DNA of 62,767 bases, counting the filler, from Nemertoderma westbladi (Eukaryota > Animalia > Xenacoelomorpha), in NCBI GenBank assembly GCA_032718475.1. It is 3 parts of 3 records of this genome, joined end to end, with 100 filler letters (N's around TTAATTAATTAA, not from the genome) between each part and the next. Parts side by side here need not be neighbours in the genome. Positions count along the whole stretch, not along the records: positions 42,035 to 62,767 come from JAUCBJ010005098.1; 2 more parts are not named here. One strand, given 5' to 3'. The position numbers were made by a program, and so were the translations under genes. Under the pieces are notes generated by a model. That model saw only the letters and a program-made list of their open reading frames with translations, was not told the origin of the DNA and made no database searches. Position 1 is the stretch's first letter, and each line of letters starts with the position of its first letter. This document shows positions 1 to 62,767 of this stretch, piece by piece.

Positions 1-1155
1 AAGAATGAAAGTGTTGAGTCCTTCAAACTCTAGAAGATATGCGGGATACAGCCATATGCCTTGACCTAGAAACCAGATAGCTAGCAGAAATAAACCTAAA
101 CGAGTGGACATAGTGGACCAGGGCAGGATCACTGGCAGCATGCAAATGTACCACAAGAAATACTGCGATGTACAAACCTTATTGTACGTAACAAACACCA
201 ATGTGTTTAAAAAACTCGCAAAAATAGGATCGGGAAAAAATCGGAAGCTAATAGCTACTAATAGAGACGCTTGTGGAATGAACATTGCGATTGGTATTAG
301 TGGACTTGGGTTGACAGAAGTTGATCCCAGATACAGCATGTAGAAATATACTGAGAAGTTATGTCTGATGTCTTTTCGCACGAGATGGAAGATGTAGGTT
401 TCATAAAGGAACTTATATCCGTATAAATAGTACATAAAAGACGTAAGAAGTACGAAGGTTAGCGCTGAAGTTAATGAGAAGATTAGCCGGGGTCTATTAG
501 GCACTAATTGTTTGACTATTTTAGTAACCAAATTGAGTCGAATTTTGTTTGTTGATTTTGTTTCCTTGATAGAATGACGAGAGTAGTATGTGGCATCGAG
601 AGAGAGATATATAACTAAGGCGTAAGTTATGGGGTAAATTTTAAAGTGAATCGAAGCAGCAAAAACAATGGCAGCAAGAAATGTTCTTTTGAGAATGAGA
701 AGATAAAAAGTTAGTAGAACAAGTGACGTCATGATGGACTCCGCGCTTCCTCTTGTACTTACGGCTATTGGTAGCGGGTTTAAGTGCCACAGTAAGGAAT
801 AGAGAGTTGATCGATTATTGGACAGCCCTCTCTGTCTTAGAATGGCCGAGATAAGCCACCCGGTGAGGATGTCAAATAGAACGAAGATAATTTTACCGAA
901 CATCGGATGAATGACGATATTAGGAAGCATAAGCCAAGCGAGTAAAGGGGAGTACCGGTAAGTGTCCCGCTTGTACGGAGATTCACCGTTCATGGAATAT
1001 TGCGCCGCCTCAGTAAATATTCGGTAGTCAATGTCTGTGTATTTTACGGCCATATGAGCGTCCTGCCACGCTCCGTACGCGAGGAATATACACCGAATAG
1101 ATATTCCTGCGGCGATAACCGCGGATTGAGAAATTGTGATCGCCGTCCGTGTCAT
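1..1155 (-). CDS. PIGM: GPI alpha-1,4-mannosyltransferase I catalytic subunit (PIG-M), intronless, 3' end beyond window
   Basis: Manual translation from ATG at 1155 is open for 385 codons to base 1: MTRTAIT...AYGAWQDAHMAVKYTDIDY (DXD motif)...SPYKRDTYRYSPLLAW...LNPLPIAVSTRGSAES...IHFKIYPITY...RKDIRHNFSVYFYMLYL...FVTYNKVCTSQYFLWY...PAYLLEFEGLNTF, all characteristic PIG-M motifs. Probably absent from the ORF track because no stop codon lies in the window. Confidence 0.96.
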   Translation of the reverse strand, partial: MTRTAITISQSAVIAAGISIRCIFLAYGAWQDAHMAVKYTDIDYRIFTEAAQYSMNGESPYKRDTYRYSPLLAWLMLPNIVIHPMFGKIIFVLFDILTGWLISAILRQRGLSNNRSTLYSLLWHLNPLPIAVSTRGSAESIMTSLVLLTFYLLILKRTFLAAIVFAASIHFKIYPITYALVIYLSLDATYYSRHSIKETKSTNKIRLNLVTKIVKQLVPNRPRLIFSLTSALTFVLLTSFMYYLYGYKFLYETYIFHLVRKDIRHNFSVYFYMLYLGSTSVNPSPLIPIAMFIPQASLLVAISFRFFPDPIFASFLNTLVFVTYNKVCTSQYFLWYICMLPVILPWSTMSTRLGLFLLAIWFLGQGIWLYPAYLLEFEGLNTFIL

Positions 1156-4100
1156 TGCAGTATATCGCAACCGATTCTGTAGGCCTAACTGCTAACTGCA
1201 TGAACTGCAGCTACATGCAAAACGGTACTGTATACTGCAGTAGTGGACTGGTGTAGGATACTGGGATAGGCTGTAGGCACTGAGGCAGGCCTATAGGGTA
1301 TAGCTATAGCCGATACGATACCACAGGTCCGGTAGCGGTAGGCGGTAGCTGTATGCTGAGTCATCCATGGCTTATGGCTATAAACAAAATGTTCCAGAAT
1401 ATTGTGCATTTATTACATAGAATCAATTGCCTGCAGCAGAGTAATAGTCGAGTCAATCTAGCAAAAAACCCATAAGTATTTATTATTTAGTAAATATTAT
1501 TTCATATTTTGGATTCTATATTACCTTATTAATGGCCAAAAAAAAGTCTATAAAATTTTATTTTGCGGATTATATGTTTATTCATGAAAATTCTGCGTAA
1601 TATGTGCATAACACACAAGCCAAACAAAAGGAACAGTAGGGAAAAGTAAGTAGCAAATTGGTGATGCTCCAGAATAATTTAATTAATTTCACAATAAAAG
1701 CTGTGATTCAATGGGATATTAATAATATTTACACTGGCGTGTTACACATTAATTGCTATATCTCGGAAACTAGAAGTCGCATCAAATTTTTAAATATATC
1801 AAAAACTTCACGATATATTAAGGTAACCGTTGTATAAAAATTATACATTTCCACTGCAAGAAATTTCATAATTTCCATTAATGTTAGTGAAGATTTTTCA
1901 CATAATTAAATTGTGATTGCTCTATTGATTTTAGGTGTAATTTATTTATTTGTTTTAGTTTGAAAACCACAATAGTTTATCATATAACAAATAAATTTTT
2001 TGGGGATAAGGGTTTTTGAGGTCGATAAATCCGATGGGCGAGGTTACATCCACCCGTTTAGTAGAGAAGTTGTGTAAATAAGGTCCTTATATTGTACCAG
2101 CAAAATTTGTATTAAAAATGGTTAAATTATTAGACCAATTTCCGTTGCTCTGGAAACTAAATAGGTAACCATATAGAAGTGCATACTTCTGTCAATCATT
2201 AGTGATTAGAGTAAAGTTTGTCTGTACCAAATTTTGAGAAAATCCCACCAGTAGACCCCTTGTTGCTATGTAAAATCCATGTTGCTAAGGAAAGAAACAG
2301 GAAATTGAAGGTGATCCGCATAATATATTTTTATAGACTTTTTTGGGGGCACTAACAAGGTAATGTAGAATAAAATAAAATTGGTTTGGATGAATTGCGA
2401 ATTTGTTATGGGTTGACCCCCCTTTTCGGCTAGAATGACTCGCCCATAAATACATATAAATTTTTGTTAATATGATATATTGGGTATAATTACTTCTGTA
2501 CTTTTGGGGACCTTTTATATACCACACCAGTATAATACTACATATAGGACTATACTAGTACAACACTACTGCACTAGTATATATATACTATACGGTATAC
2601 TATGGTACATATATATACCAATTGAGGGAAAGGAGCAGATCACAGAGGCAGACTTTTCTAACCAAAACAATAACCGTCCACTTTACCAATTGAGGGAAAC
2701 CATATGGTCAGACAGTCAGTACAGCAGTAGTCACATGGTCAGACAATCAGTATTCACTCTATAACAAATAAAATAAGGCATTCAAGAAATAGGCTGATAG
2801 TTACCGGTACGCCGCTATAGAGTGACAATTAGAAATGGTTGACAAAGTAACAATCCCCATGATATTCAACAGTACAACAGTAGGCATATTATTAGCACTT
2901 CCACCGATAATGTTTACAAATAATATGATACATTCAAACAATGCATTGGAAAGATTAACTTAAAGGCAAAAAGTAGTATTAGTGTTACGCAGTCAAAACC
3001 TCACATTTGTGTTAAAATCAGCATATTCTACAATAACACGTACACTGTCAAAAAAACTACAAAAAATTACAAAGTACAAAGAGCACCTGTAAGCATATAG
3101 CAGGCCTTCATTATAATGAGTCTTCTGGTCTGGTTTTTTGTTTAAACAGTATGTTACACTACTTAATGAATTATCTTACACTACAGCCCATAATCGAGTT
3201 TTCTTATCGACGTTGATACTGGTTACATACAGTACTACTTTGTTTATTGTAATCCTATCATTTTGGGAATCAATTTATTTATCCGCTGTTCGAAAATTTT
3301 CCGACTTCCCCAACTCGACTGTGTTTTTCCAATTTATTTACTAGATTCACTCTCCCCACTCACATTACTGTTATAATCCTCGGGATTCAATCCCTGATCG
3401 GATTCCACTTCTGTAGGACTGCGTATCAATAAGCCCCTTTCAGTAAACGTTAGGTCCAGTCCACTCCCCTTAATTTCCCCAAAATGTATTCCTTTACGGC
3501 TTAGATTTTTACCTGTTCGCTTATTTGAGTTATTTTTATATAAATAGTATAGTTTATCTTGCTGAGATAGAGATATCTACATAACTGTCCTTGTTCAAGG
3601 GTTGCTGAGTTTTCAAACATCTCGTCGATCTCATGTTCCTTCTCCCATAGGATTTGATCCTCATCTTCTTTTTGAAGCCATTCTCCTCTTGAGGTGGTTA
3701 AGGATCGTGTTGTTGTTGTCGTATGTCGTCGGTTTGAATTTCATCCTTAGGGTTTTCTGGAAGCAGACTCGTTCCACCGATGAAACCGAAGTCTCTGGAG
3801 ACCAGAGGCCAAACCACAACCCCGCTCCCCCCATCGCCCACTATAAGGATCCTCCTGGCAATACACGGGAACAGAGCTCATCTACCTCCCACAGAGTAAG
3901 GCCATGGGCCCCTAGGCACCAACCTGTTCTTGTTCGAAGACCGTTTCGCTTGTGTTGCCACCAATTGCGTGAGTTAGTGCTGGCATCTCTATTTGGATCA
4001 AGTCCGTCTGTGTCTCGGCTTCCTCCACTCCAGCAATGAGAGTTCTGACGAGTGGAAACATGGTTATCTGTCTCCCTGTAGTGAACCATCCCTCACCCGA

Positions 4101-4419
4101 AATGATCGATTCAGTTCATGTTGGGTTAACTTTATCACTGATAGTTCGTTTGACATCCGTGTTCGAGTTTGTTCTTGCTGCGCTCGTTCTGGTAACGTCA
4201 ATAGTTCGTAGGATGCCGTACCACAACTCGTCATTGTAGCTTCGATTTGTTACGACCGTCCACATCCAATCGGTGTTGTACCGTCTTGAAATTTTCTCGG
4301 ATTCATTGAACTGCGTCTTTGGATCTCACCGGGTATCACTGTTAGTAGATTTTATCAGGGTGGTGAGAATTCGAAATCGCACTAATCCGAGTCCTTAGTG
4401 TATCTCCAGTTGAAATTCG

Positions 4420-7099
4420 ACCTCCCATCTCTAACTTGCACTCTGAGTTCGGCCATTGGGCCATGGAACCTGCTGCATCTACCTCCCGTCTCTTACTTGC
4501 ACTCTGAGTTCGGCCAGCGGGCCAGGGAACCTGCTGTATCTACCATCCGTCTCTCACTTGCACTAGGAGTTCGGCCAGCGGGCCAGGGAACCTGCTGAAT
4601 CTACCTCCCGTCTCTCACTTACACTCTGAGTTCGGCCAGCGGGCCAGGGAGCCTGCTGTATCTACCATCCGTCTCTCACTTGCACTCGGAGTTCGGCCAG
4701 CGGGCAAGGGAACCTGCTGTATCTACCTCCCGTCTCTCACTTGCACTCTGAATTCGTCCAGCGGGCCAGGGAACGTGCTGTATCTACCATCCGTCTCTCA
4801 CTTGCACTCTGAGTTTGGCCAGCGGGCCAGGGAACCTGCTGTATCTACCTCCCGTCTCTTACTTGCACTCTGAGTTCGGCCAGCGGGCCAGGGAACCTGC
4901 TGTATCTACCTCCCGTCTCTTACTTGCACTCTGAGTTCGGCCAGCGGGCCAGGGAACCTGCTGTATCTACCTCCCGTCTCTCACTTGCACTCTGAGTTCG
5001 GCCAGCGGGCCAGGGTACCTGCTGTATCTACCTCCCGTCTCTTACTTGCACTCTGAATTCGTCCAGCGGGCCAGGGAAACTGCTGTATCTACCTCCCGTC
5101 TCTTACTTGCACTCTGAGTTCGGCCAGCGGGCCAGGGAACCTGCTGTATCTACCTCCCGTCTCTCACTTGCACTCTGAGTTCGGCCAGCGGGCCAGGGAA
5201 CCTGCTGTATCTACCTCCCGTCTCTCACTTACACTCTGAGTTCGGCCAGCGGGCCAGGGAACCTGCTGTATCTACCTTCCGTCTCTTACTTGCACTCTGA
5301 GTTCGGCCAGCGGGCCAGGGAACCTGCTGTATCTACCTCCCGTCTCTCACTTACACTCTGAGTTCGGCCAGCGGGCCAGGGTACCTGCTGTATCTACCTC
5401 CCGTCTCTTACTTGCACTCTGAATTCGTCCAGCGGGCCAGGGAACCTGCTGTATCTGCCTCCCGTCTCTTACTTGCACTCTGAGTTCGGCCAGCGGGCCA
5501 GGGAACCTGCTGTATCTACCTCCCGTCTCTCACTTACACTCCGAGTTCGGCCAGCGGGCCAGGGAACCTGCTGTATCTACCATCCGTCTCTCACTTGCAC
5601 TCTGAGTTCGGCCAGCGGGCCAGGGAACATGCTGTATCTACCTCCCGTCTCTCACTTGCACTCTGAATTCGTCCAGCGGGCCAGGGAACATGCTGTATCT
5701 ACCTCTCGTCTCTCACTTGCACTCTGAGTTCGGCCAGCGGGCCAGGGAACATGCTGTATCTACCTCCCGTCTCTCACTTGCACTCTGAGTTCGGCCAGCA
5801 GGCCAGGGAACCTGCTGTATCTACCATCCGTCTCTCACTTGCACTCGGAGTTCGGCCAGCGGGCAAGGGAACCTGCTGTATCTACCTCCCGTCTCTCACT
5901 TGCACTCTGAATTCGTCCAGCGGGCCAGGGAACATGCTGTATCTACCATCCGTTTCTCACTTGCACTCTGAGTTCGGCCATTGGGCCAGGGTACCTGCTG
6001 TATATACCTCCCGTCTCTTACTTGCACTCTGAGTTCGGCCAGCGGGCCAGGGAACCTGCTGTATCTACCTCCCGTCTCTCACTTACACTCTGAGTTCGGC
6101 CAGCGGGCCAGGGAACCTGCTGTATCTACCATCCGTCTCTCACTTGCACTCTGAATTCGTCCAGCGGGCCAGGGAACATGCTGTATCTACCATCCGTCTC
6201 TCACTTGCACTCTGAGTTCGGCCATTGGGCCAGGGAACCTGCTGTATCTACCTTCCGTCTCTCACTTACACTCTGAGTTCGGCCAGCGGGCCAGGGAACC
6301 TGCTGTATCTACCTCCCGTCTCTCACTTGCACTCTGAATTCGTCCAGCGGGCCAGGGAACATGCTGTATCTACCTTCCGTCTCTCACTTACACTCTGAGT
6401 TCGGCCAGCGGGCCAGGGAACCTGCTGTATCTACCTCCCGTCTCTCACTTGCACTCTGAATTCGTCCAGCGGGCCAGGGAACATGCTGTATCTACCTTCC
6501 GTCTCTCACTTACACTCTGAGTTCGGCCAGCGGGCCAGGGAACCTGCTGTATCTACCTCCCGTCTCTCACTTGCACTCTGAATTCGTCCAGCGGGCCAGG
6601 GAACCTGCTGTATCTACCTCCCGTCTCTCACTTGCACTCTGAATTCGTCCAGCGGGCCAGGGAACCTGCTGTATCTACCTCCCGTCTCTCACTTGCACTC
6701 TGAATTCGTCCAGCGGGCCAGGGAACATGCTGTATCTACCTTCCGTCTCTCACTTACACTCTGAGTTCGGCCAGCGGGCCAGGGAACCTGCTGTATCTAC
6801 CTCCCGTCTCTCACTTGCACTCTGAATTCGTCCAGCGGGCCAGGGAACATGCTGTATCTACCTTCCGTCTCTCACTTACACTCTGAGTTCGGCCAGCGGG
6901 CCAGGGAACATGCTGTATCTACCTCCCGTCTCTTACTTGCACTCTGAGTTCGGCCAGCGGGCCAGGGAACCTGCTGTATCTACCTCCCGTCTCTCACTTG
7001 CACTCTGAGTTCGGCCAGCGGGCCAGGGAACCTGCTGTATCTACCTCCCGTCTCTCTCCTTCACTCTGAGTTCGGCCATCGGGCCAGGGAACCTGCTGT
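4420..7099. repeat. Minisatellite, 61-bp unit, ~44 copies
   Basis: Consensus CTTGCACTCTGAGTTCGGCCAGCGGGCCAGGGAACCTGCTGTATCTACCTCCCGTCTCTCA repeated head to tail with recurrent linked variants (e.g. GAATTCGTCC). Confidence 0.98.
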
Positions 7100-7884
7100 C
7101 GGAGGAACCAGACGAGTGATATAGATGAACCCCTGTGTCGTAAGAATGTTTTGTGACTTGCAATGTATATTGTTTCTGATATCAACTAGTCTTCATATGT
7201 ATGTATCTCACCAATAAACCAATAAAGTCATCGCAACTACATTGCGGGCAACGTACTAACCAATAACTCCTACCTAAGTCAAATACATCGATAAGGGTGA
7301 TATTTGATGTAGATCTACACTCAAGAATGAAGTCTACACCCAATATCGACATAATAAATACACCAATACCATCAACATCTGGTTAATCTACCGTTAGCAC
7401 GTTACAATAAATCATGGCAATCCCACAGGTGTAAAGGTGCCTGCCCTTATTAGAGTTTATTTTCCCATTCTACTGTACAGCATCATTTTTTTTTTTTTAA
7501 TATTGCATATAAATACCAATGTGATACCAATAATAAATACCAATACGCAGTATTTGGTCAACATGCTACAGTATATTGTTTTTGTTTGCTCATTTCCCAT
7601 CCTTGTATCCAAATGGATCCTTGTATCCTCTCTTAATTATTATATCGCGCCATGTCTCACTCTGTAGCCAATATTATATCATGGGTTATTTCTCATCTAA
7701 TATCATCTTAATGGGTTTTAATATTACCACTCACACTATAAGACCTACTGTAGTATATATCTTCCCCGTTCTATTGTCTAGCTGTTCCTTTTAGGTTTTC
7801 TATTTTGGTTGGTTTTCTACGTTTTCCACCTAAATGACCCGATGGATCCTATTTTTTAACACATTGGTGCGACAGCAATATTTC

Positions 7885-10800
7885 CGTACTCTCATGGTAC
7901 ACTAATTGGTTACCAGTACTCTCATGGTACACTAATTGGTTACTTATAAACAGTACTCTCATGGTACACTAATTGGTTACTTATTCAGTACTCTCATGGT
8001 ACACTAATTGGTTACTTATTCAGTACTCTCATGGTACACTAATTGGTTACTTATTCAGTACTCTCATGGTACACTAATTGGTTACTTATTCAGTACTCTC
8101 ATGGTACACTAATTGGTTACTTATTCAGTACTCTCATGGTACACTCATTGGTTACTTATAAAACAGCAATATTTCAGTACTCTCATGGTACACTAATTGG
8201 TTACTTATTCAGTACACTCATGGTACACTCATTGGTTACTTATTCAGTACTCTCATGCTGCACTAATTGGTTACCAGTACTCTCATGGTACACTAATTGG
8301 TTACTTATAAACAGTACTCTCATGGTACACTAATTGGTTACTTATTCAGTACTCTCATGGTACACTAATTGGTTACCAGTACTCTCATGGTACACTAATT
8401 GGTTACTTATAAACAGTACTCTCATGGTACACTAATTGGTTACTTATTCAGTACTCTCATGGTACACTAATTGGTTACTTATTCAGTACTCTCATGGTAC
8501 ACTAATTGGTTACTTATTCAGTACTCTCATGGTACACTAATTGGTTACTTATTCAGTACTCTCATGGTACACTAATTGGTTACTTATTCAGTACTCTCAT
8601 GGTACACTCATTGGTTACTTATAAAACAGCAATATTTCAGTACTCTCATGGTACACTAATTGGTTACTTATTCAGTACACTCATGGTACACTCATTGGTT
8701 ACTTATTCAGTACTCTCATGCTACACTAATTGGTTACCAGTACTCTCATGGTACACTAATTGGTTACTTATAAACAGTACTCTCATGGTACACTAATTGG
8801 TTACTTATTCAGTACTCTCATGGTACACTAATTGGTTACTTATTCAGTACTCTCATGGTACACTAATTGGTTACTTATTCAGTACTCTCATGGTACACTA
8901 ATTGGTTACTTATTCAGTACTCTCATGGTACACTAATTGGTTACTTATTCAGTACTCTCATGGTACACTCATTGGTTACTTATAAAACAGCAATATTTCA
9001 GTACTCTCATGGTACACTAATTGGTTACTTATTCAGTACTATCATGGTACACTCATTGGTTACTTATTCAGTACTCTCATGGTACACTAATTGGTTACTT
9101 ATTCAGTACACTCATGGTACACTAATTGGTTACTTATAAACAGTACTCTCATGGTACACTAATTGGTTACTTATAAACAGTACTCTCATGGTACACTAAT
9201 TGGTTACTTATTCAGTACTCTCATGGTACACTAATTGGTTACTTATAAACAGTACTCTCATGGTACACTAATTGGTTACTTATAAACAGTACTCTCATGG
9301 TACACTAATTGGTTACTTATAAACAGTACTCTCATGGTACACTCATTGGTTACTTATTCAGTACTCTCATGGTACACTAATTGGTTACTTATAAACAGTA
9401 CTCTCATGGTACACTAATTGGTTACTTATTCAGTACTCTCATGGTACACTAATTGGTTACTTATTCAGTACTCTCATGGTACACTAATTGGTTACCAGTA
9501 CTCTCATGGTACACTAATTGGTTACTTATTCAGTACTCTCATGGTACACTAATTGGTTACCAGTACTCTCATGGTACACTAATTGGTTACTTATTCAGTA
9601 CTCTCATGGTACACTAATTGGTTACTTATAAACAGTACTCTCATGGTACACTAATTGGTTACTTATTCAGTACTCCCATGGTACACTAATTGGTTACTTA
9701 TTCAGTACTCTCATGGTACACTAATTGGTTACCAGTACTCTCATGGTACACTAATTGGTTACTTATTCAGTACTCTCATGGTACACTAATTGGTTACCAG
9801 TACTCTCATGGTACACTAATTGGTTACTTATTCAGTACTCTCATGGTACACTAATTGGTTACTTATTCAGTACTCTCATGGTACACTAATTGGTTACTTA
9901 TTCAGTACTCTCATGGTACACTAATTGGTTACTTATTCAGTACTCTCATGGTACACTAATTGGTTACCAGTACTCTCATGGTACACTAATTGGTTACTTA
10001 TTCAGTACTCTCATGGTACACTAATTGGTTACTTATTCAGTACTCTCATGGTACACTAATTGGTTACCAGTACTCTCATGGTACACTAATTGGTTACTTA
10101 TTCAGTACTCTCATGGTACACTAATTGGTTACTTATTCAGTACTCTCATGGTACACTAATTGGTTACCAGTACTCTCATGGTACACTAATTGGTTACTAT
10201 TTCAGTACTCTCATGGTACACTAATTGGTTACCAGTACTCTCATGGTACACTAATTGGTTACTTATAAACAGTACTCTCATGGTACACTAATTGGTTACT
10301 TATAAACAGTACTCTCATGGTACACTCATTGGTTACTTATTCAGTACTCTCATGGTACACTAATTGGTTACTTATAAACAGTACTCTCATGGTACACTAA
10401 TTGGTTACTTATTCAGTACTCTCATGGTACACTAATTGGTTACTTATTCAGTACTCTCATGGTACACTAATTGGTTACCAGTACTCTCATGGTACACTAA
10501 TTGGTTACCAGTACTCTCATGGTACACTAATTGGTTACTTATTTAGTACTCTCATGGTACACTAATTGGTTACTTATTCAGTACTCTCATGGTACACTAA
10601 TTGGTTACTTATTCAGTACTCTCATGGGACACTAATTGGTTACTTATTCAGTACTCTCATGGTACACTAATTGGTTACTTATTCAGTACTCTCATGGTAC
10701 ACTAATTGGTTACTTATTCAGTACTCTCATGGTACACTAATTGGTTACTTATTCAGTACTCTCATGGTACACTAATTGGTTACTTATTCAGTACTCTCAT

Positions 10801-11465
10801 GGTACACTAATTGGTTACCAGTACTCTCATGGTACACTAATTGGTTACTTATTCAGTACTCTCATGGTACACTAATTGGTTACCAGTACTCTCATGGTAC
10901 ACTAATTGGTTACTTATTCAGTACTCTCATGGTACACTAATTGGTTACTTATTCAGTACTCTCATGGTACACTAATTGGTTACTTATTCAGTACTCTCAT
11001 GGTACACTAATTGGTTACTTATTCAGTACTCTCATGGTACACTAATTGGTTACTTATAAACAGTACTCTCATGGTACACTAATTGGTTACTTATAAACAG
11101 TACTCTCATGGTACACTAATTGGTTACTTATAAACAGTACTCTCATGGTACACTAATTGGTTACTTATTCAGTACTCTCATGGTACACTAATTGGTTACT
11201 TATAAACAGTACTCTCATGGTACACTAATTGGTTACTTATAAACAGTACTCTCATGGTACACTAATTGGTTACTTATAAACAGTACTCTCATGGTACACT
11301 AATTGGTTACTTATAAACAGTACTCTCATGGTACACTAATTGGTTACTTATAAACAGTACTCTCATGGTACACTAATTGGTTACTTATAAACAGTACTCT
11401 CATGGTACACTAATTGGTTACTTATAAACAGTACTCTCATGGTACACTAATTGGTTACTTATAAA
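7885..11465. repeat. Minisatellite, 35-bp main unit (30-, 37-bp and longer variants), ~100 copies
   Basis: Constant core CAGTACTCTCATGGTACACTAATTGGTTAC followed by TTATT, TTATAAA, nothing, or TTATAAAACAGCAATATTT. Confidence 0.98.
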
Positions 11466-11709
11466 TTTGTTTTCTCAAAGATTGTAATTGTTGTTGTCGG
11501 AAGATCCAATTATTTTTTTGGCTTTCTCAACATTTTGCATGGTTGCTCATCATAACCATGAACACAAGTAGAGAGTATTCCATAGCCTCCATGTCCCCTG
11601 TAATTCTCCTAATATTATCCTAATTACTGCAGTATTTTAGAAAAATCTGTAAACGCCCACTTTCATTGGTGGGCATGGACTTTCGGAAGTCGTATATGAG
11701 CTGTTAGTA

Positions 11710-11831
11710 CTCTGTATAACAGAGTAGCTAGCTATTCTGTATAACAGAGTAGCTAGCTATTCTGTATAACAGAGTAGCTAGCTATTCTGTATAACTGAGT
11801 AGCTAGCTATTCTGTATAACAGAGTAGCTAG
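11710..11831. repeat. Short tandem array, 25-bp unit, ~5 copies
   Basis: CTGTATAACAGAGTAGCTAGCTATT repeated. Confidence 0.92.
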
Positions 11832-11839
11832 TCAGATAG

Positions 11840-12094
11840 TAAGCTATTCTAGTGTAGCTAAGCTATTCTACTGTAGCTAAGCTATTCTAGTGTAGCTGAG
11901 CTATTCTAGTGTAGCTAAGCTATTCTAGTGTAGCTAAGCTATTCTAGTGTAGCTACGCTATTCTAGTGAAGCTAAGCTATTCTAGTGTAGCTAAGCTATT
12001 CTAGTGTAGCTAAGCTATTCTAGTGTAGCTAAGCTATTCTAGTGTAGCTAAGCTATTTTAGTGTAGCTAAGCTATTCTAGTGTAGCTAAGCTAT
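11840..12094. repeat. Short tandem array, 19-bp unit, ~13 copies
   Basis: AAGCTATTCTAGTGTAGCT repeated; shares AGCTATTCT with the adjacent 25-bp unit. Confidence 0.95.
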
Positions 12095-12135
12095 GTGATA
12101 CCATGTGCTATGTGAGTGATCTCCTGATTATGATC

Positions 12136-15100
12136 CGAATAACAGCGTGCTGCCTTGGAGACACGAATAACAGCGTGCTGCCTTGGAGACACGAATAACA
12201 GCGTGCTGCCTTGGAGACACGAATAACGGCGTGCTGCCTTGGAGACACGAATAACAGCGTGCTGCCTTGGAGACACGAATAACGGCGTGCTGCCTTGGAG
12301 ACACGAATAACAGCGTGCTGCCTTGGAGACACGAATAACAGCGTGCTGCCTTGGAGACACGAATAACAGCGTGCTGCCTTGGAGACACGAATAACAGGGT
12401 GCTACCTTGGAAACACGAATAACAGCGTGCTGTCTTGGAGACACGAATAACATCGTGCTGCCTTGGAGACACGAATAACAGCGTGCTGCCTTGGAGACAC
12501 GAATAACGGCGTGCTGCCTTGGAGACACGAATAACAGCGCGCTGCCTTGGAGGTACTGTACGAATAACAGGGTGCTGCCTTGGAGACACGAATAACAGCG
12601 TGCTGCCTTGGAGACACGAATAACAGCATGCTGCCTTGGAGACACGAATAACAGCGTGCTGCCTTGGAGACACGAATAACGGCGTGCTGCCTTGGAGACA
12701 TGAATAACAGCGTGCTGCCTTGGAGACACGAATAACAGCGTGCTGCCTTGGAGACACGAATAACAGTGTGCTGCCTTGGAGACACGAATAACAGCGTGCT
12801 GCCTTGGAGACACGAATAACAGGGTGCTACCTTGGAAACACGAATAACAGCGTGCTGTCTTGGAGACACGAATAACATCGTGCTGCCTTGGAGACACGAA
12901 TAACAGCGTGCTGCCTTGGAGACACGAATAACGGCGTGCTGCCTTGGAGATACTGTACGAATAACAGCGTGCTGCCTTGGAGACACGAATAACAGCGTAC
13001 TGCCTTGGAGACACGAATAACAGCGTGCTGCCTTGGAGACACGAATAACAGCGTGCTGCCTTGGACGCACGAATAACAGCGTGCTGCCTTGGAGACACGA
13101 ATAACAGCGTGCTGCCTTGGAGACACGAATAACGGCGTGCTGCCATGGAGATAACTGTACGAATAACAGCGTGCTGCCTTGGAGACACGAATAACAGCGT
13201 ACTGCCTTGGAGATACGAATAACGGCGTGTTGCCTTGGAGACATGAATAACAGCGTGCTGCCTTGGAGATACTGTACGAATAACAGCGTGCTGCCTTGGA
13301 TACACGAATAACAGCGTGCTGCCTTGGAGACACGAATAACAGCGTGCTGCCCTGGAGACACGAATAACAGCGTGCTGCCTTGGAGACACGAATAACGGCG
13401 TGCTGCCATGGAGATAACTGTACGAATAACAGCGTGCTGCCTTGGAGACACGAATAACAGCGTGCTGCCTTGGAGATACTGTACGAATAACACCGTGCTG
13501 CCTTGGAGACACGAATAACAGCGTGCTGCCTTGGAGACACGAATAACAGCGTGCTGCCTTGGAGACACGAATAACAGCGTGCTTTCTTGGAAACACGAAT
13601 AACAGCGTGGTGCCGTGGAGACACGAATAACAGCGTGCTGCCTTGGAGACACGAATAACGGCGTGCTGCCTTGGAGACACGAATAACAGCGTGCTGCCTT
13701 GGAGACACGAATAACAGCGTGCTGCCTTGGAGACACGAATAACGGCGTGCTGCCTTGGAGATACTGTACGAATAACGGCGTGCTGCCTTGGAGACACGAA
13801 TAACGGCGTGCTGCCTTGGAGACATGAATAACAGCGTGCTGCCTTGGAGACACGAATAACGGCGTGCTGCCTTGGAAACACGAATAACGGCGTGCTGCCT
13901 TGGAGACATGAATAACAGTGTGCTGCCTTGGAGACACGAATAACAGCGTGCTGCCTTGGAAACACGAATAACAGCGTACTGCCTTGGAGACACGAATAAC
14001 ATCGTGCTGCCTTGGAGACACGAATAAAAGCGTGCTGCCTTGGAGACACGAATAACGGCGTGCTGCCTTGGAGATACTGTATGAATAACAGCGTGCTGCC
14101 TTGGAGACACGAATAACAGCGTACTGCCTTGGAGACACGAATAACAGCGTGCTGCCTTGGAGACACGAATAACAGCGTGCTGCCTTGGAGACACGAATAA
14201 CAGCGTGCTGCCTTCGAGACACGAATAACAGCGTGCTGCCTTGGAGACACGAATAACGGCGTGCTGCCATGGAGATAACTGTACGAATAACAGCGTGCTG
14301 CCTTGAAGACACGAATAACAGCGTACTGCCTTGGAGATACGAATAACGGCGTGTTGCCTTGGAGACATGAATAACAGCGTGCTGCCTTGGAGATACTGTA
14401 CGAATAACAGCGTGCTGCCTTGGATACACGAATATCAGCGTGCTGCCTTGGAGACACGAATAACAGCGTGCTGCCCTGGAGACACGAATAACAGCGTGCT
14501 GCCTTGGAGACACGAATAACGGCGTGCTGCCATGGAGATAACTGTACGAATAACAGCGTGCTGCCTTGGAGACACGAATAACAGCGTGCTGCCTTGGAGA
14601 TACTGTACGAATAACACCGTGCTGCCTTGGAGACACGAATAACAGCGTGCTGCCTTGGAGACACGAATAACAGCGTGCTGCCTTGGAGACACGAATAACA
14701 GCGTGCTTTCTTGGAAACACGAATAACAGCGTGGTGCCGTGGAGACACGAATAACAGCGTGCTGCCTTGGAGACACGAATAACGGCGTGCTGCCTTGGAG
14801 ACACGAATAACAGCGTGCTGCCTTGGAGACACGAATAACAGCGTGCTGCCTTGGAGACACGAATAACGGCGTGCTGCCTTGGAGATACTGTACGAATAAC
14901 GGCGTGCTGCCTTGGAGACACGAATAACGGCGTGCTGCCTTGGAGACATGAATAACAGCGTGCTGCCTTGGAGACACGAATAACGGCGTGCTGCCTTGGA
15001 AACACGAATAACGGCGTGCTGCCTTGGAGACATGAATAACAGTGTGCTGCCTTGGAGACACGAATAACAGCGTGCTGCCTTGGAAACACGAATAACAGCG

Positions 15101-18100
15101 TACTGCCTTGGAGACACGAATAACATCGTGCTGCCTTGGAGACACGAATAAAAGCGTGCTGCCTTGGAGACACGAATAACGGCGTGCTGCCTTGGAGATA
15201 CTGTATGAATAACAGCGTGCTGCCTTGGAGACACGAATAACAGCGTACTGCCTTGGAGACACGAATAACAGCGTGCTGCCTTGGAGACACGAATAACAGC
15301 GTGCTGCCTTGGACGCACGAATAACAGCGTGCTGCCTTGGAGACACGAATAACAGCGTGCTGCCTTCGAGACACGAATAACAGCGTGCTGCCTTGGAGAC
15401 ACGAATAACGGCGTGCTGCCATGGAGATAACTGTACGAATAACAGCGTGCTGCCTTGAAGACACGAATAACAGCGTACTGCCTTGGAGATACGAATAACG
15501 GCGTGTTGCCTTGGAGACATGAATAACAGCGTGCTGCCTTGGAGATACTGTACGAATAACAGCGTGCTGCCTTGGATACACGAATATCAGCGTGCTGCCT
15601 TGGAGACACGAATAACAGCGTGCTGCCCTGGAGACACGAATAACAGCGTGCTGCCTTGGAGACACGAATAACGGCGTGTTGCCATGGAGATAACTGTACG
15701 AATAACAGCGTGCTGCCTTGGAGACACGAATAACAGCGTGCTGCCTTGGAGATACTGTACGAATAACACCGTGCTGCCTTGGAGACACGAATAACAGCGT
15801 GCTGCCTTGGAGACACGAATAACAGCGTGCTGCCTTGGAGACACGAATAACAGCGTGCTTTCTTGGAAACACGAATAACAGCGTGGTGCCGTGGAGACAC
15901 GAATAACAGCGTGCTGCCTTGGAGACACGAATAACGGCGTGCTGCCTTGGAGACACGAATAACAGCGTGCTGCCTTGGAGACACGAATAACAGCGTGCTG
16001 CCTTGGAGACACGAATAACGGCGTGCTGCCTTGGAGATACTGTACGAATAACGGCGTGCTGCCTTGGAGACACGAATAACGGCGTGCTGCCTTGGAGACA
16101 TGAATAACAGCGTGCTGCCTTGGAGACACGAATAACGGCGTGCTGCCATGGAGATAACTGTACGAATAACAGCGTGCTGCCTTGGAGACACGAATAACGG
16201 CGTGCTGCCTTGGAGACATGAATAACAGTGTGCTGCCTTGGAGACACGAATAACAGCGTGCTGCCTTGGAAACACGAATAACAGAGTACTGCCTTGGCGA
16301 CACGAATAACATCGTGCTGCCTTGGAGACACGAATAACAGCGTGCTGCCTTGGAGACACGAATAACAGCGTGCTGCCTTGGAGACACGAATAACAGCGTG
16401 CTGCCCTGGAGACACGAATAACAGCGCGCTGCCTTGGAGACACGAATAACGGCGTGCTGCCTTGGAGACACGAATAACGGCGTGCTGCCTTGGAGACACG
16501 AATAACAGCGTGCTGCCTTGGAGACACGAATAACGGCGTGCTGCCTTGGAGATACTGTACGAATAACGGCGTGCTGCCTTGGAGACACGAATAACAGCGT
16601 GCTGCCTTGGAGACACGAATAACAGCGTGCTGCCTTGGAGACACGAATAACAGCGTGCTGCCCTGGAGACACGAATAACAGCGCGCTGCCTTGGAGACAC
16701 GAATAACGGCGTGCTGCCTTGGAGACACGAATAACAGCGTGCTGCCTTGGAGACACGAATAACAGCGTGCTGCCTTGGAGACACGAATAACAGCGTGCTG
16801 CCCTGGAGACACGAATAACAGCGCGCTGCCTTGGAGACACGAATAACGGCGTGCTGCCTTGGAGATACTGTACGAATAACGGCGTGCTGCCTTGGAGACA
16901 CGAATAACAGCGTGCTGCCTTGGAGACACGAATAACAGCGTGCTGCCTTGGAGACACGAATAACAGCGTGCTGTGCTGCCTTGGAGACACGAATAACAGC
17001 GTGCTGCCCTGGAGACACGAATAACAGCGCGCTGCCTTGGAGACACGAATAACGGCGTGCAGCCTTGGAGATACTGTACGAATAACGGCGTGCTGCCTTG
17101 GAGACACGAATAACAGCGTGCTGCCTTGGAGACACGAATAACAGCGTGCTGCCTTGGAGACACGAATAACAGCGTGCTGCCCTGGAGACACGAATAACAG
17201 CGCCCTGCCTTGGAGACACGAATAACGGCGTGCTGCCTTGGAGACACGAATAACGGCGTGCTGCCTTGGAGACACGAATAACGGCGTGCAGCCTTGGAGA
17301 TACTGTACGAATAACGGCGTGCTGCCTTGGAGACACGAATAACAGCGTGCTGCCTTGGAGACACGAATAACAGCGTGCTGCCTTGGAGACACGAATAACA
17401 GCGTGCTGCCCTGGAGACACGAATAACAGCGCCCTGCCTTGGAGACACGAATAACGGCGTGCTGCCTTGGAGACACGAATAACGGCGTGCTGCCTTGGAG
17501 ACACGAATAACAGCGTGCTGCCTTGGAGACACGAATAACAGCGTGCTGCCTTGGAGACACGAATAACAGCGTGCTGCCCTGGAGACACGAATAACAGCGC
17601 GCTGCCTTGGAGACACGAATAACGGCGTGCTGCCTTGGAGACACGAATAACAGGGTGCTGCCTTGGAGACACGAATAACGGCGTGCTGCCTTGGAGACAC
17701 GAATAACAGCGTGCTGCCTTGGAGACACGAATAACAGCGTGCTGCCTTGGAGACACGAATAACAGCGTGCTGCCTTGGAGACACGAATAACAGCGTGCTG
17801 CCCTGGAGACACGAATAACAGCGCCCTGCCTTGGAGACACGAATAACGGCGTGCTGCCTTGGAGACACGAATAACGGCGTGCTGCCTTGGAGACACGAAT
17901 AACAGCGTGCTGCCTTGGAGACACGAATAACAGCGTGCTGCCTTGGAGACACGAATAACAGCGTGCTGCCCTGGAGACACGAATAACAGCGCGCTGCCTT
18001 GGAGACACGAATAACGGCGTGCTGCCTTGGAGACACGAATAACAGGGTGCTGCCTTGGAGACACGAATAACAGCGCGCTGCCTTGGAGACACGAATAACG

Positions 18101-18364
18101 GCGTGCTGCCTTGGAGACACGAATAACGGCGTGCTGCCTTGGAGACACGAATAACGGCATGCTGCCTTGGAGACACGAATAACAGCGTGCTGCCTTGGAG
18201 ACACAAATAACAGCGCGCTGCCTTGGAGACACGAATAACAGCGTGCTGCCTTGGAGACACGAATAACGGCGTGCTGCCTTGGAGACACGAATAACAGCGC
18301 GCTGCCTTGGAGACACGAATAACGGCGTGCTGCCTTGGAGACACGAATAACGGCGTGCTGCCTT
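12136..18364. repeat. Minisatellite, 28-bp unit, ~220 copies, with higher-order structure
   Basis: CGAATAACAGCGTGCTGCCTTGGAGACA repeated; longer variants carry TACTGTA/TAACTGTA; a rare variant (AGATAC..GTGTTG) recurs at ~13211, ~14335 and ~15487. Confidence 0.98.
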
Positions 18365-19041
18365 GCCTGAAATGTGTTTCGTTGATACACGAATAGGTTA
18401 TTAGCTTATTGATAAGAATATTCGGTTGTGAGTCGGGCTAATCTCGCAATGCAATCGTTTCACTGGGGAGCTACTGTGTGTCCGAAGTTGGGATGGGAGG
18501 GGGGGGGGGGGGGGGGGGGTACCAACTGAAAAATAACGCTACGATTGATAAAGTTGCAGAATGGGGGATTAAACTGAATAATTACAATTTATTTTCTCCT
18601 GCGAATTAAAATAAATGATTATAAAGTTTTTGTGACTCTCTTATCCGCAATCTCAAGAGTCCCCCCCCCCCCCCCCCCCCCAACTCATGTTAATATACAA
18701 CAGAATGATTCGCTTGACTCTTGATTGACATATACAAGATTACCATCATATTTAATTGAAACTTGTGGTATCCCCTAGCAACCCATATTTTTTTGGGATT
18801 CAAACTATTTGATTTCCATTATTCAGCACTTTTTCCTTTGAAGGTTAAATCTCTTGGGCCTATTAATAATTCAGTTAGGTTGCAATTTCTTCTACCGATG
18901 CTGATCCCCTTGTCAACTTCTAGTATTGGCCAATACAACTAACAATAAGGGGTAGGCTCATCTTACCCATTGAATGGCGGCAATCTCCTTTCTCCTTTGA
19001 TTAATTTATGGTGACCTCTGGCAGAGCAGCAAAGCTGGTTT

Positions 19042-20103
19042 CATATTCGGGGATTGGAAACCCTTGGACTCTAACATATTCGGGGATTGGAAACCCTTGG
19101 ACTCTAACATACTCGGGGATTGGAAACCCTTGGACTCTAACATATTCGGGGATTGGAAACCCTTGGACTCTAACATATTCGGGGATTGGAAACCCTTGGA
19201 CTCTAACATATTCGGGGATTGGAAACCCTTGGACTCTAACATATTCGGGGATTGGAAACCCTTGGACTCTAACATACTCGGGGATTGGAAACCCTTGGAC
19301 TCTAACATATTCGGGGATTGGAAACCCTTGGACTCTAACATACTCGGGGATTGGAAACCCTTGGACTCTAACATATTCGGGGATTGGAAACCCTTGGACT
19401 CTAACATACTCGGGGAGTGGAAACCCTTGGACTCTAACATATTCGGGGATTGGAAACCCTTGGACTCTAACATACTCGGGGATTGGAAACCCTTGGACTC
19501 TAACATATTCGGGGATTGGAAACCCCCCTTGGACTCTAACATATTCGGGGATTGGAAACCCTTGGACTCTAACATACTCGGGGATTGGAAACCCTTGGAC
19601 TCTAACATATTCGGGGATTGGAAACCCTTGGACTCTAACATATTCGGGGATTGGAAACCCTTGGACTCTAACATATTCGGGGATTGGAAACCCTTGGACT
19701 CTAACATACTCCGGGGATTGGAAACCCTTGGACTCTAACATATTCGGGGAATTGGAAACCCTTGGACTCTAACATACTCAGGGGATTGGAAACCCCTTGG
19801 ACTCTAACATATTCGGGGATTGGAAACCCTTGGACTCTAAACATATTCGGGATTGGAAACCCTTGGACTCTAACATACTCGGGGATTGGGAAACCCTTGG
19901 ACTCTAACATATTCGGGGATCGGAAACCCTTGGACTCTAACATACTCGGGGATTGGAAACCCTTGGACTCTAACATATTCGGGGATTGGAAACCCTTGGA
20001 CTCTAACATACTCTGGGGATTGGAAACCCTTGGACTCTAACATATTCGGGGATTGGAAACCCTTGGACTCTAACATACTCGGGGATTGGAAACCCTTGGA
20101 CTC
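19042..20103. repeat. Minisatellite, 33-bp unit, ~32 copies, runs into gap
   Basis: CATATTCGGGGATTGGAAACCCTTGGACTCTAA repeated; indel noise rises toward the contig end. Confidence 0.98.
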
Positions 20104-20203
20104 NNNNNNNNNNNNNNNNNNNNNNNNNNNNNNNNNNNNNNNNNNNNTTAATTAATTAANNNNNNNNNNNNNNNNNNNNNNNNNNNNNNNNNNNNNNNNN
20201 NNN
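20104..20203. other. Assembly gap (N44-TTAATTAATTAA-N44 linker)
   Basis: 100-bp N block with a central six-frame stop linker; identical to the gap at 41935. Confidence 0.98.
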
Positions 20204-20312
20204 AACACAGACTCATTGATCAGACTATGATGTATTTGGTAACACAGACTCATTGATCAGACTATAATGTATTTGGTAACACAGACTCATTGATCAGACT
20301 ATGATGTATTTG
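20204..20312. repeat. 37-bp tandem repeat, 3 copies, abutting gap
   Basis: AACACAGACTCATTGATCAGACTATGATGTATTTGGT x3; probably the end of a longer array lost in the gap. Confidence 0.88.
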
Positions 20313-20761
20313 CAGTTATTGCAGATATTTCTTTAATTTTGTCGATTTGGATAAATGTGATCAAATTCTTATCAACGGTAGAGCAAATACTTCCATTCCG
20401 TTTCTTATTATCTGCTGCAACATTTTAGCTATTAAAAATCTCATTATTTGTTATTATTAATAACAAGCAGGCCTAGTGTGTAAGTAGGCTACGTAACCTA
20501 GGCTACGTAAACTGAGAGTTTAATTTACTTGCCCTACAGTATTTATTACAATTAAGAATATAATGGGAAAAATTGTAGAAAACTAACTACCAGTTGGTTC
20601 AGTTAGTTCACCAACTACCATAGTAACTAATAATGGTAAGATAATTAATTTAGTTATATAGGGTTGCGTTGTCCTGGTCTGGGATATAACTTAGTTAAAT
20701 ACCATTTGTCTCCAGCTTTTGAAGAAATCATGGTTTGATCGCACACCCAACCGTTTGATCG

Positions 20762-20957
20762 CTCCTAGCTTGACACTTGAACGGACCCGCCTCCGCTTTG
20801 CAGTACATTGCTTTCGCCGTGAGGACCAGCCAGTGCATAATCTTGTACTTTGGCAGCCTCATGGAATGAATAAGCATGGTGGACAGCCCATGACTTTCTT
20901 GAGACGCATCTTAAAGGAAAGTGGCCTTGAAGTTGCGGATGATCTAGCAAATGTCAT
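20762..20957 (+). mobile_element. Short fragment of the RTE LINE family found at 39530-41934
   Basis: Encodes SLTLERTRLRFAVHCFRREDQPVHNLVLWQPHGMNKHGGQPMTFLRRILK, near-identical to the C-terminus of ORF 39572..41773; no 3' tail. Confidence 0.92.
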
Positions 20958-21393
20958 CAGTATCGGTATCATCCGTTCTGATGAGAAATTGAATTTTAAG
21001 GGCAACGTTCTGGAGGTTGTATGCAATTATACCTACATAGGGGTAAATCTTTCTTTTTCAGGCTCCTTCTATGCAGCCCAGAGTGCGCTAGCTGATTAGG
21101 CTAGCAAAGCATACTATTCACTATTGGGATACTTCAACGAATTCCCGTTTTTGTCTATAAAAACAATGATATCTATTTACAACATTCTTATAAGGCCGAT
21201 TCTAGAATATGGAAGCCATGTCTGGGGCTTCCTTGCGTGTCAGGATGTCGAGAAATTGCACCTTAAATTCTTGAAAAGAATATTGAATTGTCGTGCTTAC
21301 ACTCCAAACTTCAGTCTTCGGGGTGGTTGGTGTTTTCCCCCTGGAAATCAGAAGAAAATTATGATTTTAGGTTACTGAAGCAAACGTACACAT

Positions 21394-23009
21394 CCCTATT
21401 AGTACCGGGCTATAAAATGTTGTACAAATACCGGAGGGTGGGGGGGTCATATTGACCCCCCCCCCCCCCCCCCCCCCCCCCTCTAAAATCTACAAATTTT
21501 TAAGAAAACGTCTGATTTTTTTGTTTGTACGTAGGTATCACTATTCTGGATCCGACCGAAAATAAAAATTTTCATAAAACGTACTGGGGTGGTTATATTG
21601 CAGCACCAAAATTACAAGTAGTGCACAATTTTCACAAAATTTGAAAGTTACATTTTTCGACTAATTGTATTTCAATACAGGTTTTCTGGGGCGCAAAATA
21701 CATTGGAAAATATTTAAAAATGTTATGATTACTATAAATGGCTGTTTAGTCCTCTCTGCGTAGGAAAAAAAATGAAAAAAAAACAAGTAACCAGCACTTT
21801 TCAGTTAGAACACAAAATTTTTAATTCACTTATACGATGCTATAAATTCACATTTTCACGTTTTCTAGGGCGCTGATTCTAATTGAATACATTTCTAATA
21901 TGCCAGATCATTGCTACTTGTATTTTTCAGCGTAATTTGGCAAATTTTGGTGCTAGCACCAAATTTCGTACCCATCACCAAAAAGTACAAGTTTGCGATG
22001 TCCAGTGCTGTTTTTATTGATTCCCGTGAGGGAATCTGGCCCGTGAGGACCAGCCAGTGCATAATCTTGTACTTTGGCAGCCCCATGGAGTGAATAAGCA
22101 TGGTGGACAGCCCATGATTTTCTTGAGACGCATCTTAAAGGACACTGGCCTTGAAGATGCGGGTGATCTAGCAAATGTCATGGGTGATACTGAGTTGTGG
22201 CGGTGTAATTTTGTTGACAAGCCGGCACAACATTCTTAAAAATGCAGCTGCAATGTAGCATGCCGATCTTAGTAGTTATTGATTCCACCGGATTCAGGAC
22301 CCTCATAAACCCGTATAACGCAAGAAACAAGATAATACTATCTAACGCAAGAAACAAGATGATACTATCTACTGATCAATTTGCTTATTTTCAAAAATTT
22401 GGTGCTGGTACAACAATTTTCACCCACCGGCGAAAAATACAAGTTTGAGATGTCTAGTTCGAAATTATATATTCCATTGAATTCAAAACAGCCATAAACC
22501 TCTAAAACGCATGAAATATATTGTCACAAGCAATTGTATCAATTGAATGGATTTTCAAAATTTTGTGCTAGCACCAAAATTTGCACACAGCACCGAAAAA
22601 TACAAGTTTCATACGCTTGGTGCAACTCGTATATATTCCATCGAAACCAGAACCCCAAAAAACCCCAATTGCGTAAAAAACAAGTTTCACACAATCAATT
22701 TACAAAATTGACATATTTAAAAATTTGGTGCTGGCACCAAAATTTGGCACCCGCCGAAAAAAAACAAGTTAGAAATTTCTAAATCAATTTATATGAATTC
22801 CATCCAATTGCTAACACCCAAAAACCGGTGTAAATCAAAAATAGAGATGTTACAAATCATATTTAATGAACTGTAATTTTTAAAAACGTCTCAAAAAAAG
22901 TGCCAAATGTGCCAAAAAGTGTCAGAATTATAACAAAAGAACCACGGGGGGGGGGGGGGGGGTGGTCATATTGACCCCCCCCCCCCCACCCCCCCCGGGT
23001 TTAATAGGG
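21394..23009. mobile_element. Non-autonomous piggyBac-like DNA element
   Basis: Termini CCCTATTAGTACCGGG ... CCCGGGTTTAATAGGG followed by TTAA (23010-23013); GGTCATATTGACC palindrome near both ends; left TTAA not preserved; non-coding interior. Confidence 0.7.
22025..22275 (+). mobile_element. 5'-truncated RTE LINE copy with (TAG)n tail and 11-bp TSD
   Basis: Matches the 3' end of the 39530-41934 element through the stop codon and 3' UTR to TAGTAG; flanked by TTATTGATTCC at 22014-22024 and 22276-22286. Confidence 0.93.
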
Positions 23010-23205
23010 TTAAGTCACTTAACAGGAAAACTTGGGTTTCTCAAGTAAAGGAATTTTTAAATAATACCGGTAATAGCTGGGCAGTGGGTTCCGGACGAGA
23101 TCTACTTCTTAGCTATTATTAAGAGGACTACTTTAGAGGACCAGTACCAATACAAACATGGTACGCTGATATGGCGGCATCGCCTAAGGGCTTTCTTTAT
23201 GTTAA

Positions 23206-24029
23206 GGGGGGGGGGGGGGGGGGGGGGTAGCACCCCCTTATTTTGGAAATTAACAAAAAGTTTTTTAATCAGTTTTCTCATATCTTTTTTCAAACTCAAG
23301 TTATTACCCAAAACGTAAGAGCTAGTCTGATTTTTGTAAAGCCTTCGAGCAACACTATATTTTACAATTGTGTGGGGCCCTTTTCATAAAAAAGGCTCTC
23401 ACGGTACAGATATGTATACAATTCTTAACTAGTTTTACTAGTTATCTGTTTAGCAAGCATGAACAATTTCGTTGAATTTCATTCATTTTTGACAAAGTTA
23501 TTGACGAACATAGAAAATTGGTATTATCTACTGTAAAATAGCGGGAAGGTTTGAATTGTTCCTTAAACTTTAAACACCCATATCTCAGAATGACGTTTTT
23601 TCATGAAAAAGGCTATTTCTCCGCCAATTTTAACTGAAATGAGATGATATTTGGTACACTTGTTAAGATTACCCTTCTCCATACTTCTTCTTAACAAAGC
23701 CCTTTTTTGGGGCCTTTTTGTTCTAAAAAGGCTCCAGAGCATTTGAGGCAAAATTTGTTAACAAGAATTGGATGCAGGGTTCTTCTGAACCTATAATCCA
23801 AATTTCAACAAATATTGGTGGAGAAATAGCCCTTGGCGCAAAAAGGCCCTTTTGGCCATTACGGAGCCATTTTGGAACCAATTTTAAAAATATTTGGTTT
23901 GGCTATTTTCAGACAGTCCAGACGATGTTTAGTAGCAGAAAAATAATTTTCACCCAATTTTATGGTCCAGAGACACAAAAATGTGAGATTCAATTTGGGG
24001 GTGCTACCCACCACCCCCCCCCCCCCCCC
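23206..24029. mobile_element. Non-autonomous Kolobok-like DNA element
   Basis: TTAA on both sides (23202-23205, 24030-24033); TIRs Gn-GGGTAGCACCCCC / GGGGGTGCTACCC-Cn; GG..CC termini plus TTAA TSD fit Kolobok; the host LINE is colinear across it. Confidence 0.8.
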
Positions 24030-24791
24030 TTAAGGATAGGTTTGTGTCTGAACATACCTATGTAGCTTGGGTGACCACCCTATTCTACGTAGGGCCATCT
24101 CGCGCTTCAGATGTGGTTCCCATAACCTCTGTATTGAAACAGGAAGGTGGACAAATATTGCCAGGGAAAACAAGTTGTGTACCCAATACAACGATTCACA
24201 AATTGAGGACGAAATGCATTTTGTCCTGGAATATAGTCTTTATTAAAATATTAGGATTGAATTAATACCATTCCACTATCACCGCCATTTCAGTTTATAA
24301 ATATTATGATTTGTTTAGCGAATCTAACAGCTCTCTCTGCCGCCTGTGCTGGTTAATTTAGGAATTTACATTATAAAAGCTACTAAGATGAGAAATCCCT
24401 AACCTGCTCAGATTTGTGGGTAACAATCATTGTTAGTTGCTGTTTGACTACTGTACATGCAATTCATTATCTGCCATTTCTTGTTTTTTCTTTCTTGTAC
24501 TGTAATGTGCTTAAATTGTAGCTGGGACCTGCCGGAGTCAAGAGTCATATGCATTATCGCATGATTGTGACACTTTATTGTGTTAGTACGGTGCATCAAT
24601 AACATACTAAAAAAGTAATCCTACACCTATTTCACAGAAGTCTATTTCTTAACCAATGGTTGTTACTCTCTTGCTGGTTTTGTAAATTATCTACTGTCGT
24701 CATAATTGAGTTGTCACAATTATTTTTTTAGAATATCTCACTATTGCTTATATCTAAGATATCTAAGATAGGTTTATTGCATGGTGCGTAT

Positions 24792-25035
24792 ATTGATTGA
24801 TTGATTGATTGATTGATTTTTTTTTACACTGGTGGTAGAGCTGGCTAAAAACGTACTGCACCGAACATAATTACTAACTGTAAGGGGACATGTCGTAAAA
24901 TGTTAAGTAAATTACATAATAGTTATTTGAGTGTGTAAAGTAAAAACATTCGATTATAAAAAAAATTGTGAATTAAAACCAAGTGTAAGGATAGCCTCAT
25001 GAGGTATTAAACCTCGTTTCCATGAGGGTCCTATA
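24792..25035 (-). mobile_element. Possible LINE 3' UTR remnant with stem-loop and (AATC)n tail
   Basis: Minus strand has a CCTCATG..CATGAGG stem-loop (~24995-25030), then A9 and ~6 AATC units (24792-24825). No coding support. Confidence 0.35.
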
Positions 25036-25802
25036 AATAAAATAGTGGATAATATTAATGTTAAAAAGTTAAGAGGGGGGCTCAGCCTCGAACAGGTGTT
25101 TTCAGATATCGGTTTCTGCCAGATATTTCACATTATTAAATTATCCAGTTATAGTATTATTGCCTACCAGTGCAGTGCAGCGGTTTCTGTGAAATCCAAC
25201 AATCTGACTTTAGTATTCTATCATTCTTGTTAAAGTTGATTATATTATTTACAGATATAGTAAACTTTTACTATTTTTATCTGTAATTATTATAATAAAC
25301 CAGCTAAAAACCCTCAATATTTTGTTATATTTCTATCATCCATACACTATGACTATGACATGTAGTAAACCAGTATATATTGGTTGACAATATGCTGATG
25401 TAGCCAGTTTGAAGACATTAATTTTGATCCATTGCATTTTGATGACCTCCCATTAGTTAGTAAAATTCTCTCAACATGTTTCCCTATGGTTGCGATAAAA
25501 TTATATATTTTTTAATCGCATTTGTACTGTCTCTATATTCAAATTTGGAATAGCTGAAAACTTTTCGTATTAAATATAGTATTTTGCTGTTAAATTGACT
25601 AGTTTTGTTATCGGGGTACTGAAACCAAAGATAATAAAGAGTCTTACTAGAAATATGTAGTTTCTGGTTTATCGCAGCCACCAGTTTCTTAAGTTTCCGA
25701 GAAAAACATTTAACATGTTAACGCATTCTAAAATAATTTGAGTAAATCTGGTGGTTCCGGTATCATGAATTGCATCAATTTTAATTCAATTTATTTTTTT
25801 AG

Positions 25803-26140
25803 TCTTTCGTTGTTGTTGCAAGGAAAATGAAGACTGATACGATATTCCGATTCTCGGCCACCAGATCCTTGTGGTTACTAGACCCATTGAACCCGGTAAG
25901 GAAACTTGCCTGCTACATCGTGACCAACCAATTCTTTGACCTTTGCGTCATCCTTACCATCCTCACTAACTGTGTATTCCTTGCTTTAACTGAGGAGATT
26001 AAAGAAGCAGAGTGGGTGTTTCTCGGCTTATATTGCACAGAAATGATCCTCAAAATTACAGCAAGAGGATTTGTGGTGGATAAATACACATACCTCAGAG
26101 ATCTGTGGAACTGGCTTGATTTTGCAGTGATTATATTAGG
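25803..26140 (+). CDS. Internal coding exon of a four-domain voltage-gated sodium-type channel alpha subunit, Nav2/DSC1-like (end of N-terminus to domain I S3)
   Basis: Acceptor TTATTTTTTTAG| at 25802, donor |GTAAGT at 26141; translation SFVVVARKMKTDTIFRFSATRSLWLLDPLNPVRKLACYIVTNQFFDLCVILTILTNCVFLALTEEIKEAEWVFLGLYCTEMILKITARGFVVDKYTYLRDLWNWLDFAVIILG. FRFSA, ILTNC and YLRDxWNWLDF are Nav motifs; TNQFFD and the short S1-S2 linker resemble Nav2. Confidence 0.93.
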
Positions 26141-26411
26141 GTAAGTTAAGTTAGGTATTATATGAACGTAACATATTCTCCTAAGTCTCTGTAACTAAGT
26201 AACTGAGTAACTAAGTAACTGAATTGTTTAATTTGTTTGCAGAGATGCAACACGAGTGAATAATATAGAAATTTCTACTTTTTTTATTAGCTTCATTAGC
26301 TTAAATGGCTTGATAATCAATTAAAATATTATAAGGTTTATTACTAAAAAATAACTACATGTGCACGTTTTGGTGATTTTAGATAAAGCCATGATTGCCT
26401 CATCATAGGGG

Positions 26412-29400
26412 TTGGATGGGGAGGTTTGTGAGAACATTAGATGGTTGGAGTAATTGGATGGGGAGGTTTGTGAGAACATTAGATGGTTGGAGTAATTGGA
26501 TGGGGAAGTTTGTGAGAACATTAGATGGTTGGAGTAATTGGATGGGGAGGTTTGTGAGAACATTAGATGGTTGGAGTAATTGGATGGGGAGGTTTGTGAG
26601 AACATTAGATGGTTGGAGTAATTGGATGGGGAGGTTTGTGAGAACATTAGATGGTTGGAGTAATTGGATGGGGAGGTTTGTGAGAACATTAGATGGTTGG
26701 AGTAATTGGATGGGGAGGTTTGTGAGAACATTAGATGGTTGGAGTAATTGGATGGGGAGGTTTGTGAGAACATTAGATGGTTGGAGTAATTGGATGGGGA
26801 GGTTTGTGAGAACATTAGATGGTTGGAGTAATTGGATGGGGAGGTTTGTGAGAACATTAGATGGTTGGAGTAATTGGATGGGGAGGTTTGTGAGAACATT
26901 AGATGGTTGGAGTAATTGGATGGGGAGCTTTGTGAGAACATTAGATGGTTGGAGTAATTGGATGGGGAGGTTTGTGAGAACATTAGATGGTTGGAGTAAT
27001 TGGATGGGGAGGTTTGTGAGAACATTAGATGGTTGGAGTAATTGGATGGGGAGGTTTGTGAGAACATTAGATGGTTGGAGTAATTGGATGGGGAAGTTTG
27101 TGAGAACATTAGATGGTTGGAGTAATTGGCTTGGGAGGTTTGTGAGAACATTAGATGGTTGGAGTAATTGGATGGGGAGGTTTGTGAGAACATTAGATGG
27201 TTGGAGTAATTGGATGGGGAGGTTTGTGAGAACATTAGATGGTTGGAGTAATTGGATGGGGAGGTTTGTGAGAACATTAGATGGTTGGAGTAATTGGATG
27301 GGGAGGTTTGTGAGAACATTAGATGGTTGGAGTAATTGGATGGGGAGGTTTGTGAGAACATTAGATGGTTGGAGTAATTGGATGGGGAGGTTTGTGAGAA
27401 CATTAGATGGTTGGAGTAATTGGATGGGGAGCTTTGTGAGAACATTAGATGGTTGGAGTAATTGGATGGGGAGGTTTGTGAGAACATTAGATGGTTGGAG
27501 TAATTGGATGGGGAGGTTTGTGAGAACATTATATGGTTGGAGTAATTGGATGGGGAGGTTTGTGAGAACATTAGATGGTTGGAGTAATTGGATGGGGAGG
27601 TTTGTGAGAACATTAGATGGTTGGAGTAATTGGATGGGGAGGGGAGGTTTGTGAGAACATTAGATGGTTGGAGTAATTGGATGGGGAGGGGAGGTTTGTG
27701 AGAACATTAGATGGTTGGAGTAATTGGATGGGGAGGTTTGTGAGAACATTAGATGGTTGGAGTAATTGGATGGGGAGGTTTGTGAGAAAATTAGATGGTT
27801 GGAGTAATTGGATGGGGAGGTTTGTGAGAACATTAGATGGTTGGAGTAATTGGATGGGGAGGTTTGTGAGAAAATTAGATGGTTGGAGTAATTGGATGGG
27901 GAGGTTTGTGAGAACATTAGATGGTTGGAGTAATTGGATGGGGAGGTTTGTGAGAACATTAGATGGTTGGAGTAATTGGATGGGGAGGTTTGTGAGAAAA
28001 TTAGATGGTTGGAGTAATTGGATGGGGAGGTTTGTGAGAACATTAGATGGTTGGAGTAATTGGATGGGGAGGTTTGTGAGAAAATTAGATGGTTGGAGTA
28101 ATTGGATGGGGAGGTTTGTGAGAACATTAGATGGTTGGAGTAATTGGATGGGGAGGTTTGTGAGAAAATTAGATGGTTGGAGTAATTGGATGGGGAGGTT
28201 TGTGAGAAAATTAGATGGTTGGAGTAATTGGATGGGGAGGTTTGTGAGAACATTAGATGGTTGGAGTAATTGGATGGGGAGGTTTGTGAGAACATTAGAT
28301 GGTTGGAGTAATTGGATGGGGAGGTTTGTGAGAACATTAGATGGTTGGAGTAATTGGATGGGGAGGTTTGTGAGAACATTAGATGGTTGGAGTAATTGGA
28401 TGGGGAGGTTTGTGAGAACATTAGATGGTTGGAGTAATTGGATGGGGAGGTTTGTGAGAACATTAGATGGTTGGAGTAATTGGATGGGGAGGTTTGTGAG
28501 AACATTAGATGGTTGGAGTAATTGGATGGGGAGGTTTGTGAGAACATTAGATGGTTGGAGTAATTGGATGGGGAGGTTTGTGAGAACATTAGATGGTTGG
28601 AGTAATTGGATGGGGAGGTTTGTGAGAACATTAGATGGTTGGAGTAATTGGATGGGGAGGTTTGTGAGAACATTAGATGGTTGGAGTAATTGGATGGGGA
28701 GGTTTGTGAGAACATTAGATGGTTGGAGTAATTGGATGGGGAGGTTTGTGAGAACATTAGATGGTTGGAGTAATTGGATGGGGAGGTTTGTGAGAACATT
28801 AGATGGTTGGAGTAATTGGATGGGGAGGTTTGTGAGAAAATTAGATGGTTGGAGTAATTGGATGGGGAGCTTTGTGAGAACATTAGATGGTTGGAGTAAT
28901 TGGATGGGGAGGTTTGTGAGAACATTAGATGGTTGGAGTAATTGGATGGGGAGGTTTGTGAGAACATTAGATGGTTGGAGTAATTGGATGGGGAGGTTTG
29001 TGAGAACATTAGATGGTTGGAGTAATTGGATGGGGAGGTTTGTGAGAAAATTAGATGGTTGGAGTAATTGGATGGGGAGGTTTGTGAGAACATTAGATGG
29101 TTGGAGTAATTGGATGGGGAGCTTTGTGAGAACATTAGATGGTTGGAGTAATTGGATGGGGAGGTTTGTGAGAACATTAGATGGTTGGAGTAATTGGATG
29201 GGGAGGTTTGTGAGAACATTAGATGGTTGGAGTAATTGGATGGGGAGGTTTGTGAGAACATTAGATGGTTGGAGTAATTGGATGGGGAGGTTTGTGAGAA
29301 CATTAGATGGTTGGAGTAATTGGATGGGGAGGTTTGTGAGAACATTAGATGGTTGGAGTAATTGGATGGGGAGGTTTGTGAGAACATTAGATGGTTGGAG

Positions 29401-32400
29401 TAATTGGATGGGGAGCTTTGTGAGAACATTAGATGGTTGGAGTAATTGGATGGGGAGGTTTGTGAGAACATTAGATGGTTGGAGTAATTGGATGGGGAGG
29501 TTTGTGAGAACATTAGATGGTTGGAGTAATTGGATGGGGAGGTTTGTGAGAACATTAGATGGTTGGAGTAATTGGATGGGGAGGTTTGTGAGAAAATTAG
29601 ATGGTTGGAGTAATTGGATGGGGAGCTTTGTGAGAACATTATATGGTTGGAGTAATTGGATGGGGAGGTTTGTGAGAACATTAGATGGTTGGAGTAATTG
29701 GATGGGGAGGTTTGTGAGAACATTAGATGGTTGGAGTAATTGGATGGGGAGGTTTGTGAGAACATTAGATGGTTGGAGTAATTGGATGGGGAGGTTTGTG
29801 AGAAAATTAGATGGTTGGAGTAATTGGATGGGGAGGTTTGTGAGAAAATTAGATGGTTGGAGTAATTGGATGGGGAGGTTTGTGAGAAAATTAGATGGTT
29901 GGAGTAATTGGATGGGGAGGTTTGTGAGAACATTAGATGGTTGGAGTAATTGGATGGGGAGGTTTGTGAGAACATTAGATGGTTGGAGTAATTGGATGGG
30001 GAGGTTTGTGAGAACATTAGATGGTTGGAGTAATTGGATGGGGAGGTTTGTGAGAAAATTAGATGGTTGGAGTAATTGGATGGGGAGCTTTGTGAGAACA
30101 TTATATGGTTGGAGTAATTGGATGGGGAGGTTTGTGAGAACATTATATGGTTGGAGTAATTGGATGGGGAGGTTTGTGAGAACATTAGATGGTTGGAGTA
30201 ATTGGATGGGGAGGTTTGTGAGAACATTAGATGGTTGGAGTAATTGGATGGGGAGGTTTGTGAGAACATTAGATGGTTGGAGTAATTGGATGGGGAGGTT
30301 TGTGAGAACATTAGATGGTTGGAGTAATTGGATGGGGAGGTTTGTGAGAACATTAGATGGTTGGAGTAATTGGATGGGGAGGTTTGTGAGAACATTAGAT
30401 GGTTGGAGTAATTGGATGGGGAGGTTTGTGAGAACATTAGATGGTTGGAGTAATTGGATGGGGAGGTTTGTGAGAACATTAGATGGTTGGAGTAATTGGA
30501 TGGGGAGGTTTGTGAGAACATTAGATGGTTGGAGTAATTGGATGGGGAGGTTTGTGAGAACATTAGATGGTTGGAGTAATTGGATGGGGAGGTTTGTGAG
30601 AACATTATATGGTTGGAGTAATTGGATGGGGAGGTTTGTGAGAGCATTAGATGGTTGGAGTAATTGGATGGGGAGCTTTGTGAGAACATTAGATGGTTGG
30701 AGTAATTGGATGGGGAGGTTTGTGAGAACATTAGATGGTTGGAGTAATTGGATGGGGAGGTTTGTGAGAAAATTAGATGGTTGGAGTAATTGGATGGGGA
30801 GCTTTGTGAGAACATTATATGGTTGGAGTAATTGGATGGGGAGGTTTGTGAGAGCATTAGATGGTTGGAGTAATTGGATGGGGAGGTTTGTGAGAACATT
30901 AGATGGTTGGAGTAATTGGATGGGGAGGTTTGTGAGAAAATTAGATGGTTGGAGTAATTGGATGGGGAGCTTTGTGAGAGCATTAGATGGTTGGAGTAAT
31001 TGGATGGGGAGGTTTGTGAGAACATTAGATGGTTGGAGTAATTGGATGGGGAGGTTTGTGAGAAAATTAGATGGTTGGAGTAATTGGATGGGGAGGTTTG
31101 TGAGAAAATTAGATGGTTGGAGTAATTGGATGGGGAGCTTTGTGAGAGCATTAGATGGTTGGAGTAATTGGATGGGGAGGTTTGTGAGAACATTAGATGG
31201 TTGGAGTAATTGGATGGGGAGGTTTGTGAGAACATTAGATGGTTGGAGTAATTGGATGGGGAGGTTTGTGAGAACATTAGATGGTTGGAGTAATTGGATG
31301 GGGAGGTTTGTGAGAACATTAGATGGTTGGAGTAATTGGATGGGGAGGTTTGTGAGAACATTAGATGGTTGGAGTAATTGGATGGGGAGGTTTGTGAGAA
31401 CATTAGATGGTTGGAGTAATTGGATGGGGAGGTTTGTGAGAACATTAGATGGTTGGAGTAATTGGATGGGGAGGTTTGTGAGAACATTAGATGGTTGGAG
31501 TAATTGGATGGGGAGGTTTGTGAGAACATTATATGGTTGGAGTAATTGGATGGGGAGGTTTGTGAGAGCATTAGATGGTTGGAGTAATTGGATGGGGAGG
31601 TTTGTGAGAACATTAGATGGTTGGAGTAATTGGATGGGGAGGTTTGTGAGAACATTAGATGGTTGGAGTAATTGGATGGGGAGGTTTGTGAGAAAATTAG
31701 ATGGTTGGAGTAATTGGATGGGGAGGTTTGTGAGAACATTAGATGGTTGGAGTAATTGGATGGGGAGGTTTGTGAGAACATTAGATGGTTGGAGTAATTG
31801 GATGGGGAGGTTTGTGAGAACATTAGATGGTTGGAGTAATTGGATGGGGAGGTTTGTGAGAAAATTAGATGGTTGGAGTAATTGGATGGGGAGCTTTGTG
31901 AGAGCATTAGATGGTTGGAGTAATTGGATGGGGAGGTTTGTGAGAACATTAGATGGTTGGAGTAATTGGATGGGGAGGTTTGTGAGAACATTAGATGGTT
32001 GGAGTAATTGGATGGGGAGGTTTGTGAGAACATTAGATGGTTGGAGTAATTGGATGGGGAGGTTTGTGAGAACATTAGATGGTTGGAGTAATTGGATGGG
32101 GAGGTTTGTGAGAACATTAGATGGTTGGAGTAATTGGATGGGGAGGTTTGTGAGAACATTAGATGGTTGGAGTAATTGGATGGGGAGGTTTGTGAGAACA
32201 TTAGATGGTTGGAGTAATTGGATGGGGAGGTTTGTGAGAACATTAGATGGTTGGAGTAATTGGATGGGGAGGTTTGTGAGAACATTAGATGGTTGGAGTA
32301 ATTGGATGGGGAGGTTTGTGAGAACATTAGATGGTTGGAGTAATTGGATGGGGAGGTTTGTGAGAACATTAGATGGTTGGAGTAATTGGATGGGGAGGTT

Positions 32401-35400
32401 TGTGAGAACATTAGATGGTTGGAGTAATTGGATGGGGAGGTTTGTGAGAGCATTAGATGGTTGGAGTAATTGGATGGGGAGCTTTGTGAGAACATTAGAT
32501 GGTTGGAGTAATTGGATGGGGAGGTTTGTGAGAACATTAGATGGTTGGAGTAATTGGATGGGGAGGTTTGTGAGAACATTAGATGGTTGGAGTAATTGGA
32601 TGGGGAGGTTTGTGAGAACATTAGATGGTTGGAGTAATTGGATGGGGAGGTTTGTGAGAACATTAGATGGTTGGAGTAATTGGATGGGGAGGTTTGTGAG
32701 AACATTAGATGGTTGGAGTAATTGGATGGGGAGGTTTGTGAGAACATTAGATGGTTGGAGTAATTGGATGGGGAGGTTTGTGAGAACATTAGATGGTTGG
32801 AGTAATTGGATGGGGAGGTTTGTGAGAACATTAGATGGTTGGAGTAATTGGATGGGGAGGTTTGTGAGAACATTAGATGGTTGGAGTAATTGGATGGGGA
32901 GGTTTGTGAGAACATTAGATGGTTGGAGTAATTGGATGGGGAGGTTTGTGAGAACATTAGATGGTTGGAGTAATTGGATGGGGAGGTTTGTGAGAACATT
33001 AGATGGTTGGAGTAATTGGATGGGGAGGTTTGTGAGAACATTAGATGGTTGGAGTAATTGGATGGGGAGGTTTGTGAGAACATTAGATGGTTGGAGTAAT
33101 TGGATGGGGAGGTTTGTGAGAGCATTAGATGGTTGGAGTAATTGGATGGGGAGCTTTGTGAGAACATTAGATGGTTGGAGTAATTGGATGGGGAGGTTTG
33201 TGAGAACATTAGATGGTTGGAGTAATTGGATGGGGAGGTTTGTGAGAAAATTAGATGGTTGGAGTAATTGGATGGGGAGCTTTGTGAGAACATTATATGG
33301 TTGGAGTAATTGGATGGGGAGGTTTGTGAGAGCATTAGATGGTTGGAGTAATTGGATGGGGAGGTTTGTGAGAACATTAGATGGTTGGAGTAATTGGATG
33401 GGGAGGTTTGTGAGAAAATTAGATGGTTGGAGTAATTGGATGGGGAGCTTTGTGAGAGCATTAGATGGTTGGAGTAATTGGATGGGGAGGTTTGTGAGAG
33501 CATTAGATGGTTGGAGTAATTGGATGGGGAGGTTTGTGAGAACATTAGATGGTTGGAGTAATTGGATGGGGAGGTTTGTGAGAAAATTAGATGGTTGGAG
33601 TAATTGGATGGGGAGCTTTGTGAGAACATTAGATGGTTGGAGTAATTGGATGGGGAGGTTTGTGAGAGCATTAGATGGTTGGAGTAATTGGATGGGGAGC
33701 TTTGTGAGAACATTAGATGGTTGGAGTAATTGGATGGGGAGGTTTGTGAGAACATTAGATGGTTGGAGTAATTGGATGGGGAGGTTTGTGAGAACATTAG
33801 ATGGTTGGAGTAATTGGATGGGGAGGTTTGTGAGAACATTAGATGGTTGGAGTAATTGGATGGGGAGGTTTGTGAGAACATTAGATGGTTGGAGTAATTG
33901 GATGGGGAGGTTTGTGAGAACATTAGATGGTTGGAGTAATTGGATGGGGAGGTTTGTGAGAACATTAGATGGTTGGAGTAATTGGATGGGGAGGTTTGTG
34001 AGAACATTAGATGGTTGGAGTAATTGGATGGGGAGGTTTGTGAGAACATTAGATGGTTGGAGTAATTGGATGGGGAGGTTTGTGAGAACATTAGATGGTT
34101 GGAGTAATTGGATGGGGAGGTTTGTGAGAACATTAGATGGTTGGAGTAATTGGATGGGGAGGTTTGTGAGAACATTAGATGGTTGGAGTAATTGGATGGG
34201 GAGGTTTGTGAGAACATTAGATGGTTGGAGTAATTGGATGGGGAGGTTTGTGAGAACATTAGATGGTTGGAGTAATTGGATGGGGAGGTTTGTGAGAACA
34301 TTAGATGGTTGGAGTAATTGGATGGGGAGGTTTGTGAGAACATTAGATGGTTGGAGTAATTGGATGGGGAGGTTTGTGAGAACATTAGATGGTTGGAGTA
34401 ATTGGATGGGGAGGTTTGTGAGAACATTAGATGGTTGGAGTAATTGGATGGGGAGGTTTGTGAGAACATTAGATGGTTGGAGTAATTGGATGGGGAGGTT
34501 TGTGAGAACATTAGATGGTTGGAGTAATTGGATGGGGAGGTTTGTGAGAACATTAGATGGTTGGAGTAATTGGATGGGGAGGTTTGTGAGAACATTAGAT
34601 GGTTGGAGTAATTGGATGGGGAGGTTTGTGAGAACATTAGATGGTTGGAGTAATTGGATGGGGAGGTTTGTGAGAACATTAGATGGTTGGAGTAATTGGA
34701 TGGGGAGGTTTGTGAGAACATTAGATGGTTGGAGTAATTGGATGGGGAGGTTTGTGAGAACATTAGATGGTTGGAGTAATTGGATGGGGAGGTTTGTGAG
34801 AACATTAGATGGTTGGAGTAATTGGATGGGGAGGTTTGTGAGAACATTAGATGGTTGGAGTAATTGGATGGGGAGGTTTGTGAGAACATTAGATGGTTGG
34901 AGTAATTGGATGGGGAGGTTTGTGAGAACATTAGATGGTTGGAGTAATTGGATGGGGAGGTTTGTGAGAACATTAGATGGTTGGAGTAATTGGATGGGGA
35001 GGTTTGTGAGAACATTAGATGGTTGGAGTAATTGGATGGGGAGGTTTGTGAGAACATTAGATGGTTGGAGTAATTGGATGGGGAGGTTTGTGAGAACATT
35101 AGATGGTTGGAGTAATTGGATGGGGAGGTTTGTGAGAACATTAGATGGTTGGAGTAATTGGATGGGGAGGTTTGTGAGAACATTAGATGGTTGGAGTAAT
35201 TGGATGGGGAGGTTTGTGAGAACATTAGATGGTTGGAGTAATTGGATGGGGAGGTTTGTGAGAACATTAGATGGTTGGAGTAATTGGATGGGGAGGTTTG
35301 TGAGAACATTAGATGGTTGGAGTAATTGGATGGGGAGGTTTGTGAGAACATTAGATGGTTGGAGTAATTGGATGGGGAGGTTTGTGAGAACATTAGATGG

Positions 35401-38400
35401 TTGGAGTAATTGGATGGGGAGGTTTGTGAGAACATTAGATGGTTGGAGTAATTGGATGGGGAGGTTTGTGAGAACATTAGATGGTTGGAGTAATTGGATG
35501 GGGAGGTTTGTGAGAACATTAGATGGTTGGAGTAATTGGATGGGGAGGTTTGTGAGAACATTAGATGGTTGGAGTAATTGGATGGGGAGGTTTGTGAGAA
35601 CATTAGATGGTTGGAGTAATTGGATGGGGAGGTTTGTGAGAACATTAGATGGTTGGAGTAATTGGATGGGGAGGTTTGTGAGAACATTAGATGGTTGGAG
35701 TAATTGGATGGGGAGGTTTGTGAGAACATTAGATGGTTGGAGTAATTGGATGGGGAGGTTTGTGAGAACATTAGATGGTTGGAGTAATTGGATGGGGAGG
35801 TTTGTGAGAACATTAGATGGTTGGAGTAATTGGATGGGGAGGTTTGTGAGAACATTAGATGGTTGGAGTAATTGGATGGGGAGGTTTGTGAGAACATTAG
35901 ATGGTTGGAGTAATTGGATGGGGAGGTTTGTGAGAACATTAGATGGTTGGAGTAATTGGATGGGGAGGTTTGTGAGAACATTAGATGGTTGGAGTAATTG
36001 GATGGGGAGGTTTGTGAGAACATTAGATGGTTGGAGTAATTGGATGGGGAGGTTTGTGAGAACATTAGATGGTTGGAGTAATTGGATGGGGAGGTTTGTG
36101 AGAACATTAGATGGTTGGAGTAATTGGATGGGGAGGTTTGTGAGAACATTAGATGGTTGGAGTAATTGGATGGGGAGGTTTGTGAGAACATTAGATGGTT
36201 GGAGTAATTGGATGGGGAGGTTTGTGAGAACATTAGATGGTTGGAGTAATTGGATGGGGAGGTTTGTGAGAACATTAGATGGTTGGAGTAATTGGATGGG
36301 GAGGTTTGTGAGAACATTAGATGGTTGGAGTAATTGGATGGGGAGGTTTGTGAGAACATTAGATGGTTGGAGTAATTGGATGGGGAGGTTTGTGAGAACA
36401 TTAGATGGTTGGAGTAATTGGATGGGGAGGTTTGTGAGAACATTAGATGGTTGGAGTAATTGGATGGGGAGGTTTGTGAGAACATTAGATGGTTGGAGTA
36501 ATTGGATGGGGAGGTTTGTGAGAACATTAGATGGTTGGAGTAATTGGATGGGGAGGTTTGTGAGAACATTAGATGGTTGGAGTAATTGGATGGGGAGGTT
36601 TGTGAGAACATTAGATGGTTGGAGTAATTGGATGGGGAGGTTTGTGAGAACATTAGATGGTTGGAGTAATTGGATGGGGAGGTTTGTGAGAACATTAGAT
36701 GGTTGGAGTAATTGGATGGGGAGGTTTGTGAGAACATTAGATGGTTGGAGTAATTGGATGGGGAGGTTTGTGAGAACATTAGATGGTTGGAGTAATTGGA
36801 TGGGGAGGTTTGTGAGAACATTAGATGGTTGGAGTAATTGGATGGGGAGGTTTGTGAGAACATTAGATGGTTGGAGTAATTGGATGGGGAGGTTTGTGAG
36901 AACATTAGATGGTTGGAGTAATTGGATGGGGAGGTTTGTGAGAACATTAGATGGTTGGAGTAATTGGATGGGGAGGTTTGTGAGAACATTAGATGGTTGG
37001 AGTAATTGGATGGGGAGGTTTGTGAGAACATTAGATGGTTGGAGTAATTGGATGGGGAGGTTTGTGAGAACATTAGATGGTTGGAGTAATTGGATGGGGA
37101 GGTTTGTGAGAACATTAGATGGTTGGAGTAATTGGATGGGGAGGTTTGTGAGAACATTAGATGGTTGGAGTAATTGGATGGGGAGGTTTGTGAGAACATT
37201 AGATGGTTGGAGTAATTGGATGGGGAGGTTTGTGAGAACATTAGATGGTTGGAGTAATTGGATGGGGAGCTTTGTGAGAACATTAGATGGTTGGAGTAAT
37301 TGGATGGGGAGGTTTGTGAGAACATTAGATGGTTGGAGTAATTGGATGGGGAGGTTTGTGAGAACATTAGATGGTTGGAGTAATTGGATGGGGAGGTTTG
37401 TGAGAACATTAGATGGTTGGAGTAATTGGATGGGGAGGTTTGTGAGAACATTAGATGGTTGGAGTAATTGGATGGGGAGGTTTGTGAGAACATTAGATGG
37501 TTGGAGTAATTGGATGGGGAGGTTTGTGAGAACATTAGATGGTTGGAGTAATTGGATGGGGAGCTTTGTGAGAACATTAGATGGTTGGAGTAATTGGATG
37601 GGGAGGTTTGTGAGAACATTAGATGGTTGGAGTAATTGGATGGGGAGGTTTGTGAGAACATTAGATGGTTGGAGTAATTGGATGGGGAGGTTTGTGAGAA
37701 CATTAGATGGTTGGAGTAATTGGATTGGGAGGTTTGTGAGAACATTAGATGGTTGGAGTAATTGGATGGGGAGGTTTGTGAGAACATTAGATGGTTGGAG
37801 TAATTGGATGGGGAGGTTTGTGAGAACATTAGATGGTTGGAGTAATTGGATGGGGAGGTTTGTGAGAACATTAGATGGTTGGAGTAATTGGATGGGGAGG
37901 TTTGTGAGAACATTAGATGGTTGGAGTAATTGGATGGGGAGGTTTGTGAGAACATTAGATGGTTGGAGTAATTGGATGGGGAGGTTTGTGAGAACATTAG
38001 ATGGTTGGAGTAATTGGATGGGGAGGTTTGTGAGAACATTAGATGGTTGGAGTAATTGGATGGGGAGGTTTGTGAGAACATTAGATGGTTGGAGTAATTG
38101 GATGGGGAGGTTTGTGAGAACATTAGATGGTTGGAGTAATTGGATGGGGAGGTTTGTGAGAACATTAGATGGTTGGAGTAATTGGATGGGGAGCTTTGTG
38201 AGAACATTAGATGGTTGGAGTAATTGGATGGGGAGGTTTGTGAGAACATTAGATGGTTGGAGTAATTGGATGGGGAGGTTTGTGAGAACATTAGATGGTT
38301 GTAGTAATTGGATGGAGAGGTTTGTGAGAACATTAGATGGTTGGAGTAATTGGATGGGGAGGTTTGTGAGAACATTAGATGGTTGGAGTAATTGGATGGG

Positions 38401-39529
38401 GAGGTTTGTGAGAACATTAGATGGTTGGAGTAATTGGATGGGGAGCTTTGTGAGAACATTAGATGGTTGGAGTAATTGGATGGGGAGCTTTGTGAGAACA
38501 TTAGATGGTTGGAGTAATTGGATGGGGAGCTTTGTGAGAACATTAGATGGTTGGAGTAATTGGATGGGGAGCTTTGTGAGAACATTAGATGGTTGGAGTA
38601 ATTGGATGGGGAGGTTTGTGAGAACATTAGATGGTTGGAGTAATTGGATGGGGAGCTTTGTGAGAACATTATATGGTTGGAGTAATTGGATGGGGAGGTT
38701 TGTGAGAACATTAGATGGTTGGAGTAATTGGATGGGGAGGTTTGTGAGAACATTAGATGGTTGGAGTAATTGGATGGGGAGGTTTGTGAGAAAATTAGAT
38801 GGTTGGAGTAATTGGATGGGGAGGTTTGTGAGAAAATTAGATGGTTGGAGTAATTGGATGGGGAGGTTTGTGAGAAAATTAGATGGTTGGAGTAATTGGA
38901 TGGGGAGGTTTGTGAGAACATTAGATGGTTGGAGTAATTGGATGGGGAGGGGAGGTTTGTGAGAACATTAGATGGTTGGAGTAATTGGATGGGGAGGTTT
39001 GTGAGAACATTAGATGGTTGGAGTAATTGGATGGGGAGGTTTGTGAGAACATTAGATGGTTGGAGTAATTGGATGGGGAGGTTTGTGAGAACATTAGATG
39101 GTTGGAGTAATTGGATGGGGAGCTTTGTGAGAACATTATATGGTTGGAGTAATTGGATGGGGAGGTTTGTGAGAACATTAGATGGTTGGAGTAATTGGAT
39201 GGGGAGGTTTGTGAGAACATTAGATGGTTGGAGTAATTGGATGGGGAGGTTTGTGAGAACATTAGATGGTTGGAGTAATTGGATGGGGAGGTTTGTGAGA
39301 ACATTAGATGGTTGGAGTAATTGGATGGGGAGGTTTGTGAGAACATTAGATGGTTGGAGTAATTGGATGGGGAGGTTTGTGAGAACATTAGATGGTTGGA
39401 GTAATTGGATGGGGAGGTTTGTGAGAACATTAGATGGTTGGAGTAATTGGATGGGGAAGTTTGTGAGAACATTAGATGGTTGGAGTAATTGGATGGGGAG
39501 GTTTGTGAGAACATTAGATGGTTGGAGTA
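26412..39529. repeat. G-rich minisatellite, 42-bp unit, ~312 copies (13.1 kb), intronic
   Basis: GAGGTTTGTGAGAACATTAGATGGTTGGAGTAATTGGATGGG repeated; starts ~270 bp after the channel exon donor. Confidence 0.99.
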
Positions 39530-41934
39530 CTACTACTACTAGGATCGGCATGCTGCATTGCAGCTGCATTTTTAAGAATGCTGTGCCGGCTTGTCAACAA
39601 AATTGCACCGCCACAACTCCCTATCACCCATGACATTTGCTAGATCATCCGCATCTTTAAGGCCAGTGTCCTTTAAGATGCGTCTCAAGAAAGTCATGGG
39701 CTGTCCACCATGCTTATTCACTCCATGAGGCTGCCAAAGTACAAGATTATGCACTGGCTGGTCCTCACGGCGAAAGCAATGTCCTGCAAAGCGGAGGCGA
39801 TTTTGTTCTAGTGTCAAGCTTGGGGGAACCAATGAGACACCTCCAATGTTATATAGTGTCTGGTTGGAGATGTGTGCATTGTACTTGACACAATGTACCC
39901 GGCGTAGCATTCTTGTGAATGTGCCATCCAGAGATTTGGTGTCCTCAGCAGTTAGAGCCCAGCATGGACTCCCGTAGAGGAGTACTGGAACTACTGCTGC
40001 TCTGAATAATCGGACCTTAAGTTTTCGATTAATTCTAGGTGACTTCCAAATCCTGGAAAGCCTATTCAAGGCTGCCCATGCCTTTCCCTTACGTATTCGA
40101 AGGTCCTCACCTGACTTCCGGATCCATGATCCCAGGTAACAGAAGTCGTCCACATGCTCAAGCATACCATCCTTTGAGCTTATGCTCATCCGATCAGAGA
40201 CTTGCTGAGGACTTTCAAAGTTAACTGTCAGAATTTTGGTCTTTCTGGAGTTAATAAAAAGACCAACACTAGAAGCAGCATGTTCTAATGAGCTGAGGAG
40301 CCGCTGGGCTCCCTCTAATGATTCTGAGAGTACTCCTAAGTCATCAGCAAAGTCTAGATCAGTTAGGTACTTGGCAGGATTTCCTCGACTTCTGGAGCCA
40401 GTAGGTGGAGTTATCATCACCCCATCATCATTATGATGATCTAAGGACATGCGTAGAACATAGTCAACCACAATAATGAACAAGAATGGTGCAAGTGTGT
40501 CTCCTTGGAGGACGCCCCATAACACTTCAAATGGTTCTGTGTCACCATCAACAGTAGACACAAATGTTGTCGAACCATCGTATACTGATCTGATTGCTGC
40601 AATAATTTCATCAGGAATCCCATATAATGAAAGTATGCTGAACATACGTGAGCGAGAGACTGAATCAAAGGCCTTGAAGAAGTCAACAAAGATAACAGCC
40701 AGATGCCTGTCTTTCTTTTTTGATAACTCTTCAATTATCCTTCTAAGTGCCAAAATGGGCTCCATGGTCCCACGACCTTTACGGAACCCATTCTGATTTC
40801 CACGTAGCAGTCTCTCAATGGGATCCCTGATGCGATTTAATAGAATTCTATTGTATAGTTTTGCAGCAATCGAGATCAATGAGATTCCCCGAAAAGAACC
40901 ATAGAGTGTTAGGTTGCCCTTCTTGGGAACTGGCACCAACTTATTTGTTTTCATTTCTTGTGGGACTCTTGTTGTACGGTACATGTCTACTATGATGGGA
41001 TAGATGAGCTTTAAACACTCAGGTATTTTAAAGACCTCAGGGGGAACACCATCTACTCCACTGGCACGATTGGTCTTAATGCTCTTTGCAGCAGCCTTCA
41101 CTTCTGCAAAGGAGATATCGCCAATGGGAATATCTGGGAGTACAGACTCAGACACTTTTACTTCTATAAAGTTATCAGGCAATACCCTGTCATTATTGAG
41201 GAGCTTTTCAAAGTGGGCTTTCCAACCATTGAGGCGATCGGCTGGTGATTCAGCCTTAACCTTGGTGGTTGGTTGGCTTTTCCGCCCAGTAAGCAGATTG
41301 ATCGATTTCCATGCCTGGGATGATTGCCTGCTGTCGTCAGCATCATTGATGGCATCAACCTGTTGGTTTATTAGCTCCTGTAGATTAACAGAGTACTGCC
41401 TGTTCAGGGACCTAGATGCAGCTTTAACTGCATTCTTGGCCGCTGTAGTCTGTTTGAGTCGGGACTCTTTCTGCGCCTTATGAAGGTCATTTCGGCACTT
41501 CTGAATTTTGTTGTCAGTCCAGGGGGCCCTTTTCCTGTTTCGAGGGTATACAGGAACTGTTTCTGCAGCTGCTAACTTAACTGCTTCTGTAAAGGCAGTA
41601 TAGCCCTCACAGTGATCTGCCGCCTCAGAGGCAAGAGCCTCATACCTGTTGCTCAGCTGTAGTGTGAAGCTGGATCTCACACTTGGCTGTTGCAACAGAG
41701 AGGACCAGTCATGCCGTGGCAAGGCAGATTTCGTTGTTCTGCTAGCACGCAGACTAAGTCTTACCTTGGCCACAATAAGGCGGTGATCACTGGAGAAGGG
41801 TCGAAGTGTAAATGCATTACAGTCTTGTATAGAGCTCCTGTATTTCCTACGAAACAGAATATGGTCTATCTGGGACTTGTGACCACTGGGTCCACTATGA
41901 GTCCATAGCTTTCCAGTTCGCTTCTTGAACTGGG
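39530..41934 (-). mobile_element. Young RTE-clade LINE, 5' part lost in gap
   Basis: Uninterrupted APE-RT frame, ~30-bp 3' UTR and (TAG)4 tail joined to the 42-bp array; no C-terminal Zn-finger, consistent with RTE. Confidence 0.93.
39572..41934 (-). CDS. RTE ORF: APE endonuclease C-terminus plus reverse transcriptase (5'-partial)
   Basis: Frame stays open upstream of 41773 to the gap (KLWTHSGPSGHKSQIDHILFR...SSDHRLIVAK); RT motifs VPKKG, FRGISL, QNGFRKGR, FVDFFKAFDSV, GVLQGDTLAPFLF, FADD, YLGS. Confidence 0.95.
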
Positions 41935-42034
41935 NNNNNNNNNNNNNNNNNNNNNNNNNNNNNNNNNNNNNNNNNNNNTTAATTAATTAANNNNNNNNNN
42001 NNNNNNNNNNNNNNNNNNNNNNNNNNNNNNNNNN
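41935..42034. other. Assembly gap (N44-TTAATTAATTAA-N44 linker)
   Basis: Same structure as the gap at 20104. Confidence 0.98.
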
Positions 42035-42343
42035 TCACTATAACTCGTTCCTCGTCTCACACTCTCATCAAAAAATCATCTCTGGTTGGGTAGTTCCCCT
42101 TAGACACAAGCTAGAATTCAACCAATAAGTGAGCAGGACATTCATTCATTTCGATTAGGATTGTAAAATTAAATTCAAACATGAGATGGTCTACTGCTTG
42201 GATTAGTACACATCAATCACATTATTTGTTAAACGAACGGATGAAGTGGTAGGCATTCACCAGCGGCAGCATAGTGTAAAGATGATAGAAAAAATAAAGT
42301 ATTGAGGGTCTTCAGCTGGTTATATTATATTAGATAAAGATAT

Positions 42344-42385
42344 AATAGTAAACGTTTTCGACCTACCGGTCTGCATCTGACTATG
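42344..42385 (-). ncRNA. Degenerate hammerhead-ribozyme-like motif
   Basis: Minus strand ATAGT-CAGATGCA-GACC-GGTA-GGTC-GAAA-ACGTTT-ACTAT: stems I and II and GAAA are in type I order, but the CUGANGA core is mutated. Confidence 0.4.
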
Positions 42386-42399
42386 AACTGGCAACTAAC

Positions 42400-42933
42400 A
42401 GGTTGTCCTGTTATCAAATTTGTGCTACTTGTATTTTTCGTGCCACACATTGACACATATCCAAAAATGCCTTACTCAACTATGTAGGATATGTGCTAGT
42501 GCCATATTCGTGATCAGCATCCCAAAAAACCTCTATGGTCATTAAATTAATTTGATTTTGTCGTGATTTTTCACATCTATTTATACTACTTGTTTTTTTC
42601 ATGCCCGAAGGGGCACATTCAAAATTACCAAAAATGTTCTCGAATGTTTTATTTAAGTTATATAATCGTGATCTGCAAATAAATTTATTTTAGTGAGCCA
42701 TTTTAGCGAAAAGTTTTTGAAAATTTTAGCACGAAAAATAATGGCGATGGGTGCCAGAAAGGGACCACAGCACCAAAACTAACAAAGCCATGTAAATGGC
42801 GTTTTCGCTCTTGGATAGCCCATTAAATTTTAGGAAAAGGTTCCGGTTTTCCCAACAAACCTGACACAAAGATACAGATGATCTACAAAAACATTTCTAA
42901 AATTATCCCCCCCCCCCCCCGGGCCAAATAGAG
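42400..42933. mobile_element. piggyBac-like non-autonomous element, right-end fragment
   Basis: Ends Cn-GGGCCAAATAGAG-TTTAA, resembling the right end of the 21394-23009 element; left boundary uncertain. Confidence 0.4.
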
Positions 42934-43040
42934 TTTAAAATGTTTAGTGTATCCAATGATTGTAATGTAATGTAAGAGCGTCAATTGTGCTCTACCTATA
43001 AATTATTGATTATAAGGTGAAAAACTAATGCCATATTTAC

Positions 43041-44971
43041 CTGGATACTGCAAAACGTCGAGGCATCTTCCCTGATGACAACCTCTTCAGAATCATCATG
43101 AGCTCTCACAATATCGCGATGTCGTGTGTGATATGAAGTTGGTTCATCAAGAGTAAGATCAGTGGTTTCATCGTTAATACAGCTGACCATTGATTCCGGC
43201 AGGACTTCATTTGGCACCATCTGAATTCGTTGACTGTCAATCAACACATTTTCGTAGAGATGGTTATTACTTGCAAGAAATGATAACAGAGCATTCACTT
43301 TTTCTCTTCGAATTAAACACCTCTTTTAGCTTTGAGTGATTGTTTTAATGTCATTGGACCAGCTAATATTAAACAAAACGAAGATACTGTGTCAGCTATC
43401 AACCGTGGCAGTTTTAATACTGCAGGAGTATCAGGTTGCCCAAAAACTAGTGTATGTGATTGCATCATCTTATTTGGTCCTCTTCTCATTACTAAAGTTT
43501 TTAGTATATGTGAACAGCGTAATACGACATTCCACTCTCCATCAGTTGCATCAACTAATTCTTGAGGTAAGTCACCAAGAAGAAAACCTGCGGCAATGGA
43601 AAATTTGGGAGGGGAATCTTTGGTCGTCTTTCGTTTAAGAGAGCCTAGGCATGGTTTAGAAATAGTAAATAAAACTTGGATCAGGAAAATCGCTGCTGAT
43701 TTCAAAGCCTCTTGGTGACATTAGTAAACCTTTTAGTCGTTTGTTGTACCTTGCTGCACAATATGAATCAATTAAACTGTTACTCGAAGGAACATATAAT
43801 TTCATCTTGAACAAGGATATGTAATATTCCGACAAAATTTGTTTCTCACAGTCACTATAAAAAATCAATTCATCGCAAACAGAGCATGTTCTCTGTCCCA
43901 TACCATTATTTCCCAATTGTTTTATAGCTTTGTTCCATACACGTTGACGGTCCTCCAATGTTGGAATGTATAAGATTTCTCTATCACCATTTTCAGTCCG
44001 AATCCGTTATGCGTTATTTGCACATTTCGACGTAGCGGCACGTTTTCTAATCTGTTCTGGGTTGGCATGATTAGCAGCTGCAACACTCATTCTGTGGACT
44101 TCAGCGTTGGCAGACTGTGACGCAGCGGCACGTTTCCTAAGCTGTTCTGGGTTGGGACGATGTGCAGCTACACCACGCATTCTGTGGACTTCAGCATTGG
44201 CAGACTGTGACGCAGCAGCACGTTTTCTAAGCTGTTCTGGGTTGGCACGATGAGCAGCTGCAACACGCATTCTGTGGACTTCACCGTTGGCAGACCGCGA
44301 CGCAGTGGCACGTTTTCTAAGCTGCTCTGGGTTGGCAAGATGAGCAGCTGCAACACACATTCTGTGGACTTCAGCGTTGGCAGACCGCGACGCAGCGGCA
44401 CGTTTTCTAAGCTGCTCTGGGTTTGCAAGATGAGCAGCTGCAACACGCATTCTGTGTACTTCAGCGTTGGCAGACCGTGATGCAGCAGCACGTTTTATAA
44501 GCTGCTCTGGGTTGGCAAGCTGGGCATCTGCGACACATTTCCTATGTGCATCTTTTCTCTCATTTCCAATATTTCCGAAGTATATTCTGATGCTGCATTA
44601 ATGCATGAAATTTCCTATTGTTCCATAGTAGATATCCTGCCAACTCCGAGGCAGAAATAATTCACAAAATCTGATACCGCAGAATGAATGGTCAGGGCAG
44701 CTTTTCCTTGGGGATCAGAGTTCCCATTAATACTTCGAGCATGGGAGTCAAATAAAAATAAAGTTTTGTTGTACATGGCCACCATAACAGTAAATCCATT
44801 TAATGTAAGAAGAATCTGGTCAGTTATGCGAGAAATGCAGGTTTAATTCCGTCATCTAATACTTCAATTAGTCCAGCCAAGACATCTATAATTTCGAAAG
44901 TAAATTGAACACCATCCAATATAAAGCTGCGAGGGATCTCACTGTGAAGCAACGGTTTTCTCCTTCCAGGC
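43041..44971 (-). pseudogene. Helitron2/Helentron-type gene, exon 3: peptidase C76-like C-terminal half, 30-aa repeats, DUF6570-like domain (frameshifted)
   Basis: Acceptor TTTTATTTTAG| before 44971; PLLHSEIPRSF...ILLTLNGFTVMVAMYNKTLFLFDSHARSINGNSDPQGKA; then CSVCDE...LLMSPRG...PPKFSIAAGFLLGDLPQEL...MQSHTLVFGQ...LPR...RREKVNALLSFLASNNHLYENVLID, the pattern of the domain that precedes Rep in Helitron2 RepHel proteins. Rep and helicase are not visible. Confidence 0.78.
44030..44540 (-). repeat. 90-bp coding tandem repeat (30 aa), ~5.5 copies
   Basis: CGTTTTCTAA-like marker at 44041, 44131, 44221, 44311, 44401, 44491; unit MRVAAAHLANPEQLRKRAAASRSANAEVHR. Confidence 0.92.
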
Positions 44972-46354
44972 CTAAAATAAAAATATATTTTAAGGGAGTT
45001 TAAGGGAATATTTTAATATATTATGAGGGAGTAAGCCAAGCCTATATGTGCAAATAATTATCATAGGTAATTATTTTGTTTATTATTTATCGCCGGGTGA
45101 TAGATAATCACTATTTTGGAAATGGTTGGATAGTGTAAACGTCTGCGTGTGGTCCCTGGTTATGTGATCTATCTGGCTCAAAGTTTAAATGCATATAACT
45201 TTCTACAGTAATAGTTTTGGTTTTAATAGTTTTAATAGTAATGGTTTTTACACCAATAGTTGAAAAAAATTTTCACTTTAAATTTATTAAATTCAAGGTG
45301 TCTTACAGAAGATATCAATATCTCTCGAAATACTGGTTGCCATGAAAACATGTACCCTGCACAACTTTCACGATCGCCAACAAGGTTAATTCTGAAATTT
45401 TGTGTAATTAAATACAGTAATATTAAGCTACTCTATTCTAGCTACACCTTGTTAATGAAGATGATATTCCAGACGTTAATCAAATAATCAAACCAAAAAT
45501 TTGATTAAACTAGCTACTGGTGCAAAAGATACTAAATAATCTCGACTATTTATTAACCTCGCTTGCGCTTGCGCTCGGTAAATAAAATGTTTCGTGAATA
45601 ATGAAAATATTTTCTACTTTTTTTCCCAAGTAATAAATAATTATTTTTGTCCTCTCCTTTTAAGGGGGGGGGGGGGGGGGGGGGTAGTCGGATTTGCCAA
45701 CCTTTTGGTAATGTTTAAAACACACCATAGTATATCATGGGATACTAGGACATATATATATATTCTGAAAGGTAATTGGACGGCCTTTCCATTTCTGTGG
45801 TCACACATTGGCTAATTGGCTTATCTGATTATCTGAATTATCTGATTGGCTAATAGCCAATTAAACGAAATTTTGATTGGTCCGTTCTTAAAATGTATCT
45901 CCTCCTACAATTTTGAGTATTTTGGTCTGAGAATTGGTGAGTACGTGCACTGACTATCCCTTTACAGAATCCTTAGAGGAATTTTTGAATTTCGTTTTCA
46001 AAATGATTTTATGGCACTTTTTGTGACACGAAGTCATCAAATTTTCATTTTTATAGACTACATAAGCTTTAATCTAACTTTTCTCGAAAACTAGAGCGAA
46101 ATTCAAAAATCCATCTAAGGGTTCTGTTCAGGAGAGACAGGGCTTTCAAACAAAAAAAAAATAACCAAATCGGATAAAGATTGAAGGAGGAGATACATTT
46201 TTAGTGACTAAAAGTGTCCAAAAAATGAAATAGGAGTAAATGACAAAAACAAAATGTCCTTTTTTGAACCTTACCGCGAAAACTGTCTGTGAATATCAAA
46301 GAATGTCAGTTTAATAATGTCCGTCAGTTAGAATGATAAACTAACAAGAAATTT

Positions 46355-46850
46355 CGATATGGGATTTTCGGGGTCGGAGATTTCATTTCTGATGTTAATT
46401 TTTATGTTTGGTAGAATCTAGACTGTCTGTCTGTCGGTCTGTATGTCTGTCTGTTTGTCCATCAGTTGTCCGTCTAATTTTAATAAATCACACCAGCTAG
46501 CTAAAATTTCCATTTGGGGGTTTTCGGGGTCGGGCATTTCATTTCCAATATCAATTTTTATGTTTGATAGAGTCTAGGCTGTCTGTCTGTCGGTTTGTCT
46601 GTCTGTCTGCTAGTTGTCTGTCCAATTTGAATAAATCACACAAGATACCTAAAATTCCCATTGTGGGGGTTTTCTGAGTCGGGCATTTCATTTCCGATGT
46701 CAATTTTTATGTTTGGTAGAATCTAGGCTGTCTGTCTGTCGGTCTGTATGTCTGTCTGCTAGTTGTCCGTCCAATTATAATAAATAACACTGCCTAGCTA
46801 AAATTTCCATTATTGTGCTCTACCAGGTTGGAGATTTCATTTCGGATGTC
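46355..46850. repeat. ~150-bp degenerate tandem repeat with (CTGT)n, ~3.5 copies
   Basis: GGGGTCGG..ATTTCATTTC..ATTTTTATGTTTG..TCTAG.CTGTCTGTCTG recurs at ~46370, ~46526, ~46676, ~46826. Confidence 0.85.
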
Positions 46851-46987
46851 CCTTTTTTGTGTTTGACGAAAATTTTTAAATTCAATTTACAGAAGATGAT
46901 GGTTTATATTACCTTACCTGTTTTTTTTTTACTACATACAAGCGCACTGGTATAGCAGGCCCAGATAAAAGCCATCATCTAGATGCC

Positions 46988-47404
46988 GTGTTCCTGCCTC
47001 TGCTACTGCCCATTTATCGACGATTGTCCCACTCAATATTATTGAAGCGATGTTTGGGAGCATTTACCCAGAACCAGAATGAAGCTATCAATAGCATCCT
47101 ATGGACACGTGCTCCAAAATGTCGGTTCATTGGGGAAAGTCGTTTGTCACTAGCGCTTCATAGCACTGTGCTATATTTCAATCTTGGATGTGAAGGAAGA
47201 AGGAGAGTCATGAAGAAATTGTTACAGATTAGTGACAATGAAATTCCTTCTGCCTTTCATATTCTTGGGCACAAGCAAAACACGAAGCGAGTTTATAGAG
47301 TGTCTGAAAAGTTCCAAAAAAGGGGCCTAAAACATAAAAAGGCAATTGATGATGCCAAGGAGAGCCATGAACATTATGCTGCAGGTGCTCATGGTGGATT
47401 GTGA
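46988..47404 (+). pseudogene. Kolobok-type DDE transposase, C-terminal fragment
   Basis: PIYRRLSHSILLKRCLGAFTQNQNEAINSILWTRAPK...VLYFNLG...YAAGAH matches the TQNxNExxNxxxW..PK block around the catalytic Glu and the YxAGxH/F C-terminus of Kolobok transposases. Confidence 0.8.
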
Positions 47405-48132
47405 TGAAAATTTGTCAGAGGGAGCCAAAACTGGTTTATATGGCGTCCAACAAACATGAAAAAGCCAAAATGCATGTAACCTGGTTTATATGGCTTCCAG
47501 CAAACATGAAAAAGCCAAAATTATGTAACCTGGTTTATATGGCTTCCAGTAAACATCAAAAAAGCCAATCCCTCTGCCCTTCCTGCAACACGTTGACGTC
47601 GTGGCAGAGCTTAAAACTGAATTTGGATACTTCAGTTGAACTAAGGCTGCAGGAAATATCATTTGATGGAATCAGCTAAATCAAATATGTCATATAGAAC
47701 GAGAAGTGCAATTAGTGTAAAAAAAAACAGCCAAGACTGGGTCAGATTTTTTAATAAGTGCCACCATCGGATTCAGCGACCTGAAAAACCCCACAAGAAT
47801 TATAATTGGCGTTATAAGACAAATCTCTGAGATTTTGAAATTTTGAATGGTCCGAAAAGTGCAAGGAAAGGTAAAGCTCTCCTGTTCACTTCGAACTAAA
47901 GCTAAAATGTGCTCCTACAACAGCTTTGAGTAATTCTGCAGTCTGATGTCTGACTTTTGATAGGCCTACTGCAGCACTGCCTTGGCAGTAATGGCCTACT
48001 ACTTGCTTTGTAAATTGCTTGCTGGGCCTGGGCTATGCCCATTATAAACTATACCATTAACCTACATTCAATCTGGCGTATATGAAACAATATCCAATAA
48101 CTGATTGACAAACAAAACAGCAGAACAGCATA

Positions 48133-48870
48133 ATGCTGGCTACCGGTAATAAGCCCGATATCGGACCAGGAGGGGCAGGGACTCGGTCCGGTTCTAGAAA
48201 CCACTCTAAGGAAAACAAGAATCGAGCTGGTGGTAATGCAGATGACAATAGGCCTACATCAACCATTGAATCGGCTAACATTGTAGAAATGTTCAAACTC
48301 ATACAAAATTCATTGTCAGAGTTTAAACACGAGACAGCAGCAAAAATGAATGTAATGGCGGATAAAATCGACTCTATGATTCCATCAAATGCAACAAATG
48401 TTCTACTTTTGAAGCAGTCCCTCTCAAGCCTATTTAAATTACGACATATTAATACACGGTATTCCAGAACGTAATCATGCATACAATTCCGTGTGTAATG
48501 TTCTGGAGCACCTGGCCATTGATAAATCGACCATCGACATTGTCCATCGTCTCGGACGCCGACCCGAAAGGGATGGCCAATCTGGATCCCGCTCTGGTGG
48601 TGACCCTTCTTCTTCCACACCCCGTAGCCGACCAATCCTCAATAAAGTAAAGTTTACAAAACAACATTCCTGAATTACCGCCCTATCCAGTAAAGAGAAA
48701 TTAGATACATGAATCTATGTCTCAGCACATCTGACCCCCCAACGGGCCGATCTGCTTCGAGAGGCCCGTTCCATTAAGAAGAAAAAGAAAATACATTCGA
48801 CATACACTTTCAACGGGAACGTGATGATTAAACACACCGAAGAAGGGAACCCGATTCTAGTTCGATCATG
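48133..48870 (+). pseudogene. LINE ORF1 (coiled coil plus RRM-like/CTD), disrupted
   Basis: ATG at 48133, heptad-like segment, IDIVHRLGR...RPI..KVKF, then YVSAHLTPQRADLLREAR...YTFNGNVMIK across frameshifts and stops. Confidence 0.72.
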
Positions 48871-50139
48871 ATCTGAAACCCAATAGTCATCATACTATTT
48901 CGGAATCTGCAGATGATGACGATGAGCCCATCGAACTAAGTGAGTAAATTAAATTTAATTTAGAAAAATTGCTGTTTGATTATTTCAATTATTCAGAGTC
49001 TCTATGATAACTATCTATCCTAATTAATATTATTAAGTATATGCCAGAGGTCTATATAGGGCATAGGCATTTTTGAGAAAGTATATAGGTGATAGGTGAT
49101 GTAATGTACATTATATAAATATATTTGCTAATAAACATACCGTAAAGCGTAGCTTCAAATATTCCAGTTGCTGGGGCGATTCACCATGGCCCAGTGCATA
49201 TAATTGATTAAGCTTTTTTACAGTGAACTTCATGGTATGAAGTAGGCTAATTACTACGAAACTATTGTAAAGTAGTTACTGAACTATTGTTACGACGCTA
49301 TTGTGAATAATTGCTATTGTGAAGTAATTCCCTGACTGCGAAGTAGTTAGGGAACTATTGTGAAGCATTTGCTATGAAACTATTGTGAATAGTAATTGAT
49401 AGTAATTGATACCCATAAAATTGATAAATTGATAAATAACCAATGTTAGTAATTGATACTAAAATATTGCGAAGTAACTGTTGCGTAACTATGGTGCAGT
49501 AGTCAGGAACTATTTTGAAGATTGTAAAGTAATTATTACGAACCAATAATTCTGAATTACGAAATATTGTTAAAAGTACTATTGATGCGATACATGCATG
49601 TATTGCATTTGATATATATATATATATACCTATCTATCTATCTATACACATTGGGGTAGTCCACAAATGGAGTGTTTTTTGTACATTTGTGGACCACCCT
49701 AATTAATACACATACGTACATACATTGTATTAATTTTACCTTTCTAGCCTAGCATCAATTATAAACATATTACATAACCGTCAGACAAATTGCTGAATTG
49801 TTTATGCTTATAATGATTGCTAATCGACATTGTGCATTTTTTTTTGCTCTACTATCACTCTACCTTGTGTTACTTTTGCATCCTGCTCCTAAACTTTATT
49901 ATTGTATTACTGCTCACCACAGTAATACTCAGATACTATGTAGTTCATCTCGACATATTGGTGAGACGTTAGGGTTAATACCTTCTATTTTACCGCTGGC
50001 TTTGAGGCCAGTTGGGGCCGTGTGTGGCCGTTGCTGGGGATGCCCCTGCTCATCTACGGACCTCCCCCGCAGTGGCTGTCCTCGGCCATATAAACACAAA
50101 CATATCAGCTGTACTGAAACGTTTCATTTGAAACCAGGC

Positions 50140-53100
50140 GAGAATTATCATTACACAAAAAATATTATTGATCTATCAGGTGATGTTCAATCTAACCCTG
50201 GACCATTTTCTATTTACCAGTTAAATGTTCGTAGTCTTCTACCAAGGATACCACCTAGCAACATCATATCAATGGAGAAAATTGACAGCATTTATCAAAC
50301 AGCATGTGATCTTGGTATTGATATCTTTTGCCTAAATGAAATATGGTTTAATAATTCATCCGAAAATAAAAATAAAGACAAGTTAAATAAATACATCTCC
50401 ATATAAATTCTATAGTAAGCCACGTAGTGATAACTACGGAGGTGTGGGGGTACTGATTAAGGAAAGTATCCCTCACAAACGGAGGACATCGTTCGAGAAT
50501 AGCACCATGGATGCTATTTTCATTGAAATCTACCATTGCAAGTTAAAATTTTTGGTTATTTCTGTTTATGTGCCATCAACGCCGCCATCATCGTGTTTTG
50601 GGGGAAACTGTCAGAGGTAATTGAAGATATAAGAAAATCAAATAATTACGATTGTATTGTCCTATCAGGCGATTTTAATAGTAACTGTTTATCTGGCGAT
50701 TCTCTACCAGTCCAGCAATTTGCTGCACAAACAGGATTTACACAATACATTCATGAAGTAACTTGTCCCATTAGCAACACCTGCTTAGACTTGGTGTTCT
50801 CTGACAAACCTGCACTAACTCTGGACTATGGCACCCACCCTCTCCTGCAGTATGAGGATGGAGGTTTCATTTCAGATCACAAACCTGTTTATATAACAAT
50901 TAATTGTGAAATTAAACCTCCACCGTTATACAGCAGATCCATATTTGATTTTGCTAAAGCAAATTGGGAAAGTTTTTCGTTATTTATTTCGGGTTACGAC
51001 TTTACTTCGGCTATAGACAGCAGAGATCCTAACGAAATAGCACAAAAATTAAATGATTGCCTTAAGGAGGGAATTAACAAGTTTATACCTAATAAAGTAG
51101 TAAAATCACGATCAACCGATCCTAAATGGATCACACTTTCTGCGTCAACTTTTTAGAAAACGTGAGAAATGCCATAAAGAAGCATTAAAAACGCAAGATG
51201 ATTGAATGGAGTGGAACGAATATTGCAGACTTAGAAATCATGTTATTCAACAAGTGCGGATTTCAAAAAATGCATACAATCGTAAAATGTATGATAAGTT
51301 AAGTACTAGTGGTCAAATGACACAAAAAGAATGGTATTCTTTCTCAAAGAATACCCTTGGGAAAACAAAAGTTACTAATATACCATTCCTAATTGAAAAC
51401 AATACATGTCTTGTTGAGGCTAGTGCAAAAGCTGAACTCTTAAATAACTTCTTTATTGATCAAACAAAACTGCCATCTCCATTGAACCCTCTGCCTATAC
51501 TGGACTATGAAAATGAAAATATTACCATCTTAGAAAATATAACAATTAGTGAGGATGACGTTCTGGAATCACTAACTAGTTTGTCATCCGATAAAGCGTC
51601 TGGTACAGACGGCATTGGCCCCAAGGTAATCAAAGCTATATAGTACAAGTATATCCTCATTGCTAACAGTGTTATTTAATATCTCATTACTAACATCAAC
51701 ATTTCCCTCCCTTTGGAAATACTCTAACGTAAGCCCAGTCTTTAAGAAGAACGAAACATACTATTGCTCCAACTATCGGCCAATTTCATTGCTCTGCATT
51801 TTATCCAAGGTATTTGAAACTGTCGTTCGTAAACATCTCTGGGAATTTCTACGTAATAAACTTTCTGAACATCAGTCTGGTTTTATATCTGGAGATGGTT
51901 GTGTGTACCGTTTACTACAACTTTACGATGACTGGTGCCGTGCATGGGACGACGGCGATGTGTCACAGATTATTTTCTGTGATATATCGAAAGCGTTTGA
52001 CCGTGTATGGCATCAAGGCCTATTGCACAAGCTAGAACGAATTGGGATTCGTGGGAGGTTGCTAGGTTGGTTTGCAAGTTACCTGTCGGGACGTTACCAG
52101 CGGGTTGTACTCGATGGCGTTGCATCTGTATATATGCTTATTTTAGCAGGTGTGCCGCAAGGCAGAATCTTGGGTCCGCTGCTATTCCTTATTTATATAT
52201 TTATATCGATGAATTAATCGATGTATTGAAATGCACGGCATCACTTTTTGCAGATGATACGTCATTGTACACTCGATTACAGCATCCTTCAGTTAGGGCC
52301 CATTTTATAAACACAGACCTTTGTTCACTTCATGAGTGGGCACTTAAATGGCTTGTTACAATTAACCCATCCAAAACAGTAGTAATGACAATGGCTGGTA
52401 GTATCCCATACCAGATTTTGCCAGTCTATTACAATAATACTGCCCTACCTATGGTAGAGTCTCACAAACATTTAGGTGTCACCTTCTCATCCACTTTTAA
52501 CTTTACAGATCACATTCATACGATTATCAGTTGTCAATGTCAGTTGTGGCATTAAAGAAATCGAAATATCTCATCCCAAAAAAATCGATTATACAAATAT
52601 ACAAATGATTCATTAGACCAACACTAGAATACGCCAGCCCTGTCTGGTCCGGTATCTCTGACAAAATTTCAGAATTGCTGGACCAGATTGAGTTGGATAT
52701 TTTGAGAACGGCCACTGGGGCACCACGTGGTACATCTCATTATAAATTGTATGACGAGTGTGGCATACAAAAATTATCAGATCGTAGAAATGCCAACTGC
52801 CTATTATATTTCTACAAGATTGTGAATGGCCTTGCCCCTGGCTACCTGTCACGACTGCTGCCACCATCAGTTGGCGAGGCCAGTCAATACAGATACCCAT
52901 TGCGCAATGCGATTGACATCTCGTTGATACCGACGCGGAAAGAACTATACAATAAATCATTTTTTCCCGCGACGATCAGAAAGTGGAACTCCCTACCAAT
53001 CGCAATACGCCAACTCCCGACCACACTGTTTCGATCTAGGTTATTTTCTTCACCTACTATAAATCCATATACGCACCTCGGGTCTAGAATTATACAGGTA

Positions 53101-53385
53101 CGCCTATGCCAAATGCGGTTTGGATGTAGTAACTTAGGTGCTGACATGGTAAGATCAGTGAGAATCAGTGAATCTCCAGCTTGCGGCGGCTGTGGCGTAA
53201 CTGAGGACGCCCAGCACTACCTTCTTCACTGCCCTTCCTATTCCACCCATCGGCAAAAACTATTTGATGAGCTACAATCAGCTGGAATAACCACAAACAT
53301 CGAAGCTTTTCTACAGGGCCGTGGTGTACCACTTTCAAAACAACACTTTGGACAGTTCATCTCAGGCACTGGTAGATTCAACTAA
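50140..53385 (+). pseudogene. LINE ORF2 (2A-like peptide, APE, RT, C-terminal Zn-finger), disrupted
   Basis: LSGDVQSNPGP; NVRSL, CLNEIW, GGVGVLI, GDFN, LDLVF, SDH (APE); NYRPISLL, QSGF, DISKAFDRVWH, GVPQG.ILGPLLF, FADD, HLG (RT); CGGCGVTEDAQHYLLHC. Several frameshifts and stops. Confidence 0.93.
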
Positions 53386-53936
53386 ATTTTTTTTTATTGG
53401 AAATATAATAATTTCAAAAGTATTCTTGAAATATACTTATAGAGTGGAAGGTCTCATGAACGTCTAAACTGAAGAGATTAATTTGCGATTTATAGCATTT
53501 TATATAACTTTTCTAACCCTAGCAGGGATGCATTAGTACCTCAATCTTAGTTAACTGTTAAGTAATATTAATATGTAATGTTAGTATTGTCGTTTACCAA
53601 TCTATATTAATTAATTAGACATTTACCGGTTTGTAACATTGCAAATTGCAATATGAGAACGTTAATATTTTTATATATTACCCAGCAACTGGATAGGCGT
53701 ACGTATTCCTATACACTATAATCAATATTGTAAATTTAATTAATATGCCTGCTAAGTTGTTCTAATATACGCACTACCTGTTTAAAAAAAAAAAAAAAGT
53801 GCAAGTAGTAAAAAAAAAAACAGCCAAGACTTGGTCAGATATTTTAATAAGTGCCACCATCGGATTCAGCGACCTAAAAAACCCCACAAGAATTATAATT
53901 GGTGTAATAAGACAAATCTGTGTGATTTCATCCTTC

Positions 53937-54070
53937 ATTTCATCCTTCAACGATCTTATCAACAATTTTGTCGGACCAATCTTCTGGATGATGGCGAGTA
54001 GCGAATCCTATGGCAACTGCGGAAATCGCGGTGCATTGAAGGCCCCTTCGATCGGAGAATCGCACATCTC
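53937..54070 (-). pseudogene. Helitron2/Helentron-type gene, exon 2 (catalytic Cys of peptidase C76-like domain), 3'-truncated
   Basis: Acceptor TTTATTCAG| before 54070; (G)DVRFSDRRGLQCTAISAVAIGFATRHHPEDWSDKIVDKIVEG*. Confidence 0.8.
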
Positions 54071-54768
54071 CTGAATAAAGTAATTTTTTTATTTTTCAAA
54101 ATATCAATAATGTAACGATTACGGGACGCTTGCCCATATAGAGCAGCGTACAACAACCTACATCATAGGACACCATGAGCTTTAGTACTTATAAGGCTTC
54201 AATTCTATACTTAAATATCGGTAGTTTAAAATTTAGTGGATGAATTAACTATTTAAGTGGTGACAAGAAAAGTAGAGTTTTTTTGTCGAGCGTAGCGACA
54301 AAAATATGAAAGCAAGTCAAAAAATGTTATTTTTTTCCACCACTTGGTCGTTTCATTTTTATCTGGGCCTATTTCAGCATAAATATCGACCATCGAAGCT
54401 TCTTTTATAGTGATATACCGTCAAAGCAAAATAGGAACATAGGCCCTTCTATGATATTATAATATTACAGAATATTAAATAACCCGTCAGCGCTATCTAT
54501 TTAAATGCAATATTGTTTATATTGTCATAGAAATTACTTCGAACATTAATTTTTTTGTCAAACTTTTAAAGAATTTTACCAAAAAAATGATTTCAACAAA
54601 TAAAATTGTTTGTGGTTTTGCAGTAATATCCTTTGTAATTATGGCCTACTGTAATATCTGGTGGTGTTGCCACACCACGAGCCCGGCTGGTTTAACCTAT
54701 GTAAATAAATAAGACTTGAGAATTACATTACAGTATATTACTCAATAGGGCACGATAAATTACATTAC

Positions 54769-54997
54769 CTTGGTGAAAGTTTCCAGATATTCTCGAGGTA
54801 AATTTGTTCCTGGATCTTCCCCGTCGAAGTTTCTTCCCAAGACTAGTAATTGCTTTACTAGTAGTAATTGGAGAAGATGGAGATCTCTGACAATTTGCTC
54901 TACTTTCAGCGCTTGGCGTTGGGTGAAAATCCGTTCCATATTCAGCTCTTCTGGCAGTGATTGCAAAATTACAATTGCGCTTTCTCTTCCGTGGCAT
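54769..54997 (-). pseudogene. Helitron2/Helentron-type gene, exon 1
   Basis: ATG at 54997, MPRKRKR (NLS-like)...ISGNFHQ-G|GTAATG; a phase-1 GT-AG intron (54768-54071) joins in frame to exon 2, giving GNFHQGDVRF..GLQC. Confidence 0.78.
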
Positions 54998-55128
54998 CTT
55001 TGTCACAACATTTAATAAAATCGTGAGTAAAAAATCGACGTATATTAATAGTTAAATAAATTGGAGTTGAGCTGTTGCAACTGTTATTAAAGGTGTAGGC
55101 CTAATATTATGGTTTTGTTCAGAAGTGG

Positions 55129-55232
55129 AAAATATGAGAAAGCGCGTCACCGGGGGTTGAACCAGCGCTATACGAACGTTTCGGCCTAACAGGCCTCATC
55201 AGTAGCACTAACCAGCTCAGCCACTAGACCCT
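55129..55232 (-). ncRNA. Minimal type I hammerhead ribozyme (55163-55210) inside a tRNA-like Pol III unit
   Basis: Minus strand TAGTGCTA-CTGATGA-GGCCT-GTT-AGGCC-GAAA-C-GTTC-G-TA-TAGCGCTG: 8-bp stem I, intact core, 5-bp stem II, minimal stem III, GUA cleavage triplet. A box TGGCTGAGCTGG (55223-55212), B box GGTTCAACCCC (55163-55153), TTTT (55132-55129). Confidence 0.85.
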
Positions 55233-56161
55233 GACACTCACACTCCCACTTAATCCACTTCTATAGTCTTAAGTTGCATATATTATATCTATATTCTCGC
55301 TGCACAGGATGCTACAGGACAATCTTAAAGCTGGCAATAAGTGAGAAAAATTGTTGAATAACTAACTTTGAGTTTTAGATTGTGAATATTTTTGGCACAT
55401 AGCAGTTTTGTAATACTTATTTTTTGCTAATTAATTATTATTGTTATTCCGTCAATATTTTTCTGTTTGTAAGAGACATATTATACAATAAATACAGTAG
55501 TCCTCCATAATAATTAATATACATATTCCGTTATTTCATAAAATTTTGAGTAAAAATCGAAGTATATTAAATTATTAACTTAAACAGTATAACACAGATT
55601 GTAGGCCTAATATATATATATAACAAGCAGGTAGGGATTTTATTGATACAGTACATCACACTGCAAATATTAGTTCAATATAATATAAGTTCAATATATC
55701 TGACTGGTCCTCAACTCAGTCTCAGCAGGATGTTGACACCAATCCCAATCACTCTGGAATGTTCAATAGAGTAAGAGATCTAGTAGTTTGCAGAAGGTGA
55801 AGTCATCTGAGTCTATGCTTAACCTATTATTGGAACTAAATTATATCAGAGAGGTGTCGATAGATTACTAATAACAGCTGTTGTCATAAATTCAATATAA
55901 TCGCGCCCAAGAAGTAATACGACGAATTCGTTCTTATTCTTGTAAATAAAACAAGTTGAGATGTTTATGTTTCAATTTAAACGGCGATTTAATTAAATAC
56001 AACATTTTTATATTATTATAGTAGCATACGACATTTCAGTACACTTAGTAAGCCTACCCGATAGTCAACAGAAGTACAACTCTGTCTAACTAAAATTCAT
56101 TCAGCTGGCGTGCCGGTGAGTAACCTTGTAGATATTCCCATGTAGGATTTACTGGGAAGAG

Positions 56162-57458
56162 GGTGTTCGGACACTTCCCCCCGGACACTTCCCCCCCGGA
56201 CACTCCCCCCCCCCCCCAGACAGTTCCCACCCGCTCAAGTAGGACACTTCCGCCCCGGAAACTTCCCCCCCAGACACTCCCCCCCCCCCCCCCCCCCCCC
56301 CCGCGGATACTTCCCCCCCCCCCCCGACTGTTCTTAACTTCGCACATTCGTATTTTTCATTTAGTAAGGTAAACGGAACGCTTGTATCCAGATAAGTTGT
56401 ATCCAATTTTCCTTTTGTAGCTCAGAAAGTGATCTTTTGCATCCCGATTTTAAATTTTATATCCAAGTTTTATTTATGGGTTTTATCAATGCAATTACAT
56501 CGTATTGTTTGCTAATCTTTAAACAATTAATTATATTAGATGACCTATAAATTCCATCCCCGGAATGATATACTGTTTTTATTAACTATAGAATTATAAT
56601 AATTAATTGTTTTAATTATAGGTATTATATGTAATAGTATTCTTCAAATTGTAGCAGATGGGGATGAATATTATTGTTGCAATCAAAACTATACCTCTCC
56701 AGGGTAAAATCGACATGCGTCGACCTGTATTCTGTGTTCAGCATTACATATTGATATATATATTACTACTATACATACTATATAGATATTATACACACTA
56801 CATATTAAATTTCCTGGTTACTTGCAATATTTTTAATAGGATTTTGTTGAATTATATAATATTGTAGTAATTTATATATTAAATTGGTTAACATTCAATA
56901 CAGCTCCTACTTTAGGCTTAGTCAATTTATTATCTGATGATACAAACATGAATTAATTATTTCAAAGTGGTCTTAAGTCTTTCACCACGGGCACTCAGGG
57001 AAATGCCGGGGTCTGGGGGCGATAACCCCCAAGAAAAGAAGCGGGGTTTGGGGGCGGCAGCCCCCAAGAAAAGAAGCGGGGGTTTGGGGGCGGTAGCCCC
57101 CAACAAAAGAAGCGGTGGTTTGGGGGCGGCAGCCCCCAATTAAAATAAATTATAAGAATTAAAGGAATTAAAAGAAAAACAAACAAAATTTGACTATAAA
57201 AATGTTTCTTTTATAATTTTGAAAAACTTGTCTAGATACAACTTGTCCTGTAACCATCTTTAACTTTTGTTTATTGCTTTGATGCACCCAGATTAATTTT
57301 AACACTTTAACTGGGGGGGAAGTGTCCGGGGGGGGCAAGTGTCCGGGGGGGAAGTGTCCGGGAGGGAAGTGTCCTACTTGGGCGGGGGGAAGTGTCCGGG
57401 GGGGAAGTGTCCTACTTGGGCGGGGGGGAAGTGTCCGGGGGGGAAGTGTCCTAGATCC
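56162..57458. mobile_element. Non-autonomous foldback-type DNA element with 8-bp TSD
   Basis: GGGAAGAG at 56154-56161 and 57459-57466; GG..CC termini; arrays of GGACACTTCCCCCC (56169-56325) and its reverse complement (57312-57451). MULE- or Merlin-like, superfamily unresolved. Confidence 0.8.
57008..57139. repeat. ~36-bp tandem repeat of a GC hairpin, 4 copies
   Basis: TTGGGGGCGGCAGCCCCCAA hairpins separated by GAAAAGAAGCGGGG. Confidence 0.85.
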
Positions 57459-58638
57459 GGGAAGAGCTATCAGCTGGGTAACAGTTGATATTTGCTTACT
57501 GTGTCTGGGATAGCGTGACCGAGTAAACACAACCTTACTAAACTTGGCAAGTAATATACTTCTCTGCAGTTTGGGGCTATTCAATATAGAATTAATTTAC
57601 TAGGCACTCTCTATCATTTCTTTTTCATGAGCACACCAGCTGGTGTTTCTATCATTGAGTCTACGGAAATTTTCGTGCAATGGGGCTATTTTTCGAAATA
57701 AAACAAGTTAAGATGTTTCAATTTAAACCGCGATTTCACAAGTACCCATATAAAAATCTATTTTCATGGTTCATGCAAAAATTCATCAAAATCGTTAGAG
57801 CCGTTTTTGCTCTAGGTCAGTAGCCAGTAGTCAGTAGTCAGTAGCCAGTAGCTTTTGTTTTTCTTACAGTAATCAAGTCTAATGACTTGCTAAATAGTGT
57901 TGTTGATAATTTGGTATAGGTTTTCTTGTCTGCATTGATGGAGCTACAACTTCTAAATTGATTTGTTACCTGTCACATTATGTTTACATTGATATGCCCA
58001 GTGTTTGTCTGTGGATACTGTAGTAGACTATAACTAATATATAACTATCATAGTAAGTAAGTATAACTAATATAATATGTTATCTTCTTCCTATCTTTTA
58101 AAATCTTTATATAAAAGGCATTTTCGTTCTTTACATTAACTCAATTTTATTACCATTGCATTCGCAATCACAGAAAACCTGTAAATCACAGGAATATAGA
58201 TCATACAATGAATTCAAAAAAAAAATTTTTGAAAATGTCGAGCAGTGAATGCACCAACTTTTGGTTCACGCACGAAAAATGGTAATTGCGTTTCTCCTAT
58301 GAACTTTATTTCTGCAAATTGAATTCGCGACCACAAAAATCCTATAAATCGAGGGTATATAGGTCAAATAATGATAATTTCGAAACAATCAATTTTGAAA
58401 ATTTCGTGTCGCACCCTATTTTGGCACCGGCACAAAAATACCTGTTAGTCCTCTGAACTAAAGATTAAATACATTTTACTCAACTCCACATGCAAAAATG
58501 CGATGTGAATAGGAATTGTATGGTTTTGGATCATCCAGTCCCTCCCGTTTAACTTTCACGCAGTTCCCAAGGTTACTGCCAATAAAGTTGTTAGTCGCTA
58601 AGTTAAGTTTAACATAATCACTGTTATTAGACACTCAG

Positions 58639-61140
58639 GTGTTCCGACCGGACGTCGGAGCCGCGACCACACGCGATGCGACGGGAGCAGCGAGCGTCGT
58701 CTCCTTTAACGTGACACCAACCGACACTCGGTTATCCGGGGTGTACGGGAGCGAGTCTGTTCATGACGGGGAGAGTGTGAGCATCCCCCGGCCTTCGGCG
58801 GCGGGGGAGGCTGGGTCCGGGTGCGTGGCGGAGGTACCGGGTACTTCAACTCCTCAGGACCGTGCGCAGCTCCGGGACAGCAACATGGTTAGAAGCCTTT
58901 TCTTGGAGGTCGGTGAAAGTACAGGGGGCGACGCCAATCCCGGAGTGGGCGAAGAGGGTGAACTTTCCCCTATACTGGCGGAAGGTTTTTCGGCGTCTAA
59001 CGCGAACGGGTTGCTCGAAACTCCCAAACGTGCTAATGATTTTCAGGGAATACGTAGGGGGTCTGGCATCCATGTACCGGAAGCCAGAGCTTTCCCGTTT
59101 TTGGCAACTTCCGGAACAGGAGACGTTGTCCATCGGGTTTTAAACTATATTCCATATACTGTACCTTTTAAGTATCGATATGTCGCGCGGGCGTGTAACC
59201 AGCCGGCCGTGGAAGCCTTTATCCGTGATCTGCACCGGGTGGCGGAGAAGGTAGAGAGTCGACCTCAAGGGGAACCCAACTTGGATCAGGGTCAGATAGC
59301 GGAGCTGAAGAGTCTGGGGCGCGACAGCTCTATCGAGATAGTTCGCGGCGACAAGACGGGTAACGTGGTCATGATCGATTCCGGAATGAAGGATAAGGAG
59401 ATCCGGCGAGCACTCGGGGATGAATCTACGTACTGCGAGTTACCTAGCGACCCTACAAATAAGTTCATTGCTCAACTTAAGCGCGTTTTGCGAGAATATC
59501 GTATCGGGAATCGGGAATTGCGTGAGTATCTAGTACCCAAGCGGCCTGCTATGGGGTACGTTTTTATCCTGTTTAAAGACCACAAGGATAGGTCGGAGTG
59601 GATCGATTGGGGGGAAGGGGTCAGCTTACCCAAAGCGCGGTTGATTATTTCGGCTACGGGAACTGTTTCGGAGAGGGCAGCGCAACTCCTAAATTCCATT
59701 CTCCAACCGTTGCTGGAACGCATGCCACATTTTGTCCCGGATTCATCTTCGGCAAAGAAGCAGCTACCAACGGCGTCGTATGAGGGAGTTACTTTTATGG
59801 CTCTTGACGTTGTCGACATGTATCCGTCGGTCGACCACGCTTTGGCGACCGACGCCATTTCCTCATCGATAAAGGAGAACCCGGATTTAGTGGATATTTC
59901 GGGTTATTCTTTGGAACAGATTAATTGTAATTACTCATACCTATTTTAAAGCTTGTGGTAAATTCTATTTATTAATTAAAGGGTTGGGTATGGGGGGTCC
60001 GGCAGGTAAGTCTATTGCAGTACTGACGGTCCATCGTATACACAAGCATGTTGGGTTAATTACCCTGTTTGGTGCTATTTATTTTAAAACGTTTGTTGAC
60101 GACAGGGAGGGGATTTTCAGTAAGGTTCTAACTGCGGCCGAGAAAACAAACATAATTCAGCGATACAACGCGGGCAGTAAGGTTATATTTGGGAGGGATT
60201 CCATACAGTTTACAGTAGATTTCTCGCATGAGAAGTCCACATTTTTGGATTTGGACCTTTTTGTTAGTGGTATAGGCAGTGGTATTATCACGGGGGTGCA
60301 CTTTAAACCCCTTTCCAATAAATTACCGATTCCATACAGTAGTTACCACGACAATAGAGTTCTGGAGGGTGTGGTTAAAGGCCAAGTGAAAAGGTTCTGG
60401 AGATTGACTGGGGGGGGGGGGTGACCAGTTCATTGTAGCGAGGGATAGATACCTGACAGACTGTTGGGCTATGGGCTACCCCGTGGGTCAGAGGGGTGAG
60501 CAGTTGGGAGAAGGCGGAGGGGGTAGTACAGTACACTGGGGTGGATTACCGAAGGGTATTTCTGGCGGTGAGTGGCCCAACGAGATCAGCTCTGAAGGGT
60601 GTGATAAAGAAATATGGGGGCACGCTGGAGAAGTGGGGGTTGAACGTGGGTATGACAGCGAAGCGCGGATATAAATTGGAGAACATGCTAGTGAGAAAGC
60701 CGACTAAACCAGAATGGAAAGGGAATAGACTGTGTGGGCGTCCCAGGTGTATGACCTGCCCCTGGATAGTGGATTGTGAGAGGACACCTTGTGGGGATAA
60801 GGTGTTGGGCGCGTTAGACTGTACCTCCTTCAACGTACTGTACTTCATTTCCTGTAAGGACCACCCGAGTGAGTTTTACATAGGACAGACGGAGCAGCGT
60901 ATAAGAGAGAGAATGAATACCCATAGGTCAGTAATTAATGGATTTAGGACGCAGGTGGCCCCCGAATACAGTGAACACGACGAAGTGTTGTTGTGTGAGC
61001 ATTTCAGGCAATGTGAGCTGTCCCAGCTGCGGGTGACAGTGTTTAGGGCATATAGGAGCGACAGCGATCGCATCCACGGCGAGGCTAATTACATACATAG
61101 GTGCGGACCAACTTTGAACAAGAGTAAGCCAACAATATAG
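58639..61140 (+). mobile_element. Penelope-like element (RT plus C-terminal GIY-YIG endonuclease), two frameshifts
   Basis: RGDKTGNVV, YCELPSDP, LFKDHK, ARLIIS, ALDVVDMYPSV, GLGMG, FVDD, FLDL, HFKP...SYH, CGRPRCMTC, NVLYFISC..FYIGQT..RIRER..H, CEHF, E..YI...LN. Breaks near 59920 and in the G-run at ~60410-60421; GC-rich tail to AATAAA at ~61629. Confidence 0.92.
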
Positions 61141-62767
61141 GATCTCTACCTGAACGTGTGAACGGACGCATCCGGATTGCGTGTGGATTTTTGTGTGGAC
61201 GGCCATACGCGTAGGCAGGTGGGTGTTTGTTGTGCGGGGGGGGGGGGGGGGGCAGTCTGGGGGTGACATACCGGTACAGCAGTACTGGATTATGAATCCT
61301 GATGGTGGAGGGGTTGGTAGACAGGTTTGTTTCTGTGTTCTGTGTCGTCAGTCGGACTACTGCACGATCAGGCTTGAACTGGGCTAGGTTGGGGTCGTCG
61401 GCGCGGATATTTGGGCAGGGCTGTAAGAGTCAGTAGCGACGGTATGTCGGCGGGTACAGGTGGGAGGGAATTGTGGGATGGGAATCGGCTCTATTACTGT
61501 ACTGCAGTACTGGCATTGGTGCAGCAGTTCGGCATTAGGGGACGGGTTAGGTTAGTAGGGTAGGCCTAGGTGGTGTGTGGGTGGGGGGGGGGGGGGTGTG
61601 AGCGCGTTAAGGCGTCACATGGACATCGAATAAAAACCCCTTGTTTTTCCCCTCTTTTAATTGAGAGTTAGATGCTTTTGAAATGCTCAAGTTTTATACA
61701 AAACTTTCTTATTTATTTTACGTTTTAATATGTCATGTCAATCAAATACTGAAATGCAATTACGAAATTATTACTCGAATATAAAACGATGTACAGCAAT
61801 TTATAGTAATTTATAGCAATAGCAATAACATTAGCAATATCATTTGCAATAGCACTAAATAAAACTGTGGGGCTTTGTTACGTATCACAATAATTACCAC
61901 AATACATTGAACATTATAGTATTTTTAATTTTGATACCGTACCATATAAAATAAGCCCCCCACAATATAAATAATCCCGTGAAACCCTAGCGCAAACTAG
62001 CCCTATCACATCCCAGACTGAACCGGCCAACAGCCCGAAATAGGCCCGGCTACTCCATATACATTGACGGATTCATATTACCGCTACCGGTACCATCAAA
62101 ATACTGAATGTCACACTGCCACCGCCGGAAGTCAGATATCAGATAACAATGATAATAATAGTAGTAATAATGGTTCTAACACTGCTGTGTCATGCCTATA
62201 TATATCAGCTAGCAATACGCCATCTTACGTCTAGTAAATGAACATGATATGTTCTATTTGCAATAATACAATGGGCTACATACAGTATAATAATGCAAGC
62301 AGATAACGATCCTGCCTATGGGGCGAGCCACAAAGTAAGTTAGACTGTAAACTTGGTTAATAACATTAACTATTTTGATAACTTACGTAAATATACTAAT
62401 TAGATTAAACTGCCATCAATAATGTTATCCCGAAACAGTATAACGTAAATAATACGCGCTTACACCCACCACCAGTGAATTTTCTCAAATTCACGACTTA
62501 CAACAAATATACACGGCGTAATTATTTTTACATATTGCACAAGTAATATATTTATAATTAGGATATAGGTAAGACATACTACAACGGATACTTCGAGTTA
62601 TAATATAAAATTAAGACTGATTAAGTAAGATTAAACTTTATCTGAATCAAAATTCTCTACTTAATATAATTTTTAGATGTTTGTATCTTATCAATAAAAT
62701 GTATTGAGAAAATAAATGTAGTAAATAAACATACCATACATTTACGTGGAATTCAAATATAACAGAG

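What the first reader, a model, noticed from the sequence alone, without database searches (positions are those of the whole stretch)
55129..55232. tRNA-shaped Pol III unit with a hammerhead ribozyme replacing the anticodon arm
Seen (minus strand): A box/D-arm-like TGGCTGAGCTGGTTAG, then an intact type I hammerhead (CUGAUGA, GGCCU/AGGCC, GAAAC-GUUC-GUA; predicted cut between 55171 and 55170), then B box/T-arm-like GCTGG-TTCAACCC-CCGGT and TTTT ~20 nt later. The 3' strand of ribozyme stem I overlaps the T-arm stem, so the two folds compete. Known: minimal hammerheads with near-palindromic stem III act as dimers and accompany Penelope-like elements and retrozymes; schistosome SM-alpha repeats combine Pol III boxes with a hammerhead. 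Inference: a ~100-nt self-promoting, self-cleaving SINE/retrozyme-like element, perhaps mobilised by PLEs such as the one 3.4 kb away. Best candidate for an undescribed system in this window.
Basis: partly seen in the sequence, partly recalled or inferred. Interest (0 to 1): 0.82.

Follow-up and report, generated by a model that had tools for sequence, protein, structure and literature searches.

The report
Hammerhead ribozyme nested inside tRNA promoter
This is one copy of an abundant, likely mobile repeat of about 230 bases in what is likely an animal genome, in which a hammerhead motif predicted to cut RNA only in pairs sits between the two boxes of a tRNA-type promoter motif, so a cut would split the element's own promoter, unlike the promoter-then-ribozyme order reported for blood-fluke repeats.

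Summary
The motifs are real and beyond chance. The element is not a ~100-nt single gene. It lies in a ~230-bp repeat (55052-55278, minus strand) with at least ~70-250, probably more, dispersed copies. Most contig depth from other copies has better letters than this copy: a perfect helix III palindrome, a G-C pair in stem I and a T6 terminator. With those letters the predicted fold of two RNAs is a double hammerhead. No core position varies at 4% or more. The RNA is predicted to form a rod, not a cloverleaf; a T-arm-like hairpin does compete with stem I. Copies span the cut site, and the repeat runs past the terminator into an AC-rich tail with staggered ends, as in Penelope insertions. Best reading: a non-autonomous, probably Penelope-mobilised retrozyme/SINE hybrid, copied from uncut or re-joined RNA. 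Closest known: Schistosoma Sm-alpha, whose ribozyme follows the promoter. Transcription and cleavage are untested. This scan noted the same layout before, in two tandem arrays of this genome. New variant of a known kind.

The parts
55052..55278 (-). Whole repeat unit as present in this copy (about 227 bp)
   Evidence: Summed contig depth 70- to several-thousand-fold above flanks over 55052-55264; 3' edge at 55052 from loose ends and from locus contigs ending at 55081; 5' similarity of long copies to about 55275-55281 from loose ends. The 5' limit is approximate.
55212..55223 (-). Pol III type 2 A box
   Evidence: Matches the consensus (consensus recalled); its only common variant, 55216, stays within the consensus
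55203..55210 (-). Hammerhead stem I, 5' strand (overlaps what would be the 3' strand of the D arm)
   Evidence: 8 pairs with 55170-55163; at 55207, 99% of contig depth carries the letter that turns G.U into G-C
55196..55202 (-). Hammerhead core CUGAUGA
   Evidence: Sequence; no variant at 4% or more in X1, X4 or X5
55183..55195 (-). Stem II (5 bp) and loop II
   Evidence: Pair probability 0.8-1.0; variants at 55183 and 55187 keep pairing as G.U, 55189 lies in the loop
55171..55182 (-). Core GAAA, helix III and GUA triplet; predicted cut between 55171 and 55170
   Evidence: At 55175, 84-97% of depth carries the letter that makes 55179-55172 a perfect 8-nt palindrome; self-duplex -9.8 against -4.6 kcal/mol for this copy
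55163..55170 (-). Stem I, 3' strand; also the 5' strand of the competing T-arm-like hairpin (55167-55162 with 55153-55148)
55153..55163 (-). Pol III B box, 60 nt after the A-box start
   Evidence: Only exact B box on either strand of the window; no variant at 4% or more
55129..55134 (-). T run, predicted Pol III terminator (T4 here, T6 in most copies)
   Evidence: At 55133, 99% of depth carries the letter that completes T6
55228..55237 (-). 5' strand of the closing helix (pairs with 55144-55155); predicted Pol III start near 55235-55245
   Evidence: Pair probability 0.6-0.98 for the outer six pairs; the depth drop at 55228 roughly fits a main 5' end near 55240 (rough)
55254..55278 (-). Outer rod strands: 55262-55254 pairs with 55129-55121 (9 bp), 55278-55272 with 55082-55076 (7 bp)
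   Evidence: Exact inverted repeats; 55264-55116 folds with z about -3 on the minus strand and -1.6 on the plus strand
55052..55128 (-). AC-rich tail beyond the terminator, with staggered 3' ends
   Evidence: 64% A+C, 6 G in 77 nt; weak 5-bp hairpin with an AC loop, not significant; loose ends at 55052, 55102, 55109, 55115, 55129
55279..55285 (-). Candidate 7-bp target-site duplication (second copy 55047-55041)
   Evidence: Identical 7-mer; chance about 0.006 in shuffled flanks, post hoc and AT-only; weak

Best explanation
It is a solo copy of an abundant non-coding repeat, likely a non-autonomous retroelement, whose hammerhead motif lies between intact A and B boxes, is predicted to cut only as a dimer, and is likely pasted into the genome by a Penelope-type reverse transcriptase from RNA that was not cut or was re-joined. 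Steps: (1) Shown: many dispersed copies, conserved boxes and core, palindromic helix III, T6, and copies that span the cut site. (2) Inferred: Pol III starts near 55240; most RNA stops at T6 as a ~110-nt rod. (3) Predicted: a single RNA cannot form helix III; two RNAs pair through the palindrome into a double hammerhead and cut into ~70 and ~40 nt pieces. (4) Inferred: longer RNAs (terminator read-through, or Pol II read-through from upstream) include the AC-rich tail, where a Penelope-type enzyme starts reverse transcription at staggered sites and inserts into AT-rich DNA. (5) Inferred: because the cut lies between the boxes, only uncut or re-ligated RNA hands on a whole promoter, so solo daughter copies can stay transcribable.
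For: Copy number: 997, 1850 and 1196 contigs laid in X1, X2 and X3 (X2 and X3 are one sample); peak/flank depth 5564, 7711, 2241, with a floor of 179, 249, 72 if every base is counted 31 times. Five majority letters (84-100% of depth) each fit the model better than this copy. No variant at 4% or more at the 11 invariant core positions; 6 of 7 family variants between the boxes keep pairing or box consensus (expected 2.7, p about 0.007). With majority letters the lowest-energy fold of two RNAs is the double hammerhead, -83.2 against -72.2 for two monomers, while monomer helix III has probability 0.02. No step at the cut: depth at 55133/55175/55207 is 0.78-1.25 of the 55207 value, and contig pieces run across it (table 8). 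3' ends cluster about 81 and 119 nt after the cut; in the Anolis Penelope element RT starts in an AC-rich stem-loop 85-92 nt after the cut, an optional 30-40 bp tail marks a second start, targets are AT-rich, and uncut RNA is the main template (PMC11167929). 5 of the 15 joints shown are strand inversions. A GIY-YIG/RT element exists in the window.
Against: No RNA data, so neither transcription nor cleavage is shown. A T6 in 99% of depth should stop Pol III 77 nt before the repeat's main 3' end. The rod pairs sequence upstream of the predicted start with sequence downstream of T6; the 112-nt Pol III unit alone folds no better than shuffles (z -0.2), which points to a longer RNA under selection. 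No compensatory double change was seen; the variant test rests on 7 related events, 4 of them at 4% or more only in the diverged runs X5/X4 (X1 alone: 3 of 3, p 0.05). The nearby Penelope-like element shares no sequence with it and shows no hammerhead. Depths are sums over short contigs, so 5' and 3' end classes are rough; the ~55090 end is read from loose-end consensus. Inversion joints may be assembly effects of the palindromes. This copy's own letters do not give the double hammerhead as lowest-energy dimer.
Confidence: 0.45

Rival explanations
1. It is a truncated solo copy of an ordinary tandem non-LTR retrozyme with a longer unit. Arrays are read through by Pol II, cut in cis as dimers and circularised; the A/B boxes are a relic or only bind TFIIIC.
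For: The rod extends beyond the Pol III unit; T6 blocks Pol III from making unit-length RNA; long RNAs starting at 55262-55278 are predicted ribozyme-competent (stem I 0.75-0.86). Unchecked AI notes report 369-nt and triple arrays with the same layout in this genome. Solo monomers are common in retrozyme families (bioRxiv 10.64898/2026.07.22.740005).
Against: No head-to-tail joint among the joints shown (15 of 16, 6), and loose ends at both edges do not match the other edge; this cannot exclude a longer unit. Both boxes and T6 are conserved. Depth falls just upstream of the A box. No sequence look-alike to those arrays was found.
Confidence: 0.22
2. It is a tRNA-derived SINE mobilised by a LINE (L2/CR1/RTE) through its 3' tail, and the hammerhead is a captured passenger or a copy-number brake.
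For: Sharp main 3' edge at 55052 ending in an AT-rich simple tail, depth falling towards 5', and a candidate 7-bp duplication. LINE reading frames are present in the window.
Against: No similarity of the tail to the window's LINEs (best hits 11-13 nt; only this window was searchable). Internal T6; several earlier 3' ends; long copies reach ~55 nt upstream of the A box.
Confidence: 0.13
3. It is a solo LTR of a Helenus-type TRIM or LTR retrozyme that carries both a tRNA-type promoter and a hammerhead.
For: 55278-55076 begins TG and ends CA with a perfect 7-bp inverted repeat; Helenus LTRs hold box A and box B (PMC10886601); an unchecked AI note reports such an element in another genome.
Against: No 4-, 5- or 6-bp duplication around 55278-55076 and no TGG-type primer site after it; the repeat continues at high depth to 55052; many copies end inside the supposed LTR, and 55250 has only 10-15% of core depth. 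LTR retrozymes carry type III hammerheads.
Confidence: 0.08
4. It is the terminal repeat (pLTR) of a protein-coding Penelope element, of which only tips survive here.
For: Type I hammerhead with palindromic helix III is the pLTR hallmark (PMC4209133; PMC6765202); Penelope-like tail; earlier AI notes found tRNA heads in pLTRs of other genomes.
Against: The frame from the AUG inside the core stops after 26 codons, whereas in the Anolis element the ORF starts there. No long frame upstream. Depth drops to flank level beyond ~55290 and loose ends disagree beyond ~55280.
Confidence: 0.07
5. It is a DNA-level fold-back element (MITE-like) that captured a dead tRNA-hammerhead chimera; the RNA features no longer act.
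For: Nested inverted repeats; the family is young enough that conservation is weak evidence.
Against: 10 of 53 pairs in the rod are G.U and it folds 19 kcal/mol better on the minus strand; ends are staggered, not fixed; variants spare the core.
Confidence: 0.05

Closest known systems
Schistosoma Sm-alpha / Sj-alpha SINE-like hammerhead retroposons (seen as passages in PMC6765202 and PMC2770079; the 1998 primary paper was not held, the 2000 one seen only as a reference entry)
   Same: Short, non-coding, high-copy repeat that joins a tRNA-derived Pol III promoter to a hammerhead; cleavage in cis or trans is reported.
   Different: There the promoter is followed by the ribozyme, ends up at the 3' end of cut units, and single copies lose the ability to spread; its tRNA part is still called as tRNA-Gln. 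Here the ribozyme lies between the A and B boxes, no tRNA is called, and a T6 follows the B box.
Metazoan non-LTR retrozymes (PMC7229834 passages and Discussion; bioRxiv 10.64898/2026.07.22.740005 part 1 of 5 and passages)
   Same: Non-coding, 150-400 nt, type I hammerhead, dimer dependence in some, solo monomers, proposed Penelope partner.
   Different: Defined by tandem units that give circles. No tandem joint was seen for this unit. The preprint has 0 occurrences of 'tRNA', 'promoter' or 'pol III' in its main text; the passages read in PMC7229834 name no element promoter.
Penelope-like element pLTR hammerheads (PMC4209133 passages; Anolis PAc, PMC11167929 passages and second half of main text)
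   Same: Type I hammerhead with short palindromic helix III; AC-rich tail with staggered ends downstream of the cut; AT-rich flanks; copies made from uncut RNA.
   Different: No ORF starts in or beside this hammerhead; it carries Pol III boxes and a terminator.
Helenus TRIMs (TRIMp3; PMC10886601 passages)
   Same: tRNA-type box A and box B inside a short mobile unit with no tRNA function.
   Different: No ribozyme described ('ribozyme' occurs once, in a reference title); they have two LTRs, PBS, PPT and 4-5 bp duplications, not found here.
Engineered tRNA-ribozyme cassettes with a hammerhead in the anticodon loop (recalled; one search did not retrieve the original papers)
   Same: Same design idea: a ribozyme placed between internal Pol III boxes.
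   Different: Artificial and trans-targeting; this is a natural repeat whose own RNA is the predicted substrate.

Membership tests
Type I hammerhead ribozyme (dimer type) | Invariant core CUGANGA, GAAA, UH with helices I and II | tested here: met
   no core variant at 4% or more
Type I hammerhead ribozyme (dimer type) | Short palindromic helix III allowing a double hammerhead | tested here: met
   Met for majority letters; imperfect in this copy
Type I hammerhead ribozyme (dimer type) | Self-cleavage | not testable with these tools
   No RNA run listed; needs an assay
tRNA gene | Cloverleaf with D, anticodon and T arms | tested here: not met
tRNA-derived SINE (SINE2) | Internal A and B boxes at workable spacing | tested here: met
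   60 nt from A-box start to B-box start; consensus recalled
tRNA-derived SINE (SINE2) | High copy number, dispersed | tested here: met
   unrelated flanks in loose ends
tRNA-derived SINE (SINE2) | Element equals the Pol III transcript (5' end at the start site, no internal terminator) | tested here: not met
   T6 lies 77 nt inside the main 3' end; some copies extend ~40 nt upstream of the predicted start
tRNA-derived SINE (SINE2) | LINE-derived 3' tail and target-site duplication | tested here: inconclusive
   No match to the window's LINEs; weak 7-bp candidate; whole genome not held
Sm-alpha-like retroposon | Pol III promoter plus hammerhead in one repeat | tested here: met
Sm-alpha-like retroposon | Whole promoter upstream of the ribozyme | tested here: not met
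   The cut lies between the boxes against the order in PMC6765202
Non-LTR retrozyme | Non-coding unit of 150-400 nt with type I hammerhead | tested here: met
Non-LTR retrozyme | Head-to-tail tandem copies | tested here: inconclusive
   None in the window or among the joints shown; a longer unit would be missed; one 65-nt hammerhead tandem seen at low depth
Non-LTR retrozyme | Circular RNA | not testable with these tools
   No RNA run
Penelope pLTR | Adjacent RT/GIY-YIG ORF | tested here: not met
   Not at this copy; other copies not readable
Penelope pLTR | Staggered tail ends downstream of the hammerhead in AT-rich DNA | tested here: inconclusive
   Fits but read from contig loose ends, 24 of 499 rows shown
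TRIM / LTR retrozyme | TG..CA ends with 4-6 bp duplication, PBS and PPT | tested here: not met
   TG..CA present, duplication and TGG-type PBS absent at this copy

The most novel reading that the evidence does not exclude
A self-gating retroelement. The terminated ~110-nt Pol III RNA is an abundant half-ribozyme that pairs through its palindrome with any other RNA carrying a copy and cuts it in trans. Read-through RNA folds into the T-arm state, escapes cutting and is the template for new copies. Nesting the cut inside the promoter would let only uncut or re-ligated RNA found active daughters. The same nesting appears in an unrelated, probably fungal repeat (L001-L004), which would make 'ribozyme inside a Pol III promoter' a convergent class of element.
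Probability: 0.15. Interest if true: 0.85.

Novelty: new variant of a known kind. Interest (0 to 1): 0.58.

Why it matters
How animal retrozymes are transcribed, and what the dimer-type hammerheads of Penelope elements do when cleavage is not needed for insertion in vitro (PMC11167929), are open questions. A ~110-nt unit with its own predicted promoter, terminator and a cut site inside the promoter is a minimal test system for both. It may also avoid the dead-end of Sm-alpha solo copies, and hundreds of copies plus a trans-pairing RNA could cut host transcripts. Nine library searches showed no listing or passage describing a natural hammerhead between A and B boxes. Repbase, Dfam, subscription journals, the Sm-alpha primary papers and all supplements were not seen, so a prior description is not excluded.

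Tried and rejected
No whole genome held, so copies could not be read one by one. No RNA holder listed: no evidence either way. X4 gave 2 contigs and X6 none: no evidence. Pattern scan hammerhead core + B box: 0 in viral contigs; 2 in prokaryote genomes that look like chance by eye; 4 in one metagenome sample, of unrelated sequence. No look-alike among earlier findings by sequence. Tail-driven off-switch not established: stem I falls from 0.73-0.85 to 0.02-0.29 on read-through with family-like letters, but returns to 0.19-0.82 with four further common variants, and 63 of 200 shuffled tails also switch it off. Nearby Penelope-like frames: 0 of 3 matched Pfam, no homologue, no PDB match; only the Atlas supports GIY-YIG (0.96; family on 19-28% of members of the top three clusters). 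The hammerhead scan had a bug (missed the real site) and was replaced. Two primary papers were not held.

Full report
Observation. On the minus strand the sequence reads, in order, an A box (55223-55212), a type I hammerhead (55210-55163) with a GUA triplet and predicted cut between 55171 and 55170, a B box (55163-55153) and a T run (55132-55129). In 2000 dinucleotide shuffles of the surrounding 20.7 kb a hammerhead this good arose 0 times, a looser one 15 times and an A+B pair twice; the chance of both boxes flanking a given site is about 5e-7 (criteria chosen after seeing the site, box consensus recalled). It is the only good hammerhead and the only exact B box in the window. Rfam gives a sub-threshold Hammerhead_3 match and no tRNA; ARAGORN finds nothing.

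It is a repeat family. Three DNA runs of the same organism label hold the stretch (two studies, X2 and X3 one sample). Laid at 80% likeness, 997, 1850 and 1196 contigs fall on 54900-55700, nearly all on 55052-55264, and 81 from a more diverged run X5. Peak depth is 2241- to 7711-fold the flank. These are sums over overlapping short contigs, so the tool gives no copy number; dividing by the worst-case 31-fold overcount leaves 72-249. Loose ends run into unrelated AT-rich flanks, so copies are dispersed. The main 3' edge is 55052, with earlier ends read at 55102 (continuing about 12 nt), 55109, 55115 and 55129 (24 of 499 loose-end rows shown). Depth at 55228 is 31-43% and at 55250 10-15% of that at 55207, which roughly fits most copies starting near 55240 and a minority reaching about 55278; clipping at this copy's private letters could also cause part of the drop.

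Other copies are better than this one. At five places 84-100% of depth carries another letter. On the RNA strand these make helix III a perfect 8-nt palindrome (55175), turn a G.U in stem I into G-C (55207), extend the closing helix (55228), complete a T6 (55133) and add a G.U pair in the outer rod (55250). The variant table is complete at 4% or more. It holds nothing at the 11 invariant core positions or in the B box. Between the boxes I set aside the two rows private to this copy; of the other 7, six keep pairing or box consensus (expected 2.7, p about 0.007). Four of the 7 reach 4% only in X5 or X4; X1 alone gives 3 of 3 (p 0.05). The events are related by descent and no compensatory double change was seen, so this is modest support for selection.

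Fold. The region 55270-55115 forms a rod with the hammerhead at its tip (-55.9 kcal/mol, z -2.9, 2 of 200 shuffles as good) and folds far worse on the other strand (-37.2, z -1.2); 10 of 53 pairs are G.U. A cloverleaf is not predicted. A T-arm-like hairpin does compete with stem I and wins when the RNA starts at 55232-55234 in this copy, or often when the tail is included. That switch is not robust. Monomer helix III has probability 0.02 or less. With majority letters placed on this copy in a script, the lowest-energy fold of two 112-nt RNAs is the double hammerhead (-83.2 against -72.2 for two monomers); with this copy's own letters it is not. This matches the dimer type described for metazoan hammerheads (PMC4209133 passages). 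The 112-nt unit alone is no more stable than shuffles (z -0.2); the signal comes from helices that join sequence before the predicted start to sequence after T6 (z -3.1 to -4.0).

Mechanism. Copies carry both boxes and show no step at the cut site, so they were made from RNA that was uncut or re-joined there. The mobile unit extends 77 nt past T6, so the template is not the terminated Pol III RNA. The tail is AC-rich and ends about 81 and 119 nt after the cut. In the Anolis Penelope element reverse transcription starts in an AC-rich stem-loop 85-92 nt after the cut, an optional 30-40 bp tail marks a second start, targets are AT-rich and uncut RNA is the main template (PMC11167929, second half of main text). 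I therefore infer a Penelope-type partner (0.45 for the whole model). The Penelope-like element at 58618-61140 (GIY-YIG by the Atlas only; 0 of 3 frames in Pfam) shares no sequence with the repeat and shows no hammerhead, so nothing ties it to this family. The strongest rival is a truncated copy of a longer tandem retrozyme read by Pol II (0.22); my reads test would miss a unit longer than the window's copy. LINE-driven SINE (0.13), solo LTR of a TRIM (0.08; TG..CA ends but no duplication or primer site), coding pLTR (0.07; frame stops after 26 codons) and dead fold-back DNA (0.05) are weaker.

Known relatives. Sm-alpha is described as a promoter followed by a hammerhead, whose solo copies lose the ability to spread (PMC6765202 passages), with a tRNA part still recognisable (PMC2770079 passages). 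Non-LTR retrozymes are tandem and circle-forming (PMC7229834 passages and Discussion; bioRxiv 10.64898/2026.07.22.740005 part 1 of 5 and passages). Helenus TRIMs have the boxes but no described ribozyme (PMC10886601 passages). A SINE paper notes that a ribozyme behind a SINE head would cause 5' truncation (PMC5786205 passage), which makes an intact internal core notable. This element works like Sm-alpha or a retrozyme but fails the Sm-alpha order test and the classical SINE boundary test. Nine searches showed no description of the nested layout; repeat databases, supplements and two primary papers were not seen.

Elsewhere. A pattern asking only for a hammerhead core and a B box found 4 loci in one metagenome sample: an identical ~125-nt repeat end with four different flanks and unrelated sequence. 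It has a Hammerhead_3 match below threshold (27.6 bits, E 3.5e-4) and, unasked, an A-box-like motif upstream (relaxed by one position). My type I scan does not call it; by eye it is a type III fold. It suggests an independent origin of the same nesting but was not tested further. Unchecked AI notes report the nested layout in two tandem arrays of this same genome; sequence look-ups did not link them to this repeat.

Verdict. A real, conserved, high-copy element; a new variant of the Pol III-plus-hammerhead retroposon kind, distinguished by a cut site inside the promoter. All function is predicted. Interest 0.58.

Noticed in passing
L001-L004, 1-126: Unrelated repeat end, identical in four contigs of one metagenome sample, with a probable type III hammerhead between an A-box-like motif and an exact B box; a flank of L002 reads like a WD40 frame of a eukaryote, probably a fungus (by eye). 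Possibly a fungal Pol III LTR retrozyme.
   Followed up: partly
window 55530-55580 and 55008-55058: A diverged direct repeat of about 45 bp with period 522-523 brackets the element plus a low-copy 280-bp upstream stretch (55296-55574, a few paralogues). The paralogues end at 55574, exactly 522 bp from the repeat's 3' edge. Unexplained.
   Followed up: partly
window 55166-55211 (contigs in X1, X4, X5): A minor form repeats the hammerhead plus part of the A box head-to-tail with a period of about 65 nt (joint 55211 to 55166, depth 27-241): a possible cis double hammerhead.
   Followed up: no
window 55163-55210: With majority letters all three helices are built from palindromes (stem I strands, stem II 5' strand, helix III; self-duplexes -9 to -11 kcal/mol), so several strands could pair between molecules.
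   Followed up: partly
window 55068-55074 and 55213-55219: Seven tail bases are exactly complementary to the A-box region; the pairing is strong in this copy but weak with family-like letters.
   Followed up: yes
window 58618-61140: Frameshifted Penelope-like element with RT-like and zinc-finger/GIY-YIG frames; no standard hammerhead found in its flanks.
   Followed up: partly
window 54728-55002 (minus): A short basic open frame ending at a possible splice donor starts 60 bp downstream of the element; perhaps exon 1 of a gene or DNA transposon.
   Followed up: no
window 56177-57460: About 1.3-kb insertion-like stretch with long G/C-rich inverted repeat arrays, bracketed by a 24-41 bp direct repeat (55935-55990, 57687-57736).
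   Followed up: no
window 39572-41986 (minus) and 49765-53385 (plus): A nearly intact 804-codon LINE-type frame cut by an assembly gap, and a frameshifted endonuclease/RT LINE.
   Followed up: no
window 12091-18437 and 26321-39633: Long tandem arrays (about 6 kb and 13 kb), the second with GC skew near 0.9.
   Followed up: no
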